A DNA stretch of 64,000 nt from an uncultured Nitrospiraceae bacterium (lineage in GTDB: Bacteria; Nitrospirota; Nitrospiria; Nitrospirales; Nitrospiraceae): positions 128,001 through 192,000 of the forward strand of contig CAVSTP010000002.1 in assembly GCA_963730935.1 (NCBI GenBank). Reading direction: 5' to 3'. The notes beneath the pieces were generated by a model, which was not told the origin of the DNA, did not search any database, and saw nothing but the letters and a program-made list of their open reading frames with translations. The translations under genes were made by a program, and so were the position numbers. Position 1 is the stretch's first letter; each line of letters begins with the position of its first letter. Positions 1-64,000 of the stretch are shown piece by piece.

Positions 1-458
1 GTCCCTAGATTGCCGCCGACGAATGCGCGTTTACCCTGCTCCGCCAGCATTTTTCCAATCAAGGTCACGGTGGTGCTTTTGCCGTTTGTGCCCGTCACCG
101 CGAGAATGGGAGCGGAAAGAAACCGAGATGCCAGTTCGAGTTCACTAATCACCTTGATTCCGCGTTGACGTACACGCTCGAGCGCCGCCATGCGATAGGG
201 AACACCCGGACTGATGACCACGAGGTCGGCGTGATCCAGTGAGCGTTCGTACTCTGCGCCAACGGAGACCTGAACCTGAGTGCGGTCGACACTCTTCAGA
301 ACCGCCGTCAGTTCGTCCTCGCCTTTGCGGTCGGCCGCCGTCACACGAGCACCGGCCTCGTTCAACAACTGACACGCCGCTATTCCGCTTCGTGCCAACC
401 CGAGCACCGTGACCTGGGCTCCAGACAAATCCACCTCTTCGACCTCCACCATCTCCAT
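1..458 (-). CDS. murD: UDP-N-acetylmuramoyl-L-alanine--D-glutamate ligase (5' part, runs off the window)
   Basis: Manual translation [28 protein letters not shown]...VISPGVP...[15 protein letters not shown]; start overlaps the mraY stop (TGATG); dcw gene order. Confidence 0.95.
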
Positions 459-1534
459 CACCGCAACTTCAACGTGCTGAGACTCAAGAGGGCCAACAGA
501 ATCGCGATAATCCAAAGACGCACGACGACCTTTGGCTCTTCCCAGCCCTTCATCTCAAAATGATGATGGATGGGTGCCATCAGAAAAATACGTTTCCCGC
601 GCGACTTGAATGAGGCTACCTGAAAGATGACTGAAACCGCTTCGATCACGAACACTCCGCCGACCATCAGAAGCAGCAGTTCGTGCTTACTGATGACAGC
701 CACCGTGCCGAGCGCTGCGCCTAGCGGCAGTGAACCGACGTCGCCCATGAACACCGACGCAGGATAGGTGTTGAACCATAGAAACCCCAGACTCGAGCCC
801 AAGATGGCGGCCGTGAACACAGCAATCTCTCCGGCACCTTCGATGTGAGGGATGAGCAGGTAATCCGACATGATCCGGTGGCCAGCAACATAGGCCACAA
901 TGGTGTAGGCAAGCGCGGCAATCATGATGGGTCCGATCGCCAGCCCATCGAGGCCATCCGTCAAATTGACCGCATTGGAACTGCCGACGATGACCAGAAC
1001 CACGAAGACCACATAAAACCATCCGAGGTCCGGCGTGAAATTCTTGAAAAACGGCACGTTCAGCTTGGTCGAATAGCTGGGAAGGAAATAGAGCGCGAGG
1101 GCGATCAACAGAGCGACGCCGATTTGCGCGGCGAACTTTTGCGTAGGAGACAATCCCTTCGACCGGGCCTTAATAAACTTCAGGTAGTCGTCAGCAAATC
1201 CGATTGCACCAAACCCGAGGGTGGCGATCAGGACCAGCCAGACGTACGGTTTTGTGATATCTGCCCACAACAGCGTCGAAAGCAAGACGGCAAAAATAAT
1301 GAGCAGTCCTCCCATCGTGGGCGTACCGCTCTTTGCGAGGTGATGCTTGGGGCCGTCGTCACGGATTTGCTGGCCAAGCTTGATCTCCTGCAACTTCCGG
1401 ATGAGCCATGGGGTCAGCACAAACGCGATGAGGAAGGCCGTAACGGCCGCATAGATAATGCGAAAACTCAAATACCGGAAGACGTTGAGAAATCCGTATT
1501 CGGTATGGAGCGGATACAACCAGTTGTACAGCAT
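458..1534 (-). CDS. mraY: Phospho-N-acetylmuramoyl-pentapeptide transferase
   Basis: [29 protein letters not shown] and MAPIHHHFE motifs; multi-TM. Confidence 0.98.
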
Positions 1535-1565
1535 GCTCGACCTACGCCCTACATCCGCGCCGACG

Positions 1566-3014
1566 TTATGACGCCTGCTTCGTGACGGCTTTCATGCCGG
1601 TCAAACCTTGCACAATCTGTTCCATGCGCATGCCACGCGAGGCCTTCACGAGAACCACATCTCCACGGTGAACAGACTTCTTGAGAAGCTCAGCTGCCGA
1701 AGTTGCGTCCGCTACCTCCACGATGACCGACTGCGACATTCCCTCCTGCCTCGCACCAACAGCAATCTCCTTTCCTAACTGCCCACACACGATCAACCGA
1801 GAGAGTTGGAGCCCCGCAGCAAACCGTCCAACATCGCGATGCATTTGTTGGGCCTCACGCCCGAGCTCCAACATGTCTCCCAACACCGCGACCCGTTCAC
1901 GAGCCGGAGTCCACTCGCCGAGGAGTTGCAGGGCGGCCTTCATAGAAGCCGGGTTGGCGTTGTAACAGTCGTTGATGATCTGCACGCCATGATGAGTCAC
2001 CACTTGTGATCGCATGACGGCGGGGCGGAACTTGGCGAGGCCCTGCGCGATCATCACACCCGGCAGATTCAAGGAGAACCCCACGGCTGCTGCGGCCAGC
2101 GCATTGATTACATTGTGCGTGCCGGGCACTTTGATGACGACGGACGTGGGGCGGCTCTTCCCGGGAAGCAGCAGCCCGAACCTGGTGCCTTTTCGGGCAT
2201 CGGAGGCGACGTGAATTGCGCGGACGTGCGCCCGTTCGAACAAACCAAACGAGACGACACGGCAGCGGGCCCGCGCAGCCAGATAGTCGAAATAGGGGTC
2301 GTCCGCATTCAAGACTGCCGTGCCGTCCGGCGGCAGCATGTCGAGCAGTTCCGCCTTCGCCTGCGCGGATCCTTCCATGCCGCCGAAGAATTCCAAATGA
2401 TCCGGCCCGATGTTGGTGATGAGACCGATGGTGGGACGGACGATTTCGCAAAGGCGCGTCGTCTGCCCACGATGGTCCACGCCCATTTCAATCACAGCCG
2501 CTTGATGTCTGGCTGTGAGCCGAAACAGCGTGTGGGGCACCCCGATACGGTTGTTGTAGTTGCCTTCGGTCTTCAATGTCCGCCAACGTTGGGCCAGAAC
2601 GCTGCCGACCATATCCTTTGTCGTCGTCTTGCCGTTGCTCCCCGTGACGGCGACAACTGGAATTGCGAACCGACTTCGATGATGTGTCGCAAGCTGCTGA
2701 TAAGCGAAGAGCGGATCCTGCACGCCGAACAGAAACGGTTCCTGGCGGTTCCCTATGGGTTTTGCGCCTTTCCCTTCCCACCGATAGCCGTCGTCCACGA
2801 TGGCACCGGCCGCCCCCTTGGACAGCACCACCGGAACGAACTGATGCCCATCGAACCGCTCGCCCCGCAGCGCCACGAACAGATCGCCACGACGGACAGA
2901 CCGAGAATCCGTGCTGATGCCGCGAATCCGCCGCTTGGCGGTAGGCGAGGAGTCGCCCGCCAGCACCTTGACGCTGATGACTTCGCGCAGCTCAGCTATC
3001 GTAAAGAGCGCCAT
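1566..3014 (-). CDS. murF: UDP-MurNAc-tripeptide--D-Ala-D-Ala ligase
   Basis: VTGSNGKTTTK, NYNNRIGVP, DCYNANPASM, VLGDMLELG, VKASRG; ATG 3014 preferred over the longer track start. Confidence 0.96.
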   Translation of the reverse strand: MALFTIAELREVISVKVLAGDSSPTAKRRIRGISTDSRSVRRGDLFVALRGERFDGHQFVPVVLSKGAAGAIVDDGYRWEGKGAKPIGNRQEPFLFGVQDPLFAYQQLATHHRSRFAIPVVAVTGSNGKTTTKDMVGSVLAQRWRTLKTEGNYNNRIGVPHTLFRLTARHQAAVIEMGVDHRGQTTRLCEIVRPTIGLITNIGPDHLEFFGGMEGSAQAKAELLDMLPPDGTAVLNADDPYFDYLAARARCRVVSFGLFERAHVRAIHVASDARKGTRFGLLLPGKSRPTSVVIKVPGTHNVINALAAAAVGFSLNLPGVMIAQGLAKFRPAVMRSQVVTHHGVQIINDCYNANPASMKAALQLLGEWTPARERVAVLGDMLELGREAQQMHRDVGRFAAGLQLSRLIVCGQLGKEIAVGARQEGMSQSVIVEVADATSAAELLKKSVHRGDVVLVKASRGMRMEQIVQGLTGMKAVTKQAS

Positions 3015-3055
3015 CTCTTCGTCGCCTCGCTCGGATTTCCCATCCGGGTGCACAG

Positions 3056-4576
3056 TCACGCGCAATTCCTCATCTGCTGAATCGCCTCTCGCGCGACTTC
3101 TCGATCGTCGAAATGCACTTTCTTCGTCCCAAGGATCTGGTAGTCCTCATGCCCTTTCCCTGCGATAAGGACGATGTCCCCAGCCCGGGCCAGACGCACC
3201 GCCGCCATAATGGCTTCCCTGCGGTCCGCGATGAGATGGTATTCGACGTGAGACCGGGCTTGGAGCGCCTCGCGTACGCCGGTTTCGACTTCACGGAGAA
3301 TGGCCAGCGGATCTTCCGTTCGCGGGTTGTCGGATGTCAGGACTACCACATCACTGTGCTCGACGGCGGCCCGGCCCATCTTCGGGCGCTTGCCTCGGTC
3401 GCGATCGCCGCCGCAGCCGAAAACCGTGATAATCCGGTGTGTCTTCAACGCTTGGGCAGCGGTCAGCAAGCGTACGAGGGCGTCTTCGGTATGGGCATAA
3501 TCCACAACGACCGTAAAATCTTGCCCGGCCGATACCCGCTCAAAGCGACCCGGCACGTTGGTTAAGGCTGCCACCGCTTTTCGCACCTGATCGCAGGTCG
3601 CTCCGGCGTGCAGCGCCACACCGATTGCCCCAAGCAGGTTATAGACGTTGTGTTCGCCGACGAGTCGGCTCTCGACGGTAAAGTTACCGACCGGCGTCAC
3701 AGCAGTGAAGGTGGTGCCGTTCATCGAAAGTCGCACGTGTTCCGCCTGCAGATCGGCCCGGCCTTTTACCGCGAAACCCCACACCGGCACGCGACAGGCC
3801 GCACGCACTTGTGCACCTCGAGGATCATCCATATTGATGATGGCGCGTTGACCGGTTTTCTTTCCCTGTCCCAGCGTCGTAAACAACCGTAACTTCGCAT
3901 TGAAGTACTCTTCCATCGTCTGATGGAAGTCGAGGTGATCCTGCGTCAGATTGGTGAAGACCGCGACGTCATACTCACATCCGGCCGTCCGGTCCATGGC
4001 CAACGCATGAGAGGACACTTCCATGACGACACTGTCCATGTGTGAGTGACACATCTTTGCCAGCAGACCTTGCAATTCGAGCGCACCGGGGGTTGTGTGA
4101 GAAGCCGGAATGGTCTCGGCGCCAATCTGATAGGCCACTGTTCCGATGAGCCCGACCTGACGGCCGATGCCTTCCAGCAGCGCCTTACAGAGATAGGTGG
4201 TCGTCGTCTTCCCATTGGTTCCAGTCACGCCAATCATCGTCAATCGCACCGATGGATCGCCGTAGAATCGTCCGCCAATGAGTCCAAGCGCTTTGCGTGA
4301 ATCCACCACCTTCACAAAGGGGAGCGATTCATGCTCAAGGGATTCCTGCCCAACGATCGCGGCCGCTCCCGCTTCAATCGCTTGACCCACGTATCGGTGA
4401 CCGTCAACGCGTTCACCCTTGACGGCGATGAAGAGACTACCTGATGCGACCGCTCGCGAATCATCGGTCACTGAAGTCACCAGCCGGTCCAACGCTCCAT
4501 GCCGTTCGACAATCGCGACCTGGCCGTTGAGTGCTGCCAGCAACTGCGTGACCGTCATCGATCGAGTATCCATCAT
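3056..4576 (-). CDS. murE: UDP-MurNAc-dipeptide--meso-diaminopimelate ligase
   Basis: GVTGTNGKTTT, MEVSSHA, VDYAHT, DNPR (DAP-specific motif), AGKGHEDYQ. Confidence 0.97.
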   Translation of the reverse strand: MMDTRSMTVTQLLAALNGQVAIVERHGALDRLVTSVTDDSRAVASGSLFIAVKGERVDGHRYVGQAIEAGAAAIVGQESLEHESLPFVKVVDSRKALGLIGGRFYGDPSVRLTMIGVTGTNGKTTTTYLCKALLEGIGRQVGLIGTVAYQIGAETIPASHTTPGALELQGLLAKMCHSHMDSVVMEVSSHALAMDRTAGCEYDVAVFTNLTQDHLDFHQTMEEYFNAKLRLFTTLGQGKKTGQRAIINMDDPRGAQVRAACRVPVWGFAVKGRADLQAEHVRLSMNGTTFTAVTPVGNFTVESRLVGEHNVYNLLGAIGVALHAGATCDQVRKAVAALTNVPGRFERVSAGQDFTVVVDYAHTEDALVRLLTAAQALKTHRIITVFGCGGDRDRGKRPKMGRAAVEHSDVVVLTSDNPRTEDPLAILREVETGVREALQARSHVEYHLIADRREAIMAAVRLARAGDIVLIAGKGHEDYQILGTKKVHFDDREVAREAIQQMRNCA

Positions 4577-4584
4577 GGATCCGA

Positions 4585-6291
4585 CTATCGCGCCGCCATG
4601 GCGATCTTCACTTGATCATCCCGAGGCACGCCCAAATACGTCAGCACCTGCTCACCGACTCGCCGGAAGACAGGCGCCGCCACGACGCCACCCCAGGACT
4701 CGCCCTGAGGTTCATCGACGACCACGATGATCGCGAGACGTGGAGCATCTGCCGGCACGAAACCGACGAACGAACCTATGGACAATGCCGAGGAGTAGGT
4801 CCCGGTACGCGGATCGACTTTTTGGGCCGTCCCGGTCTTCCCCGCAACGCGAAACCCGGGGATGGCCGCTTTCGTTCCTGTTCCGCTGGTGACCACGCCT
4901 TCCATGATGGTGGTGAGCGTGCGTGCCGTCGCTGGGGACACCACACGACGCTTGACCTGCGGAAGAATCTCCTTCACGCGCTGGCCCTTCTGATCTCTCA
5001 CCTCGGCGACGACATAGGGCTTCATGAGAACACCGTCATTGGCAATGGCTGAAACCGCCGTGATCATCTGCAACGGCGTAACTCCCACTTCCTGACCCAT
5101 CGAAATCGACGCCAGAGAGCGCCGGCCCCACTCACGCGGAGATTTGAGCAATCCTGAGACTTCTCCCGGAAGGTCGATGTCGGTCCGTTGGCCGAACCCA
5201 AAAGCCTGAAGATACCGGTAGAGCCGTTGATCTCCGACCAACATGCCGGTTTTGGCTGCACCGATATTGCTCGACTTTTGAATCATCTGAGCAAACGTCA
5301 TCCATCCGAGCTTTTCATGGTCATGAATGGTCGTGTTCGCAATCGTCATCCGGCCGTTTTCTCCGAACAGCATGGAGCCCGGCATCATCACCCGTTCCTC
5401 CAGCGCGGCAGCCGCCACCACCACCTTCATGGTTGAGCCAGGCTCGTACGTGTCGGTCAGGGCCCTATTTCGCCAGCGGTCTGCCGTCAATGAGGCAACG
5501 GTATTCGGGTCGAACCGCGGGCTTACCGCCATGGCAAGAATGGCACCGGTCCTGGGTTCCATTACGATGATGGTCCCAGATTTTGCGCGAGCATGATCAA
5601 CGGCTTCCTCAAGTTCCTTTTCGGCGATGTACTGGATCACCTCGTCGATGGTCAGAGTGAGCGCCTCCCCTGTAGTAGGAACTTGTTCACGGAGGCCTTT
5701 AGGGAATACCGTTCGACCGAGCGCGTCGCGCTGAAGAATTGTCAGTCGTTTTTCTCCGTGCAGCTGGGATTCATACCGACGCTCTAATCCCTCAAGTCCC
5801 ACCCCGTCCATGCCGACAAATCCAAGGACATGGGCAAGCAGGGGGCCTTTCGGATAGAATCTTCGGCCCTCCATCACCATACCGATGCCGTCAATCGACA
5901 ATTGCTCGAGCCGACGCCCCTGCTCCGGCTCGACCTTCCGCGCCAGCCACACGAAATGCTTGTCCTGACGCAGCTTCTTTTCAATTTCTTCGCGGCGGAT
6001 ATGCAGCACGGGCGAAAGGGATCTTGCGGCATTCGCAGGACTATCGAGGGAAGTTGGGACGCCGAAGATCGAGGGGACTTCGACGTTCATCGCCAGCACC
6101 TTCCCGTGACGGTCGGTGACCGCTCCTCTGGCGCCTTCCAGCGTCACAGTCTTTTGATGCTGCCGATCCGCTCGAGCCGTGAGCTCAGCCGCTTGCAATA
6201 CCTGGAGGTTGACCAGCCGAAACAAGATGACGCCAAAACCGGCGAGGAGAAGATGCAGCAAAATGTATCGCCGGCCCCGCGAAGGACCCAT
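4585..6291 (-). CDS. ftsI: Septal peptidoglycan transpeptidase PBP3
   Basis: N-terminal TM; STMK (SxxK), SSN (SxN) and KTG motifs; dcw position. Confidence 0.95.
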   Translation of the reverse strand: MGPSRGRRYILLHLLLAGFGVILFRLVNLQVLQAAELTARADRQHQKTVTLEGARGAVTDRHGKVLAMNVEVPSIFGVPTSLDSPANAARSLSPVLHIRREEIEKKLRQDKHFVWLARKVEPEQGRRLEQLSIDGIGMVMEGRRFYPKGPLLAHVLGFVGMDGVGLEGLERRYESQLHGEKRLTILQRDALGRTVFPKGLREQVPTTGEALTLTIDEVIQYIAEKELEEAVDHARAKSGTIIVMEPRTGAILAMAVSPRFDPNTVASLTADRWRNRALTDTYEPGSTMKVVVAAAALEERVMMPGSMLFGENGRMTIANTTIHDHEKLGWMTFAQMIQKSSNIGAAKTGMLVGDQRLYRYLQAFGFGQRTDIDLPGEVSGLLKSPREWGRRSLASISMGQEVGVTPLQMITAVSAIANDGVLMKPYVVAEVRDQKGQRVKEILPQVKRRVVSPATARTLTTIMEGVVTSGTGTKAAIPGFRVAGKTGTAQKVDPRTGTYSSALSIGSFVGFVPADAPRLAIIVVVDEPQGESWGGVVAAPVFRRVGEQVLTYLGVPRDDQVKIAMAAR

Positions 6292-6293
6292 GA

Positions 6294-6629
6294 CTATTTC
6301 GCACCTCCTGCAGGCGGCATCGTGCGAGCAATTCGCAATTGCTCCACGGGCGGCGTCGCCAGGAGCGGTCTGTCGGGCTGTGGATGGACGATGAAGACTT
6401 GGCCTTGCTGCGGCGGAATCAGCCCCAATTTGTCTGTCGCCACCCTGGCAATTCGTTCAGGAGCCGTCAGCGCGGAAACCTTGACTTGCAGCTGATCACG
6501 TTCCCGTTCGAGGAGCGTCTTTTGTGTTTTCAAGCGCTCGATGGAGTACCCCAGCCGCACCATATCGACCCTCTCCCAGACGAAGACAAACACAAGGCAC
6601 ATGCCCGCCACGATGGCGACCGCTTTCAT
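6294..6629 (-). CDS. ftsL: Cell division protein FtsL
   Basis: TM followed by a heptad coiled coil and PERIARVATDKLGL; lies between rsmH and ftsI. Confidence 0.85.
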   Translation of the reverse strand: MKAVAIVAGMCLVFVFVWERVDMVRLGYSIERLKTQKTLLERERDQLQVKVSALTAPERIARVATDKLGLIPPQQGQVFIVHPQPDRPLLATPPVEQLRIARTMPPAGGAK

Positions 6630-7585
6630 GCGCGTCCCTCCTTGAAGATCCGTTGCATGACTCTCAGCTTGGCGCTTCGAGATCTCGGGTTGCGATCTCT
6701 TTCCTCTTCGGACGGCACCTGCGGTCGCTTCGTTAGAATTTCCAGCTCACCGCCGCTTTCACTCGAAAGCCCTTTGAAAGTCTGCTTCACGATGCGATCC
6801 TCGAGGGAATGGAAGGAGATCACACACAACCGCCCTCCCGGCGCCAATGCATCGGCCGCATCGCGGAGCGACGTCTCCAAGTGATCCAATTCTTGATTGA
6901 CGGCGATCCGGAGCGCCTGAAATGTTCTCGTCGCGGCATGAATGCGGCCCCGTCGATAATGACCGGGGACCGCAGACTCAATCACGGATACCAACTGACG
7001 CGTGGTGGTCAAGGTCTGGCGGTGGCGGGCGCTCACGATGGCCCGGGCAATGCGACGGGAATACCGTTCTTCCCCCAAGCGGTAAATCATGTCGGCTAGG
7101 TCGGTCTCGTCGAGCTCATTTACGATATCAGCCGCCGTCCGACCACTGCTCTGGTCCATTCGCATGTCGAGCGGTCCCTCCGACCGAAAACTGAAGCCGC
7201 GGGATGGTTCGTCGAACTGAGGCGACGACACGCCAAGGTCGAACAACATGCCGTGCACATGGGGAATGCCTCGTTCCGCCAAAATCTGCTTCAATTCCAT
7301 GAAATGCGCCTTGACCAGAATCGCTCGGTCTCCGAAGCTCTGTAGTTCCTTTCGGCCGGCATTGAGAGCTTGGACATCTCGATCGATACCAAGAACAATC
7401 CCGTGGGGTTGGCTGGCTCGAAGAACATCCTTGGCATGCCCACAATATCCCACTGTGCAATCCACGTAGATGCCACCGGAGTGCGGCTGCAGCCAGGACA
7501 GCACCTCCGAAGGCATAACGGGCAAGTGGGCAGGACTATTACTGTTCTTATTGAACCCAGTTTCACCCACAATCTCCCACGCCAC
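6626..7585 (-). CDS. rsmH: 16S rRNA m4C1402 methyltransferase
   Basis: HLPVM, DCTVGYCGH, DLGVSSPQ, PLDMRMD, SFHSLEDRIVK, NPRSRSAKLR; start uncertain (GTG 7585 or 7570). Confidence 0.96.
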   Translation of the reverse strand: MAWEIVGETGFNKNSNSPAHLPVMPSEVLSWLQPHSGGIYVDCTVGYCGHAKDVLRASQPHGIVLGIDRDVQALNAGRKELQSFGDRAILVKAHFMELKQILAERGIPHVHGMLFDLGVSSPQFDEPSRGFSFRSEGPLDMRMDQSSGRTAADIVNELDETDLADMIYRLGEERYSRRIARAIVSARHRQTLTTTRQLVSVIESAVPGHYRRGRIHAATRTFQALRIAVNQELDHLETSLRDAADALAPGGRLCVISFHSLEDRIVKQTFKGLSSESGGELEILTKRPQVPSEEERDRNPRSRSAKLRVMQRIFKEGRA

Positions 7586-7618
7586 GGCGGAGTATACTCC
7601 TCAGCAAGACATTGTCAA
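7556..7618 (-). promoter_or_regulatory. dcw sigma70 promoter followed by three MraZ-type TGGG boxes
   Basis: Minus strand: TTGACA-16-TATACT (7618-7591), then TGGGagattgTGGGtgaaacTGGG with an exact 10-bp period (7579-7556). Confidence 0.7.
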
Positions 7619-7785
7619 TAAAAAATTCGAGGACTTACAAGTTTTTTTGAGCAGTAGAAAATGCCGCATTTGTGGCGGCAGAAATGAGGCTGGCAATGAG
7701 GGATTCGAGCAGCGCGGTAAGCGCCTCCCCACCCTAACCAGATTTTTGATGGACCCGATGGATAGCGGAATGGAGGCTTCGGAGG

Positions 7786-9081
7786 TCAGGGATATAGCTT
7801 ATACAGCATGCGAGGGAATGGAATCGTCTCCCGGACGTGCTCGAGTCCGCAAATCCAGGCTACGGCACGTTCAATACCCATCCCGAAGCCGGCATGTGGA
7901 ACCGATCCAAACTGGCGAAGATCCAGATACCACTTAAAGGCATCTTCTGGAAGGTGGTGTTCCTTTAAACGCCTGCGTAACAACTCCGCATCGTGAATGC
8001 GCTGCCCTCCGCCGATGATCTCTCCGTACCCTTCAGGTGCTAATACGTCCATGCACAGTGCGAGATCCGGACGCGCCTCGTCCGGCTGCATGTAAAACGC
8101 CTTGAGCGCAGTCGGATAACGATGGATGATGACTGGCCGATCGAATTGTTGCGAGATAATGGTTTCTTCATCGCCTCCGAAGTCATCTCCAAGCTGCGTG
8201 GGATTATTTTTTTGCTGCAATAGTCGGATCGCCTCTTCATAGGTCAGCCGGGGAAACGGCGGCTTCACAACTTCCAGCTTTGCAATATCGCGCTCGAGCA
8301 CAGCCAGTTCTTGTTTTCTCGTTTCGAGGACTCGCTGTACGATGGAGGTCAAAAATTGCTCCGCGAGCTCCATCATGTCCGCCAGCTGTGCGAACGCGAC
8401 TTCGGGCTCGACCATCCAGAATTCCATTAGATGCCGGCGCGTCTTCGATTTTTCAGCACGAAATGTCGGACCGAAACAATACACTTTGCCGAATGCGGCG
8501 GCGGTGGCCTCGCTATAGAGCTGGCCGCTTTGGGTCAAATAGGCCGTTTCGTCAAAGTACTGCGTCTGAAAGAGCGTCGTGGTGCCTTCACATGCGTTCG
8601 GCGTAAAGATCGGCGCATCGACGAGAATGAATCCCCGCTCGTCAAAGAAGTTCCGTGAGGCCCGGATAATCTCGTGCCGAATGCGCAGGATGGCGTGCTG
8701 CCGGTGCGAGCGTAGCCACAGATGCCGGTGCTCCATCAAGAAGCCGATACCATGTTCTTTGGGCTGGATCGGGAACGGCTGCGCAACCTGCAACGCTTCG
8801 ATGCGTGTGACGTCCAGTTCATAGCCCCCCGGCGCACGATGGTCTTGTCGAAGCTGTCCGGTAACGACCAACGATGATTCCTGAGTCAGACCGGCTGAGA
8901 CCGCAAACTGGTCGTCTCCGACGGCTTTCTTGCTCACGATCGCCTGCAGATCGCCGGTGCCATCTCGAATGGTCAAAAAATGAAGTTTCCCGCTATCGCG
9001 GCGGCTCCGCAGCCATCCACGAATGGTCACTTCCTGTCCCACATGCTGTCCAACCGCATCAATCATAATGATGACCGGCAT
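7786..9081 (-). CDS. asnS: Asparagine--tRNA ligase
   Basis: OB-fold N-terminus, [43 protein letters not shown] upstream of ATG 9081. Confidence 0.93.
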
Positions 9082-9205
9082 CCGGACGTCCTCCTGCAAC
9101 AGTCAGATCGTCAAAATGGCAGCCTAGCGGATTGCCCCTCTGCATTCAAGAACACGAAGTTCCAGGTTTGTTGACAAGGGGCCTCAGTGAGATAAGAATC
9201 AAGCT

Positions 9206-10213
9206 ATGCAAATGTCCCCGTTCCTGCATAGGAAAGTGCTGGTCGCCCTGTTGGCTGCGGCCATCGCTGTGGTCGTGTTGCCGGAGTTCACTGCCTCCGC
9301 GGCATCGACCATCTATTATTGTCCCGATAGAAAGGGAGATCAGCAGTATTCGGCGCAATCAGGGCCCGGCTGCACACCGCTCGTGGACAAGAAAACAGAG
9401 CGGGTGGAAGGCATGCCCCAGCGACATTTTCAACCAGACAACCTTCAGCAGGATGTTTCAGCGTTTCTCACCCGCTATAAGAAATTTCTCGAGTGCTGCA
9501 AGACAGACTTGAATGAAGTTCGCGAACTCGAGGAGATGGCCGACGAACTCGACCAGTTGCTGGCCTCGGCCCAAGCCAACCTGTCGAACTATTCGCTCGC
9601 CTCGAGGGGGATCATGCTTCGAGAGCTTATTCCCAGAGTCGCCAGAGCCAGAAGTGATCTCAAAGTCCTGCATGCCCGGCTCGAAAAGATCAACGAGCTC
9701 TCCAGCCGGCGCGATCAACTTGACTTCGAAGATGCAGGACGGGACGCTCAAACAATTCGTGACTTGCAGGAGTCGATCGAGCGAGATATTCGCGCTCCCA
9801 AATTGCCGGGAAGCGCGAAAACGGGAACCGGCATCGGCGCGGCTCCCGCTGCCGGGCCGGCAATTGGTCGAAGCCCCAAGACGGGAACGGAGATCGGACA
9901 AGAAGGCGTCACAGGTCACAACATCGGCGCGACGCCGCGAAACAGCCGGGACATCGGGGGCAGCGGACTCTCAGGATTCGAGATCGGGGCGACGGACCGA
10001 GCTGGCCCTGCCATCGGAGAGTCGACACTCAACGAGGAGACTTCTTCCAGCGTAAGCTCAACGCTTCAGCGATCGACGGTCGGATCCAGCATTTCCGATT
10101 CGAGCGTTGGCTCCAGCATGAATTCCTCGACTGTCGGCTCGAGCATGCAGGATACATCAGTGGGATCGTCGTTGGGCGGGTCGTCGGTCGGCTCGAGCAT
10201 GCCAAGCCGTTAA
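9206..10213 (+). CDS. Secreted protein: DUF4124-like N-terminus, coiled coil, Gly/Ser repeat tail
   Basis: Signal peptide; TIYYCPDRKGDQQYS...PGC; helical middle; 10-aa and 9-aa tandem repeats at the C-terminus. Confidence 0.75.
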   Translation: MQMSPFLHRKVLVALLAAAIAVVVLPEFTASAASTIYYCPDRKGDQQYSAQSGPGCTPLVDKKTERVEGMPQRHFQPDNLQQDVSAFLTRYKKFLECCKTDLNEVRELEEMADELDQLLASAQANLSNYSLASRGIMLRELIPRVARARSDLKVLHARLEKINELSSRRDQLDFEDAGRDAQTIRDLQESIERDIRAPKLPGSAKTGTGIGAAPAAGPAIGRSPKTGTEIGQEGVTGHNIGATPRNSRDIGGSGLSGFEIGATDRAGPAIGESTLNEETSSSVSSTLQRSTVGSSISDSSVGSSMNSSTVGSSMQDTSVGSSLGGSSVGSSMPSR

Positions 10214-10252
10214 CAGTCTTCCTTCCGAACGAAGTAACTTCCTCCCTTGGGA

Positions 10253-11317
10253 TCAGCCCGCCGCGTTGTGCGCAACTGCCGGCATCGGCTCCCAGGTCTC
10301 CCCGCCATTGCGGCTTAGATAGAGGCCGCTGCCGTTCGTGCCTGCGTAGAACACCTCCGGATCCGTAGCACTCTGAGCAATCGACCGAATGTTGGTGCTG
10401 GCAAATCCTTTATTCTGCGTTCTCCAGGTCATCCCTCCGTCATCACTTCGGTGCACGCCGTCTCGCCCCGTGATATAGATGACGCCCTTTCTGCTCCGGT
10501 CCAAAATCATGGCCATGATCATCTGATCGGAGAGCGATTCCCCGATCCTCACCCACGACTTCGCCCCGTCTGTGGTTTTGAAGAGGCCCGCGAGGGTTGC
10601 AGCGTAGACGGTTTCAGGCTCGAACGAATCGACGTGGATGGACGTGACGTTCAAAGCGCGGGAGCTCTTGATGATTTCAGGCGGTACCAATCCGTTATTG
10701 ACCTTTTCCCAATGCCCGCCTTCGTTTACCGTCTTGTAGACGCCTCCGCTGGTGCCTGCGTAGAGAATGGCCGGCCGTGTCGGGTCCATGGCGAGGGTCA
10801 CGACCATGAGCACTTCCTTCATCCCTTCCATCCTCTTGCTCCAACTTCCGCCGCCGCTCTTCGTCTCGAAAATCCCCATCGTCGTTGCCACGAATATATG
10901 ATTGCTATCGTACGGATCAAACACGAACTGATTGACGACCGAAGAAATGGTCGCATCGTCCAATCCGGTGCGCATGGAGGCCCATCGCTGTCCGCCGTCA
11001 TAGCTCTTGTAGACCGCGTCGCCCTTCGTCCCCGCGTACACGGTGGCCGGATACGAAGGATCGACCGCCATGGCGATCACACGGGAATGACTCATTCCCT
11101 TCGAGATGTTAGTCCATGTTCGCCCGCCATCCCGCGACTTATAGATGTAATCGTTGGTGGTCACGTACAAGATGTCCGGATTTTTAGGATGGAGTTGAAT
11201 GACGACGATCGGCTCGCTGCGATCGCACCCGAGCAGACCAAGCTGGAGGACCAGGAACCCGACAACGGCCCATCGCGTCATCCACTCACGGCGTCGATGG
11301 ATGCCGTCGCCATTCAT
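10253..11317 (-). CDS. BNR/Asp-box beta-propeller lipoprotein (YCF48/sortilin-like)
   Basis: LLGC lipobox; repeated SxDGGxxW Asp boxes. Confidence 0.8.
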   Translation of the reverse strand: MNGDGIHRRREWMTRWAVVGFLVLQLGLLGCDRSEPIVVIQLHPKNPDILYVTTNDYIYKSRDGGRTWTNISKGMSHSRVIAMAVDPSYPATVYAGTKGDAVYKSYDGGQRWASMRTGLDDATISSVVNQFVFDPYDSNHIFVATTMGIFETKSGGGSWSKRMEGMKEVLMVVTLAMDPTRPAILYAGTSGGVYKTVNEGGHWEKVNNGLVPPEIIKSSRALNVTSIHVDSFEPETVYAATLAGLFKTTDGAKSWVRIGESLSDQMIMAMILDRSRKGVIYITGRDGVHRSDDGGMTWRTQNKGFASTNIRSIAQSATDPEVFYAGTNGSGLYLSRNGGETWEPMPAVAHNAAG

Positions 11318-11811
11318 CGATAATTGATAAACTGCAAGTCGATGCCGAAGTCCTTCCCTCGCAGAAAGGCGATCGCCGATTGCAGTTCGTCCTTGCTCTT
11401 GCTCAAGATCCGTACCTGCTCGCCTTGGATTTGGGCCTGCACCTTTAACTTTGAATCCTTGATCCCCTTCGCAATCTCTTTCGCTTTCTCTGTGGCCAGA
11501 CCGCTCTGAATCTTTGCCACCTGCCGCACGGTGCCGCTCAGTGCGGGCTCAATGGCCCCGTGGTTAAACGCTTTCAACGAAACGCCGCGTTTCACGCATT
11601 TCGCCTTGATGATCTCTTGCACTGCGTTCAACTTGTACTCGTCGTCCGACAGGACGACCAATTCCTTCTCTTTCTCTTTCAAGCTGATGTCGGTCTTTGA
11701 GTTCTTAAAATCAAATCGCTGCTTAATTTCCTTGGTTGCCTGATCAAGCGCGTTCTTCAATTCCTGCATATTCACTTCCGACACGATATCGAACGAAAAT
11801 TGGTCAGCCAT
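11314..11811 (-). CDS. yajQ: YajQ family nucleotide/c-di-GMP-binding protein
   Basis: SFDIVSEV, RFDFK, KVQAQIQGEQVR, LQFINYR. Confidence 0.95.
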   Translation of the reverse strand: MADQFSFDIVSEVNMQELKNALDQATKEIKQRFDFKNSKTDISLKEKEKELVVLSDDEYKLNAVQEIIKAKCVKRGVSLKAFNHGAIEPALSGTVRQVAKIQSGLATEKAKEIAKGIKDSKLKVQAQIQGEQVRILSKSKDELQSAIAFLRGKDFGIDLQFINYR

Positions 11812-11835
11812 ATCACACCTCCGCTCTGTTCCGGT

Positions 11836-13839
11836 TCAGCAACAACCTGTGCCGTGCGGCAGCCGGAAGCCGTCGTCGTCCTGTGTGACCGTCGCGTGCA
11901 GATTTCCAGCCGACCCGCCTCCGGCCATGACGACAATCTCAGTGCTGGTAAACGGCCTTTTTTGGATGAGATATCCGTACCATTGCCTCATGCTGTCGCT
12001 CAAGACCACCAATCCCAGAATCGCAACGATCGCCACTAACGCGGCATCGAGATACAGGGCGAGCGCTTGACCGGCGGTGAAGGTTCCGGCCGCTGCCACG
12101 AACATTCGGAACATTTCATAGGAGCCGGTGAGCGTAATCACGCCGACAAAGAGCATGGGCAGCGCCGTAATCCAGAGATACTGGGATTTTCGCATCTTGA
12201 TCAGCACAGTCGTGCCGATACAGAGAGCGAGCGTCCCCAACAGTTGGTTAGCTGCGCCGAACATCGGCCAGATTGTGGAAATGCTGCCCGTCGCAATCAG
12301 GGAAGCCCAGCCCCCGACGACGACGCCGCTGCTGAGCAACACTCCTGGCAGCCAATTCAATTGGCGGAACGATGGAGATACGCGCCCTGCCATTTCCTGA
12401 ATCAGGTACCGTGCAACGCGGGTCCCAGTATCGATGGTGGTCAAAATGAACAACGCCTCGAACAGAAGCGCAAACTGGTACCAATAGGCCATTAGCCCCG
12501 CCATTCCGGGCAACGCCGAAAAGATCGAGGCCATTCCTACCGCAAGGGAAACAGCACCGCCGGGCCGGCCGGCGACTTCGACCTCAACCAGCCGAGAAAG
12601 TTCGGCGATTCGGAACGGCGGGAAACCCATTGCCGCGAGCGCATCGGACGACAATGTCGTATTGATGGAGAAATAGTCCCCTGGCAAGAGCACCGTGGCT
12701 GCAACCAAAGCCATCACTCCCACGAAGCTTTCGAGGAGCATGGCCGCATAGCCTACGAGTGCCTGTGATTCCTGCTCAATCATTTTCGGCGTGGTGCCGG
12801 AAGAGACTAAGGCGTGGAAACCTGAGACGGCTCCACAGGCGATGGTAATAAAGAGAAATGGGAATACGGTGCCCGGAATGATCGGGCCTCCGCCGTCCAC
12901 AAACGTCGTCATGCGGGGCATTTGGACAGTTGGCGCCAGCGCGATGACGCCGAATCCGAGAAGGATCACGACGCCAAGCTTCATAAAGGTCGAAAGGTAC
13001 CCGCGGGGCACCAAGAGCATCCAGCCGGGTAACACAGAGGCGAGAAAGCCGTAGCCGGCCAGCAGCCAGACCAATGTCGATCGCTCGTACTCGAACCAGG
13101 ATGCATACGAAGACTGAGCCACGACACGGCCCAGCAGCACGGCGATGATCAACAATGCCACGCCAAGGAACGAGACCTCCGCAACGGCACCTGGACGGAA
13201 CTTCTGAAGATAGAACCCCATGACGAAACCGATAGGGATCGTCATCGCGATGGTGAACGTTCCCCACGCATTGTGGTAGAGCGCGTTGACAACGGCAAAC
13301 CCGAGTCCCGCAAGCGCCACGACGACAATAAAGAGGACAGCCAAAGCGGTCGCCGTGCCTGTCACGACGCCCAACTCGTCGCGGGCGATTTCCGGAAGTG
13401 ATCGCCCATTCCGTCGCATCGACGCCACGAGGATGACCAAATCCTGCACCGCTCCCGCCATCACCGCGCCGATCACCAACCAGAGAAACCCGGGGAGAAA
13501 TCCGAATTGCGCCGCCAGGACCGGTCCGAGTAAGGGGCCGGCTCCCGCGATAGCCGCAAAGTGGTGGCCGAAGAGGACGACGCTATTCGTGGGATGGAAA
13601 TTCACGCCGTCGTTCAAACGCACGGCGGGAGTAATACGTTGATTATTGAGTTCGATGACTCTCGAAGCGATCCATCGACCGTAGAAGCGATAGGCCAGTA
13701 CATACAGGCATGCTGCAGCGACAACCAGCCACAGCGCATTCACCTGTTCATGAGGAGACACGAGACCGGCGACAATGGCAAGTGCGCCGGCACCAAGAAG
13801 AGCCACGAATCCCCAACACAGGAGCTTGAGTGCCGACAT
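11836..13839 (-). CDS. cstA: Carbon starvation protein A (peptide/pyruvate transporter)
   Basis: VLFGHHFAAIAGAGPLLGP, ITIACGAVSGFHAL, SGTTPKM, IWPMFGAANQLL. Confidence 0.93.
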   Translation of the reverse strand: MSALKLLCWGFVALLGAGALAIVAGLVSPHEQVNALWLVVAAACLYVLAYRFYGRWIASRVIELNNQRITPAVRLNDGVNFHPTNSVVLFGHHFAAIAGAGPLLGPVLAAQFGFLPGFLWLVIGAVMAGAVQDLVILVASMRRNGRSLPEIARDELGVVTGTATALAVLFIVVVALAGLGFAVVNALYHNAWGTFTIAMTIPIGFVMGFYLQKFRPGAVAEVSFLGVALLIIAVLLGRVVAQSSYASWFEYERSTLVWLLAGYGFLASVLPGWMLLVPRGYLSTFMKLGVVILLGFGVIALAPTVQMPRMTTFVDGGGPIIPGTVFPFLFITIACGAVSGFHALVSSGTTPKMIEQESQALVGYAAMLLESFVGVMALVAATVLLPGDYFSINTTLSSDALAAMGFPPFRIAELSRLVEVEVAGRPGGAVSLAVGMASIFSALPGMAGLMAYWYQFALLFEALFILTTIDTGTRVARYLIQEMAGRVSPSFRQLNWLPGVLLSSGVVVGGWASLIATGSISTIWPMFGAANQLLGTLALCIGTTVLIKMRKSQYLWITALPMLFVGVITLTGSYEMFRMFVAAAGTFTAGQALALYLDAALVAIVAILGLVVLSDSMRQWYGYLIQKRPFTSTEIVVMAGGGSAGNLHATVTQDDDGFRLPHGTGCC

Positions 13840-14047
13840 GGCGAGCCATCCTAGCACAAAGCAGGGTTCGGAGCCTGCGGCTCGGTTCTCCTCCTCTCCA
13901 CGAGAAGTCTGGGGGCCAATGTCCTGATCCGAGTCAGCAACGAAGGACAGATAATTTTCCGCGGCGCCACGTCGAGTGGGGTGAGTTAGATGGGATACAT
14001 GAAGACATTCGACTGTGGTTTAGCTCCTGACGCATCCCTCTGACGGG

Positions 14048-14217
14048 GGAGGAAATTCTCGGCAAGAGGCGGGAATTTTCCGCCAGTTTCGTTACCGGGT
14101 GGTCCTGCGATTTCGCTGGATACTTTTCGTCACAAGGCCTTTCGATAGGAAACTGCATTGGATCAAGCACTTCGAGCACCCCTTCTTTGTAGGTATTTCT
14201 CTGGCCCTGGCATTGCA
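14048..14217 (+). promoter_or_regulatory. sigma54 promoter with upstream enhancer-binding-protein sites
   Basis: TGGccctggcaTTGCA (GG-N10-GC, 14202-14217); near-palindrome GGCGGGAATTTTCCGCC (14068-14084) and a related GGAGGAAATTCTCGGCA (14048-14064). Confidence 0.65.
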
Positions 14218-14259
14218 GACCATCAGGGCATGCTCACGCAGCTCAAAAGGAGATACAAC

Positions 14260-14370
14260 ATGTCACCTTTGATGTTGATGCTAGTTCTCAGCCTGGTCCC
14301 CTTTCCCGTTCTCGCGATCGCCATCCTTGCCGATCGCTGGTTAAAGGCGACGCAAAAGACAGTGTCTTGA
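14260..14370 (+). CDS. 36-aa single-TM small protein
   Basis: AAGGAG SD; MSPLMLMLVLSLVPFPVLAIAILADRWLKATQKTVS; first ORF after the sigma54 site. Confidence 0.6.
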   Translation: MSPLMLMLVLSLVPFPVLAIAILADRWLKATQKTVS

Positions 14371-14405
14371 CGGTCTGACTCCTCTCTTGTCGATTCACTC
14401 AAGGA

Positions 14406-14744
14406 ATGACGGAGGGATCGATGACGGCCCGACGCCGACAATTCCGTATGCCGGTTTCTCGGTGTGGTCTCGTGACAAGAGATCGCACCACCACGCTCTG
14501 CGAGATCCTGGACATCACCGATCAGGGCCTGCATTTCTCCACAGATCTGCTCCTCTCCGAGAATGACACGGTCCGAATCGAGTGCCAACTGGATGCCGAC
14601 TGCATCATGCAATGCGGGTTGGTCATCACGCATGCAGAACCTCCTCGCTTCGGCGGGCGAATGACGCACCTGCTCCCGGAACACCAGCAACAGCTAGCGT
14701 TGTTTATACAACGATTGATCACCTCCAGTATGGCGGGGTTGTAA
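14406..14744 (+). CDS. PilZ domain protein
   Basis: RRQFR and DITDQG motifs. Confidence 0.8.
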   Translation: MTEGSMTARRRQFRMPVSRCGLVTRDRTTTLCEILDITDQGLHFSTDLLLSENDTVRIECQLDADCIMQCGLVITHAEPPRFGGRMTHLLPEHQQQLALFIQRLITSSMAGL

Positions 14745-14746
14745 GG

Positions 14747-15805
14747 ATGCTCTCCTCACCTTCGGATCCGGCGCAGGCCAAAGACCCCTCATCCCAAGTC
14801 GTTCCCATCCTCTGTCTCCTCGGAGTGGTCGCATTGCTCAGTTCGATCACCCCGACCACGAAATATGTGTTTCAGCATAGCAGCCTTACCTTCCTCTCAA
14901 TCGCAAGCGGACGGATTGTCATTGGCTTCCTGTTCCTCGCGGCAGTGACGGCCTGTTTGGATTGGCAAGGATTGCGCTCGCTCAGCATCGCCGATGGGGC
15001 ACGGTTTGGCGTTCTGGGCCTCCTCGGCGTCGGATCCTACATCGTCGCCGCGTACGGACTGTTGTACACCGACGTCACGCACTACGCGTTGATCTATAGT
15101 CTCCTCCCCACATTTACCGCATTTTTCAGCTGGTGCCTCTCGAAGGACAGCCTGAACTGCGCCAGCCTGTTCGGCATCGTGCTCTCCTGGACCGGCTGTC
15201 TGGTGGCGTTGGTCCCCAACCTACAAACGGGATCCATTGAATTCGGATCAGGAGACCCCCTCGTCCTACTGTTCACGTTCATGATGGCGGCTCACCTTGT
15301 TCTCAGCATGCACATCGTGAGACGACATGGCGTCCTCACCGCCAATACTGCGATGTTCGGAATCACAGCGGTCTTCATATCGGGGGGCACGGTCGCATGG
15401 GACGAGCCGACGTCACCAGGGGATCTTTCCTGGACTGTCTGGGGCTCCGTGCTCTTCATCGGGCTAGGGACCGCCAGCGTGTTCCTACTGCGTTGTTGGT
15501 CCTTACAGTCCCTGACGCCTGCGACCGTAGGTGCCTATCACAATCTTATTCCGATCTGCACCATCGCGATTGCCCATTTGTCGTTGGGTGAACCTGTGAC
15601 CACCCAGACGATGACGGGGGCGCTGGCCGTCCTGCTGGGGACCGAACTCGTGCGGCGCAAACCGGCGTGGTCTGCTTTGTCTGCTCACAAGAGATTCTTG
15701 GGCCTAGCGTTCGCAGCCGGAAGGTCTTCAATCGCTTGGGGCGCATTGAGGAAGGCGGAGGCGGAGACTCATCGATTTCGCCCCTCGAAGGGGGGATACA
15801 TTTGA
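14747..15805 (+). CDS. EamA/DMT family transporter
   Basis: About 10 TM helices in two EamA repeats (LPTFTAFFSW..LSKD; LGEPVT); start after AAGG at 14747. Confidence 0.85.
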   Translation: MLSSPSDPAQAKDPSSQVVPILCLLGVVALLSSITPTTKYVFQHSSLTFLSIASGRIVIGFLFLAAVTACLDWQGLRSLSIADGARFGVLGLLGVGSYIVAAYGLLYTDVTHYALIYSLLPTFTAFFSWCLSKDSLNCASLFGIVLSWTGCLVALVPNLQTGSIEFGSGDPLVLLFTFMMAAHLVLSMHIVRRHGVLTANTAMFGITAVFISGGTVAWDEPTSPGDLSWTVWGSVLFIGLGTASVFLLRCWSLQSLTPATVGAYHNLIPICTIAIAHLSLGEPVTTQTMTGALAVLLGTELVRRKPAWSALSAHKRFLGLAFAAGRSSIAWGALRKAEAETHRFRPSKGGYI

Positions 15806-15832
15806 TCGGCTGCAGCACAGTACACTGGCCAC

Positions 15833-16198
15833 ATGGATGACATCAGGGCATACCATCGAGGTCTCTACCGCCTGTCGTTAACGTATCCCGCCATGTACTG
15901 CATCACGTCGACCGTCGGAGAAGGAACGATCACCAACCTGTCGGCCATGGGATGCTCGATCGAAACGGACGAGCCGCTCCCCACACAGCAGCACGTGGCG
16001 CTTCGCCTGCTCCTTCCCGACAAAACAGAATCCTTGGCAATCGACGAAGCCGAAGTCAAATGGGTCAAGGGCACGCGCGCCGGCGTCGAATTCATTCAAG
16101 TGGAGCGGAAAGCCAACTTACGCTTGCATTCCTTCGTTTGGGACAAGATGATCGAGCGGATTCAGCAGCTTCAACAACAGCGCGCCGCCTTATCCTAG
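15833..16198 (+). CDS. PilZ domain protein
   Basis: RAYHR and NLSAMG motifs; AEVKW..G..AGVEF. Confidence 0.85.
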   Translation: MDDIRAYHRGLYRLSLTYPAMYCITSTVGEGTITNLSAMGCSIETDEPLPTQQHVALRLLLPDKTESLAIDEAEVKWVKGTRAGVEFIQVERKANLRLHSFVWDKMIERIQQLQQQRAALS

Positions 16199-17200
16199 TT
16201 TTGGAGCGTCTCGCTTTTGTCCTCTTCCCATCGCCGCCAAGCAAAGCAGTCCGATTCCGATCCAGACTAGTTCTCGGAAACGCCGCAAGAGCGCGAAGGT
16301 AATCCCCGTGACGTCCGAATACCCGAAGGCCTTCAGCAACAATAAATTGCCTCCGTCCTGCGTGCCCAGACTCCCCGGGATAAAAAAAGTTCCGCCTTTG
16401 ATGAACACCGACAGCGCGCCGATGGAAATCGCGGACAATAGCGAGGCTGGACCTCCCAAATACAAAATGATCACATACACTTCCACGGCTTCCGCCAGCC
16501 ATCCCAGAAGGTAGAGCGCCGTGGCCGCGTAGAAGGCCGACCGATGGTGCATGTAGAAATTGAGGATGATCCCGTCCAGCGACCGCAATTTCTCCTCGCG
16601 GCTCTCGAGAAAGGCCACATGCAGACCGAGCCCGCGCAGCGTCCGGAGGATCCACATGAACAGCCCACGCTTCTGCACGAAAATGAAGGCTGCAACTCCG
16701 AATAACAGCAAGGCGACAGAAAGGAGGCTGGCTGCCGCAACTTGGCCGGATGATCCTTCCGCGCCCAGCATCCAGAACGCCAGCGCAATCCCCACCAGGA
16801 TGAATAGCACCTGGGCAAGCGTCATGATGGTCTTGGCGATCACGACTGATGCGAGTCCTTCGACCATCGGGATCTGGTGTCGCTGGAGAAAATAGGCCTT
16901 GAGCGGCTCACCGCCGACATACGCGGTGGGGGTCGTCATATTGACCACTTCGCCGGCCGTCCTGATTGCAAGAATCTTCCAGAAGGCAATGCCGTGTGCC
17001 GCTGAGCCTAGCGTGAGCTTCCACCCATAGGCTTCGAACACATACATCAGCAGCGAAGGGATCAATATGACGAGGAGCGCACCGGAACCGACTTGGGTGG
17101 CCGCTTCATAAATTTTACCTGGACCGATGTGCCAAACGAGGAGAGTGAGGGTGAGGAAACCGAGAGCCAATAGAAGATAACGCCACACGCTATGAGGCAA
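16190..17200 (-). CDS. Lysylphosphatidylglycerol synthase TM / flippase-like membrane protein (YbhN/HpnL-like)
   Basis: NMTTPTAYVGGEPLKAY, FIPGSLGTQDGG, LLRRFREL; multi-TM. Confidence 0.85.
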   Translation of the reverse strand: MPHSVWRYLLLALGFLTLTLLVWHIGPGKIYEAATQVGSGALLVILIPSLLMYVFEAYGWKLTLGSAAHGIAFWKILAIRTAGEVVNMTTPTAYVGGEPLKAYFLQRHQIPMVEGLASVVIAKTIMTLAQVLFILVGIALAFWMLGAEGSSGQVAAASLLSVALLLFGVAAFIFVQKRGLFMWILRTLRGLGLHVAFLESREEKLRSLDGIILNFYMHHRSAFYAATALYLLGWLAEAVEVYVIILYLGGPASLLSAISIGALSVFIKGGTFFIPGSLGTQDGGNLLLLKAFGYSDVTGITFALLRRFRELVWIGIGLLCLAAMGRGQKRDAPKLG

Positions 17201-17277
17201 GACGAAGTGGGACGAGCAAGGTTTGTGGCGACCAGACGGGAACGCTATGGCGGCGCATGACTTTCACTCCCAACCGA

Positions 17278-18672
17278 TCACGCAGACGGTCTGGTTGCAA
17301 TCGCGGCCGGCCGGATGATCCAAATCATGACTCCGGCGAATGCGAGCGACCCGATTGCGGCCAGCCACAGAAATGCTTCGAGCTTCCCGAGGAGGGCAAA
17401 CAGGAACACGACGACGGAAAAATCCCTGGTGGCGACGTTCTTCAACATGAAATCCGACCAAGCCGCATGCAACGGTGTTTTCCATTCACTGGCCGTCTTG
17501 ATTTTTTGAGCCCTGTTGATCAACAAAAACGACAGAGCGTTACCGCAAATGGCAGCAGCTCCGAGAGCAAGTGGGATCCAGGCGTGATCACCGCCGGCCG
17601 CCTCCCGATAGGCCCCGATGGAGATTCCACCGAAGATGGCCATGTGCACGACATTATCAAGTGCGAGATCCAACCATGCACCAAATGCAGACTCGGTGAA
17701 CGTCAAACGGGCGACTTCCCCGTCGCTACAGTCAATGATCGCCGCCAGTTGGAACAGCAGTGCCGCACCAAGACCAGCGGCATATGTCCCGAAGGCAAAC
17801 CCTGCCGCGGCGACAAGACCGATCACGGTGGCCAGGATCGTAATGGCGTTCGGCGACCAGCCGAGCGCAAGAAACGCTCGCGTACACCACCGCGATAATT
17901 TCCGATTGAAGTAACGATCGACGACGCCTTCGAACTCCCCTTTCAGCGACGAATATAAGCGACGCTCGGCCTGGCGTAAATCGGCGTTGGTGAGGACCGG
18001 CTGATACCAGCGGGATGAATCGTCGTCTCTCGTCGTCAGCAGGCGCACACGGCCATCTACAGCGGCTCGCTCCAGCCACCTGGCAATCGGCACCGTGTCA
18101 AACTCGGCCGCCAATCGTCCGACGGCGCTCAGCTCCGACGCCGGCATCACCATCACGTCCGCGATTGCGCCGATGCCGCCTGACCTCCATGCACGCGCCA
18201 CTGCCTCCGAACCGGTGTCTTCGGTGGTCGGCAGTCCCACGACAATCGCCTGGCCAGCACGGACATCGCGGCGCAATTCTTCGATCAGGGACCGGGGAAA
18301 CACTGTGCCGACCCCCGACACCAGGCAAGCCCCCCGCACTTCAGCGGCGAGCGATTCCCAGGTTCGGGGATCGTCCAAGGGGAATTCTCGGATTGGCATC
18401 CACCGCACGGGCACCGTCACGCGCGGTCCTTTGTGAAGCGCCTGCTTCAGTTGCTCTTCCTCCGGTCCGGAAAGGACGATCAGTTGCCTGATTCCGGCCC
18501 GCTGGAGCGTGAGGATGGTCCGCTGAAAGAGACTTACGCCTACGATCGGAGTGAGCGGCCCGACCGCCTTCCGCACGGGGGCGCCGAAAAGATCAATGGA
18601 GGGGAGCAATACAGCCGTTGATAGCCCTTGGAGTTCCGTGCCCTTGTCTAAGGTCGGTTCATTCATCGACAT
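17278..18672 (-). CDS. CDP-alcohol phosphatidyltransferase with a degenerate N-terminal NTP-transferase-like domain
   Basis: Signature DCSDGEVARLTFTESAFGAWLDLALD; SPNAIT; C-terminal TMs. Confidence 0.88.
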   Translation of the reverse strand: MSMNEPTLDKGTELQGLSTAVLLPSIDLFGAPVRKAVGPLTPIVGVSLFQRTILTLQRAGIRQLIVLSGPEEEQLKQALHKGPRVTVPVRWMPIREFPLDDPRTWESLAAEVRGACLVSGVGTVFPRSLIEELRRDVRAGQAIVVGLPTTEDTGSEAVARAWRSGGIGAIADVMVMPASELSAVGRLAAEFDTVPIARWLERAAVDGRVRLLTTRDDDSSRWYQPVLTNADLRQAERRLYSSLKGEFEGVVDRYFNRKLSRWCTRAFLALGWSPNAITILATVIGLVAAAGFAFGTYAAGLGAALLFQLAAIIDCSDGEVARLTFTESAFGAWLDLALDNVVHMAIFGGISIGAYREAAGGDHAWIPLALGAAAICGNALSFLLINRAQKIKTASEWKTPLHAAWSDFMLKNVATRDFSVVVFLFALLGKLEAFLWLAAIGSLAFAGVMIWIIRPAAIATRPSA

Positions 18673-18696
18673 ACGCCTTATCGCGCGACACTCACC

Positions 18697-19416
18697 TCAA
18701 AGGTTTGGGAGTATCTCCCGCTCTGCCTTCTCGATATCTACTGCAAAATCAATCTCGGTCCAGGGCAGCCCTCCAATGACTTCATAGCCTACCTTGACGT
18801 CGCGGAAGAACCCGATGAGCGCGTCTTCATAGTCCATGTGCCAGGCGTCACGATCCACGAACGTCCTCAAGGACGCCACGACATGGGGAGTGTCCGCATG
18901 GCGCACTTTGAGAAATCCGACGCCCTCCCCGGCCTGGTCATACCGCGACGGCATCTTTTTGGTCAGCGCGATTACGCGTCCACCTTCGGCAACGACCATG
19001 CATTCTTCGCCGGTCTGCTTGACGGAATCATCCATCAGTAAGGCGTTGGGATACGCCGACCGCACCAACCGGCGCAGAATGTCCCGGTGAAAGAGCACGT
19101 CGGCATCCATGATCACCACGTCATCATCCAGCGCCGTACGTGCTATCCAAAGTGAGGAAATGCTGCCACGATGGAACTGCTCGTTCACCAAAAACTGTAC
19201 GCGCACCCCGAAGGAGTTGGCCTCGACGGCCGCACGAATCATATCCTGCTGGTATCCGACGACAATATCGGCACGCTGCACACCCAGACTGGCCAGCGAA
19301 GCCAAATAGCGTGAGAGCAAAGTTTGCCCGCCGATTTCAATGAGGCATTTGGGACGGTGCTGCGTAACGGGCCAGAGACGCTTCCCGACTCCGGCGGCCA
19401 AAATGACGGCTTTCAT
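18697..19416 (-). CDS. Phosphocholine/phosphonate cytidylyltransferase (LicC/PntC-like)
   Basis: ILAAGVGKRL, PKCLIEIGG, GEGVG, WTEIDF; phosphonate gene context. Confidence 0.85.
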   Translation of the reverse strand: MKAVILAAGVGKRLWPVTQHRPKCLIEIGGQTLLSRYLASLASLGVQRADIVVGYQQDMIRAAVEANSFGVRVQFLVNEQFHRGSISSLWIARTALDDDVVIMDADVLFHRDILRRLVRSAYPNALLMDDSVKQTGEECMVVAEGGRVIALTKKMPSRYDQAGEGVGFLKVRHADTPHVVASLRTFVDRDAWHMDYEDALIGFFRDVKVGYEVIGGLPWTEIDFAVDIEKAEREILPNL

Positions 19417-20495
19417 CCAGGCTTGCCGATCTCTTCAAAAACATCGAGGAACTCCACGAACTGCTGTTCGGCGAGGGCGCCCATGTTGGCAATGCGGAAG
19501 ATCTTGTGTTCGAGATTCCCTTGGCCGGCATAAATCACGTATCCCCGTGCCCTCAACCGAGCATGCAGTGTCTGATACGAAAATCCCTCCGGCAGGTAAT
19601 AGGCGGTGATACTGTTTGATTGCCGGTCCGGTGGAAGCACGGGTTTGACGCCGATCTTCGCCATTCGCTCACGAATCAACATCGCCATCCGTTTATAGCG
19701 CTGAATGCGCTTGGCCACCCCCTCTTCCAGAAGTTCGTTGAGCGCTTCGTCGAAGGCGTAATAGATCTGAATTGCCGGAGTGAACGGTATGACCCCTCGA
19801 CCCTGATCATCGACGTAGTGCGTCAGATGCAAGTACCAGGACCGCTTGGGATAGGTGCGCATCCGCTCCAAAAAACCTTTGCGCACGAGGACAAAGGAGA
19901 CGCCGGGAAATCCCTGAATACATTTGCCTGCAGTTCCCGCCACCATGTAGATCTTTGAACCGGCAATATCGATGTATTCTCCCCCCAAGGCACTCACGGC
20001 ATCCAGAATGAAGACGCGGTTCAGTCCGTCAACGACTTCGGCGATGGCCTTCCCCGGATTGAGCAACCCCGTGGTTGTTTCATGATGGACCATTCCCACG
20101 GCATGGACTTCCGGGTGCTGCCGGAGAGCGAGACGCAGACGCTCGGGATCCGGCCGCTCAGTCCAATCATGCTTGAGCTCCGAGACCCCCAGGCGATGCA
20201 GCCCGACCATCTGCGCCATCCGCTCTCCATAGACGCCGTTATTGATGATCAAGGCGCGTTTGCCATGGGGGATGGATGACATCAAGGCCGATTCAACTGC
20301 CGCGGTGCCCGAACCGGTGATCAGGACGGCGGTATAGTCAGCTTCTGCTCCCGGCACAAACGCGTTCAACAGCTTATTCTGGATGCCGTGCTGTAATTCG
20401 GCGAAGTCCGACTCGCGATGGCAGATGTCGGGACGGTTGAGCGCCTGCCGTACACGCTCCGACACATTCACCGGCCCGGGATTTAACAACATCAT
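19413..20495 (-). CDS. aepZ: 2-aminoethylphosphonate transaminase (class V PLP)
   Basis: LLNPGPV, GSGTAAVES, NGVYGERM, HHETTTGLLN, DAVSALG, GKCIQGFPG, FRIANMG. Confidence 0.85.
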   Translation of the reverse strand: MMLLNPGPVNVSERVRQALNRPDICHRESDFAELQHGIQNKLLNAFVPGAEADYTAVLITGSGTAAVESALMSSIPHGKRALIINNGVYGERMAQMVGLHRLGVSELKHDWTERPDPERLRLALRQHPEVHAVGMVHHETTTGLLNPGKAIAEVVDGLNRVFILDAVSALGGEYIDIAGSKIYMVAGTAGKCIQGFPGVSFVLVRKGFLERMRTYPKRSWYLHLTHYVDDQGRGVIPFTPAIQIYYAFDEALNELLEEGVAKRIQRYKRMAMLIRERMAKIGVKPVLPPDRQSNSITAYYLPEGFSYQTLHARLRARGYVIYAGQGNLEHKIFRIANMGALAEQQFVEFLDVFEEIGKPG

Positions 20496-20525
20496 GGGTG
20501 TTTCTCTTTGTCTCTCTAGCGCCCG

Positions 20526-21104
20526 TTATTCTATCGCCTTCATAAACCGGTTCGTAATGTCCGGGGGATCGAGCACGATACGTCCGGCATCTTCTGCGAA
20601 CTCATTGACTTTGATAAGCAGCAGGCTCGGTCCTTCCTTCTTCAGTATGTCCTTGAATTCATAGACCAGATCGTCACGGTCCAGTACGCGTTCTACATTC
20701 ACATAGCCGGCAGCCTTGGCGACCTTGTCGAGCGCAACGACATTTGAAATCGTCGGCTGGTTGCCTGTCGTGCCGTACACCTCATTGTCGAACACGACAT
20801 GAATGAAGTTCCTCGGTCTCAACGCACCGATCGTGGCCAGCGTGCCCATCCCCATCAGGACATTGCCGTCGCCATCGAATATGACGACTTGTTTCTCCGG
20901 TTTGGCCAGCGCCACGCCCAGCGCGATGGCTGGCGCGTTCCCCATGGACCCGATCATGTAAAAATGTGTCGGTCGATCGGCGATTTTCTGCACCTCGCGC
21001 GACGGGAATCCGTTGCACACAATCAACGGCTGGTCCGTCAACAACTCAAGCAGCGCAGCCATCGCCTGGGCCCGGCTGATCAATGTTCCCTGCTCCGGCC
21101 TCAT
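20526..21104 (-). CDS. Phosphonopyruvate (sulfopyruvate-like) decarboxylase beta subunit, ThDP-binding
   Basis: FYMIGSMG, DGDGNVLMGMG...DNEVYGTTGNQ ThDP motif. Confidence 0.85.
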   Translation of the reverse strand: MRPEQGTLISRAQAMAALLELLTDQPLIVCNGFPSREVQKIADRPTHFYMIGSMGNAPAIALGVALAKPEKQVVIFDGDGNVLMGMGTLATIGALRPRNFIHVVFDNEVYGTTGNQPTISNVVALDKVAKAAGYVNVERVLDRDDLVYEFKDILKKEGPSLLLIKVNEFAEDAGRIVLDPPDITNRFMKAIE

Positions 21105-21598
21105 GGATGCAAACCCTTCACGACCCCTTTGGTGATGAACAGCGCTACCGGAATCCGCTGCTTCATGAACGTTTCCGCGACCCACTTAAAATCTTCGATC
21201 GCCGTCTTTTCGGTCAAGGTCCGGTGGGGAATTTTCATCGTATCAAGAAACTGGGGCATGACCTCGCCCATCACGAGGTGCTCGGGTGCGTCCTTGCCGC
21301 CCTGACCGCGCCATGACACGATCAGGATGCAAGGCTGCCGGTAGATCACGTTCAGCGAAATCAGCGTGTTGAGAGACGTGCCCAGTCCCGAGTTCTGCAT
21401 CAGCACCGCGGGGATCTTCCCGCCCATATAAGCGCCCGCAGCCATGGCTACGGCTTCATCTTCGCGGACGGCAGGCGTGTAGAGGCGCCTATCCATCAGC
21501 TCGGCGATGATTCCTCCGAGAATGGAATCGGGGACGCCGGTGAAAAAATTCACCCCCATGTCCTGCATGGCCTGTACGAACGCATCGCTCTCGATCAT
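21101..21598 (-). CDS. Phosphonopyruvate (sulfopyruvate-like) decarboxylase alpha subunit
   Basis: FFTGVPDS, REDEAVAMAAG, MQNSGLG, WRG..GKDAPEH. Confidence 0.87.
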   Translation of the reverse strand: MIESDAFVQAMQDMGVNFFTGVPDSILGGIIAELMDRRLYTPAVREDEAVAMAAGAYMGGKIPAVLMQNSGLGTSLNTLISLNVIYRQPCILIVSWRGQGGKDAPEHLVMGEVMPQFLDTMKIPHRTLTEKTAIEDFKWVAETFMKQRIPVALFITKGVVKGLHP

Positions 21599-21714
21599 GC
21601 TCGACGAATTCCTTCGCGGAGGGAAAAATCCGGCGCATTATAAGCCATGCTACGACGCTTTCTCAAGGAAACGAACCGGTTGCGCGGGTCCGGACAGCGT
21701 GATAGCGTTACCGA

Positions 21715-22221
21715 ATGCGACTCGGTTGCGCTTTGCTCACAGCGTGGCTGCTCTGGGCTCCTGCCCTCGCCGGCGCCGTGTCGATGACGAACGATCCGAA
21801 GGGGTTTCGCAACATCGTGTGGGGGGCGGCGTTGAACACGCGGACGGATCTGGAGCGGACGCGCCAAGGCTCTAACATCATCGAATACCGGTTCAAGAAC
21901 ACGCAGCCTTCGTTCGCTGATATTCCGGTGGAAAGCCTTCAGCTCTCCACAGTGGATGATCAATTTGCGCGCGTCACCATCCGGTATCGTGGCGAGGACA
22001 CGCATAAAAAGATTCTGGCATATCTCGAGTCGGAGTTCGGCCGCATGGAACGCTTGCCCGGACAAATGTTGCGCGGGCTGAATCAGCAGTACAACTGGCG
22101 CGGCACTGAATCGGAGATCAACCTGACGTATCAGGCCGGCACAGAACGCGGGTATCTCTTCTTGGACAGCCGGACGCTGGCGCCCCGATTCAACGATTTG
22201 CTCGCCGATACGGCAGAGTAG
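21715..22221 (+). CDS. Secreted hypothetical protein (paralog 1)
   Basis: Signal peptide; DPKGFRNIVWGA...VDDQFARVTIRYRG; aligns with the next ORF. Confidence 0.8.
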   Translation: MRLGCALLTAWLLWAPALAGAVSMTNDPKGFRNIVWGAALNTRTDLERTRQGSNIIEYRFKNTQPSFADIPVESLQLSTVDDQFARVTIRYRGEDTHKKILAYLESEFGRMERLPGQMLRGLNQQYNWRGTESEINLTYQAGTERGYLFLDSRTLAPRFNDLLADTAE

Positions 22222-22225
22222 CCTC

Positions 22226-22771
22226 ATGTTCGACCGGCCGACCTTCACCCCTCGCGCATGCCTCACCGCCGTCTTGTGCGTGCTTTTCTGCGGCAGCCCG
22301 GCGTTTGCCGTGCAGATGAAAGAAGATCCCAAGGGGTTCGAGGGAATCCCCTGGGGAGCCACGCTTTCCGAATCGGAGACCTTCGGGAAAGTCGAGGACG
22401 CAGGCCGGCTGAAGACGTATGAACTGAAAGGCGGACCGCCGTCCTTTGGCCCGGCAAAAGTCGAATCGATGAGGTTCACCACCGTGGATGACCGATTCGC
22501 GCGCGTTACCGTCCGATATCAGGGCAAAGAGACACATGATCAACTGCTGGCCTTCCTTCAATCCCGATACGGCTCTCTCGATCGCACCCCGGGGCAGTTC
22601 GCCGGAGGGGCCGTCAAACTCTTTGCATGGCAGGGCGTAGAGACGGAAGTGAGCCTCCGCTACGAGACGCGCACCGATCGCGGCATCATCTTTTTTGAGA
22701 ATCCCTTGCTCGCCAGCCGGATCGAAGGCGCGATGGCGCCGGAGCAGGACCTCGGCGGAGCCACATACTAG
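22226..22771 (+). CDS. Secreted hypothetical protein (paralog 2)
   Basis: Signal peptide; DPKGFEGIPWGA...VDDRFARVTVRYQG. Confidence 0.8.
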   Translation: MFDRPTFTPRACLTAVLCVLFCGSPAFAVQMKEDPKGFEGIPWGATLSESETFGKVEDAGRLKTYELKGGPPSFGPAKVESMRFTTVDDRFARVTVRYQGKETHDQLLAFLQSRYGSLDRTPGQFAGGAVKLFAWQGVETEVSLRYETRTDRGIIFFENPLLASRIEGAMAPEQDLGGATY

Positions 22772-22844
22772 CTCTCGAACACGCATCTGCGCAAAACTTT
22801 TCATTGACAATGCCCGTACGGCTTTCGCATCATGCGCCATCATC

Positions 22845-24524
22845 ATGCATAACGCCACAAAGTTACGGGAGGCCCTCAAGAGGCCGGGAGCACTCAAGGT
22901 CGTCGGCGCTCATGACGCACTGAGCGCTCGTCTGATCGAGCAGGCTGGCTTTGACGGCGTATGGGCCAGCGGCTTCGCTATTTCCGCCTCGTTGAAGTGC
23001 ATTCCGGATGCCAGCTTCATCACCTCCAGCGAGCAGCTCGAGGTTGAACGCAACATCGCCGACGCGGTGAACATTCCGGTTATCGCGGATTGCGACACCG
23101 GGTATGGCAACGCCTTGAACGTCATGCGCACGGTGAACGATCGCGAACGGGCCGGCATCGCCGCCATTTGCATTGAAGACAACGTATACCCGAAGCGTTG
23201 CAGCTTTTACGCCGGTGTCCGCCGAGAGTTGATCCCGGTTGAAGAGCATTGTGGAAAGATCAAGGCCGCCAAGGCGGCGCAAACGGTGCCGGACTTCATG
23301 ATTATCGCCCGCACGGAAGCCTTGATTGCCGGTTGGGGACAGGAAGAGGCACTGAAACGAGCGGAGGCGTATGCGAAAGCAGGAGCGGACGCCGTCTTGA
23401 TCCACTCCAAATCAAAAACCTTCGACGAACTCAGGACTGTGTACAGACTCTGGTCCGGGCAGGTTCCGCTGGTTGTGGTTCCGACGATCTTTGACCAAAC
23501 AACTGCGGAGGACATGGAGCAGGCGGGTGCGAAGATCATCATTTACGCCAATCAACCGGTCCGCGCCGCCATTCGGGCCATGAAAGAGACGCTGGCCCTC
23601 CTACGAAAAGACACCCGGCCGGGCGCAGCCAACGATCGCATCGTCACCTTGCCGGAAGTGTATGACATCGTTGGCGTGCCGCAAATGGAGCAGGATGAGA
23701 AAGCATTTCTTCCGGTCGGCGGCGAAAAAATCACAGCCATCATTCCGGCGGCGGGATTCGAAAAGCAATTGCTTCCCCTGATCGAGAACAAACCCAAGTG
23801 TCTGCTGGATATCAAAGGCAAAACCATCCTCGAGCGGGCCGTAGGAGCGCTCAACGAGGCCAATATTAAGGAAATCGCAGTCGTGCGCGGCTATAAGAAG
23901 GAAGCCATCGCACTGCCCAACATCCGGTATTACGACAATGATCGGTATGAGGAGACCGGAGAGCTGTTCTCCATTTTCTGTGCGGAAAGCGAGATGAAGG
24001 GGCGGACCATCGTGCTCTACGGGGACATCATGTTTGACAGTCCCATATTGGAAAAGCTATTGAAGAGTCCGGCCGATATCGCCCTCGTCGCGGATTTGGC
24101 CTGGAGAGACCAACACCAACGTGGCGGACCTTCCTCTCATCTCAATCCGGATCTCGTGACCTTCGCGGAACCGCCCGGAAACAGTTCCCACTCACGATTC
24201 GTCATGGGAGACGAGGAACACCGGGTTGTGAAAATCGGCCAGCACCTGCCGTTCGACCATGTGCACGGCGAATTTATCGGCATGGCGATGTTTTCCGAGA
24301 AAGGCACACAAGCGCTGAAGGACTGCTACCGTAGCTCGCAAGAGCGGTATAAGTCTTCGGGGTTTCACGAAGCCAGCAGCGTCAGCAAGGCATCCTTTAC
24401 CGACCTGATACAGGAATTGATCGATCAGGGACACCGCGTCGACGCCGTGCCTATTTTCAAAGGTTGGATGGAAGTCGATTCTTTCGAGGAATACCAGAAG
24501 GCGTGGGCCAAAATCCGCCACTAA
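22845..24524 (+). CDS. pepM: PEP phosphomutase-like protein (ICL/PEPM superfamily) fused to a C-terminal cytidylyltransferase
   Basis: GAHDALSA, WASG, DCDTGYG, EDNVYPKRCSF, ARTEAL, LIHSK, IYANQ; second domain IIPAAG..KPKCLL..GEFIG..WMEVD. Confidence 0.8.
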   Translation: MHNATKLREALKRPGALKVVGAHDALSARLIEQAGFDGVWASGFAISASLKCIPDASFITSSEQLEVERNIADAVNIPVIADCDTGYGNALNVMRTVNDRERAGIAAICIEDNVYPKRCSFYAGVRRELIPVEEHCGKIKAAKAAQTVPDFMIIARTEALIAGWGQEEALKRAEAYAKAGADAVLIHSKSKTFDELRTVYRLWSGQVPLVVVPTIFDQTTAEDMEQAGAKIIIYANQPVRAAIRAMKETLALLRKDTRPGAANDRIVTLPEVYDIVGVPQMEQDEKAFLPVGGEKITAIIPAAGFEKQLLPLIENKPKCLLDIKGKTILERAVGALNEANIKEIAVVRGYKKEAIALPNIRYYDNDRYEETGELFSIFCAESEMKGRTIVLYGDIMFDSPILEKLLKSPADIALVADLAWRDQHQRGGPSSHLNPDLVTFAEPPGNSSHSRFVMGDEEHRVVKIGQHLPFDHVHGEFIGMAMFSEKGTQALKDCYRSSQERYKSSGFHEASSVSKASFTDLIQELIDQGHRVDAVPIFKGWMEVDSFEEYQKAWAKIRH

Positions 24525-24673
24525 TCGCCACGCAAAAGCACGTAGTCCTTTCTTCCTTCTCGCAGACCCCTGTCCTTTCCCCCTCCTTTGTGGGACCCTG
24601 ATCCCCCTCTCCCTGGGAATGGTCGAATTTATCATCCGAGGTACCCTCTAGGTGTCGCAATTGGGAGGTACCG

Positions 24674-25093
24674 ATGAAAGGCAATTTACTTAAACAGAAT
24701 CTGGTAGCGCCCCGCACGCATACTCCTCTTGACCGCCGCTACGCCGAACGGGCACTCATCCAGCATGACGTCACCTACACTAGCACTGAAGGTGCCAGGT
24801 TCACGACCTCCACTGGCTCGCTGAAAGATCTCTCAAAGACCGGCTGCAAAATCGTTGGAACAACGCTTCCGGTCGTTGGGGTCCGTGTCACGATCACCTT
24901 GTATTTGAACGACGGACAGGCGCCCTTGTGTCTAACGGATGCTTCTGTCTCGTGGATCAAAGGCAATGTCTTCGCCGTACGATTTCCTAAGTTGACCGAC
25001 GACGAGCGGAAACGGATTCAAGGGGTCGTCTGGAAACATGTCAGCTTGTCCGACGCTAAAAATCACCGTACGGCCTTCCGCATCGTCATCTAA
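24674..25093 (+). CDS. PilZ domain protein
   Basis: RRYAER and DLSKTG motifs. Confidence 0.85.
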   Translation: MKGNLLKQNLVAPRTHTPLDRRYAERALIQHDVTYTSTEGARFTTSTGSLKDLSKTGCKIVGTTLPVVGVRVTITLYLNDGQAPLCLTDASVSWIKGNVFAVRFPKLTDDERKRIQGVVWKHVSLSDAKNHRTAFRIVI

Positions 25094-25135
25094 CCGTTAT
25101 GCGGTCGCATTGGGTAGGAGCTGAGTAAGGGAGGA

Positions 25136-25534
25136 ATGGGCATGAGACAAGCGAGCATCGACAGGTCCCGCCGGACTGACAAGCCATCTGACGACAACCG
25201 CCGGGGAACCGAGCGAGTCCCCGCTCAGTTCAGCTTGATGTACTCGGGCATGAGTGACGGCCGCATGCTGATCGGTAACGGCGTCGTGAGCAACGTCTCA
25301 AAATCCGGCATTGGAATTCTGGGCAACCATCCGGTCAAACACGGAATGGATCTGTCCCTTTTTATCGACCTCCCGGGCATCGAGGAGCCGATTTGCATCG
25401 CCGAAACCCGAGTCTCGTGGGTGTCGGGACGGCGTTTCGGAGTCGAAATGATTGCGCCAAAATTGGACGTGCAGAATGAGCTGCGGTTTTACGTCTGGAA
25501 TCATCTGTATCGGCAAGATGCCAAAAAACCATAA
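25136..25534 (+). CDS. PilZ domain protein
   Basis: RRGTER and NVSKSG motifs. Confidence 0.85.
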   Translation: MGMRQASIDRSRRTDKPSDDNRRGTERVPAQFSLMYSGMSDGRMLIGNGVVSNVSKSGIGILGNHPVKHGMDLSLFIDLPGIEEPICIAETRVSWVSGRRFGVEMIAPKLDVQNELRFYVWNHLYRQDAKKP

Positions 25535-25546
25535 CAGGGTGATGCA

Positions 25547-25927
25547 ATGAAACAGGCAAGACTTCGAGCCCTCCGATCCCAACACCGCACTCATCCGGCC
25601 TGCGATCGTCGGACGGACCACCGAGTCCACATCGATTTCCGGCTCATGTATTCGGCACAGGACGACCGAGAAGAAATGATCATGGGCGACGGCAGTGTGG
25701 TCGATCTTTCCAACAAGGGACTACGCATCCGTGGCAACATGGCCGTAAAGTCCGGCCTCGAAATGACGTTGTTTCTCTATCTTCCCGACGGGCGTGATCC
25801 CCTCTTTGTCCTTAGTGCAAAGGTGGCATGGTCGAAGGGTCACGAGTTCGGCGTGGAGATTCTGAAGATGAATGTGCGCGAGCGCAATCGCTTACGTTAC
25901 TTCCTCTCCTCGAATCTGCAGCACTAG
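25547..25927 (+). CDS. PilZ domain protein
   Basis: RRTDHR and DLSNKG motifs. Confidence 0.85.
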   Translation: MKQARLRALRSQHRTHPACDRRTDHRVHIDFRLMYSAQDDREEMIMGDGSVVDLSNKGLRIRGNMAVKSGLEMTLFLYLPDGRDPLFVLSAKVAWSKGHEFGVEILKMNVRERNRLRYFLSSNLQH

Positions 25928-25998
25928 GCGGGTTCCCCGCTTCGCGTGAAATCCCCATCTCGGTTGTCAGGCGTGAGACGTTCATGCTACGCTCAGCG

Positions 25999-26014
25999 GT
26001 GAGTAATTACTCAC
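25999..26014. promoter_or_regulatory. Putative TetR operator
   Basis: Perfect 16-bp palindrome GTGAGTAATTACTCAC, 16 bp upstream of the tetR-family ATG. Confidence 0.75.
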
Positions 26015-26030
26015 TTACTGAACGAATGTC

Positions 26031-26654
26031 ATGGCCAGACAACCGCGGTCGACAAGTCAGCAACGCCAGGCCGGCCTCATTGCCGCAGCCGCCTCTCTCT
26101 TCGCAGCCAAAGGCTTCAACGGGACAACGACCAAGGAGATCGCGAGAGCCGCCGGCGTGAGCGAAGCGCTGGTCTTCAAGCATTTCCCGACCAAGCGTGC
26201 GCTCTACGGCGCCATTCTGGCCGAAAAGGTCACCGTCGACGAATTGCTGGTGGCGGTCGAAGAATCCGCCAAAAAACGCGATGACCGCCGGGTGTTTACG
26301 CTGATCGCCCGATTTCGCATCAGACCCGGGGTGGATTCCACCTTCCTTCGACTGCTTTTGTTCAGTGCGCTCGAAGGTCATGAATTGTCGGACATGTTCT
26401 TCGGGAAACACCACCGGGTCTTTTACGATCACCTCGCCACATATATCGAGACCAGAATCGGCGAAGGCGCTTTTCGCGAGGTGGATCCGCTGCTGGCCGC
26501 CCGAGCATTCATTGGAATGGTCGTCCATCACCGGCTCCTTCACGAGATCTTTGGTGTCCCCATGCATCGGTCCCATGACGAAACGGTCGCCACCTATGTC
26601 GATTTGTTCTTGGCCGGCCTCATGAACAGTCCTGTACGGAGACGGGCCTCATGA
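26031..26654 (+). CDS. TetR/AcrR family regulator
   Basis: AAASLFAAKGFNGTTTKEIARAAGVSEALVFKHFPTK HTH. Confidence 0.95.
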   Translation: MARQPRSTSQQRQAGLIAAAASLFAAKGFNGTTTKEIARAAGVSEALVFKHFPTKRALYGAILAEKVTVDELLVAVEESAKKRDDRRVFTLIARFRIRPGVDSTFLRLLLFSALEGHELSDMFFGKHHRVFYDHLATYIETRIGEGAFREVDPLLAARAFIGMVVHHRLLHEIFGVPMHRSHDETVATYVDLFLAGLMNSPVRRRAS

Positions 26655-27838
26655 ATCCGGTAAGACAGCATCCCATCGTCACGCTCGGCGTCATCATCTT
26701 TTTTGCCGTCACCGCGCTGGTGGTCTTTCGGCTCAGCAGCGGAGCAAAGGTCGATCAGAAAAAATCACGAGTCATCACCGTGGGCACCGTTATGCCGTTC
26801 AAGCGGGACCTGGACATCCGGCTGGCCTATACGGCGGATATCACGCCCAATCAGGTGGTCAACATCTTCTCCCGAGTAGATGGCTACATTGCCAAACTGT
26901 ACGTCGATAAGGGCGATCTCGTGAAGGCCAACCAATTGCTCCTCGAAATCGACCATCAGGACTATCTCCATGCACTGAATCAGGCAAAAGCCAACGTCGC
27001 GGCGGCAAAAGCCAAGGTCACCCAGCAGGAGGCGTCCGTTCGCAATGCCAAGCTGACGCTCGACCGTATGCAGGCCCTCATCAAAGACCAGTTCGTCTCC
27101 CAACAGGACTTGGACAACGCTGAAGTGAATCTAGACGCGGCGGTGGCCGCTCTCGAGTCGCTCCGAGCGCAAGTCAAGCAGATGGAAGTCGCGCTCGCTC
27201 AGGCCGAGACCAACCTCGCCTACTCCTACATCCGTGCGCCGTTCGCCGGATACGTGGCGGAGCGGAACCTGGACTTAGGCGCCTACGTGACGGGAGCGGC
27301 AACCGCCAATTCCACGACCTCTCGAGGCATTGTCAGCTTGCACGATGTCGAAACGGTTCGCACGTTGATTGAAGTCGTGGAAAAAGATGTGCCACTGGTG
27401 CAGATCGGGCAAAAAGCGGAGGTCCGCGCGGAAGCCTATCCGGACCGGGTGTTCGAGGGCACGGTGACGCGCGTGGTCCAGGCCTTGAACCGCGCCACCC
27501 GCACCATGACGGTCGAAGTGGACCTTCCCAATAAGGACCGCCTGCTCAAGGGGGGGATGTTCGCCCGTGTCGAAGTCCTGGTGGGGAAACATCACAACGC
27601 GCTACAAATTCCGATTGATGCCGTCAGCCGGTTGGAGGACGCCCAATACGTGTACATCGTCCGCGATGGAAAGGCCGAACGCATCGCGGTGGAAATTGGG
27701 GTGCGTGACGAGAATCGCGTGGAGATTACGAAAGGACTCGTCGGCTCCGAACAGGTCATCGTGTCCGGGAAGGACCTCGTTCACGACGGGACGCCGGTGC
27801 AAACCGAGCCGCTCAATCCAGTGAAGACTGAGGGATGA
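26651..27838 (+). CDS. RND efflux periplasmic adaptor (MFP)
   Basis: N-terminal anchor, lipoyl-like SRVDGYI..GDLVK, coiled-coil hairpin, IRAPFAGYV, GGMFARV. Confidence 0.93.
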   Translation: MNPVRQHPIVTLGVIIFFAVTALVVFRLSSGAKVDQKKSRVITVGTVMPFKRDLDIRLAYTADITPNQVVNIFSRVDGYIAKLYVDKGDLVKANQLLLEIDHQDYLHALNQAKANVAAAKAKVTQQEASVRNAKLTLDRMQALIKDQFVSQQDLDNAEVNLDAAVAALESLRAQVKQMEVALAQAETNLAYSYIRAPFAGYVAERNLDLGAYVTGAATANSTTSRGIVSLHDVETVRTLIEVVEKDVPLVQIGQKAEVRAEAYPDRVFEGTVTRVVQALNRATRTMTVEVDLPNKDRLLKGGMFARVEVLVGKHHNALQIPIDAVSRLEDAQYVYIVRDGKAERIAVEIGVRDENRVEITKGLVGSEQVIVSGKDLVHDGTPVQTEPLNPVKTEG

Positions 27839-27860
27839 TGTGGCCATGAGCCGTTGACGT

Positions 27861-30800
27861 ATGTGGCTAACCCTCCTCGCGCTACGGAACCGAATCGGCA
27901 TTCTGATGTTGTCGCTGGCCATGATTGTGCTCGGCGCGACATCCCTGAATCGTTTGCCCGTCGACCTGTTTCCCAATATCCAGGTACCCGTGGCCTTCGT
28001 GGGCGTCATCTACAAAGGCGCTCCTCCTCTCGATATCGAGCAAAGTGTCGTTTACCCCATTGAAAAAGCCGTCAGCTCGGCGTCAAACGTCGAACACGTC
28101 GAGTCGTTCGCAAAACAGGGCATCGGAGCGGTCCAGATCTGGTTCAACTGGGGTGCCGACATCAACGTCGGACAGATGGAGGTGATGCAGCGCATCACCC
28201 AGATCCTCAACAGTCTGCCGCCCGGCATCCTCCAACCCTTCATCGTCAAGTTCGACGTCTCGAATATTCCGGTCTCGTTCGTGACGGTCTCCAGCGACGA
28301 TCTCGATGAACGGGCACTCTACGACCTTGCCTTCAATACCATCGCACCGCAGATCGAACAGATTGCCAATGTCGCGGCGGCGACGGTTGAAGGGGGTAAA
28401 ATCCGCCAAATCAACATTAATTTGGACCCGGCGCTGCTCAACGCACGGGGCTTATCGATCCTGGACGTCGTGAAGGCGGTCAAAGCGGCGAACCTGATTC
28501 TGCCGTCCGGCGACATTAAGGCCGGAAACCTCGATTACAACGTATTTACGAACAACCAGTTCCGCACGGTCGAGCCGATTCAGGACGTCATCGTGAAGGT
28601 GAACCAGCAGGGCAACCCCGTTCGCGTGCGCGATTTGGGCACCGTGAGCGATTCCTCGGATATCCAAACGAACGTGGTGAGGACCGACGGGAAGCGCGCG
28701 GTCTATCTTCGCGTCAACAAGCAGCCGATCGCCAATACCGTCGAGGTCGTCGATGCCTTGCGCGCCGCATTGCCGAAGATGATCGGCATCCCCCCGGGCG
28801 TCCAACTCGGCATCTCGTTCGACCAGTCGGTGTACATCCGGCAATCCATCAACAATCTCGTTGAGCAGGCGTTGCATGGCTCGCTCCTGGCTGCCGCCGT
28901 GATTTTGGTTTTTCTCCGCAACCTGACGAGCACGGTGATCATTTCCGTCGCCATTCCCCTTTCGATCATGGTCACGTTCATCGTGCTGTACTTCACCGGT
29001 CAGACGCTGAACGTCTTCACTCTGGGAGGCTTGGCGCTCGGTATCGGCCGCCTAGTCGACGATTCGATCGTTGAACTGGAAAACATCCAGCGGCATCTCA
29101 ATACAAATCCGCGGCGCTGGGACGCAATTCTGGACGCCGCCCGCGAAGTGGCCATGCCGATTTTTGCGTCGACGGTTACAACCGTCGTGGTGTTCCTGCC
29201 GATCTTTTTTGTCGTCGGCATCGCCCGCCTCTTGCTGATTCCCCTGACCCTGACCATTGCCATCGCCCTGTTCACATCCTTCTTCGTGTCACGGACGGTC
29301 ACGCCGGCGCTTTGCTTCAAGTTTCTGAAACCCGAGCATGAAGCCCACCGCTCGATGCCTCGGTGGTTCGTCCGTGTGATGGAGTGGAGCCGGACGCGGT
29401 ACGAATCCCTGGACCGTGGATTCGAGGATTCCCTTCGCTGGGTGCTCGGCCATCGCAGGCGGTTTATCATCGGAATTCTCGTGATCTTCGCCGCCTCCAT
29501 CGCCTTGATCCCAAAGATCGGAACGGAGTTTCTCCCGGTCTCCGACGAGAGCCAGTTCCGCATCGTGCTCCGTGCGCCGGTCGGGCAGCGGGTCGAGAAG
29601 ACCGAACAGCAGGTCGCCGAAGTCGAACGAATGCTGCGCGCAAACATTCCGGCCGGCGAGTTGGAAACCATCGTGTCCAGCACCGGCGTGCTGGCACAAG
29701 GCCGCTCGTCGCTCTTCAATCCGAACACGGGACCGCACACCTCGATCATCTCGGTGTATCTGACTTCGCCCGATAAGCGCTCCCGGAACCAAGTGCAGAT
29801 CATGAACGAGGTGCGGCCGAACATCGTCAAGCTCTTTCCCGGCGTCGCGATGTTTTTCGACCCCGGGGGTCTGGTCAAACGCGTGACGAGTTTCGGCTCA
29901 CAGAAGTCTGTGGACGTGGAGATTTACGGTTACGACTTCGAAAAGGCTCGTGACGTCATTCGAGAGGTGGAAGGTCTGATGCACCGGATCGATGGTCTCG
30001 CCGACATCGAAGTCAGCCGCGAGGAAAACTATCCCGAAATCAATGTTGTCGTCGATCGCGAAAAAGCCGCGCTGTTGGGCATCAGCGAAACCGACATCGC
30101 AAATGCGGTCTTATTCTCCCTGAATGGCAACGGCCAGACCGATCCGATTATCTATACCGATCCGCAGAACGGCAATGAGTACTACATCAGCGCCTGGCTG
30201 GCCGAGGAGCACCGGAAGGACCTGACCGACCTCGAGAACATCATTCTCACCGCCAGAAACGGAGAACCGGTTCTCCTCAAGAATGTTGCTTCGCTGAAAT
30301 TGAATGCAGGTCCGGTAAAAATCGACCGGAAATATTTTCAACGGGTGATCCACATCACCGCGAATCCGTTGAACCGGGATCTCGGCGCCATCGCGGAGGA
30401 TCTTGAGGCCGGTTTTGCCCAGCTACAACTGCCGACGGGCTTCAGCATCCGGCTGGCCGGTCAAATCCAACAGCAACGGGAAACGTTTTCAGGGCTGCTG
30501 TTCGCCACAATCCTCGCGCTGGTCCTGGTCTATATGGTGATGGCCGCCCAGTTCAAATCGCTGGTGGACCCCTTCATTATCATGTTCTCGGTTCCCATGG
30601 GCTTTCCGGGAGTAATCTTGGCGCTATTTCTCACCAACACGACCCTGTCGACCACCTCCATGATGGGCATCATCATGATGCTCGGCATCGTGGTGAGCAA
30701 TGGCGTGCTGCTGGTCGACTACACGAACGTCTTGCGGGGAAAGGGGTTGGCGCTCCATGACGCCGTCGTCCAGGCGGCTCGGATCCGGCTGCGCCCGATT

Positions 30801-31055
30801 CTGATGACGTCGCTGGCGACGGTGTTTGGATTACTGCCGATGGCGATTGGCTGGGGCACCGGTGGAGAAACCAATGCGCCGCTGGCCCGGGCGGTCGTAG
30901 GTGGGCTCAGCGCCTCCACGCTGCTGACCCTGTTTCTTGTGCCAACAATGTATCTGATTCTTGAAGAACGCTTTCCGCGGCGGGCGCCCGCGCAAGGGTC
31001 GACCGTATTTCAGGAGCTTCCCGCCGAAACGCCGCTCGTGCCGGCAAATCGCTAG
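27861..31055 (+). CDS. RND efflux permease (AcrB/AcrD/AcrF family)
   Basis: LPVDLFPNI, LVDDSIVELENI, RLRPILMTSLAT; 1064 aa. Confidence 0.95.
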   Translation: MWLTLLALRNRIGILMLSLAMIVLGATSLNRLPVDLFPNIQVPVAFVGVIYKGAPPLDIEQSVVYPIEKAVSSASNVEHVESFAKQGIGAVQIWFNWGADINVGQMEVMQRITQILNSLPPGILQPFIVKFDVSNIPVSFVTVSSDDLDERALYDLAFNTIAPQIEQIANVAAATVEGGKIRQININLDPALLNARGLSILDVVKAVKAANLILPSGDIKAGNLDYNVFTNNQFRTVEPIQDVIVKVNQQGNPVRVRDLGTVSDSSDIQTNVVRTDGKRAVYLRVNKQPIANTVEVVDALRAALPKMIGIPPGVQLGISFDQSVYIRQSINNLVEQALHGSLLAAAVILVFLRNLTSTVIISVAIPLSIMVTFIVLYFTGQTLNVFTLGGLALGIGRLVDDSIVELENIQRHLNTNPRRWDAILDAAREVAMPIFASTVTTVVVFLPIFFVVGIARLLLIPLTLTIAIALFTSFFVSRTVTPALCFKFLKPEHEAHRSMPRWFVRVMEWSRTRYESLDRGFEDSLRWVLGHRRRFIIGILVIFAASIALIPKIGTEFLPVSDESQFRIVLRAPVGQRVEKTEQQVAEVERMLRANIPAGELETIVSSTGVLAQGRSSLFNPNTGPHTSIISVYLTSPDKRSRNQVQIMNEVRPNIVKLFPGVAMFFDPGGLVKRVTSFGSQKSVDVEIYGYDFEKARDVIREVEGLMHRIDGLADIEVSREENYPEINVVVDREKAALLGISETDIANAVLFSLNGNGQTDPIIYTDPQNGNEYYISAWLAEEHRKDLTDLENIILTARNGEPVLLKNVASLKLNAGPVKIDRKYFQRVIHITANPLNRDLGAIAEDLEAGFAQLQLPTGFSIRLAGQIQQQRETFSGLLFATILALVLVYMVMAAQFKSLVDPFIIMFSVPMGFPGVILALFLTNTTLSTTSMMGIIMMLGIVVSNGVLLVDYTNVLRGKGLALHDAVVQAARIRLRPILMTSLATVFGLLPMAIGWGTGGETNAPLARAVVGGLSASTLLTLFLVPTMYLILEERFPRRAPAQGSTVFQELPAETPLVPANR

Positions 31056-31090
31056 GGCGGGACACGCGCAAGCGAAGGCCGCCGCCAGAG

Positions 31091-31426
31091 CTAACCGCTG
31101 ATGCTTGGAAACAGCGCTCGCAATTGCATGGCTAATCCCATGTCGCCACTGATCCTGATTCGTCCGGACATGGCTGCAGCGGGTCCGCTGAGCTCACCAT
31201 TTAGCACCCTCACGCAGTCTTCGCCGGCCATCGACAAGATCACGTGCGGATCCTCGTGCCGGCCTTCCTTCACCTGGCAGACCCCTTCGCGGATCGTCAC
31301 GACATACTGCCCGCCTTGTACTCCGCTCAAATCGAACTGATACACCGCATCCAAATCCTCCGCAGCTTCCGCATCGAGCTTGGAAGGCAAGTGTCTGAAA
31401 AATTCCTTGATGCCGGCAACGTTCAT
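31091..31426 (-). CDS. SCP2 sterol/lipid-binding domain protein
   Basis: YQFDLSG, AAAMSGRIRISGDMGLAMQL. Confidence 0.88.
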   Translation of the reverse strand: MNVAGIKEFFRHLPSKLDAEAAEDLDAVYQFDLSGVQGGQYVVTIREGVCQVKEGRHEDPHVILSMAGEDCVRVLNGELSGPAAAMSGRIRISGDMGLAMQLRALFPSISG

Positions 31427-31495
31427 GGTTGGGAAGCCAGAGGATGGTTGGGCACGGGAGCGGAGGATCCGCCGCTCCCATTGCCGTTTGTTTAG

Positions 31496-31939
31496 CTAAT
31501 AGCGAAGCGTGACGGTTGCGGTCGACCGCCGCGCACCGAAGAACTGCTTCGAAAATTCTTCCACAACCGCCGGGTCGTAGCCCTTGCAGCTGAAAATATC
31601 GAGATAGGCATTGTTGGTGTCGTTTGCAAAGTGGCCGCTGATCAGCGAGGTTGAGATCAATTGGACCATCGAATACCCTGCGACCCGCCCTGAGCCGAAG
31701 TCCACGACCTGACATTCGCCGAATCGCTGCATGTCGATGAGCTCGCAGAGCTCGACGACGTAGCGGCGGATATGGTCGGCATTGCGGATCAAGTCGGGAT
31801 GGCAGTCTTGCAGGTCAACGGCAGTGCACAATCCCCAGGCCTTCCCTTCTCCTACCATCTCCCGTACAGGGGTGGTTGAGGAAGCCGCTGGGGCACTCGA
31901 TGGCAAAATCGTCTCTTCGGAACCAACCGGGACGCTCAT
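31496..31939 (-). CDS. speD: Pyruvoyl-dependent S-adenosylmethionine decarboxylase-family proenzyme
   Basis: GYSMVQLISTSLISGHF and AYLDIFSC motifs; ATG 31939; substrate not certain. Confidence 0.7.
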   Translation of the reverse strand: MSVPVGSEETILPSSAPAASSTTPVREMVGEGKAWGLCTAVDLQDCHPDLIRNADHIRRYVVELCELIDMQRFGECQVVDFGSGRVAGYSMVQLISTSLISGHFANDTNNAYLDIFSCKGYDPAVVEEFSKQFFGARRSTATVTLRY

Positions 31940-32101
31940 AGGGCAGTCCGCCTTTCTGTGTGTGGGTGAGAAACACGGAGAAATTTTTTTCACTATACCA
32001 CGATTTTCTTCATCTGCATGAAAAGGAAGAAACTTTTTTTGCGAGACGGTTGCGAGGTGGTCGGTTGACAAGATTCTTGAGCCTCATGGAGAATGCCGGC
32101 C

Positions 32102-32287
32102 ATGACCGTCGGCTCCGAAGCGCCCTCCACCGATCTCCCCGACCGCCTCTGCACGTGGTGCAAGGTGCCCATGAAAAAACGGCTGGTCGCCAGCGGACAA
32201 TTTATTCATTACACCTGTCCGAAATGCATCTTCCAACACACGATGCGACGAGGGCCCAAGCCACCAGCCCCTGACCAGAAACATTGA
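32102..32287 (+). CDS. Small zinc-ribbon protein
   Basis: CTWC...YTCPKC; TTGACA-type promoter directly upstream; start 32093 or 32102. Confidence 0.6.
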   Translation: MTVGSEAPSTDLPDRLCTWCKVPMKKRLVASGQFIHYTCPKCIFQHTMRRGPKPPAPDQKH

Positions 32288-32338
32288 TGCCGCGATCCTT
32301 CGGGATTTGACAATGCCATCCCTTGTGAGAGCCGCCCT

Positions 32339-32707
32339 TTAGAGCTTTCCTTCAAGGCGCGAACGGATGTCCTCCATCCGGCGACGATTCACGCCCAGGT
32401 CCCCGTAGCCGGTTCGAGAGGCCGAGCGAAAATGGATCGCCTTGGCCTCGTCGTCGAAGAGAAATTCCACATCGTCGATGAACCGTAAGAGGAGGCTCGT
32501 AAATTCGTAATGGAGATAGGTGTCTTCCTCCTCGACCAGTCTTGTGCGTGGCAGGCCGGCAATCACCGTCTTCAATACAGCTTTCGCGTCCGACTTCGTC
32601 CTTGAAAATCGGTAGGGGGCGATCGCATGGCGACTGTCCTGCGACGGGGCCAGCGTCGACACACAGTTGGGGCTGTCCGGACACGAAGGCAGCGTACGAT
32701 GGGACAT
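32339..32707 (-). CDS. DUF1499 family protein
   Basis: CPDSPNCVST, FIDDVEF, RSASRTGYGDLGVNRRR. Confidence 0.9.
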   Translation of the reverse strand: MSHRTLPSCPDSPNCVSTLAPSQDSRHAIAPYRFSRTKSDAKAVLKTVIAGLPRTRLVEEEDTYLHYEFTSLLLRFIDDVEFLFDDEAKAIHFRSASRTGYGDLGVNRRRMEDIRSRLEGKL

Positions 32708-32771
32708 TGTCCAGGCACTTTACGCTGTCACCCCTACTGCCGCAAGCCGCTTCCGTCGCCCTCAGCTGGCG

Positions 32772-33881
32772 CTAATAGAAGATCGTCGTCAACTGCTGTG
32801 GGGAATCGTCTCGGATTTCCACCGTGACTGAGATTCGACCGATGATGCGTCCGTCCTCGGCTTCAAGATCCACCCGCCAATCGCCGGGATCGAGTTGCTG
32901 CTTGAAGGTGTAGGCTCGATAGCCTGCTTCCCGGCCGCCGGATATTTTTACGGGAATCTTGTCCGCGTGGGCGAACGGCTTGGTTTTGTGCGGGCGAAAA
33001 TACCAATGGTGGTAGACGGTCGTGTTCAGCGCGACGGGTGCAAAGACGGCGGTGAAACAGTAGATCGGCTCGTGAGCCGGGAACGTCGTGTCCGATCGTA
33101 TCCAGGCTTGATACCATTTGCGTTCGAACGACAACTCAAACCGGTCGTCCGATTTTTTGACTTCATGGTAGATTCCGCCGAATTTCATCGAGAGCGGCAC
33201 AGGAGGAATCCAGTTTAGGAAATAGAAGCCGACCAAGAGACCGATCAAGGCGAAGGCCGGAACCGTCACCCCGAATGCCTCCCGTCTGGATCGATCCGGA
33301 TTGTTGCGGTAGATCAGCTGGACGACCCGAAATGTCACCGCGGCGCTCAACACCGCTCCCGCAAGAAACACCAGTACATTCATAAAGCCGGTCATGACGG
33401 GAAGGAAGAAAGTAAAAAACCCGAAGCACACGAGCGCATACAGGCTAATCAGCAAGCGAAGGTTCGAAAGACGGTCCCGGAGAAACTCATTCCCGACGAG
33501 CAACAGCACCAGCACTCCAAAAAACACCGCCGTACCGGTCAGCGTGGCGCTCCGAGAATAGAACACCGCGTAGGCGCTGAACAGGCCGCCCAACAGAAAC
33601 TGGCTCACCATGGGATAGTAGGGTCGACTACGAAGGAGCCAACGCATAAAGGGCGAAAGCGACGTGAGTTGTGCGCGGTCGGGAGGCGGCTCGATGCCGA
33701 TTCTTCCGGTCAGGACGATGAGTACTCCGAGCAGCAACAGATAGACCAGCAGGAGCAAATTGTCTTGAAGACGGTCGATCCGCGTCAGCGTGACGGTGTC
33801 ATAGGTCACACCTGAAAAGAAAAAGACTGCGGGCATGAACGGTTTGGAGAGAATCGTCTGAATTCGGGCCAGCGGGCTCAT
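32772..33881 (-). CDS. DUF2914 domain membrane protein
   Basis: Multi-TM N-terminus; IPPVPL; FTAVFAP; GGREAGYRAYTFK..PGDWRV. Confidence 0.8.
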   Translation of the reverse strand: MSPLARIQTILSKPFMPAVFFFSGVTYDTVTLTRIDRLQDNLLLLVYLLLLGVLIVLTGRIGIEPPPDRAQLTSLSPFMRWLLRSRPYYPMVSQFLLGGLFSAYAVFYSRSATLTGTAVFFGVLVLLLVGNEFLRDRLSNLRLLISLYALVCFGFFTFFLPVMTGFMNVLVFLAGAVLSAAVTFRVVQLIYRNNPDRSRREAFGVTVPAFALIGLLVGFYFLNWIPPVPLSMKFGGIYHEVKKSDDRFELSFERKWYQAWIRSDTTFPAHEPIYCFTAVFAPVALNTTVYHHWYFRPHKTKPFAHADKIPVKISGGREAGYRAYTFKQQLDPGDWRVDLEAEDGRIIGRISVTVEIRDDSPQQLTTIFY

Positions 33882-33953
33882 GCCCTCACTGTGCTGAAAT
33901 CGAAGCGTTTGAGCAACAAAAATGAGACTTGGGGATAGAGAATGCGCAGTCTG

Positions 33954-35015
33954 CTAGACGAAGGCGGGAAGCGGCGCATACACGACCGGCTGTCCAATCA
34001 GGCGCTCCAACCATCCGGCCATCAACTCTTCCTTTAACGGGGCCTTATTCAATCGCGCTTCGATCGCGAAGCCTGCGCGTGAACCGACGATGCCGATAAT
34101 GGCCGACGCGTCTTCTCCCTCCGGAAGCAACTCCTGCGTTTGAAACTCACATAAGGTGGCATACAGCCGCCCGTCCGGTTCGATGGCCGATCTGATTTCG
34201 GGTAAATCATCCAGGGGGCAATGCACGGAACACCGATAGGCGAACCGAGCGGGAGGCTCGATAGTGGCAAATTCGCGGAGAGCTTCTTCAGAGAATCCGG
34301 TCAGGTACGTGCGCAGCCCTGCGGGTTCGGGCGCATAGGTGGCCGCCAGTTGACTGGCGGGGACGAGGAATTCATAGGCATCCGACGTGTTGTATTCGAA
34401 CTGACAAGGACCAAAGGCATCCGGCCAGGAGCAGAAAAACGGCACGGATGGATCGTTTGGACGAAGCACGAGCTGCCCTTTTTCGATCGCCGTATCGATG
34501 GGAAGCCCGACGGTGGTAATGGCCTCCAGAAAGGCGGTGCGTCGCTCCTCCAACCAGAGGTCGCGTTGAGCATCGTCGCGTGTCTCTCCTGGCGTGACGA
34601 CCTCCCGCGTTTGAAGCCGGACGCGGAGGAACGAATGGGCATGGCGGAATCCCAGCCAGAGCATGCCGCGGTTCTCATGCAGGATCATGCGCTCGCGGAT
34701 GCGCCATGGATGGCTGATCGAGCAGTATGTGCCGACGTCTTGAAAGTGCAGGTAGGCGGTATGGTATGCCCCGGTAAGGAGAAAAAAATCTCCGCGCCAG
34801 CCGTCGCGGACGTGCACCAGTGTCACGTCCTCCGTCGACCAGGCATCCAAACCGTCGAAGTCTTCGGTCGCCTCGACCGTCCATTCCTCAACATAGCAGA
34901 TGACATCTCTTGCCGGAACCGCCGGCTTCAATCCCAAAGCAGCGAGGCGTTCGCCGACCGCCAGTACCTCGTTGAACGTCATTGGAGGGTGAGTTTCCCA
35001 GCGGCGCTCACGCAC
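33954..35015 (-). CDS. Hypothetical protein
   Basis: 353-aa ORF with GGAGAG SD, collinear with neighbours; no motif recognised. Confidence 0.7.
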   Translation of the reverse strand: MRERRWETHPPMTFNEVLAVGERLAALGLKPAVPARDVICYVEEWTVEATEDFDGLDAWSTEDVTLVHVRDGWRGDFFLLTGAYHTAYLHFQDVGTYCSISHPWRIRERMILHENRGMLWLGFRHAHSFLRVRLQTREVVTPGETRDDAQRDLWLEERRTAFLEAITTVGLPIDTAIEKGQLVLRPNDPSVPFFCSWPDAFGPCQFEYNTSDAYEFLVPASQLAATYAPEPAGLRTYLTGFSEEALREFATIEPPARFAYRCSVHCPLDDLPEIRSAIEPDGRLYATLCEFQTQELLPEGEDASAIIGIVGSRAGFAIEARLNKAPLKEELMAGWLERLIGQPVVYAPLPAFV

Positions 35016-35038
35016 GTTGTCTCTCCGCTTGAGGCGAT

Positions 35039-35686
35039 TTACCGGCCCGGACGCACCGCGCGTTGGGAAATCGTCGTGTCAGCCAGGTAGCGATCGACGG
35101 TATCTTTGACGTTCGCGCTCATGAGACGCTTCACGTCGTCTTCCGAAAACCACACCACCGTATCCGAGTGGGCGCCTTCCAGGCTCCGGCTTGTGCTGCT
35201 GTGGTCAACGTTATTGCGTGCGGTAATGGTCAATTTGTTGCTCGTCGTGATGTAGGTAGAAAAGAGCCGGCTCTTGGCGTTCGCCGCAAATTCGAAGATC
35301 TGCCCGCTGATCACAATGTCGGCGTTCGGCATGGAACCGGCCGGAGCCACCCGCACGTCCCAGGATCGATCCAACCATCCTGCCGCTCGCAGGCGGTCGG
35401 CCAGCGCCTGGGCATAGACCGCGCCGGGCTTCTCGCCCACCACGTTGAAATACGTCGTCCCTCCCCACAGGTGTGTACGCATTCCAATCCGCTGCTTGTC
35501 GGCACGCCGGTCCTCAAAGGGTTCGATGACGATCTTGAGGCCTTCAGGCTCCGCTTGCTGCACGGGCTGCTGCTGCGGAAGTACGTCGAAATGAACGGTC
35601 TGGCCGCTCCCACCGCAACCAGCTGTAGTCATGAGCCCGACCGATAGCAAGACCACAAGGCCCACTCGCACGAACGAATCTCTCAC
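35039..35686 (-). CDS. Uncharacterised lipoprotein (YajG-like)
   Basis: TAGC lipobox; IEPFEDRR; AAGGAGG SD. Confidence 0.7.
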   Translation of the reverse strand: MRDSFVRVGLVVLLSVGLMTTAGCGGSGQTVHFDVLPQQQPVQQAEPEGLKIVIEPFEDRRADKQRIGMRTHLWGGTTYFNVVGEKPGAVYAQALADRLRAAGWLDRSWDVRVAPAGSMPNADIVISGQIFEFAANAKSRLFSTYITTSNKLTITARNNVDHSSTSRSLEGAHSDTVVWFSEDDVKRLMSANVKDTVDRYLADTTISQRAVRPGR

Positions 35687-35747
35687 GATGCCCTCCTTGG
35701 CAAGTTAAAACGCGAGGTAGTCTACCGAAATCCCGCCGGCCGTACAA

Positions 35748-36368
35748 TTACAGGGTGACGATGGGCAGCATGGCCCGGAACACGTCCCGGCTCAGTTCCG
35801 CCAGCGCTCCGCTCTGCACTCGCGGATCGCCCAAATGGAGAAACCGGATGATTTTGAGGAACGACCGCTCGGCAACCACTGCGGCAATTTGCGCCTTCCG
35901 ATCATGTGTAATCGGCAGTGTAAACCCCTCGCCCCGCTTCCATTCCCACAGTGTCGGCGCGAGGGACAGCTCTAAGTCCTGCCCTGCAACCGTATGGAAC
36001 CGGTCCACCAGACACTTCTTGTACTGCCGCATCAAAGTCCCTTCCAGGATCCAGGCCCATGCCACATGATGGCCCCACCAGAACAGCGTACGGAACGTGC
36101 GCTTTTCCGTGCCTCGAAAATGTTTGGGACAATCGAGATACTGGTAGGGGAAAAACTCCAGATTCTCGCCCTTGACAAGTTGCACACTGGCCGAATCGTA
36201 GTCAGGCAATTCTGGTAAGGCGCTGTTGGTGAGCTCCTCCCTCAATGCCTGGCGGGTCACTTCCAATTGGGCGCGGATTTTTTCGCTGATTCTTGCTTTT
36301 CTCTCAAAGAAAGCCGCATCGGTCAACAACGCGGTTTCCTCATCTGTAAACGAGAGGCGGTCAACCAT
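35748..36368 (-). CDS. Hypothetical protein
   Basis: 206 aa; KGENLEFFPYQYLDCP..F....FRTLFWWG looks like a conserved block. Confidence 0.7.
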   Translation of the reverse strand: MVDRLSFTDEETALLTDAAFFERKARISEKIRAQLEVTRQALREELTNSALPELPDYDSASVQLVKGENLEFFPYQYLDCPKHFRGTEKRTFRTLFWWGHHVAWAWILEGTLMRQYKKCLVDRFHTVAGQDLELSLAPTLWEWKRGEGFTLPITHDRKAQIAAVVAERSFLKIIRFLHLGDPRVQSGALAELSRDVFRAMLPIVTL

Positions 36369-36455
36369 GTTCCAGCCGTGCTTCCAAGCGCGTTCCTATT
36401 GATGAGGATCGGCGGACCGCATCGTTGCGGGTCAGCAACCCAGATCTCAGGAGGC

Positions 36456-36830
36456 TCATTTCTGATGTGTCTCGAACGCAGTGACGGCCACTGCATAGTG
36501 TCGGCGACATTCGGCACAACGGAGGATCGCGAGGTCTTCGAACACATCCATCTCGCGCAACGACAAGGCCGCCGCATGGGCTTCGAGGCAGTTTGCCAGG
36601 CAGGCCTGTGCGTCAGGCCGAGCCTCGGATGCATCCGTTGATGCTCCCGATTCTTCGGAGGCGGAAGGGCCAAAGACGACAGAACCCATGGTGACATAAT
36701 GGGCAAACCGGCAAGCCGTGCAGGCCAAGGCGAGCTGGTTGTCGCCCGTGATCCGCTTCACAGAAAGGCAGAGCGGATGCGCAGACCAACACTGTTGGAG
36801 AAATGCCCCGCTTCGAAACACCTGCCCCAT
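36456..36830 (-). CDS. Cys/His-rich protein with an internal duplication (putative Zn-binding)
   Basis: Two repeats of Cx3H...CxxCR. Confidence 0.7.
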   Translation of the reverse strand: MGQVFRSGAFLQQCWSAHPLCLSVKRITGDNQLALACTACRFAHYVTMGSVVFGPSASEESGASTDASEARPDAQACLANCLEAHAAALSLREMDVFEDLAILRCAECRRHYAVAVTAFETHQK

Positions 36831-36842
36831 CGCGTACGACCC

Positions 36843-37178
36843 TTACAGTTTCCAGAGCGCGAACATGAGGATCGCGCCGATCGCGTAGGGAATCACGCAT
36901 GCGTACAGCACCGCGGAGCGCGCTTGCTCTCCTGATCCGGTGGTTTCGGCCTGCTCCTTGTAGACGAACTCGTAGGAGAGAACGAGCAGCGTGAGCGTGA
37001 GCGCCAACACCCGACTGGTCCTTGGCCAGGTATACTGGCCGCTGACGAGAAAGTTGGCAGTGAAGAATCCGCTGACCGCGAGGATCGTCGGCGCCACGAC
37101 GTACCGGATGCTGTGGGCAAACACATGATGCCGACGGGGAGCAGTTTGCGGAGAGTCTGTCAGGGGGTCGGAAGTCAC
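36843..37178 (-). CDS. Small 3-TM membrane protein
   Basis: Three hydrophobic segments; start overlaps the stop of the upstream ORF (GTGA). Confidence 0.7.
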   Translation of the reverse strand: MTSDPLTDSPQTAPRRHHVFAHSIRYVVAPTILAVSGFFTANFLVSGQYTWPRTSRVLALTLTLLVLSYEFVYKEQAETTGSGEQARSAVLYACVIPYAIGAILMFALWKL

Positions 37179-37453
37179 GAGCCGACGACGACGGCAGAAT
37201 CAACTTGATGGGGCACAGGAGCCTGAGCCGCGCGGCAGGTCTTACAGACGCGGGGCCGGGCCTTGAGGAACGAGAATTTTCCGCTCGCTAGACAACTATA
37301 ATGCACGAATTCGTCGCACACGGTGCAACGGGACCAGCCGCCGCGGAACATCGTCTTATCCCGATACAGGCCCTGCTTGCAGACTTTGCAATTTCGAGGC
37401 TCGATCGGAAGCAGCATCGGCTCCCAATCACCACCAGCTTTCCTTATGCTCAT
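37175..37453 (-). CDS. FYVE/PHD-like C4HC3 zinc-finger protein
   Basis: C-x2-C-x17-C-x2-C-x4-H-x2-C-x15-C-x2-C; ATG 37453 lies 8 nt after TATACT. Confidence 0.7.
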   Translation of the reverse strand: MSIRKAGGDWEPMLLPIEPRNCKVCKQGLYRDKTMFRGGWSRCTVCDEFVHYSCLASGKFSFLKARPRVCKTCRAAQAPVPHQVDSAVVVGS

Positions 37454-37643
37454 GGGACGGTAGTATAACGAGCCCGACTCGTCAAAAACAAGAAGCCACA
37501 CGCGCGCGTCTCGCGCTAGCGAGCATTGTTCGAAGTTCCGTTCTGACGAAGTCACGGATGGAACAAGTTGCGGAGTCAAGCGGCGAGGGCCTATGTGATT
37601 TCAATAAGCATCGCTGGAGCAAAGGACCAGCCTCCGCTCGTGT

Positions 37644-37672
37644 TTGACACCCTATAGACCGTTTGCTACTCT
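37644..37672 (+). promoter_or_regulatory. sigma70 promoter of ispA-hpnA
   Basis: TTGACA-17-TACTCT with an extended TG. Confidence 0.6.
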
Positions 37673-37707
37673 TCGGTTCTTTTTCCCTCAGCAGGACGTG
37701 ATTTTCC

Positions 37708-38598
37708 ATGAACATCAATGACTATTTGGAACAGAAACGTGTTGCGGTGGACCGCTTCTTGGACGAAGTGGCTCCCTCCGCCGGCACCCCACCGGTCACG
37801 CTTCACGAAAGCATGCGGTATAGCCTCCTGGCCGGAGGCAAACGCGTCAGACCGATTCTGACCATTGCGGCCGCTGAAGCCTTGGGACCGCCGCCGCCTG
37901 GTTTGATGGCAGTGGCCTGTTCACTGGAACTAATCCACACCTACTCGCTGATTCACGATGACCTGCCCTCCATGGACAATGATGACTTTCGACGCGGAAA
38001 ACCGACGAATCACAAAGTGTACGGGGAAGCCATGGCGATTTTGGCCGGTGATGCGTTGCTGACCATGGCCTTCGATCTGATCAGCCGTCCGGACTTGATG
38101 AAAGGCTGCGATCCTGGTCGTCAGGTGCGAATTCTCCAGGAGCTGGCGTTCGGTTCCGGCAATGTGGGGATGGTCGGTGGACAGGTCTTCGACATTCAGG
38201 CGGAACACAAGGACATCGATTTGACCGCCCTTCAGAACATCCATAAGCACAAGACCGGCATGTTGATTCGGGCTGCCGTACGTATGGGCGCCATTGCAGG
38301 CGGCGCCAACGACCGCCAGCTGGACGACATGACCGGGTACGCGGAAGATATTGGCCTGGCTTTTCAGATCGCCGACGATGTGCTGAATGTGACGGGAACC
38401 CGGGAGGAGCTCGGCAAGAATCCGAATACCGACGCCGAGCGCGGCAAGAAAACCTATCCGACGTTCTATGGCGTCGAGGGCGCCAAACGACTGGCGGACG
38501 AGTGTGTCGCCCGGGCCATTGCCCGTCTCGGTTCCCTCGGTCCCTCCGCCGATCCGCTGCGCGAACTGGCTCGGTACATCACCGCACGGAAGAATTAG
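37708..38598 (+). CDS. ispA: Farnesyl/geranylgeranyl diphosphate synthase
   Basis: GGKRVRP, LIHDDLPSMDNDDFRRGKPT, FQIADDVL. Confidence 0.93.
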   Translation: MNINDYLEQKRVAVDRFLDEVAPSAGTPPVTLHESMRYSLLAGGKRVRPILTIAAAEALGPPPPGLMAVACSLELIHTYSLIHDDLPSMDNDDFRRGKPTNHKVYGEAMAILAGDALLTMAFDLISRPDLMKGCDPGRQVRILQELAFGSGNVGMVGGQVFDIQAEHKDIDLTALQNIHKHKTGMLIRAAVRMGAIAGGANDRQLDDMTGYAEDIGLAFQIADDVLNVTGTREELGKNPNTDAERGKKTYPTFYGVEGAKRLADECVARAIARLGSLGPSADPLRELARYITARKN

Positions 38599-38619
38599 CG
38601 CGATGAGTGATGGGTGACC

Positions 38620-39603
38620 ATGAAGGCCCTCGTCACCGGCGCGACCGGGTTTGTCGGGGGAGCCGTCGCGCGCGCGCTCATCCGAGCCGGTGTTGATGTC
38701 CGCGTCCTGGCTCGCTCGCAGTCGGATACTCAAAATCTCTCCGGCCTTCCTGTCGAACGGGTTGAAGGCGATTTGCTCAACCCCGCCTCGCTACGAACGG
38801 CCTTGGCAGGATGCCAGGAGCTGTATCATGTCGCCGCATACTATGCGCTGTGGGCCAAGGATCCCTCCATCTTTTACGACATCAACGTGACCGGTACCCG
38901 TAACGTGCTCGCCGCCGCCCGCCTGGCGGGAATTCAGCGCACCGTATACTGCAGCACGATCGGGGCGATCGGGTTGCCTGCCGACGGCGGATTGGGCACG
39001 GAGAACACCCCGGTGTCGCTAGACCAGATGGCCGGCCACTACAAACGATCAAAGTATCTGGCCGAGCAGGAAGTGCTGAAGTTCGCCAGCGAAGGCCTGC
39101 CGGTGGTGATCGTCAACCCCAGCGCCCCGGTCGGCGCGGGAGATGTGAAACCGACGCCGACGGGTCAAGTGATCGTGGATTTCATGAAGGGCCGGATGCC
39201 CGCCTACATTGAAACCGGCTTGAACATCGTAGACGTCGATGACGTCGCCGCAGGACATCTCCTGGCCATGAAGAAAGGCCGCCAGGGCGAACGCTACATC
39301 TTGGGATGCAGGAATCTGATGCTGAAGGACGTCTTCGACATTCTCAGCTGGCTGACCGGCATCAAAGCCCCTTCGCTCCGGCTGCCTCGCTCAGTTGTGC
39401 TGCCTCTCGCCTATGTGAACCAATGGATCGCCAACCTTACGGGACAACCACCGCGTATTCCGTTGGAAGGGGTCAAGATGGCCAAGTACCGCATGCACTA
39501 TGACTGCGGCAAGGCAATCCGTGAACTCGGGATTCCACAGACACCTCCTGAAGCGGCGCTTGAAAAGGCGGTGCAATGGTTTCGGTCCCACGGCTATGCC
39601 TAA
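38620..39603 (+). CDS. hpnA: Hopanoid-associated sugar epimerase (extended SDR)
   Basis: LVTGATGFVG, HVAAYYALW, GHYKRSK, GDVKPTPTG, DFMKGRMPAY, GLNIVDV. Confidence 0.88.
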   Translation: MKALVTGATGFVGGAVARALIRAGVDVRVLARSQSDTQNLSGLPVERVEGDLLNPASLRTALAGCQELYHVAAYYALWAKDPSIFYDINVTGTRNVLAAARLAGIQRTVYCSTIGAIGLPADGGLGTENTPVSLDQMAGHYKRSKYLAEQEVLKFASEGLPVVIVNPSAPVGAGDVKPTPTGQVIVDFMKGRMPAYIETGLNIVDVDDVAAGHLLAMKKGRQGERYILGCRNLMLKDVFDILSWLTGIKAPSLRLPRSVVLPLAYVNQWIANLTGQPPRIPLEGVKMAKYRMHYDCGKAIRELGIPQTPPEAALEKAVQWFRSHGYA

Positions 39604-39674
39604 CCCGGAGGCTGAACGAAACCGGCTTCAGGTAGCAATCGGGATCATGGAGTTTGTATAGTGATGAGCGGGGT

Positions 39675-40292
39675 ATGAAGGCGAAGCTGCTCGGCGCAGT
39701 CCTCATTGTCATCGTGGTCGGCCTTGGTCTATTCGGCTGGATCGGTTATCGATTGTTTACCACCGGATTCAGCGCCAAGACGGAACCCCACGCGTTGGAA
39801 GTGATGATGGCGCGGCAGATCCGCCACTTGGCGATTCCGATTGAAAAACGGAACGCCGTCAATCCGCTCCCCTTGAGCGCAGAATTGTTGAAGGAGGGTC
39901 GGGCACACTTCGCCGATCATTGCGCGGTCTGCCATTCCAATGACGGAAGCGGGCAAACCCCCATCGGCAAGAACGTCTACCCGAAGGCGCCCGATTTGCG
40001 GCTGACCGATACACAGTCCTTGTCGGACGGCGAGCTGTTTTGGGTCATCCACAACGGGATTCGCTTTACGGCCATGCCCGCCTGGGGAAGCGGCGACCCG
40101 GAGAAGGATATCGACAGCTGGAAGTTGGTGCATTTTATCCGTCATTTGCCGCAGGTCACGCAGGAAGAATTGGACGAAATGAAAACGCTCAACCCCAAGA
40201 CGCAGAAAGAGCGCCTCGAGGAAGAGGCGTTCGATCAATTTCTGCAAGGAGACGACGCTGCAGCCGGGAAGGCCGAAGGGCATCATCATTAG
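39675..40292 (+). CDS. Membrane-anchored monoheme cytochrome c
   Basis: N-terminal TM; CAVCH; NGIRFTAMPAW; ends in GHHH. Confidence 0.88.
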   Translation: MKAKLLGAVLIVIVVGLGLFGWIGYRLFTTGFSAKTEPHALEVMMARQIRHLAIPIEKRNAVNPLPLSAELLKEGRAHFADHCAVCHSNDGSGQTPIGKNVYPKAPDLRLTDTQSLSDGELFWVIHNGIRFTAMPAWGSGDPEKDIDSWKLVHFIRHLPQVTQEELDEMKTLNPKTQKERLEEEAFDQFLQGDDAAAGKAEGHHH

Positions 40293-40332
40293 TCATCATC
40301 ATTATAGGGAACCGAAGAAGGAGCAATTGTCC

Positions 40333-40692
40333 ATGTTCTATCGATTGATACTCACAGCATTGTGCATGACCCTGACTGCTACAGCCTTCGCCCACGGGAC
40401 TGGCCAACACGTATTGGGCACCGTCGTCGCCATCGACACAAAACACCTCGAAGTCAAAACTCAGAAGGGAACGACCGTCGAGGTCCAAATCAACAAGCAA
40501 ACCCGTTTCAAGGAAAAGGATCATCCCAAAAGCACCAATCTACCCACGGTGGGAGACCGGGTGGTGATCGAGGCAATCAAAGACGATAAGACGCTGACCG
40601 CGACCGAAGTGCATTTCTCCTCAATCAAAAAGCAGACGCCACCGGCTCCGGCGCTCACTCAGCAGGCTCCTGCCGCTACACCTGCTCCCTAA
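40333..40692 (+). CDS. Periplasmic OB-fold-like protein with His at the mature N-terminus (DUF5666-like)
   Basis: Signal ...AFA/HGTGQHVLGTV; VGDRVVIEA...LTATEV. Confidence 0.65.
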   Translation: MFYRLILTALCMTLTATAFAHGTGQHVLGTVVAIDTKHLEVKTQKGTTVEVQINKQTRFKEKDHPKSTNLPTVGDRVVIEAIKDDKTLTATEVHFSSIKKQTPPAPALTQQAPAATPAP

Positions 40693-40700
40693 GGAGAGTC

Positions 40701-41159
40701 GTGCGCATCGTTCAGTACTCGCAGCAGACGCACGCGGCACCCTTCGGCGGGGGCGTTCATGCGGTACTGGTACGCCTCGTGATTGCAGGCATTGCGGTGT
40801 TTTTGGCCGTTGCCACAGTGCCGGGAATTGAAGCCGACAGCTTAACGGCGGGCGTCGCGGCCGTCCTCGTGCTCACCGTATTGAATCTGCTGCTACGACC
40901 CGTCTTGTTGATTCTGACGTTGCCGCTCATCGTAGTGTCCTTCGGACTCTTTCTGGTCGTCCTCAATGCACTGCTGTTGGAACTCACGGCCTATGTCGTG
41001 AAAGGGTTCACCGTCAGCGGTTTCTGGCCGGCCGTTGGGGGCGCGGTCGTGATTAGCATCGTCACGAGCGTGCTCAATCTTCTGACCGGCGATTACCGCC
41101 AGGTCGAAATCCGGACAACGGAGCCGCGACAGCCGAAAATCATCAATCCACCAGAATGA
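40701..41159 (+). CDS. YvlD-like 4-TM membrane protein (phage holin superfamily IV annotation)
   Basis: LNLLLRPVLLILTLPL...GLFLVVLNA...GFWPAVGGA. Confidence 0.85.
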   Translation: MRIVQYSQQTHAAPFGGGVHAVLVRLVIAGIAVFLAVATVPGIEADSLTAGVAAVLVLTVLNLLLRPVLLILTLPLIVVSFGLFLVVLNALLLELTAYVVKGFTVSGFWPAVGGAVVISIVTSVLNLLTGDYRQVEIRTTEPRQPKIINPPE

Positions 41160-41236
41160 GCATGTTCCCCTCGTTTTCATTGAATTGAGGGTACTGCGTT
41201 GCTACAATGCGCGCACTTCTGCCACAACCGAGATAG

Positions 41237-43054
41237 ATGACACCGACCACTGCCCACAGTAAACAGGCCGGCGAAACGCAGCTTCAACGGACGCTCACTT
41301 CGGTCCTCAATGATTTGCCGGTGGATTCGGCGCTGGCCGCCATCTTTCACCGCGAAAACGGTCCACTCGTGGGTCATGCCGCCCGAGGCTTCGCGCCGCG
41401 TGATGTCCAAGCCATCTTGCGCACGCTGTCCGCGCCGTCGATCGCTGCAGCAGGCACGCAGGACCAAGACGGAACCCGTACAATGCGGTTACGGATGGTC
41501 ACTCCGGGGGCCAAATCCCTGCTCGGTGTCCCTCTCAAGTACCGCAACCGGATGTACGGCTTTCTCGTCATTGGACGCAAGGAAAGCGCCGCCTTTACGA
41601 AAAAAGAACGCGGCCTGATGGACCAGGCCAGCGACGACCTAACGAAAGCATTGGACCGGGACAAGCTCTTCGACATGAATGTCGTGCTGAGCCGTCCCCT
41701 CGTCAACCAGGAACCGCCTACGGCTGGCCCTGCCGCCCCCGCCATCTACAGCCCACCCGTTTCCCAGGTGACTCCGCAGCTTCAAGAACAGATCACGGCG
41801 GTCCTGACCGATGCGGCCCAGACGGTATCCTATGATCGGGCTTGGGTGTGCCACTATGACCCGATCGCCGGCAGCGTTGAGGTGCTGGGGATGGCCGGCG
41901 ACCTGAAAGGCGACCACAAAGACGGGAAGAAGGACACGCGGCCCGGGCATCGCCTGGCGTTGGACAGTTCGGCAGCGGGCTGGGCGATTCGTCATCGAAA
42001 GCCCCGCGTCGATCACGATCTCGCGTCGACGCAGGGCCGATTCTTGGATCATAAGCAGCTCTTTAAAGACCGGTTCCAGTCTTCGTTGGTCTTTCCGTTT
42101 TTCGTCAGAGGGCAGGTCGGCGGCACCGTGACGCTGGCGTCTCGCGAAGCGGGCCGGTACCAGCCCACGGATGCTCGCACGCTTGAGCCGCTCATTCTCA
42201 AACTTGCCGATCTGCTCCAGGCTCCGTCGCAGGCGCCGGCTGCTCCTGCTCCGGCGGCCGATGACTCCGGGGAGTCCCCGGCTCCTGACCAACCGCCCTC
42301 CGTGCCCTTGGAGCCGATGATTCGCAAGCAGGAGCGACAGGCGGCCATCGGAGAATTCAGCGCCTTTCTCGCCACTGAAGTGCGCGAGCCGTTGGGTTCG
42401 ATCCGCGCACAACTGGAGGAAGTGACGGGAGAGGGCGTCCTGGACTTCGACCCCCAAACACGCGTGGAAAACGCCATGCGCGATCTGATCCGCGTGGAGG
42501 CGATCCTCAACGAAATCCTGGATTTCGCCAAGCCGCTCGAACTGAATCGACGCCTGGTCCGTGTCCCCGAGGTGATCGAAAGCGCGCTCACGGTCGTGGC
42601 CACGGATCTCGAGGTCACGAGAATCCATGTGGCAAAAGAGTATGCCCCCATCCTCGCCCCGGTGCGGGGAGATGAGGCGAAGCTGCAACAAGTCTTTCTC
42701 AGTATCTTCAAGAATGCTTGCGAAGCGATGACGCCGGGCGGACAGCTCACGATCCACGTGAGTCAACATCGGGCGGGGCGAGGCTTCGAGGATCAGATCC
42801 TGATCAAGAACGACGGGGCGCCGATTCCGCCGGAAATCGTGGACAACGTCTTTGAACCGTTTTTCACTACGAAGAAGGCGGGATCAGGCCTAGGCCTCGC
42901 CACGGTGAAGAAAATCGTCGAGGAACACGGCGGCTCGATCACGATCGGCAGCGCCCCCGGAGAAGGCACGACGGTCACCATCCGCCTGCCCGGGGTGAGC
43001 CGTGGCCCTGCATTCCGTCACCGCGGTCGCAGCCGCCGCCCTCATCGTCGTTAA
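41237..43054 (+). CDS. GAF-GAF sensor histidine-kinase-like protein lacking the phospho-acceptor His
   Basis: Two GAF-like regions; H-box reads LATEVREPL; HATPase motifs KNACEAM, NDGAPI, FEPFFTTK, GSGLGL, GEGT. Confidence 0.85.
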   Translation: MTPTTAHSKQAGETQLQRTLTSVLNDLPVDSALAAIFHRENGPLVGHAARGFAPRDVQAILRTLSAPSIAAAGTQDQDGTRTMRLRMVTPGAKSLLGVPLKYRNRMYGFLVIGRKESAAFTKKERGLMDQASDDLTKALDRDKLFDMNVVLSRPLVNQEPPTAGPAAPAIYSPPVSQVTPQLQEQITAVLTDAAQTVSYDRAWVCHYDPIAGSVEVLGMAGDLKGDHKDGKKDTRPGHRLALDSSAAGWAIRHRKPRVDHDLASTQGRFLDHKQLFKDRFQSSLVFPFFVRGQVGGTVTLASREAGRYQPTDARTLEPLILKLADLLQAPSQAPAAPAPAADDSGESPAPDQPPSVPLEPMIRKQERQAAIGEFSAFLATEVREPLGSIRAQLEEVTGEGVLDFDPQTRVENAMRDLIRVEAILNEILDFAKPLELNRRLVRVPEVIESALTVVATDLEVTRIHVAKEYAPILAPVRGDEAKLQQVFLSIFKNACEAMTPGGQLTIHVSQHRAGRGFEDQILIKNDGAPIPPEIVDNVFEPFFTTKKAGSGLGLATVKKIVEEHGGSITIGSAPGEGTTVTIRLPGVSRGPAFRHRGRSRRPHRR

Positions 43055-43178
43055 AGAATCCGGTTGCGCATCGTGCGATCCTCAAAGCAACAAGCCACTT
43101 GCATAGGGCAAAGTGGTTACCGGCAAGGCCGCAGAGGGCGAAGATTCGACAACCATTTTCAGCGGCGTTTTTCCCTGC

Positions 43179-43208
43179 TTGACAGCCCTCCCCCCCTCTG
43201 GCTATGAT
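43179..43208 (+). promoter_or_regulatory. sigma70 promoter
   Basis: TTGACA-18-TATGAT upstream of ORF 43288. Confidence 0.55.
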
Positions 43209-43287
43209 CCCGCCCACTTGATTCGCTGGTGATATCGGAACGCAACTTACGGCAATCTTCAGCCACCATTATTCAAAGGAGATGGGT

Positions 43288-43656
43288 ATGAAGCTCTTAT
43301 TTGGCATTGTTGCGATGGTTTCCGGTGTCTTGTTTGCGGTTTCCATGGCGTCGGCCAACCCAGCGCTGCTGCCCAAGCACGAGGGCTATCCGATGAAGAA
43401 CAGCGGTAGCCCGGTGAACGGACAGCCCACGGCGAACGATCCCGGCCAGTCGGATGCCCGCGGTCAATCCACACTGTCAAAGTCCGCTGGCTTTGACGAT
43501 GCTCACGTCAGCCAGAATCTCAAGAAAATGGACAATGACAGGGTTACGGCGAGCGAAGGAGCCGGTCGGCTTCCGAAGGTGCAGGGCCCGCAGATCCAGA
43601 TAGCTCCGCCCGTCACCTCCGCGACCAAGATCACGGGCGATCGCAAGATCGAGTAG
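43288..43656 (+). CDS. Secreted hypothetical protein
   Basis: AAGGAG SD; signal peptide ...ASA/NPALLPKHEGYP; has its own promoter and terminator. Confidence 0.8.
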   Translation: MKLLFGIVAMVSGVLFAVSMASANPALLPKHEGYPMKNSGSPVNGQPTANDPGQSDARGQSTLSKSAGFDDAHVSQNLKKMDNDRVTASEGAGRLPKVQGPQIQIAPPVTSATKITGDRKIE

Positions 43657-43673
43657 TCTCTTCATCGAAGCGC

Positions 43674-43717
43674 AAAAAAGGGGAGCGGTCCTCACGGGTC
43701 GCTCCCTTTTTATTTTT
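43674..43717. terminator. Bidirectional intrinsic terminator
   Basis: AAAAAAGGGGAGCG...CGCTCCCTTTTTATTTTT between convergent genes. Confidence 0.85.
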
Positions 43718-43763
43718 GTGCTCGATGCGATATTCGCGATCGGGCGACCTGACCACGGGCCGT

Positions 43764-44312
43764 TTACCAATCGGTGACTCTGAACCGATACGGTTTGCCG
43801 GCCCACTTCCCTGCATAGCTGACGCCGATCCGTGGAAATGCACCGATCTTTCCCCGCGGAATCTTCGTTCCCCGGTCTTCGAACCATAGATGCCGACGGG
43901 CCGTCATGTCGATGCAGTTCAACGAACGGTCGATTGAAAAGGCGCGGCATAGCCGCCCTGGCCCGTCAATCAACTGTCCCTCGACCTCCACGGCTCTGAT
44001 CAACACCGCAGCAGGAAATTCGGTTTCCTCCGTCACGACGTTCAAGCAGTAATACATGCCATAAATCATGTAGACGTAGGAGATGCCTGGGGGCCCGAAC
44101 AGAACCTGGGTCCTCAGCGTCCGTCCTTTGGAGGCATGGCATGCCAAATCATGGGGGCCGACGTACGCTTCCACCTCGACAATTCTCCCCGCCATGGTCC
44201 CGGCGCCCTTTTGCTTCACCAGATATTTGCCCAACAGCGATCGTGCGACCACGAGCGTCGAGCGGTTAAAATAGGGGCGTGGGAGAATCTTTCCCGGCGA
44301 AGTAGTTCCCAT
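43764..44312 (-). CDS. mpg: 3-methyladenine DNA glycosylase (AAG/MPG family)
   Basis: RIVEVEAY, DLACH, YVYMIYGMYYCLNVV, AVLIRA, GPGRLC, RIGV. Confidence 0.93.
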   Translation of the reverse strand: MGTTSPGKILPRPYFNRSTLVVARSLLGKYLVKQKGAGTMAGRIVEVEAYVGPHDLACHASKGRTLRTQVLFGPPGISYVYMIYGMYYCLNVVTEETEFPAAVLIRAVEVEGQLIDGPGRLCRAFSIDRSLNCIDMTARRHLWFEDRGTKIPRGKIGAFPRIGVSYAGKWAGKPYRFRVTDW

Positions 44313-44326
44313 GAGTCTCTTAACGA

Positions 44327-44488
44327 GGCTGCTCAAGACGAACTTGATTACACCCGCCCACCCGAGGCGCCGAGTGGCGCCTTTCCTCGAGCAAGGCCGC
44401 AGGGCAACGAAGGCCCGAGGCGTACTTTACCATGTACGTCGAGGGCCTAAGTAACCGAGAACGCAGTTGGAGTTTGTTTTCAGCAGCC
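44327..44488 (+). repeat. Palindromic MITE/REP-like element, copy 1
   Basis: Imperfect terminal inverted repeats GGCTGCTCAAGAC...GTTTTCAGCAGCC; core GAGGCGTAC-N8-GTACGTCGAG; homologous to 57985-58108. Confidence 0.75.
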
Positions 44489-44490
44489 GA

Positions 44491-46545
44491 TTAGAAATAC
44501 CAGGCAAGTCCGCCCATGAAAAACCGCGGGTTGCCAGGCACGAAGTGGATATCGTTGACCCCGGCTGGTTCGTTCTGCAACCGCGACTCAAAGAAGAATG
44601 TCGCCTGCTCCCATTTTGTATCGAAAAGGTTCTGAATGAACAAAAATGCCTCGAGCTTGCCGTGAGAAAGTTTTACGGGAAGCATATACCGTTCAGTGAG
44701 GTCGAAGACGAGCCATGAGGGAGATTTGGCGCTCCGGTCTTCGATCAAAGGACGAACGCCCATATACGTGGCCTGGAGCTGCGAGCGCAAGCCTTCTGGC
44801 CACTGCAAGATCAACGCGCCGTAGGCGGTGAGCTCGGGCGCCAGTGGTATCGCATCGCCGTTGGTGAACTTGGCGTTTGTCCAGGCGACACTGCTGTTCA
44901 CGTACAGCGGCCCCCATACTTGGCCTCGCAGTGCCACTTCCACACCCCTGCGTCTGGTCGGACCTCGTACCTCGGTCGTCCCTTCGTCTCCCACGAAGAC
45001 CAATTCGGACTGGAGATCGATCGCCCATAGGCTTGCGGTCAGCATCAATCCCTCCGGTCCCCACGGCTGGGAACGTAAGCCGACTTCATACGTCTTCGCA
45101 CGGGCGAGCGGCACTCCGCCCGGAGCCACGGCAGAGCGCGCATCGTTGCTGTGGTAGCCTTCGCCATAGTTGGCGAAAAATTCCGTCTTGAACCAGGGAC
45201 CGAGAATGAGATTAACCTTCGGCAACACCAGACCGGATGATGTCTTTCCTACCGGCTGGTCAACACAGGCATCACATCGGTTCGTGACGTTGAATGTAAA
45301 CATTTCGGCTCTGAGCCCGCCCATGAGTCGCAGCCATGGAGCTGGTTGTATTTCGGCTTTCACAAAGGGTGCATAGGAGGCTTCAAGCACATCGCTGTCT
45401 GTCGTGGTGCCGGTCGGGACGCGTTTCGTTTGTGTTCCGAGTCTCGCATGAATATCGTCCACACGGGCTTGGAAACCGATCGTGCCGATACTGGGCATTC
45501 CGAAGACTTCTGCACGCTGCTTGAATCCCAGATCACCAGTGTAGATGCCCCGGCGATCCGATTGCTGAATCCCGTCTCCGTTTACCGGATCATCTAAGAA
45601 AAAGGTGAAGTTCGTGAAGAGATCGAGTCGATAGTACTGTGCATGTGCATTGGCAAAGAACTGTCCCCCCGAAGGGGTATCATAATGATAGTTCAACCGA
45701 ACAGTGCTCCTGAGCGTGTTGCCCCCTTCGGAGGGATCAATCGCTCCGAAGCGGTCGAGGGTGCCATCGGCTACGGCACGCAACGGGATTTCTCCGGACG
45801 CGTTCCATTTTGCCTGTTGAAAGGTCGCTGTGAGGCTTAGTTCATCGCGGATTGAGAGATTCGTTGTCACCTTTCCGAGCAGATTCGCTCGGAAGTAACG
45901 GTTGTCGTTGAGAAAAGGTCCGTTCGTGTAGTACCCCTCTCCGGCGAAGAGCGTACGGATCTTGTCCTTCGTCGGAGAGAACATGAGCAGATAGCGTTGC
46001 GTGTCAAATTGCCCACCGGCCGCTTGGACCAGGCCCTCCTGAACGACCTGACGCGTTCGAAAGTTGATTGCCGCAGCGGTGTTGAAGTCCCCGAACTCTG
46101 GAAGATAGGACCCCTTGTACGCATCAAGCCCTTCGATCGTTTCTGGAATGATGAAGTTGAGATCGGCATAACCCTGGCCATGAGCGTGGGTCCGAAGGTT
46201 GATCGGCATGCCGTCGGTAAAAAAGGCTACGTCGGTCCCGTGGTCGGCATCGAAACCTCGTACAAAATACTGGTCGGCCTTACCGGCCCCGCCGGAATGC
46301 TCAACGGCGATGAAGCCGGGAATCAGCCGCAGCACCTGAGCCGGTCGGCCTTGCGGCTGCAGCAGAATTTCTTTATCTGGAATGAATTGCTGGGATGACG
46401 CCGCGACCGGCCGTTCACCGACGACCGTCACCTCGGGCACTTCCAACTCAGGTGCATCAGGATCGTGCGCCAGAGCGCTGTCTCCGCGGCACTGGGCTGT
46501 GATCACGATCACCAGAACGATGCAAGAGGGAAACAACCTGTTCAT
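44491..46545 (-). CDS. TonB-dependent receptor, probably for nickel/cobalt
   Basis: TonB box EVTVVG; plug RGFDADHGTD and HAHGQGYAD; C-terminal WYF; 18 bp downstream of nikR. Confidence 0.9.
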   Translation of the reverse strand: MNRLFPSCIVLVIVITAQCRGDSALAHDPDAPELEVPEVTVVGERPVAASSQQFIPDKEILLQPQGRPAQVLRLIPGFIAVEHSGGAGKADQYFVRGFDADHGTDVAFFTDGMPINLRTHAHGQGYADLNFIIPETIEGLDAYKGSYLPEFGDFNTAAAINFRTRQVVQEGLVQAAGGQFDTQRYLLMFSPTKDKIRTLFAGEGYYTNGPFLNDNRYFRANLLGKVTTNLSIRDELSLTATFQQAKWNASGEIPLRAVADGTLDRFGAIDPSEGGNTLRSTVRLNYHYDTPSGGQFFANAHAQYYRLDLFTNFTFFLDDPVNGDGIQQSDRRGIYTGDLGFKQRAEVFGMPSIGTIGFQARVDDIHARLGTQTKRVPTGTTTDSDVLEASYAPFVKAEIQPAPWLRLMGGLRAEMFTFNVTNRCDACVDQPVGKTSSGLVLPKVNLILGPWFKTEFFANYGEGYHSNDARSAVAPGGVPLARAKTYEVGLRSQPWGPEGLMLTASLWAIDLQSELVFVGDEGTTEVRGPTRRRGVEVALRGQVWGPLYVNSSVAWTNAKFTNGDAIPLAPELTAYGALILQWPEGLRSQLQATYMGVRPLIEDRSAKSPSWLVFDLTERYMLPVKLSHGKLEAFLFIQNLFDTKWEQATFFFESRLQNEPAGVNDIHFVPGNPRFFMGGLAWYF

Positions 46546-46563
46546 GTTTCATTCGAGAGGAGT

Positions 46564-46980
46564 CTAGCGCAGGGCCTTTCCAGTCGTGGTCATGGTCAAC
46601 TTGCCGTGCTTGACTCCCCTTACGCTGACCAACGCATCGGCAACTTTCTTGATATCCGAGCCGCGACCTTTAACCACTAACACTTCCAAACAATGATCGT
46701 GGTCGAGGTGGACGTGCATGCCGGACAGGATCTTTCCCTGGTAGTCATGCTGGATGTCGGTCAGCTTGGCCGTTAAGTCACGCACATGGTGGTCGTACAC
46801 GAAAGTGATCGTACCAACCGTTTCTTTGTTCTCGTCCCATTCCTGCCCGACCAGATTGTCCCGAATGAGATCCCGCAGCGCTTCGGACCGGTTGGTGTAG
46901 TGCCGCCGCCTGATGTGGCGATCGAATTCCTCGAGCAACCGTTGGTCTAATGAGACCCCAAATCGGACGAGTTGATGCAT
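46564..46980 (-). CDS. nikR: Nickel-responsive regulator NikR
   Basis: RHH motif RFGVSL...NRSEALRDLIR; Ni ligands in YDHH, QHD and HVHLDHDHC. Confidence 0.97.
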   Translation of the reverse strand: MHQLVRFGVSLDQRLLEEFDRHIRRRHYTNRSEALRDLIRDNLVGQEWDENKETVGTITFVYDHHVRDLTAKLTDIQHDYQGKILSGMHVHLDHDHCLEVLVVKGRGSDIKKVADALVSVRGVKHGKLTMTTTGKALR

Positions 46981-46995
46981 GACAACCTCCTCCGC

Positions 46996-47022
46996 GTGGC
47001 ACGAATTTAATATTCATAGCAC
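46996..47022 (-). promoter_or_regulatory. Putative NikR operator
   Basis: Minus strand GTGCTA-N15-TGCCAC with an AT-rich spacer, close to the GTGTTA-N15-TAACAC NikR-type palindrome; sits between the likely nikR promoter and its SD. Confidence 0.7.
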
Positions 47023-47251
47023 TGTAAAAATACAAGCGCAACCCGCACTCATTGTCTATGAGTCCTTTACGGCAAGTCAGCTCTGATCAGATTTGTCTCG
47101 ATGGGAGAAGGTCGCATCCCTTCAACAATCACCACCGATACAGAGTCCATCCAGAACAATACGAAAAAGGGAGGCGATCGGATTTCGCTGTTGGGCTGTT
47201 TTTCCCTTCTATTCGAAACCAGAACTATGCGTCGCCACAAAACACAACAAA

Positions 47252-47276
47252 GATCCAAACCCGAACATCCTTCGTA
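47252..47276 (+). promoter_or_regulatory. Putative ECF sigma promoter
   Basis: GATCC-N16-CGTA upstream of the DUF4331 operon. Confidence 0.5.
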
Positions 47277-47356
47277 GTGGATGACAAGCCGGCCGATGAG
47301 CTGATGACACAGCGCATCGACTGAACATCCGCCATCTCATTCAACAGGAGGAAACT

Positions 47357-47416
47357 ATGACGACCAAAATGGCCTCAGATGAAAGGACCGAATTATCGTT
47401 AAGGAGGTGTGTATGA
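47357..47416 (+). CDS. 19-aa leader ORF (MTTKMASDERTELSLRRCV)
   Basis: AGGAGG SD; stop overlaps the next start (ATGA). Confidence 0.4.
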   Translation: MTTKMASDERTELSLRRCV

Positions 47417-47634
47417 AATCGTCAGAATCTCGAGCGTTAAGTCTCGCGTTCACCATCGGTCTCTTGGCAGGCTGCAGCGGAAGCGACAACCCGCCTGTCG
47501 TAATGAGTGGACCAGCCGCCGCAGCGACAGATGATACGCGGGTCCCGCAATCAGACAACCTGACGGCAGCAGAAATGGCTCAGGTCAACCAAGCCAATGC
47601 GGAGCCGGTTCCACCACCGAAATCGGATCTCTAA
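47413..47634 (+). CDS. Small lipoprotein
   Basis: AAGGAGGT SD; LAGC lipobox; low-complexity tail. Confidence 0.7.
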   Translation: MKSSESRALSLAFTIGLLAGCSGSDNPPVVMSGPAAAATDDTRVPQSDNLTAAEMAQVNQANAEPVPPPKSDL

Positions 47635-47675
47635 TCAAACCCTGTCTCTATGGGGCATATGAGAAGGAGGAGGCT

Positions 47676-49148
47676 ATGTTTGCCAACACTCGGCCGCTCA
47701 TCATGACGATCCTGACACTGCTGATCGGCGCGCCGGTCTTTGCTGCCAGCCACCGTGAAGCGCCGTTGATCGCGAACGATCCGGCGGCGGATATCACCGA
47801 TTTCTATGTGTTCCGCAGTTGGCAAGATTCCGCCAAGGCAATTCTGATCATGAATGTGATCCCTGGACAAGAGCCGGGGTCCGGTCCTAACTACTTCAAC
47901 TTCGCCGACGACGTCCTGTACGAGATCCACATCGACAACAATAAGAACAACATCGCCGCAAACATCACGTACCAGATCCGATTTAAGACCGAGCTCAGAC
48001 CTCCGGCCGATGTCTTCCCTCTCTCCTATGTGGCGCTCCCTCCGATCACCAACCTGAGCGGAGCCGGCTCGGAGGGATTGCTTCTCCGCCAAAGCTACAC
48101 GGTGACAGAGGTGCGTTACGGCGAGCACCCCAGAGACCTAGGGACAGGCACGATGTACGCGGTGCCGTCGAACGTCGGCCCGCGAACGACGCCGAATTAT
48201 GAACAACTCGCTTCCAAGGGCATCTTCCCCTTGAAGAACGGGGGCCGCGTCTTTGCCGGACAGCGGGACGAGACGTTCTACATCGATCTCGGTGGGACCT
48301 TCGACACACTGAATCTCCACGTCTCGCCAATCCTCTCGGCAGCCGACGACGCGAACGACGCCTTGGTGCTCGGCGCTGCGCGCGACACTTTCAGCGGCTT
48401 CAATGTGAACACGATCGCATTGGAAATCCCGATCAGCGATCTGACAGGTCCGAACGGGAACAAAGTAATCGGCGCCTATGCGACGACCAGTCGGCCGAAG
48501 GTGACGGTCCTGAAAAAGAACAGCGACCGAGAGAACAGCGCCCGTTTAGTACAGGTCGCGCGAATGGGCAATCCGTTGGTGAACGAACTAATTATCCCCA
48601 CGAACATGAAGGACAAATGGAATACAACCGATGCGGAGGACGAGGGGGACTTCGTCTCGTTTTATTGCAACTCGGCGCTCGCAACCGCGTTGAACGCGGT
48701 GTTCGGAACAGCCTTTCCGACCAGCAATCGGGAGGACCTCGTCAACGCATTGCTTCGTTATAGCCCGGGGGCACCGCTCTGCGGCGGAGGCAAGACGAGC
48801 GAAACGTTGTCTGATCTCCTGCGCGTGGATTTAGGCGTCCCTCCCACAGCGGCGGACAATCAGCGGAGACTCGGTCCCCTGGCCCACGATCCGTCAGGCA
48901 ACCCCACTCCGGACAGAGCGGGATGGCCGAACGGCCGGCGCCCGAATGACGACGTCACCGATGTGGCCTTACGGGTTGTGGCCGGCATCCTCAAGAATTC
49001 AGCTGTTCCTAATTTAGGAGATGGTGTGAATTTCAACGTGGGATCGGTTGGCGGCAGCAAGACCGCTAATGGAATCGCGACGGCTTTTCCGTTTCTCCCG
49101 ACACCGTTCGATGGACGAGATCGTCGCCATATCGATCCAGGAGAGTAG
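47676..49148 (+). CDS. DUF4331 family secreted protein
   Basis: Signal + ASHREAPLI, DITDFYVF, VFAGQRDETF, ARMGNPLVNE, GWPNGRRPNDDVTD, FPFL. Confidence 0.9.
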   Translation: MFANTRPLIMTILTLLIGAPVFAASHREAPLIANDPAADITDFYVFRSWQDSAKAILIMNVIPGQEPGSGPNYFNFADDVLYEIHIDNNKNNIAANITYQIRFKTELRPPADVFPLSYVALPPITNLSGAGSEGLLLRQSYTVTEVRYGEHPRDLGTGTMYAVPSNVGPRTTPNYEQLASKGIFPLKNGGRVFAGQRDETFYIDLGGTFDTLNLHVSPILSAADDANDALVLGAARDTFSGFNVNTIALEIPISDLTGPNGNKVIGAYATTSRPKVTVLKKNSDRENSARLVQVARMGNPLVNELIIPTNMKDKWNTTDAEDEGDFVSFYCNSALATALNAVFGTAFPTSNREDLVNALLRYSPGAPLCGGGKTSETLSDLLRVDLGVPPTAADNQRRLGPLAHDPSGNPTPDRAGWPNGRRPNDDVTDVALRVVAGILKNSAVPNLGDGVNFNVGSVGGSKTANGIATAFPFLPTPFDGRDRRHIDPGE

Positions 49149-49252
49149 CTCACTCGGCTGATCACTGGGATGAGTGTGTCCGGTTTCCCGGACACACTCA
49201 TCCCGTGGGAAAAGTGCCTCGAGGCATTCAGACCCGAATCAAGAGAGGGCAC

Positions 49253-50206
49253 ATGTGGGTTCGAGTCGCTCAAGGAGACCAGATCGGAGGCTGGAGCGTC
49301 TCGCTCGTTCTCCATCTGACTCTGTTGAGTGTGATCTGGCCGGCACTCCAACAACTTCCGGCGCCGGTCTTGACGGAGCCCTTTCGCTGGAATGTGACCC
49401 TCGTTCAGTCCCAGCAACCGAGCGCAGCAGTCATGTCGTCGGGCGAAGCGTCTCTCCCCCATCAAGACTTACATGCTGTCGATGCGGCGACACAGAAGCC
49501 GGCACCGCCAAGACCGCCTCGTCCCTCCCTCGATCGATCACCAAGCAACGAAAATCGCATCACGGCTCACCCCGGCGCTGCGACGAGATCGGCGACAGTC
49601 ACAGTCCCGGCGCAAACCTCGCCTAACGTACCGGATGCCGCACCACCGACGTCTTCTATGACCGATCCACTGCCTGCGTCCCAAGAGTCTCCCCCCATAC
49701 CACACGAGAAGGCCGGTCAAATACAAAGGCTTGTTGCCACAGCACCAGTCCAGGCGGGGCCCACATCGACCGCATTGCCGCGAGAAGTGGAAACCCTGTC
49801 GCCACCTGCACCAGCCAGGATCGAGACTCCCGCAGTGATGCACGAGCCTTCTGCCCCATCGCCGGAACCCCCCGCTCCTGTTCCGTCGACAGCTTCCAGT
49901 GAGTTCTCTGGCCCTCGAGCGGATTACAGTTGGTTGCAACGGGCGGTGTCTCGCCGACTGGACGAACTGAAACGGTTCTCGCGACCATGGCTCGGGGACT
50001 CGACAAAGCTCAAGGTCCTGGTGAAGGCCGTCATTTCTAATTCTGGTGAACTGATGAAGATCGAAGTCGTCAAGAGTTCTGGATTGACACGGATCGATCA
50101 AGAGGCTTTGGCGCTGGTGCAGCGAGCCTTTCCCGTCTCGATGGACGAAGTCATCGACCGTCCCCAAATCGTAATGCGTATCCCGATCACCTATTCGCGT
50201 GATTGA
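49253..50206 (+). CDS. TonB-like energy transducer
   Basis: SLVLH TM anchor; Pro-rich linker; C-terminal EVVKSSGLTRIDQEAL...IPITY. Confidence 0.8.
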   Translation: MWVRVAQGDQIGGWSVSLVLHLTLLSVIWPALQQLPAPVLTEPFRWNVTLVQSQQPSAAVMSSGEASLPHQDLHAVDAATQKPAPPRPPRPSLDRSPSNENRITAHPGAATRSATVTVPAQTSPNVPDAAPPTSSMTDPLPASQESPPIPHEKAGQIQRLVATAPVQAGPTSTALPREVETLSPPAPARIETPAVMHEPSAPSPEPPAPVPSTASSEFSGPRADYSWLQRAVSRRLDELKRFSRPWLGDSTKLKVLVKAVISNSGELMKIEVVKSSGLTRIDQEALALVQRAFPVSMDEVIDRPQIVMRIPITYSRD

Positions 50207-50215
50207 AGGAGCACG

Positions 50216-51409
50216 ATGACCAGATGCTGCGGAGCAGGTTGTCTGATGGCGATTGCGTGGCTCACCTTGGGACTATCGTCCCCCACGTCGGGAGAGCCCT
50301 TTCTTCCCCAACAAGACACGCAAGTGCTAGAACGCCTCAGCGTCAAGTCATCTGATCCGGTGGCGCGAGAACTCAGGACCTTACGCGCGCGGCTATCGAG
50401 AAATCCACAAGACGTTGATGTCGCAGTATCGCTTGCGACCAAATTTGCTGCACAAGCGCGGTCGCTAGGAGATCCGAGATTTCTCGGTCAAGCGCAGGCC
50501 ATCTTGGCTCCTTGGTGGAACCTTCCGACACCGCCGCCCTCGGTTCTACTATTGCGAGCCACGATCCGCCAGAATGCGCATGAGTTCGATCTCGCGCTCG
50601 CCGATCTCGATGAGGTCTTGAGCCGGCAACCGACAAACGCTCAGGCGTGGCTGACGAAAGCGTCGATCCTTCAAGTTCAAGGACGATACGAGGAGGCTCG
50701 AGGTGCATGCCAGCCCTTGCTTCGATCGACCGGCCGGCATGTCGCACTCACCTGTTTGAGCGATATCGCCGGTCTGAGGGGCCAAGCCGCTCTTAGCCGC
50801 GATGTGCTGACCACGAGTCTGAGTCGTCCAGACATCTCCGTAGAGGAACGACTTTGGATTCTGACCATCTTGGCGGAGGTGGCCGCTCGCACCGGAGATC
50901 AACGAAATGCTGAAAGGTATTTTGAGGAAGCGCGAAGCATCGGCATGAAAGACCACTATCTCTTAGGGGCTTATGCCGATTTTCTACTCGATCAAGGCCG
51001 CGCGCAGGACGTCGTGGCGCTCCTGCAGCGCGATACGAGATCCGACGGATTGCTCTTACGTCTTGCGCTTGCCGAGCAGGCACTCCATGCACCCGCGTCA
51101 CAGGACCATACGGCCGAGCTTGCGGCCCGTTTTGCCGCCAGTCGTGAGCGAGGAACTCCTGTGCACTTGCGTGAAGAAGCGCGCTTCACTCTTGCGCTGC
51201 TGCAAGATTCACGGGCGGCGCTCCTCCTCGCCCAGAACAATTGGAAGATCCAAAAGGAACCTTCTGATGCCCGCCTGCTGCTCGAATGTGCCTGGGCAGC
51301 CGGTAACCGTCACGCAGCCAAACCTGTGCTCGAATGGCTCGACACGAACCATGTGGAAGGTGACAAGCTCCGACATCTGGCTGCACGGCTTCGAGAGGAG
51401 AGGCCGTAA
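50216..51409 (+). CDS. Secreted TPR-repeat protein
   Basis: Signal peptide; GDPRFLGQA; TPR repeats; HLREEARF...NWKIQKEP. Confidence 0.8.
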   Translation: MTRCCGAGCLMAIAWLTLGLSSPTSGEPFLPQQDTQVLERLSVKSSDPVARELRTLRARLSRNPQDVDVAVSLATKFAAQARSLGDPRFLGQAQAILAPWWNLPTPPPSVLLLRATIRQNAHEFDLALADLDEVLSRQPTNAQAWLTKASILQVQGRYEEARGACQPLLRSTGRHVALTCLSDIAGLRGQAALSRDVLTTSLSRPDISVEERLWILTILAEVAARTGDQRNAERYFEEARSIGMKDHYLLGAYADFLLDQGRAQDVVALLQRDTRSDGLLLRLALAEQALHAPASQDHTAELAARFAASRERGTPVHLREEARFTLALLQDSRAALLLAQNNWKIQKEPSDARLLLECAWAAGNRHAAKPVLEWLDTNHVEGDKLRHLAARLREERP

Positions 51410-52539
51410 TGCGCATCTTCCTCGTCATTGCGCTGCTTCTTATGAGCACGCCCGCCTGGGCTCATAAACCCAGCGACAGTTATCTCTCCCTCACTGTCCA
51501 TCAGGTTCGTGTGGAGGGTCGGTGGGACATCGCGCTGCGAGACTTGGACGACGCGATCGGACTGGACGGGGACGGGAATGGCGAGATCACATGGGGGGAG
51601 GTGCGATCCAGACACGACCAGATCGCTGCTTATGCACTCTCCCGCCTCACGCTTGCGTCAGGCGAGAGACGTTGCGCGACGAACGCCACCCGCCTGCTGA
51701 TCGACCATCACACGGACGGGGCCTACACGGTTCTCCTCTTCACAGCGACCTGTCCGGATCCAATAGAAGAGCTGCGCGCCGATTATCGGCTCTTGTTCGA
51801 TCTGGACGCTCAGCATAAAGGACTCCTGCGCCTAACTCATGGGTCTCATGCGTCCTTCACCACGAGCGCGATATTCAGCCAAGAGACCTCAGCTCAACGA
51901 TTCACGATCGGTGAAGGTTCACTGTGGCGTCAGGGTGGACAATACCTGCATGAAGGCATCTGGCACATCTGGCTAGGATTCGACCACCTCTTGTTTCTGC
52001 TCACACTCCTGTTGCCTGCAGTCCTCGTTCGAGTCGATCACCGCTGGCAAGCCATTGAAGATCTTTCATCCGCATCCTGGGAAGTGTTGCGCATTGTCAC
52101 GGCCTTTACCTTCGCACATTCTCTGACCTTGAGTCTCGCCACACTGGGAATCATGCAGTTGCCTTCACGACTCGTTGAATCAGCAATTGCGTCCTCGGTA
52201 ATTCTTGCTGGAGTGGCAAATCTGTATCCGGGGATCGCACAACGCCGTTGGGTGGTGGCATTCGCCTTTGGTCTCATCCACGGCTTTGGATTCGCCAGCG
52301 TGCTCTCAGATTTGGGATTGCCGCATGGCTCGTTGTTGGTCAGTCTTGTGAGTTTCAACGTCGGTGTTGAGATCGGCCAACTTGCGGTGGTAGTTCTGTT
52401 TCTTCCGCTAGCTCATGCCTTCCGCCGATCTTCGGCTTATCAGTTGATCGTCGTCAGAATTGGGTCTCTGGCAGTTATTGTCGTGGCGCTGCTATGGCTG
52501 GCTGAGCGGGCGTTCGACCTCAAACTTTTTCCGGTCTGA
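51409..52539 (+). CDS. HupE/UreJ-family membrane protein with a periplasmic N-terminal domain
   Basis: AWA/HKPSDSY; GIWHIWLGFDHLLFL, FTFAHSLTL, FGLIHGFGFA, FNVGVEIGQL. Confidence 0.9.
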   Translation: MRIFLVIALLLMSTPAWAHKPSDSYLSLTVHQVRVEGRWDIALRDLDDAIGLDGDGNGEITWGEVRSRHDQIAAYALSRLTLASGERRCATNATRLLIDHHTDGAYTVLLFTATCPDPIEELRADYRLLFDLDAQHKGLLRLTHGSHASFTTSAIFSQETSAQRFTIGEGSLWRQGGQYLHEGIWHIWLGFDHLLFLLTLLLPAVLVRVDHRWQAIEDLSSASWEVLRIVTAFTFAHSLTLSLATLGIMQLPSRLVESAIASSVILAGVANLYPGIAQRRWVVAFAFGLIHGFGFASVLSDLGLPHGSLLVSLVSFNVGVEIGQLAVVVLFLPLAHAFRRSSAYQLIVVRIGSLAVIVVALLWLAERAFDLKLFPV

Positions 52540-52553
52540 AAAACGAACGCGTG

Positions 52554-53966
52554 CTATTCGCCCCGCACGGGGATATAGAGAATGGTGCCCTGGCGGTTGA
52601 CCAGGAGCAGAGCGAGATCGCTCGATTTCATCGGATCGGCAATTCGTTGAAACGCAGAAAAGTTGGGGATGGGCTGGCGGTTTAATTCCAGAATCACGTC
52701 GCCCGGCTGAAGACCCGAGGATTCGGCCAAACTGCCTTCTTCAATATCGGTCACAACGACCCCGCTGTTGACCGGCAGATCCATTTGGCGCGCGAGCGGA
52801 GGCGTGACATCGTCGAAGACCACGCCCGACAGTGGGTGAGCGCCCGAACCCGTCGCGGTCGCCGCCTGACTCTTCCTCGCTCGGTCCCTCGGAGCTTCCT
52901 GCACGGTGAGTTCGACTTGGATCGTCTTGCCGTCCCGCACGAGATCCAGCCGGTGCTTGCTGCCGATTGCGGCGGCCGCCATCAGATTGCGAAGATGCCC
53001 GCTGTCCATGACATCACGTCCGTCGAACCGCTCGATGACATCGCCTCGTCTGAGCCCCGCCTTTTCCGCAGATCCCTTTGACTGCAAGTCGGTGACAATC
53101 GCGCCCTTCACATCCGGCAACTTGAAGATTTTTCCCAGCAGCGGGGTGACATCCTGCGTGGATGCGCCGAGAAATCCCCTCACGACCCGGCCGGTCTTGA
53201 TCAGGCTTTGCATGGCTGTCCTGGCCATGTTGCTGGGAATGGCGAACCCGACGCCGACACTTCCACCAGTAGGACTGGCGATTGCCGTGTTGATGCCCAC
53301 GAGCTCACCGTTGGTGTTGACGAGCGCACCGCCGGAGTTGCCTGGATTGATCGGCGCATCCGTTTGAATGAAATCTTCGAAATCCGCGACGCCGACGTCC
53401 GCCCGTCCCACGGCGCTGACGATGCCGAAAGTCACCGTCCGGCTGAGTCCCAAGGGATTCCCGATCGCCAGCACGAAATCACCGACGGCCAGGTTGCTGG
53501 AATCGCCCCAGGGCACTGTCGGCAAATTGGTGCTCTGAATCTTGACGACCGCGACGTCGGTCTTCGGATCCGTGGCCATCACCTTGCCTTTGAACTGCCG
53601 GCGGTCGGCCAAGATGACTTCCACGTCCACGGCATCCGCGACCACGTGGTTATTCGTGATGATGTAGCCATCGGAAGAGACGATGACGCCGGAGCCCTGT
53701 CCATATTGACGCCGAGCCGGCGGTTCTCTGAATAGACCGAAGGGCAGCGTTTCGTCACTGAACGCCTGGTCGCGCACCATGACGGTCGACGCGATGCTGA
53801 CAACGGCCGGAATCACTTTTGACGCCGTCGTCTTGACCTGATTTTGGAGGTCGTTGACGCCGACGACTGGAACTAACCGGCCGGCCGCCTCTGCCGAACT
53901 TCCCACGGCCAGGCTGATGCTCGCGGCAGCGACCAATCGCACCAGGGAACGGACAGCACTCGACAT
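52554..53966 (-). CDS. DegP/DegQ (HtrA) serine protease with two PDZ domains
   Basis: TNNHVV, DVAVVK, QTDAPINPGNSGGAL. Confidence 0.95.
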   Translation of the reverse strand: MSSAVRSLVRLVAAASISLAVGSSAEAAGRLVPVVGVNDLQNQVKTTASKVIPAVVSIASTVMVRDQAFSDETLPFGLFREPPARRQYGQGSGVIVSSDGYIITNNHVVADAVDVEVILADRRQFKGKVMATDPKTDVAVVKIQSTNLPTVPWGDSSNLAVGDFVLAIGNPLGLSRTVTFGIVSAVGRADVGVADFEDFIQTDAPINPGNSGGALVNTNGELVGINTAIASPTGGSVGVGFAIPSNMARTAMQSLIKTGRVVRGFLGASTQDVTPLLGKIFKLPDVKGAIVTDLQSKGSAEKAGLRRGDVIERFDGRDVMDSGHLRNLMAAAAIGSKHRLDLVRDGKTIQVELTVQEAPRDRARKSQAATATGSGAHPLSGVVFDDVTPPLARQMDLPVNSGVVVTDIEEGSLAESSGLQPGDVILELNRQPIPNFSAFQRIADPMKSSDLALLLVNRQGTILYIPVRGE

Positions 53967-54042
53967 ACCACCCTTTCTTTCAGAACTGCGCATAAGACCT
54001 TAAGAAACGTCGTAGCCTAGCACGGAGGCGGGGAGGACGCAC

Positions 54043-56553
54043 TCATAAATCTACATGCCGCAGACGAAGCGCGTTGGCAATGACGGAGACGGAGCTGAAG
54101 GTCATGGCAGCACTGGCAATCATGGGACTCAGCAGCACCCCCCACACCGGATACAGCGCGCCCGCCGCAAGAGGCACGCCAGCAAGATTGTAGACGAAGG
54201 CGAAAAAGAGATTCTGCCGGATGTTCTTCATGGTCGCCCGGCTGAGTCGGATGGCACGAACCAGCGCGCGCAGATCGCCTTTCACAAGCGTGATGCCCGC
54301 GCTTTCCATCGCAATGTCCGTTCCAGTCCCCATCGCAATCCCCACGTGGGCAAGAGCCAGCGCCGGCGCATCATTGATGCCGTCGCCTGCCATCGCGACC
54401 ACATGGCCTTGTGACTTGAGGTCCGCGACGATAGCGCCTTTTTTCTCCGGGAGCACCCCCGCATACAGGTCGGTGATCCCGACCTGTCGGGCGACGGCCT
54501 CTGCCGTTAGCTGGTGATCGCCCGTGACCATGACCAGCCGAATGCCCTGTTCTCTGAGTAGCCGGACGGCCTCAGGGGTCGTGGATTTCACCGGATCGGC
54601 CACACCGAGCAGTCCCGCAACCTTCCCATCCACGGCGATAAACACTGTCGTTTGTCCCTCCGCTCGCAAGCGCGCCGCTTCCTCTTCCAGCACGGCCAAG
54701 CCCGGATCGGCGATGTTCAGGCGTTCTCGAAGAAGCGTAGCGGTCCCCACTGCGACGGAATGTCCGTCGACGACACCGGTGACTCCATAGCCCGTGACCG
54801 AGCGAAATTCCTTGACCACTCCGGGCGTCGCCGCTCGCTGCTCGGCTTCAGCGATGACGGCAGAAGCAACCGGATGTTCACTCCGGCGCTCGAGACTGGC
54901 CGCGAGCCGCAACACTTCCGCGTCGCTCCACGGCGGCACGAAGCGAATGGAAACAAGCGCGGGTTTCCCTTCGGTGAGGGTACCCGTCTTGTCAAACACC
55001 AACGTGTCCACTTTGCCGAGCACCTCGAGGGCTTCCGCTTTATGGATCAGAACGCCGGCCGTCGCCCCCCGCCCCGTTCCCACCATGATGGACATGGGTG
55101 TTGCCAGTCCGAGCGCACAAGGGCAGGCAACAATCAGCACCGCCACCGCATTGACCAATGCATAGGCCAGCCGCGGTTCAGGCCCCCAGAGGCCCCACGC
55201 GATGGAAGTGAGGATCGCAACCGCAACGACCGCTGGGACAAAGTAGCCGGCCACACGGTCGGCAACCCGTTGGATGGGAGCACGGCTTCGCTGGGCGTCG
55301 CTTACCATTTGGACGATGCGGGCAAGCAAGGTGTCAGAGCCGACCCGTTCCGCCTGCATGAGGATGCTCCCGGCGCCGTTAATCGTACCGCCCGTCACCG
55401 GAGCGCCGGGGGATTTTGCCACCGGCAATGACTCTCCGGTGACCATCGATTCATCGACCACCGTCACACCTTCCGCGACAACGCCGTCCACAGGCACGCG
55501 TTCGCCCGGACGAACGCGTAGACGATCTCCGACCCTCACCTCGTCGAGCGACACGTCCGTCTCCTTGCCGCCCTCCCCGACACGCCTGGCCGTTTTCGGC
55601 GCCAGGCGCAGCAGCGCTTTCATGGCAGAAGTCGTTTGGCCGCGCGCGCGTAATTCCAAGACCTGCCCCAGCAACACCAATACCGTGATGACAGCCGCGG
55701 CTTCGAAATAGACAGGAATGGAACCATCGGATGCATGGAACGAAACCGGCAAGAGGCCAGGCGCGATGGTGGCCAGGACGCTGTAGAGATAGGCGGCTCC
55801 GGTCCCGAGGCCGATCAGCGTGAACATGTTCGGCGCCCGGTGAACGATCGAGTTCCAGGCGCGTTCAAAGAACGGCCAGCCTCCCCAGAGCACGACCGGT
55901 GTGGCCAGCCACAATTGAATCCAGTTTTTCACCGGGCCGTTGAGGATCTGACGCGCCGGTATCATATCGGCCATCGCCAAGGTCATCACGAGGAGCGCGG
56001 GACCGAGGCTGATCCAAAAGCGCCTCGATATGTCCAGAAGTTCCGGATTCGGTCGCTCTTCCAACGTGACGATTTTAGGCTCCAGCGCCATGCCGCAGAT
56101 GGGACAAGCTCCTGGCTCGGTCGAAACGACCTCCGGATCCATCGGACAGATGTATTCCACTTTGGAGCCGGGGGAAACGGCCGTCGGTTTCGTGATGCGT
56201 TGCGCCGGCGGGATCAGAAACGCAGCGGGATCCTGGCGAAACTTGGCCAAACAGCCTGTTGAACAAAAGTAGTACGTCTTACCTTCGTGAACATAGGAGC
56301 CGGCGGCGCTTTCAGGCTGAACGGTCATTCCGCATACAGGATCGACCTGTGCGCCCTTAGTGGCAGGGCTGGGCGGCATCATCTGAATCGTGATCAGGCC
56401 CGAGCTTTTCGGTCGAAGCGCCCGCTCTGGATCAGCTTTGAACGTTTCGAGACAGGAGGCGGCGCAAAAGTAGTAGGTGACGCCTTGATATTCGTATTGC
56501 CCGGCAGCCGTCGCCGGATCGACGGTCATACCGCAGATAGGATCGATCGCCAT
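54043..56553 (-). CDS. copA: Cu(I)/Ag(I)-translocating P1B-type ATPase with two YHS domains and a heavy-metal-binding domain
   Basis: [65 protein letters not shown]. Confidence 0.93.
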
Positions 56554-56693
56554 AGTAGGATCTCGGCCCTCCACTTGCTGCGGCCGCCCGTGGAGCGAAA
56601 CGTCTCGGCGCTTCGGGGTCGGGCGGGTGGAGAATGGTAGCCATTTTGACCATCCTCCAAGGCATCTTCTCCCGTCTCGTCACTGATCACTGT

Positions 56694-57347
56694 TCATTTT
56701 TTTCCGTCCCCATCGAGGATACTCTGAATCACGAGTCTCAGGTTTTCGGGATCGACTTTTTCCACTTTGATGTTGCCGTCCAAGAGAATAGTCGGCGTTT
56801 GCTGCAGCTTGATGCGCTCTCCCCACTTTTTGCCTTCTTCAACGAGTTGAGCCGGTTTTCCGCTGGCCATGCCTTCTTCAAAAGCCTTGGGATCGAGCCC
56901 GACTTCCTTGATCAGCACTTCCCGAATGGAGCGGTCGAGCACACCGGTTACCTTGTCCTGGTGAATCGTCCGGAAGAGCACTTTCTTCATTTCATTGCCT
57001 TTGCCCATCAGCTTGGCCTGTTCATACATGTCGAACGGCGTCGGCAGTTTTCCTCTGATCACGGGAAAGCCGACCATCGTCGTTTCGAGCTTCTTTCCGA
57101 ATTCTTTCTCGAGGATGGGCAGCCCTTCACCGTCGAAATGATGACAGTGTGGGCAGTAAAAATCTGCGAACTCCACCAGCTTGACCTTCCCTGATTGGTG
57201 AGTCGAGTGCTCATCCTTCAGGACTTCATATTTGCCCTTTAATTCCGAAGGGGCGGCCTGAACCGGCCCATTACCGTCAAAGAGAATGGTTGACAGCAGG
57301 ATTCCGGCGATCAACGTCATGCTAGTCCAACGTGCGATCTTGCCCAT
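56694..57347 (-). CDS. dsbA: DsbA family thiol:disulfide oxidoreductase
   Basis: Signal peptide; FYCPHC; cis-Pro motif QTPT. Confidence 0.8.
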   Translation of the reverse strand: MGKIARWTSMTLIAGILLSTILFDGNGPVQAAPSELKGKYEVLKDEHSTHQSGKVKLVEFADFYCPHCHHFDGEGLPILEKEFGKKLETTMVGFPVIRGKLPTPFDMYEQAKLMGKGNEMKKVLFRTIHQDKVTGVLDRSIREVLIKEVGLDPKAFEEGMASGKPAQLVEEGKKWGERIKLQQTPTILLDGNIKVEKVDPENLRLVIQSILDGDGKK

Positions 57348-57434
57348 GCCCGCTCCTTTCGTGGAAATGCCGTGCCGTAATCGACCATTATATCGAATAC
57401 CTGCGGCACTTTGCTGTTTGTTATAATTCGCACT

Positions 57435-57983
57435 ATGCGTTCAGTCTGCTTGTTGAGCACTGCCATCTCCCTCTGTCTGCTCCTCAGCGGATGCGCGAGC
57501 CAGCATGCCGAAGATGGATCGGCTGCCAGTTCGATCACCTTTCTTCAAGTCAAAGCCGCTCCCGATTCCTACAGAGGACAGTCCGTGGTCTTCGGTGGAG
57601 AGGTGCTGAGTGCCAGGCGACTCAAAGATGGGACAAGGATTGAAATCTTACAGCTCCCGCTCGACCGCTCGGGACACCTCGGTACCGACCGGATGCAGTC
57701 CCAAGGCCGGTTCGTCGCAATGCACAGGGAATTTTTGGATCCTGCCACAATGCCCCCTGGTACCCGACTGACGGTAAATGGAGAAGTCGTAGGGTCGATA
57801 ACCCTGCCGCTCGACGAAACGGAATATAGCTATCCGGTCATTGAAGCGCGTCACATCGAGGTCTTGCCTCCACCGGAGGTGGCTGCGCAATGGAGGCGGC
57901 CCTACGCTTATCCTTACATGGGGTCAGGCTACTGGGGGCCTTACGGCAGTCCCTATTGGCGTCCTTGGCCGTATCGCTGGTAA
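57435..57983 (+). CDS. slp: Slp family outer-membrane lipoprotein
   Basis: LSGC lipobox; VVFGGEV, IEILQLPLD, SQGRF, FLDPA, YSYPV; Tyr/Pro/Trp-rich tail. Confidence 0.88.
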   Translation: MRSVCLLSTAISLCLLLSGCASQHAEDGSAASSITFLQVKAAPDSYRGQSVVFGGEVLSARRLKDGTRIEILQLPLDRSGHLGTDRMQSQGRFVAMHREFLDPATMPPGTRLTVNGEVVGSITLPLDETEYSYPVIEARHIEVLPPPEVAAQWRRPYAYPYMGSGYWGPYGSPYWRPWPYRW

Positions 57984-57984
57984 T

Positions 57985-58108
57985 CAGGGTCTTGAAAAAG
58001 GCCGCTAGCTTCGTTCTCGCGTCACTCAGAGCCTCAACGTACCAGGAACTGTACGCCTCGCCTCTTCGTTCGCTGCGGCCTTGCTAAGCGCCCTTTTTGA
58101 ACACCCTG
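57985..58108 (-). repeat. Palindromic MITE/REP-like element, copy 2
   Basis: TIR CAGGGTcTTgAAAAAGG...CCTTTTTgAAcACCCTG; minus-strand core GAGGCGTAC-N8-GTACGTTGAG; lies between convergent stop codons. Confidence 0.8.
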
Positions 58109-58114
58109 GCAGAA

Positions 58115-59191
58115 TCACCGTCCGGCAGTCCCGATGATCCGTTCCACACGATCATCACGGCCGCCGAGGTTTCGGTACTTGTGATACTGCGCCAGAGCGC
58201 GCGGCATGTCCTTACGGTGCAGCTCGTAAAACACGCCCAGATTATAGTGGGCTTCGGCGTAGTCGGGTTTCAACGCCACGGCCTTCTCGTATTCCTGTTC
58301 CGCCTCTTCGAGCTTGTTCATGCTGGTATAAATCACGCCGAGATTCATGTGCGCCTCGGCATACTCGGGCCGATACCGGATGACTTCGAGAAACTCCCGT
58401 TCCGCCTCGCTGGGTTTGTTCTGGCTGCGTAGAATAAATCCCAGGTTGTAATGGGCGTCCACGAGGTTGGGCTTGGCCGCAATCGCCTGCCGGTACGCAT
58501 AGGCGGCTTCCAGCAGGTCATTGTTCCGTTCTGCCAGACGGCCCGCCTGATACCATCCGTCGGCGTTTGTGGGGTGGGCTTTCGTCAACCGTGCGAGCAG
58601 CTTCCGGGCGGAGTCGTTGTTGCCCTCTGCTTCGTACAACATGGCCAGCCCGAAAAGTCCGTCCGCACTGGTGGGACGAACGGCGAGGAGGCGCTGATAC
58701 ACCTGCTTCGCAGCGGGAATGTCGTGCCGGCTTTCATAGAGCCGGGCAAGATCAAGATAGGAGTCCTCGTGCTTCGGCTCAATCTCGAGGGCCCGCTTGA
58801 GCGTCTGTTCCGCCTCTGTGGCCTTGCCTTGCGCGAGATACACTTCCGCCAAATCATTGAGCGCATCAGGGTACGCAGGCTTCAGCTTGAGCGCGTGCGT
58901 AAACGCATCGGCTGCCTCGCGGGGCCTTTTCTTGGCTTTGAAATAGAGTTGCCCCAACAGGTGATAGGCTTCGGCCGTGGCGCCGGACTCCACCGATTTC
59001 TCCAAAAACGCGATCGCCGCGTCAGCATCGCCGGACCTCCAGAGTTCCGTCGCCTGTTCGACCGCACGTTTACTGGAATCAGAGGGCGTTGCAGTACGAA
59101 GAAGCCCGGGTAAGAGCAGCACCCCACCAATGACGATCGACATGAGCAGCAGTGGTCGTGCAGGTGCCGTCAAGAGAACGCTCCCTACCAA
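58115..59191 (-). CDS. TPR-repeat protein
   Basis: Repeated PxYAEAHYNLG-type TPRs; hydrophobic N-terminus; start uncertain. Confidence 0.88.
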   Translation of the reverse strand: MVGSVLLTAPARPLLLMSIVIGGVLLLPGLLRTATPSDSSKRAVEQATELWRSGDADAAIAFLEKSVESGATAEAYHLLGQLYFKAKKRPREAADAFTHALKLKPAYPDALNDLAEVYLAQGKATEAEQTLKRALEIEPKHEDSYLDLARLYESRHDIPAAKQVYQRLLAVRPTSADGLFGLAMLYEAEGNNDSARKLLARLTKAHPTNADGWYQAGRLAERNNDLLEAAYAYRQAIAAKPNLVDAHYNLGFILRSQNKPSEAEREFLEVIRYRPEYAEAHMNLGVIYTSMNKLEEAEQEYEKAVALKPDYAEAHYNLGVFYELHRKDMPRALAQYHKYRNLGGRDDRVERIIGTAGR

Positions 59192-59270
59192 CGTTGCAGT
59201 CCGTACCGAACTATACGGTGGGTTGGCAGTGAAATCAACGCGAACAGCACCCTGTGATCAAAACCTCGAG

Positions 59271-61622
59271 CTAGAACAGTCCCAGCGTCACACCACCGTA
59301 AATGGCTCGGCCGTACCCGGCAAAGAACGCCTGTTGCCCGGCCGCTTGCGCCGTGGTTTCCCCCGTGACCACCTGGCCTGACGCGGCATATTTCATGTTC
59401 GCGATGTTGTCCACTTGGAGATAGAACTTGGCAAAACGGAACCAGGAATTGTTCACCTCTACAGTCTTATGGACGTTCACCGTCCCGATGAAATATGAGG
59501 GAATCCCAAATGTATTATTGTTGTTCAAGAAGTAGCTGTTGAAGTAATTGCCTTCGACCCAGCCTCCCCATCCGGACGGTTGATGATCGTACTCTACCTT
59601 CAAGTTCAGAATATCGGTCGGCACGTTGGGCACGTTCTTTCCATCGCGCACCAAAAATCCTGCAGCGGTCCGGTCGGAAAAATTAATGTACTTGGCATCG
59701 ATATGCGTATAGGCTCCTGAGAAGCGCAATCCCGACAATGGACGCCAATCGTATCGCGCTTCGATTCCGCGGTACTGCGATGAGTCGGCATTGACCGAGG
59801 CCGTATTCGATCCGGAAATCGTCTGGGTGATGATTTCGTTCTTGAAGAACGTCCAAAACCCGACGAGTTCGACGATCAGATCCTTCGTCAGTCTCGATTC
59901 CGTGCCGATCTCATTATTCCAATTCTTCTGCGGCTTCAAATTGAAATTTGCCCCGGGGAGACCGGTGATCGGATCCCTCGTAAGATTGCCGAACGTCGGG
60001 ATAGCATATCCGGTCGAGCTCCTGATCCAATGCCGATAGCCTTCCGCCGGCTTCCATGTGAGTGATGCTTCAGGTGCCCAATTTGTGTAGTCGCGGGTCG
60101 CGCTGGGCCTCGACGCCACTGCGCCGGAATTGTCATAGTTGATGGTGTCAATGGTGAGTTGCGACTGCTCAAACCCAAGGCCTGCAGCCAGAATCCATTT
60201 TGGAACGAATTCCAGTTCCTCGCGAAAACGGCCTCCGATGTTATTGATTCTTCCCCGATTGTTCTGAAGCAACGTTCCTCTGGTTCCAAATCCGGTCGCC
60301 AGATTCTGGAACGTCTCTCCCTCCTGTTCCATATTATTCAGAAAGAAACCGACGTAACTTTTGAGCGGCATCTCTCCGAGTCGACCATCGTGTCGCAAGT
60401 CCGTGTAGGTCTTGTAGTTGGGATTGACGTTATCGGTGATTTGGGAGAAATATTGGTTGATGTCTTTCACGTCATAGTCGGCTTCGATCGTGAGCACCGT
60501 ATTGGCATTGAGTTGACGCTCGTACATGCCTCCGACGATCGTACGCCGATCGATACGCTGCTGATGGAGTAGTTCGGCATTCGCGCAGGCGGGATTGTAG
60601 GTTCCGGGTGTACAGGGCGTCTGGGCACCGCCGGCCTGGCGATCGTCCGCATTGAATTGCGCCTCCGTCAATCTGGTCGGTACGCGCGTATCCAACCAGT
60701 TTGAAATCGCCTTGAAATAAAAACTCTGCTTGTCGTCGATGGTGAACCGCAAATTGAAGTTCAAGGTCTGAGTATTGTAGTCGCTGTTTTTGATGAATCC
60801 ATCTTCGGCCACATTGCTGGCGAACAAGGATACATCAAGGTTTTGGTATTGCTTCCCTACGGCGAAGGCCTGCTTGAAAAAGCCATACGATCCTCCGGAC
60901 AGGAAGGTTTCAAAGCCGTTGATGTCGCTGCCGCGCCTGGTCCTGAAGTGGACCATGCCCCCGAGCGCGTAATTGTCGTACAGCGACGACGATGCCCCCC
61001 GGATAACCTCTGTGCTTCTCATGAACCAGGGGTCTTGCATGTCGAGTCGCGACAACCCGTCGGATTGCGTCTGGCTGAACCCGTCTTCGTAGATTTTGAT
61101 ATCACGAACCGCGAATGTGGTCTTCGCCCCCTGCCCACGGATCATGATGCTGAAGTCGCGCGGGCCGTTCGCCTGGCGAAGCGCGATGCCAGGTAGCGAC
61201 TGAAGTGACTCCTGCATCGTACGAGTCGGCTGGGAATCTGTCTCCGCCGGCACAGTGGCATCCAACGAGATTCCCTCGGGTCGTTTTTGCAGTCGGTTGC
61301 TGACGATGCTCATGTCGGCAAGGTCATAATGCGGTACTGCTGTTGCTTGAGCCTCCCCCGTCGCTTCAGGTTCGGCGTGTTCCTTGATGATAGCGGGGCG
61401 TTCGGCTTCCGGTTTGGCGCTCTCCTTTTGCTGCTGAATCTCGTCCAGTTCTTTCAATATATCGTTGAGCTGCTCGCGCAATTCCTGTTCGCGTGATGAG
61501 CCGGTCGGACCGGCGGACGGCGCATCCTGGGCGAACGCCTCGCCTCCTCCGGCCATGAATGTCGTCAGGCATCCGATCAAAATTGCGCATCTCAGCGCGA
61601 CGGCACCTATACGTTCAAACAT
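59271..61622 (-). CDS. TonB-dependent receptor
   Basis: AAGGAG SD; signal; plug IMIRGQG..EVIRGASSSLY...ALGG; DNIANMKY; terminal F. Confidence 0.9.
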   Translation of the reverse strand: MFERIGAVALRCAILIGCLTTFMAGGGEAFAQDAPSAGPTGSSREQELREQLNDILKELDEIQQQKESAKPEAERPAIIKEHAEPEATGEAQATAVPHYDLADMSIVSNRLQKRPEGISLDATVPAETDSQPTRTMQESLQSLPGIALRQANGPRDFSIMIRGQGAKTTFAVRDIKIYEDGFSQTQSDGLSRLDMQDPWFMRSTEVIRGASSSLYDNYALGGMVHFRTRRGSDINGFETFLSGGSYGFFKQAFAVGKQYQNLDVSLFASNVAEDGFIKNSDYNTQTLNFNLRFTIDDKQSFYFKAISNWLDTRVPTRLTEAQFNADDRQAGGAQTPCTPGTYNPACANAELLHQQRIDRRTIVGGMYERQLNANTVLTIEADYDVKDINQYFSQITDNVNPNYKTYTDLRHDGRLGEMPLKSYVGFFLNNMEQEGETFQNLATGFGTRGTLLQNNRGRINNIGGRFREELEFVPKWILAAGLGFEQSQLTIDTINYDNSGAVASRPSATRDYTNWAPEASLTWKPAEGYRHWIRSSTGYAIPTFGNLTRDPITGLPGANFNLKPQKNWNNEIGTESRLTKDLIVELVGFWTFFKNEIITQTISGSNTASVNADSSQYRGIEARYDWRPLSGLRFSGAYTHIDAKYINFSDRTAAGFLVRDGKNVPNVPTDILNLKVEYDHQPSGWGGWVEGNYFNSYFLNNNNTFGIPSYFIGTVNVHKTVEVNNSWFRFAKFYLQVDNIANMKYAASGQVVTGETTAQAAGQQAFFAGYGRAIYGGVTLGLF

Positions 61623-61652
61623 GATGCGGCTCCTTACGTCATGAACGACACG

Positions 61653-61692
61653 CGTCCACGGGCGCACTTATTGCCTTTGCGGACCGTGGACG
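61653..61692 (-). promoter_or_regulatory. Stem-loop between the DUF2946-like ORF and the receptor RBS
   Basis: Perfect 9-bp stem CGTCCACGG...CCGTGGACG with inner CGCA/TGCG pairing. Confidence 0.55.
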
Positions 61693-61722
61693 ATTTAGGA
61701 TGAATTTCGTTGGAGAAACGAG

Positions 61723-62025
61723 TCAGCGAGGAGGTCCGCGGGAATGTATCAGAGCGGCAAAGAGACGCGTCTGTGGTGCGGCGCTGTATAATCGCAGCAG
61801 AGCGACCACAGCAAAGACGACGCCAAGGGGAAGACCGGCATGAATGGTGATAGTGGGGTTGGCCTGGCAGGCCCAGGCACACAGCGCCGAGTGCGCTACG
61901 TGATCGGGGCTGTGGTGATGAGCCTGCTGTTCTGCATGTAGCAAGAGACAGCAAGAAGTGCCGATTGCCAGGACGGCATAGAGCACGACCATCCCAATGG
62001 CGAGTGGGGCAATCAGGCGTTTCAT
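61723..62025 (-). CDS. DUF2946/CruR/CutF-like leader protein with C-terminal RGPP
   Basis: Signal-like N-terminus; His-rich AHHHSPDHVAH; CAWAC; ends HSRGPPR; directly upstream of the TonB receptor. Confidence 0.75.
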   Translation of the reverse strand: MKRLIAPLAIGMVVLYAVLAIGTSCCLLLHAEQQAHHHSPDHVAHSALCAWACQANPTITIHAGLPLGVVFAVVALLRLYSAAPQTRLFAALIHSRGPPR

Positions 62026-62594
62026 GGTTGCCGGTTGAGGACGTGTCGGACGAGGGCGATCGATTCTTGGCTGTCCCAGGCTCGGGGCCCCACGGCCCGG
62101 CCGAGCGCGTGACCGTTCTGATCGATCAACACGGTGGTCGGGAGTCCACGCACCGTGAAGAGGCGAGAGAGTTCCTGGTCTTCATCGAAGAGCACGGGCA
62201 GCTTGATGCCGAGATGATCGAGAAACTGCTTGATCCCTTTCGGATGGATGTCCGCGGTGACGGTCACCACGAGAACCTGTCCAGGGTCGAATTGCGACTG
62301 TAGCCGTGCGAGCGAGGGCATCTCCTCCTTGCACGGCCCGCACCAGGTGGCCCAAAAATTGAGCAACACGACCTTGCCTGCCAAATGCTGCGAACCTAGC
62401 GTATCGCCGTCGAGCGCCTTGAGATCAAATGCCACCGCCGGATCGCCTGCAGACGTTCGTGTCACACCGAGCGCCCCGAAGGGATCGCCTGCTGCGGAAG
62501 GGGCACCGTACAGCGGAGCGCCGGAACCCGACAGCCCCACACATGCGGCAACGACCACCGCACAAGCCATGCGCCGTAGTCTGCTACGGTCCAT
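62022..62594 (-). CDS. TlpA/ResA family thioredoxin
   Basis: VVLLNFWATWCGPCKEEMP, GLPTT. Confidence 0.92.
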   Translation of the reverse strand: MDRSRLRRMACAVVVAACVGLSGSGAPLYGAPSAAGDPFGALGVTRTSAGDPAVAFDLKALDGDTLGSQHLAGKVVLLNFWATWCGPCKEEMPSLARLQSQFDPGQVLVVTVTADIHPKGIKQFLDHLGIKLPVLFDEDQELSRLFTVRGLPTTVLIDQNGHALGRAVGPRAWDSQESIALVRHVLNRQP

Positions 62595-63891
62595 TGGGTC
62601 GGATCTCCGCTTCTGCCACCGAGACTCCTGGCAACTGCATCGTCTGAACCACCAGACGATGAGCTGGCATCGCATGCTCTTTCCACCCCATCACCACCGT
62701 CCCCTGCTGATTGACGGCAATCGTCGGCGTTTGTCCGTTTTTTTCGTTGAGTTTTCGTGGCGCGCTAAATGACTGTCCTCGGTCGAGTGAATGGCTCATC
62801 ACGACTTCGCGGCGAACCGGTGATTGTTCCTCCCAGATCACGATGACTCGTCCCTCCGGATCGACGGCCATCTGAGGATGGTCGGGGAAAGTGCCCTTTG
62901 AACGGTTCAGCTGCCTTTTTTCGGAGAACCTCTTCCCTTGATCGTCAGAATAGGCCAGATAGATCGCGGGCGTCTCGTCGGCGCCTTCCGTATACCAAAC
63001 GACATAGAGACGTCCTGACTGGTCGACACCCAACGACGCTGGCCGGTGCGGGCAAGCCTGATACACCCATCGGTCATTGCCGACGACGACTGGCGGCAAA
63101 AACGTCTGTCCGCCGTCCGTCGATCGTGCGACCACGGTCTCACGGATGTTGCCGTCGAAAATTTTGCGCCAGGCGACATAGACGACCCCGTCGGCAGACA
63201 TGGCAATCGAAGTCCGGCAGCAGACACAGGTATTGTCATCAACTTTAAAGTTCTTCGTGATCGTTCGGCCCTGGTCTGTCGATCTTGCCACGAAGGTGCC
63301 GGGCTCCTTCTTCCCTTCCCGGCCGTCGATCCAGGCGAAATGCAGCACGCCGTCCGGAGCAACATTGAGCGCATCGAAAGTGTGCTGAATCACCTGGTCA
63401 TCGTCGTTGACCAATGTCGATGGGCCGAACGAGCGTCCGCCGTCAGTGGACCGACTCAGTCTCAACTCTCCCGAAAATGGCTTGTCGGGAGTCATCTTCG
63501 GATGGGTCATCGACCAGGTGACAAAGACGTCCTGGCCCCGGACGATGAGGGCCGGAGCCTCCTGGCGGTAATACGGACTTTCACCAGGCTGATTGACGGC
63601 GACTGGAGCGCCCAGCGGGCCGCCCGGCGCTTTCGATCGGGCGAACAGTATGGTGCGCGTGTCCTTGTCCTCTTCGACCCAAGCAGCCGCAATCATGCCT
63701 TCATCGTCGATCTGGACGGAGGGACCCACCACACCTTTTACATTATGTACCGTCACATATTTAGGTCCGAGTGCGAGAGAAGATTCCGGGGACTCGGCCG
63801 AGCGCAGTTCCGTCGACCACCCAACGGCAAGGGCAACGGCCACCGTGCACGCCCAGGACAGACGGTGTATTTTGTGTGATGGCTTGCTCAC
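62584..63891 (-). CDS. Asp-box (sialidase-like) beta-propeller protein with CxCC and CPH motifs
   Basis: Repeated SxDxGxxF; TCVCCRT; WVYQACPHRP; signal peptide. Confidence 0.82.
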   Translation of the reverse strand: MSKPSHKIHRLSWACTVAVALAVGWSTELRSAESPESSLALGPKYVTVHNVKGVVGPSVQIDDEGMIAAAWVEEDKDTRTILFARSKAPGGPLGAPVAVNQPGESPYYRQEAPALIVRGQDVFVTWSMTHPKMTPDKPFSGELRLSRSTDGGRSFGPSTLVNDDDQVIQHTFDALNVAPDGVLHFAWIDGREGKKEPGTFVARSTDQGRTITKNFKVDDNTCVCCRTSIAMSADGVVYVAWRKIFDGNIRETVVARSTDGGQTFLPPVVVGNDRWVYQACPHRPASLGVDQSGRLYVVWYTEGADETPAIYLAYSDDQGKRFSEKRQLNRSKGTFPDHPQMAVDPEGRVIVIWEEQSPVRREVVMSHSLDRGQSFSAPRKLNEKNGQTPTIAVNQQGTVVMGWKEHAMPAHRLVVQTMQLPGVSVAEAEIRPNGP

Positions 63892-63906
63892 GGCATCCCC
63901 GCCCTT

Positions 63907-64000
63907 TTAATTCGCCAGGCTGTACACGATCGGAAGGCTCACGACGATCTCGGGTTTTCCGATAGCATGCTTCATATGCAGCGGGCACGCGAGTTTCACT
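63907..64000 (-). CDS. C-terminal end of a TonB-like protein (partial)
   Basis: Manual translation ...VKLACPLHMKHAIGKPEIVVSLPIVYSLAN* parallels the end of the TonB at 49253 (AFPVSMDEVIDRPQIVMRIPITYSRD). Confidence 0.6.
   Translation of the reverse strand, partial: VKLACPLHMKHAIGKPEIVVSLPIVYSLAN

Follow-up and report, generated by a model that had tools for sequence, protein, structure and literature searches.

The seven genes at 44491..52539 of the analyzed window (64,000 nt), all of whose open reading frames were confirmed at the coordinates given by an earlier sequence-only reading, form two units: a core nikR-TBDR operon of the Nitrospiraceae, encoding NikR and a TonB-dependent receptor (TBDR), and an accessory lipoprotein-DUF4331-TonB-TPR-HupE/UreJ-2 cassette located behind an ECF18-type promoter. 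A single NikR system is not supported. With roughly even confidence, we interpret the locus as a system for nickel/copper capture and uptake, in which a receptor operon probably repressed by NikR is combined with a probably ECF-driven cassette whose DUF4331 protein, carrying a predicted X-X-His tip, would feed Ni/Cu inward.

The leftward unit consists of the TBDR with its His-rich plug (44491..46545, minus strand; Pfam Plug and barrel) and NikR (46564..46980, minus strand; NF003381/PRK04460, 206 bits versus a cut-off of 105). nikR was found in 45 of 46 Nitrospiraceae genomes and the receptor in all 46, and both were present without the cassette in 20/20 cassette-free genomes examined. Plug residues H83, H102 and H122 are invariant across 17 receptors, and homologues sharing 31-36% identity adjoin DUF4331 in distant taxa; the TBDR is likely an outer-membrane importer of Ni (or Co). 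The histidines previously noticed at or near the mature N-termini of three exported proteins are all present in the sequence, but an N-terminal His in the TBDR was seen only in Nitrospiraceae receptors and was lacking in the 10 distant ones listed.

Over the nikR promoter lies a palindrome (46996..47022; consensus GTGCTAC-N13-GT[AG]GC[AT]AC-like), overlapping the nikR -10 element, which from its sequence is a candidate NikR operator. It is unique in this genome and conserved in relatives: with a model built from 44 relatives, the window being held out, it scores 37.1 bits versus 15.6 for the next genome site (full model), and 25.8 versus 15.2 with half-sites alone. The promoter itself is sigma70-like (47013..47041, minus strand; TTGCGC-17-TATGAA, extended TG), was read by eye, being unlisted by the consensus scan, and recurs in this arrangement ahead of nikR in related genomes. 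We presume the palindrome to be similar to the Geobacter NikR operator; it is unlike the E. coli operator, GTATGA-N16-TCATAC (PMC7055735). NikR likely represses nikR-TBDR when nickel is plentiful. NikR-repressed TonB-dependent nickel receptors of comparable layout, in which a palindrome spans the promoter of a receptor operon located beside nikR, are described for H. pylori (FecA3/FrpB4) and predicted for Bll6948 and Daro_3944 (PMC11247825); nikR-TBDR here differs in gaining an ECF promoter when the cassette is present.

The same model detected nothing resembling an operator upstream of the rightward operon or inside it. Assuming that the palindrome is the operator, the best score in 47051-47420 was -12.7 (full model) or -7.5 (half-sites), which argues against NikR control of these genes, as had been proposed; moreover, no second strong site was found in any of 35 Nitrospirota loci. 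An Rfam search of region 43000-54000 returned no riboswitch and one chance-level snoRNA match. Contigs assembled from RNA runs were patchy, came in part from other strains and gave no indication of expression or of operon structure.

The divergent junction between nikR and the lipoprotein gene in the sequence-only reading is real, but it is the product of a deletion. In 24/25 family relatives this position is occupied by genes for an ECF sigma factor and its anti-sigma, which could not be seen earlier because they have been lost from this genome, while the promoters are retained, two of them toward nikR; ECF plus anti-sigma also occur in 28/78 and 12/16 distant loci. The approximate junction (47115..47127), where the genes for the ECF sigma and the ChrR-cupin anti-sigma were removed, was placed by alignment to relatives: sequence to its left matches their DNA upstream of nikR, and sequence to its right matches their ECF promoter/5' end, with scores of 48 and 40 versus shuffled maxima of 31 and 30 in two of six relatives, the other four not rising above shuffles. 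A tblastn search detected no remnant of the sigma protein, and an orphan ECF pair, 52% identical, is located at C1:180.7 kb of this genome (G000).

An ECF promoter matrix placed the second- and third-best ECF-type sites of the genome at this locus, namely 47157..47186 (minus strand, 25.8 bits), once autoregulatory for the deleted sigma gene and now directed toward nikR, and 47250..47279 (plus strand, GATCCA..N..TCGTAG, 22.5 bits with the window held out), preceding the rightward operon and matching the ECF18 consensus (PMC13492112 Table 4). A degenerate site toward nikR (47066..47095, minus strand) scores 11.9 bits versus 9.2 for the 99th percentile of random windows, and has a homologous site in 21/24 cassette-bearing relatives. 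The ECF motif is found upstream of the operon and of the ECF gene, as ATCC..CGTA, and also upstream of nikR, and occurs in 46/71 distant loci versus 108/3550 random windows. The best NCBIfam match of the sigma factor is SigK, at 189 and below the cut-off of 226; the cassette is likely transcribed by a SigK-like, stress-type ECF sigma factor. Among known systems, ECF18/ECF19 (RpoT, RpoP, SigK-RskA; PMC7826278 supplement, PMC13492112) come close through the below-cut-off SigK match and the GCATCC/CGTA-type promoter. They differ in that Nitrospira has a soluble anti-sigma of the ChrR cupin kind, like that of ECF19s19 or ECF11, and in that this locus has lost the pair. Subgroup ECF18s13 has DUF4331 at position +2, and the sections consulted give no regulon function for that subgroup.

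Distant loci outside Nitrospira were surveyed in a set of 16, evenly drawn, and a second set of 78. TPR, permease and ECF each accompany DUF4331 in 12/16, TPR and HupE together do so in 48/78, and the cassette is found in actinobacteria too. The suggested link to the receptor is supported: the same TBDR family lies near DUF4331 in 3/16 and 12/78 distant loci, at times within the operon (L101, L112, L116), and an ECF-type promoter precedes nikR-TBDR in 21/24 relatives with the cassette versus 4/20 without. Adjacency to nikR, seen in 24/25 family loci, is not a general trait (0/16 and 1/78 distant loci), and neither is a dedicated TonB, which was found in 20/25 family loci but in 0/78 and 0/16 distant ones.

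The rightward operon, entirely on the plus strand, begins with a small acidic lipoprotein (47413..47634) that has the lipobox LAGC and matches no Pfam family above cut-off; it is conserved among Nitrospiraceae, and in 31/78 distant loci a comparable lipoprotein comes after DUF4331. After DUF4331 comes a perfect 17-bp hairpin (49167..49204, plus strand), which may act as an expression step-down. Stems of at least 9 bp follow DUF4331 in 22/32 Nitrospirota loci and the lipoprotein in 16/35 loci where it succeeds DUF4331, compared with 0/85 after TPR and a background of 6/555. TonB (49253..50206; TonB_C) likely starts at ATG 49253, the longest frame opening at GTG 49205; it scores 30.8 with TIGR01352 (cut-off 27.1) and has an S-x-x-L-H transmembrane motif.

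DUF4331 (47676..49148; Pfam E 1e-106) is a protein roughly 470 residues long whose core is conserved, belonging to a multi-phylum family of 4,738 representatives at 50% identity on which we found no paper in the literature. H26 is invariant in two alignments, of 90 and 67 sequences. The earlier claim of a mature start near His holds as regards conservation of the residue, but its most likely place is position 3 of the mature chain, the predicted start here being Ala-Ser-His: Ala occupies His-3 in 104/116 sequences and never His-1, and 7/150 representatives without signal peptide start M-[ST]-S-H. We thus predict from these sequences an X-X-His (ATCUN-like) mature end through which DUF4331 would bind Ni(II) or Cu(II); counting against it, a Ser(-1) cut yielding His1 is formally allowed in 112/116. 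Most known examples of the ATCUN (amino-terminal Cu/Ni) motif are peptides and albumin-like proteins; the predicted free amine and X-X-His are alike, but here they would make up a conserved tip shared across a large family of exported bacterial proteins. DUF4198 His1 nickel-binding proteins (PDB 9GCB; PMC12537917) are likewise exported metal-binding DUFs beside receptor and nikR genes, but DUF4331 is a different family, with a predicted His3 instead of His1, and 9GCB is absent from the listed fold matches.

Structural searches did not relate DUF4331 to a clear solved fold. Its AF2 model (pLDDT 89) gave no Foldseek match at E 0.001 or better; with VIA-align, the best Z for the core was 8.5 (Sas6, rmsd 5.0, 210 aligned), within the range of common arrangements, and CBM9/DOMON-type chains reached about 5, level with antibody domains. 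PDB sequence searches found no match for DUF4331 or the permease, and a protein atlas, DUF4331 clusters left out, had no usable match. Eleven of 37 long homologues carry surface/secretion tags (RTX, SLH, T9SS/FlgD, LysM or DUF4214), which does not fit the purely periplasmic relay first envisaged. For DUF4331, the locus suggests a function that can be tested, together with a promoter, a predicted binding site and partner proteins.

Also encoded in the cassette are the exported TPR protein (50216..51409; family search), in which H122 is invariant and C165 and H317 near-invariant, and the product of the last gene (51409..52539). Its assignment to the HupE/UreJ family stands for the membrane domain, as Pfam covers residues 179-341 only (PF13795, E 8e-48), but the N-terminal half is a separate His1 domain; the classical HupE/UreJ model PF04955 gave 16.6 bits, below its cut-off of 23. 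A18-H19 is invariant in 55 sequences, with Ala at His-1 in 55/55, as are H186, H193, H237 and H291. The best Foldseek match of the last gene is 9GCE (Ang-1; E 6.4e-6, target TM 0.63), at 16% identity and with no sequence match. The anglerases Ang-1/Ang-2::HupE/UreJ-2 share the order of signal peptide, His1, beta-sandwich and PF13795, and Cu and Ni binding has been shown for the Ang-1 domain in purified form (PMC12537917). In the sections consulted, that study, by Franco Cairo et al. (2025), mentions no partners of the DUF4331, TPR or ECF kind, DUF4331 figuring only as counts of 1 and 2 in its neighbor tables. The invariant N-terminal His and the constant linkage to this His1-domain, Ni/Co-type permease support the metal role suggested for DUF4331. 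An RcnA-like permease replaces it in 6/112 surveyed loci and two streptomycete plasmids (best NCBIfam match a Ni/Co efflux transporter, below cut-off); the last slot alternates between two unrelated Ni/Co permease families. The locus supplies anglerase permeases with a genetic context for settling transport direction.

In the capture and uptake reading, an envelope or redox signal would make the ChrR-cupin partner release the ECF sigma; in this genome a sigma would have to act in trans, e.g., that of the orphan pair. It would then fire the rightward promoter and those toward nikR-TBDR, so that receptor and cassette could rise together, with NikR capping the receptor arm only. The hairpin would leave lipoprotein and DUF4331 in excess over TonB, TPR and permease. 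The free amine and His3 of DUF4331 would chelate metal, which TPR and, by analogy, the anglerase His1 domain would unload into the HupE/UreJ-2 channel, while TonB would energize the receptor. Counting against uptake are the RcnA-like swap, the surface tags, three Rhodobacterales plasmids in which DUF4331 is accompanied only by a small gene and adjoins a T2SS cluster, and the loose tracking of urease. Moreover, ChrR-type and ECF18/19 systems sense mostly redox, light or solvents (PMC7826278 supplement), and in C. metallidurans, data on metal stress and metal starvation revealed no start site at the ECF18 promoters predicted there (PMC13492112).

Several of these observations would suit a metal-loading pathway, a possible reading that we regard as somewhat doubtful, with DUF4331 as end user, a metalloprotein that is plentiful at the surface or secreted and may be an enzyme, TPR and the His1-domain permease as maturation factors, and Ni or Cu delivered from the cytoplasm by export or from the receptor. 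The permease swap, the surface tags with sortase and T2SS neighbors, the step-down hairpin following DUF4331/lipoprotein, the occurrence in actinobacteria and the many invariant core residues beyond the tip (e.g., the PNGRR..DD stretch) point that way, as does the proposal of RcnA as periplasmic Ni supplier in cable bacteria; the same source (PMC11247825) nevertheless treats HupE-family members as importers. Surface position fits a scavenger equally, the RcnA scores fall below cut-off, DUF4331 has no enzyme fold match by Foldseek or VIA-align, and its wide alignment holds no second conserved His/Cys/Met metal site. Tentatively, DUF4331 proteins may be widespread, abundant surface metalloproteins with a genetically fixed X-X-His Ni/Cu tip, loaded or unloaded by TPR and interchangeable HupE- or RcnA-type anglerase-permeases, the Nitrospira cassette being wired to a NikR-controlled receptor via its own sigma promoter as a two-input switch outliving local sigma loss.

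It is unlikely that the cassette is purely protective, i.e., an ECF regulon induced by redox stress or light whose DUF4331 would lock Cu/Ni in a redox-silent site to shield the envelope, with no nutritional role. The ChrR cupin anti-sigma, fasciclin and catalase neighbors, and a truncated globin (6/32 and 4/78 loci, and behind the same ECF motif elsewhere in this genome) would agree with it, as would the adjoining copA, dsbA and degP, but the copA-degP block is also present in cassette-free genomes, and the recurring receptor, the ECF promoter before nikR-TBDR and TonB are left unexplained. Very improbable is the original proposal of one Ni uptake chain under NikR, in which DUF4331 and TPR would relay metal through the periplasm for urease or hydrogenase, since the family-wide nikR neighborhood, locus L037 (DUF4331-lipoprotein-TPR-HupE-nikR-TBDR, all in one direction), betaproteobacterial locus L143 (nikR directly after HupE) and the urease of this genome are set against the lack of operator-like sites in the rightward operon, the cassette-independence of nikR-TBDR, the near absence of nikR from distant loci, three of 26 cassette genomes without urease and, in this genome, only weak hydrogenase-family matches.

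For nitrifiers, the locus points to a likely receptor for nickel and to candidates for a NikR operator and a sigma regulon, with a bearing on Nitrospira metal supply to urease and other metalloenzymes. The tie to urease is loose (23/26 cassette genomes versus 13/20 cassette-free); hydrogenase PF00374 at 1e-15 was detected in 2/46 genomes, a threshold probably too strict, and was not used. A comammox/AMO link was rejected: this genome lacks amoA, which occurs in 17/26 cassette versus 7/20 cassette-free genomes, kin being non-independent. As the outside rows of a quick-search DUF4331 tree were chosen by likeness to one subfamily, no donor or independent insertions are claimed; in that tree, the Nitrospiraceae proteins encoded at this site fall into two deep subfamilies.

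The open reading frames, strands and spacing of the sequence-only reading were borne out by the sequence check, and the TonB-dependent receptor (TBDR), NikR, DUF4331, TonB, TPR and HupE_UreJ_2 identities were backed by Pfam and NCBIfam, neither of which gave a family above cut-off for the 73-residue lipoprotein. The stretch holds a conserved, unstudied, putative metal-handling cassette (lipoprotein-DUF4331-TonB-TPR-HupE_UreJ_2; 47413-52539, + strand) joined to a core NikR-receptor operon (nikR and TBDR; 44491-46980, - strand).

A 27-bp palindrome overlies the sigma70 -10 element upstream of nikR in 44 relatives, and from its position and symmetry we infer that it is the NikR operator, with a spacing different from that of the E. 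coli operator (PMC7055735). Using a model built with the window held out, the window site (46996-47022) scored 37.1 bits and the next best in the genome 15.6, against a best of only -12.7 in the DNA upstream of the rightward operon; half-sites alone gave 25.8, 15.2 and -7.5, respectively. Judged by these scores, NikR would control the left arm only, and NikR control of the cassette, as previously proposed, was not borne out.

Of 401 genomes in the phylum, 36 carry DUF4331, as do 25 of the 75 other genomes in the family. In a family test set of 46 genomes (all 26 with DUF4331 plus 20 listed genomes without it), nikR was found in 45 and the receptor in every one, and in the 20 lacking DUF4331 nikR-TBDR mostly lies directly after a degP or histidine kinase gene; therefore, nikR-TBDR is regarded as core and the cassette as an accessory element flanking it on the upstream side. 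In the window, a dsbA-like gene, a copA-type P1B ATPase gene with YHS/HMBD domains and degP make up a block at 52554-57347 (-); in most cassette-free Nitrospiraceae this block abuts nikR-TBDR directly, so that the site is a standing metal/envelope neighbourhood. A DUF3842 gene, absent in the window, lies between nikR and TBDR in 11 of 32 cassette loci (e.g., L032:5153-5578 and L042:13021-13446) and in several cassette-free genomes, and its product is a candidate NikR-regulated nickel protein. In locus L049, tonB (12972-13940) sits between nikR and DUF3842-TBDR, outside the DUF4331 operon, which hints that TonB serves this receptor.

To define what travels with DUF4331, loci were counted using profiles built from these same loci, which may miss distant TonB or sigma types. 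Among 32 Nitrospirota loci (35 less three with short or divergent DUF4331), TPR was present in 32, HupE in 28, an ECF sigma/anti-sigma pair in 27, TBDR in 26, nikR in 24 and TonB in 20. A more distant set, biased as it comprised the best 80 of 607 candidate GTDB loci by likeness to a second DUF4331 subfamily, gave after removal of two Nitrospira (n = 78) TPR in 53, HupE in 48, lipoprotein in 31, ECF pair in 28, the same TBDR family in 12 and globin in 4; the 47 loci with 5 kb on both sides had 38 TPR, 36 HupE, 19 ECF pairs, 11 TBDR and no nikR. In addition, an even sample of 401 genomes, taken from the phylum to which a Duganella genome belongs, included 16 with DUF4331, leaving, once the centre was omitted, 16 loci in 15 genomes, with TPR, HupE and ECF pair in 12 each and TBDR in 3. 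In these two sets, neither nikR (1/78 and 0/16) nor TonB (0/78 and 0/16) was a general partner of the cassette. The globin is a lipoprotein-type truncated one, found in the cassette in 6 of the 32 Nitrospirota and 4 of the 78 distant loci (e.g., L031:10449-11006); the window's genome encodes truncated globins at C1:105690-106202, with an ECF motif upstream, and C4:667679-668041.

In 24 of 25 family loci, the ECF sigma and ChrR-cupin anti-sigma genes lie between nikR and the lipoprotein gene, and a motif, ATCC[AG]-N14/15-YCGTA, recurs before the operon, the sigma gene and nikR. It stood upstream of 46 of 71 testable genes of the GTDB set, against 108 of 3550 random windows, and at 11 of the 16 evenly drawn loci. 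A model trained only on the sites before operon and sigma gene placed three ECF-type sites in the window's 430-bp nikR/lipoprotein gap, at +47250 (22.5 bits, third in the genome), -47186 (25.8 bits, second) and -47095 (11.9 bits); the genome's best site is at C2:284600 (-), with 27.4 bits. Upstream of nikR, scores above the random 99th percentile came from 21 of the 24 genomes with the cassette and 4 of the 20 without it; an anti-sigma 3' end is visible in three of these last four. The window gap aligns as a sigma promoter joined to nikR-upstream DNA (significant in two of six relatives tried), which indicates that the pair was deleted here. An orphan ECF/ChrR-cupin pair, 52% identical and carrying a loose ECF motif (below 15 bits), lies at C1:179441-180730 and supplies a candidate trans-acting sigma for the operon; a nearby gene, read by eye, resembles a serine recombinase. 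The motif matches the ECF18 consensus in Table 4 of PMC13492112, and DUF4331 is entered at +2 of ECF18s13 in the supplement of PMC7826278. In Cupriavidus metallidurans, the predicted ECF18 promoters showed no transcription start in metal-stress and metal-starvation data (PMC13492112).

The metal reading of the DUF4331 cassette was upheld, the N-terminal H26 being the sole metal-type residue invariant across 90 diverse DUF4331 sequences. In the 116 of 150 representatives having both signal peptide and motif, Ala stands three residues before this His in 104, a small residue five before, and Ser immediately before in 96%, where Ala never occurs; in the control, the His1 permease, Ala precedes His in 55/55. 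Seven representatives without signal peptide begin M-[ST]-S-H. These patterns predict a mature X-X-His end, that is, the ATCUN pattern, with a cut after Ser still formally allowed in 112 of the 116. The name and Cu affinity of ATCUN are given in PMC11483739. The DUF4331 structure model is confident (pLDDT 89), with no clear match among solved structures. Some DUF4331 homologues are fused to cupredoxin, alpha carbonic anhydrase, cytochrome c-like or CHRD domains (P0215, P0223, P0124, P0157). A literature search, with most subscription papers and supplements outside its reach, found no paper on DUF4331, none linking TonB, nickel, NikR and Nitrospira, and none on an ATCUN motif, nickel and a secreted bacterial protein; ECF sigma/anti-sigma with HupE gave unrelated work only, and ATCUN with signal peptide in the bacterial periplasm concerns, by titles and abstract openings, other proteins.

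As for what the cassette does, we give metal uptake an even chance. The model of its last gene, an anglerase-type His1 permease, had Cu-bound anglerase 9GCE as its best match, followed by two zinc proteins, ZrgA and PA4063. Binding by Ang-1, at 74 nM for Cu and 220 nM for Ni, is shown in PMC12537917, which proposes uptake by such permeases. The TPR protein conserves H122, C165 and H317. Loading of a surface protein is possible, though clearly less probable. It is favoured by eight loci (four other Nitrospirota, two GTDB, two streptomycete plasmids; five built the profile) whose permease slot holds another His1-type fusion with a NicO/RcnA-like membrane part, and by surface or secretion tags on 11 of 37 DUF4331 homologues chosen for length. 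It also draws on Rhodobacterales plasmids of Sulfitobacter, Paracoccus and Jannaschia (L146, L172, L173), in which DUF4331, a candidate dedicated T2SS substrate, and one small gene lie beside a T2SS cluster, TPR and permease being absent from the stretch shown. Moreover, a strong, step-down-type hairpin follows DUF4331 or its lipoprotein, never TPR, suggesting an abundant product with scarce helpers. Together with the C. metallidurans data and the urease counts among Nitrospiraceae (23 of 26 cassette genomes versus 13 of 20 cassette-free ones), these observations keep the direction of transport open. Stress sequestration seems unlikely. Those urease counts also argue against the originally proposed single NikR-governed nickel chain through a DUF4331/TPR relay, possibly feeding urease or hydrogenase, which we consider very improbable.

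The names of the homologues point towards Nitrospira. The window's genome has urease and only weak hydrogenase-family matches, and lacks amoA in a search positive in 24 of 46 family genomes. A second TBDR at 59271-61667 (-), with a long N-terminal extension, best matches the PqqU type, below cut-off. Beyond mpg, the gene following the first TBDR, lies a small exported protein (43282-43656, +) of no Pfam family, 70-85% identical across Nitrospiraceae.
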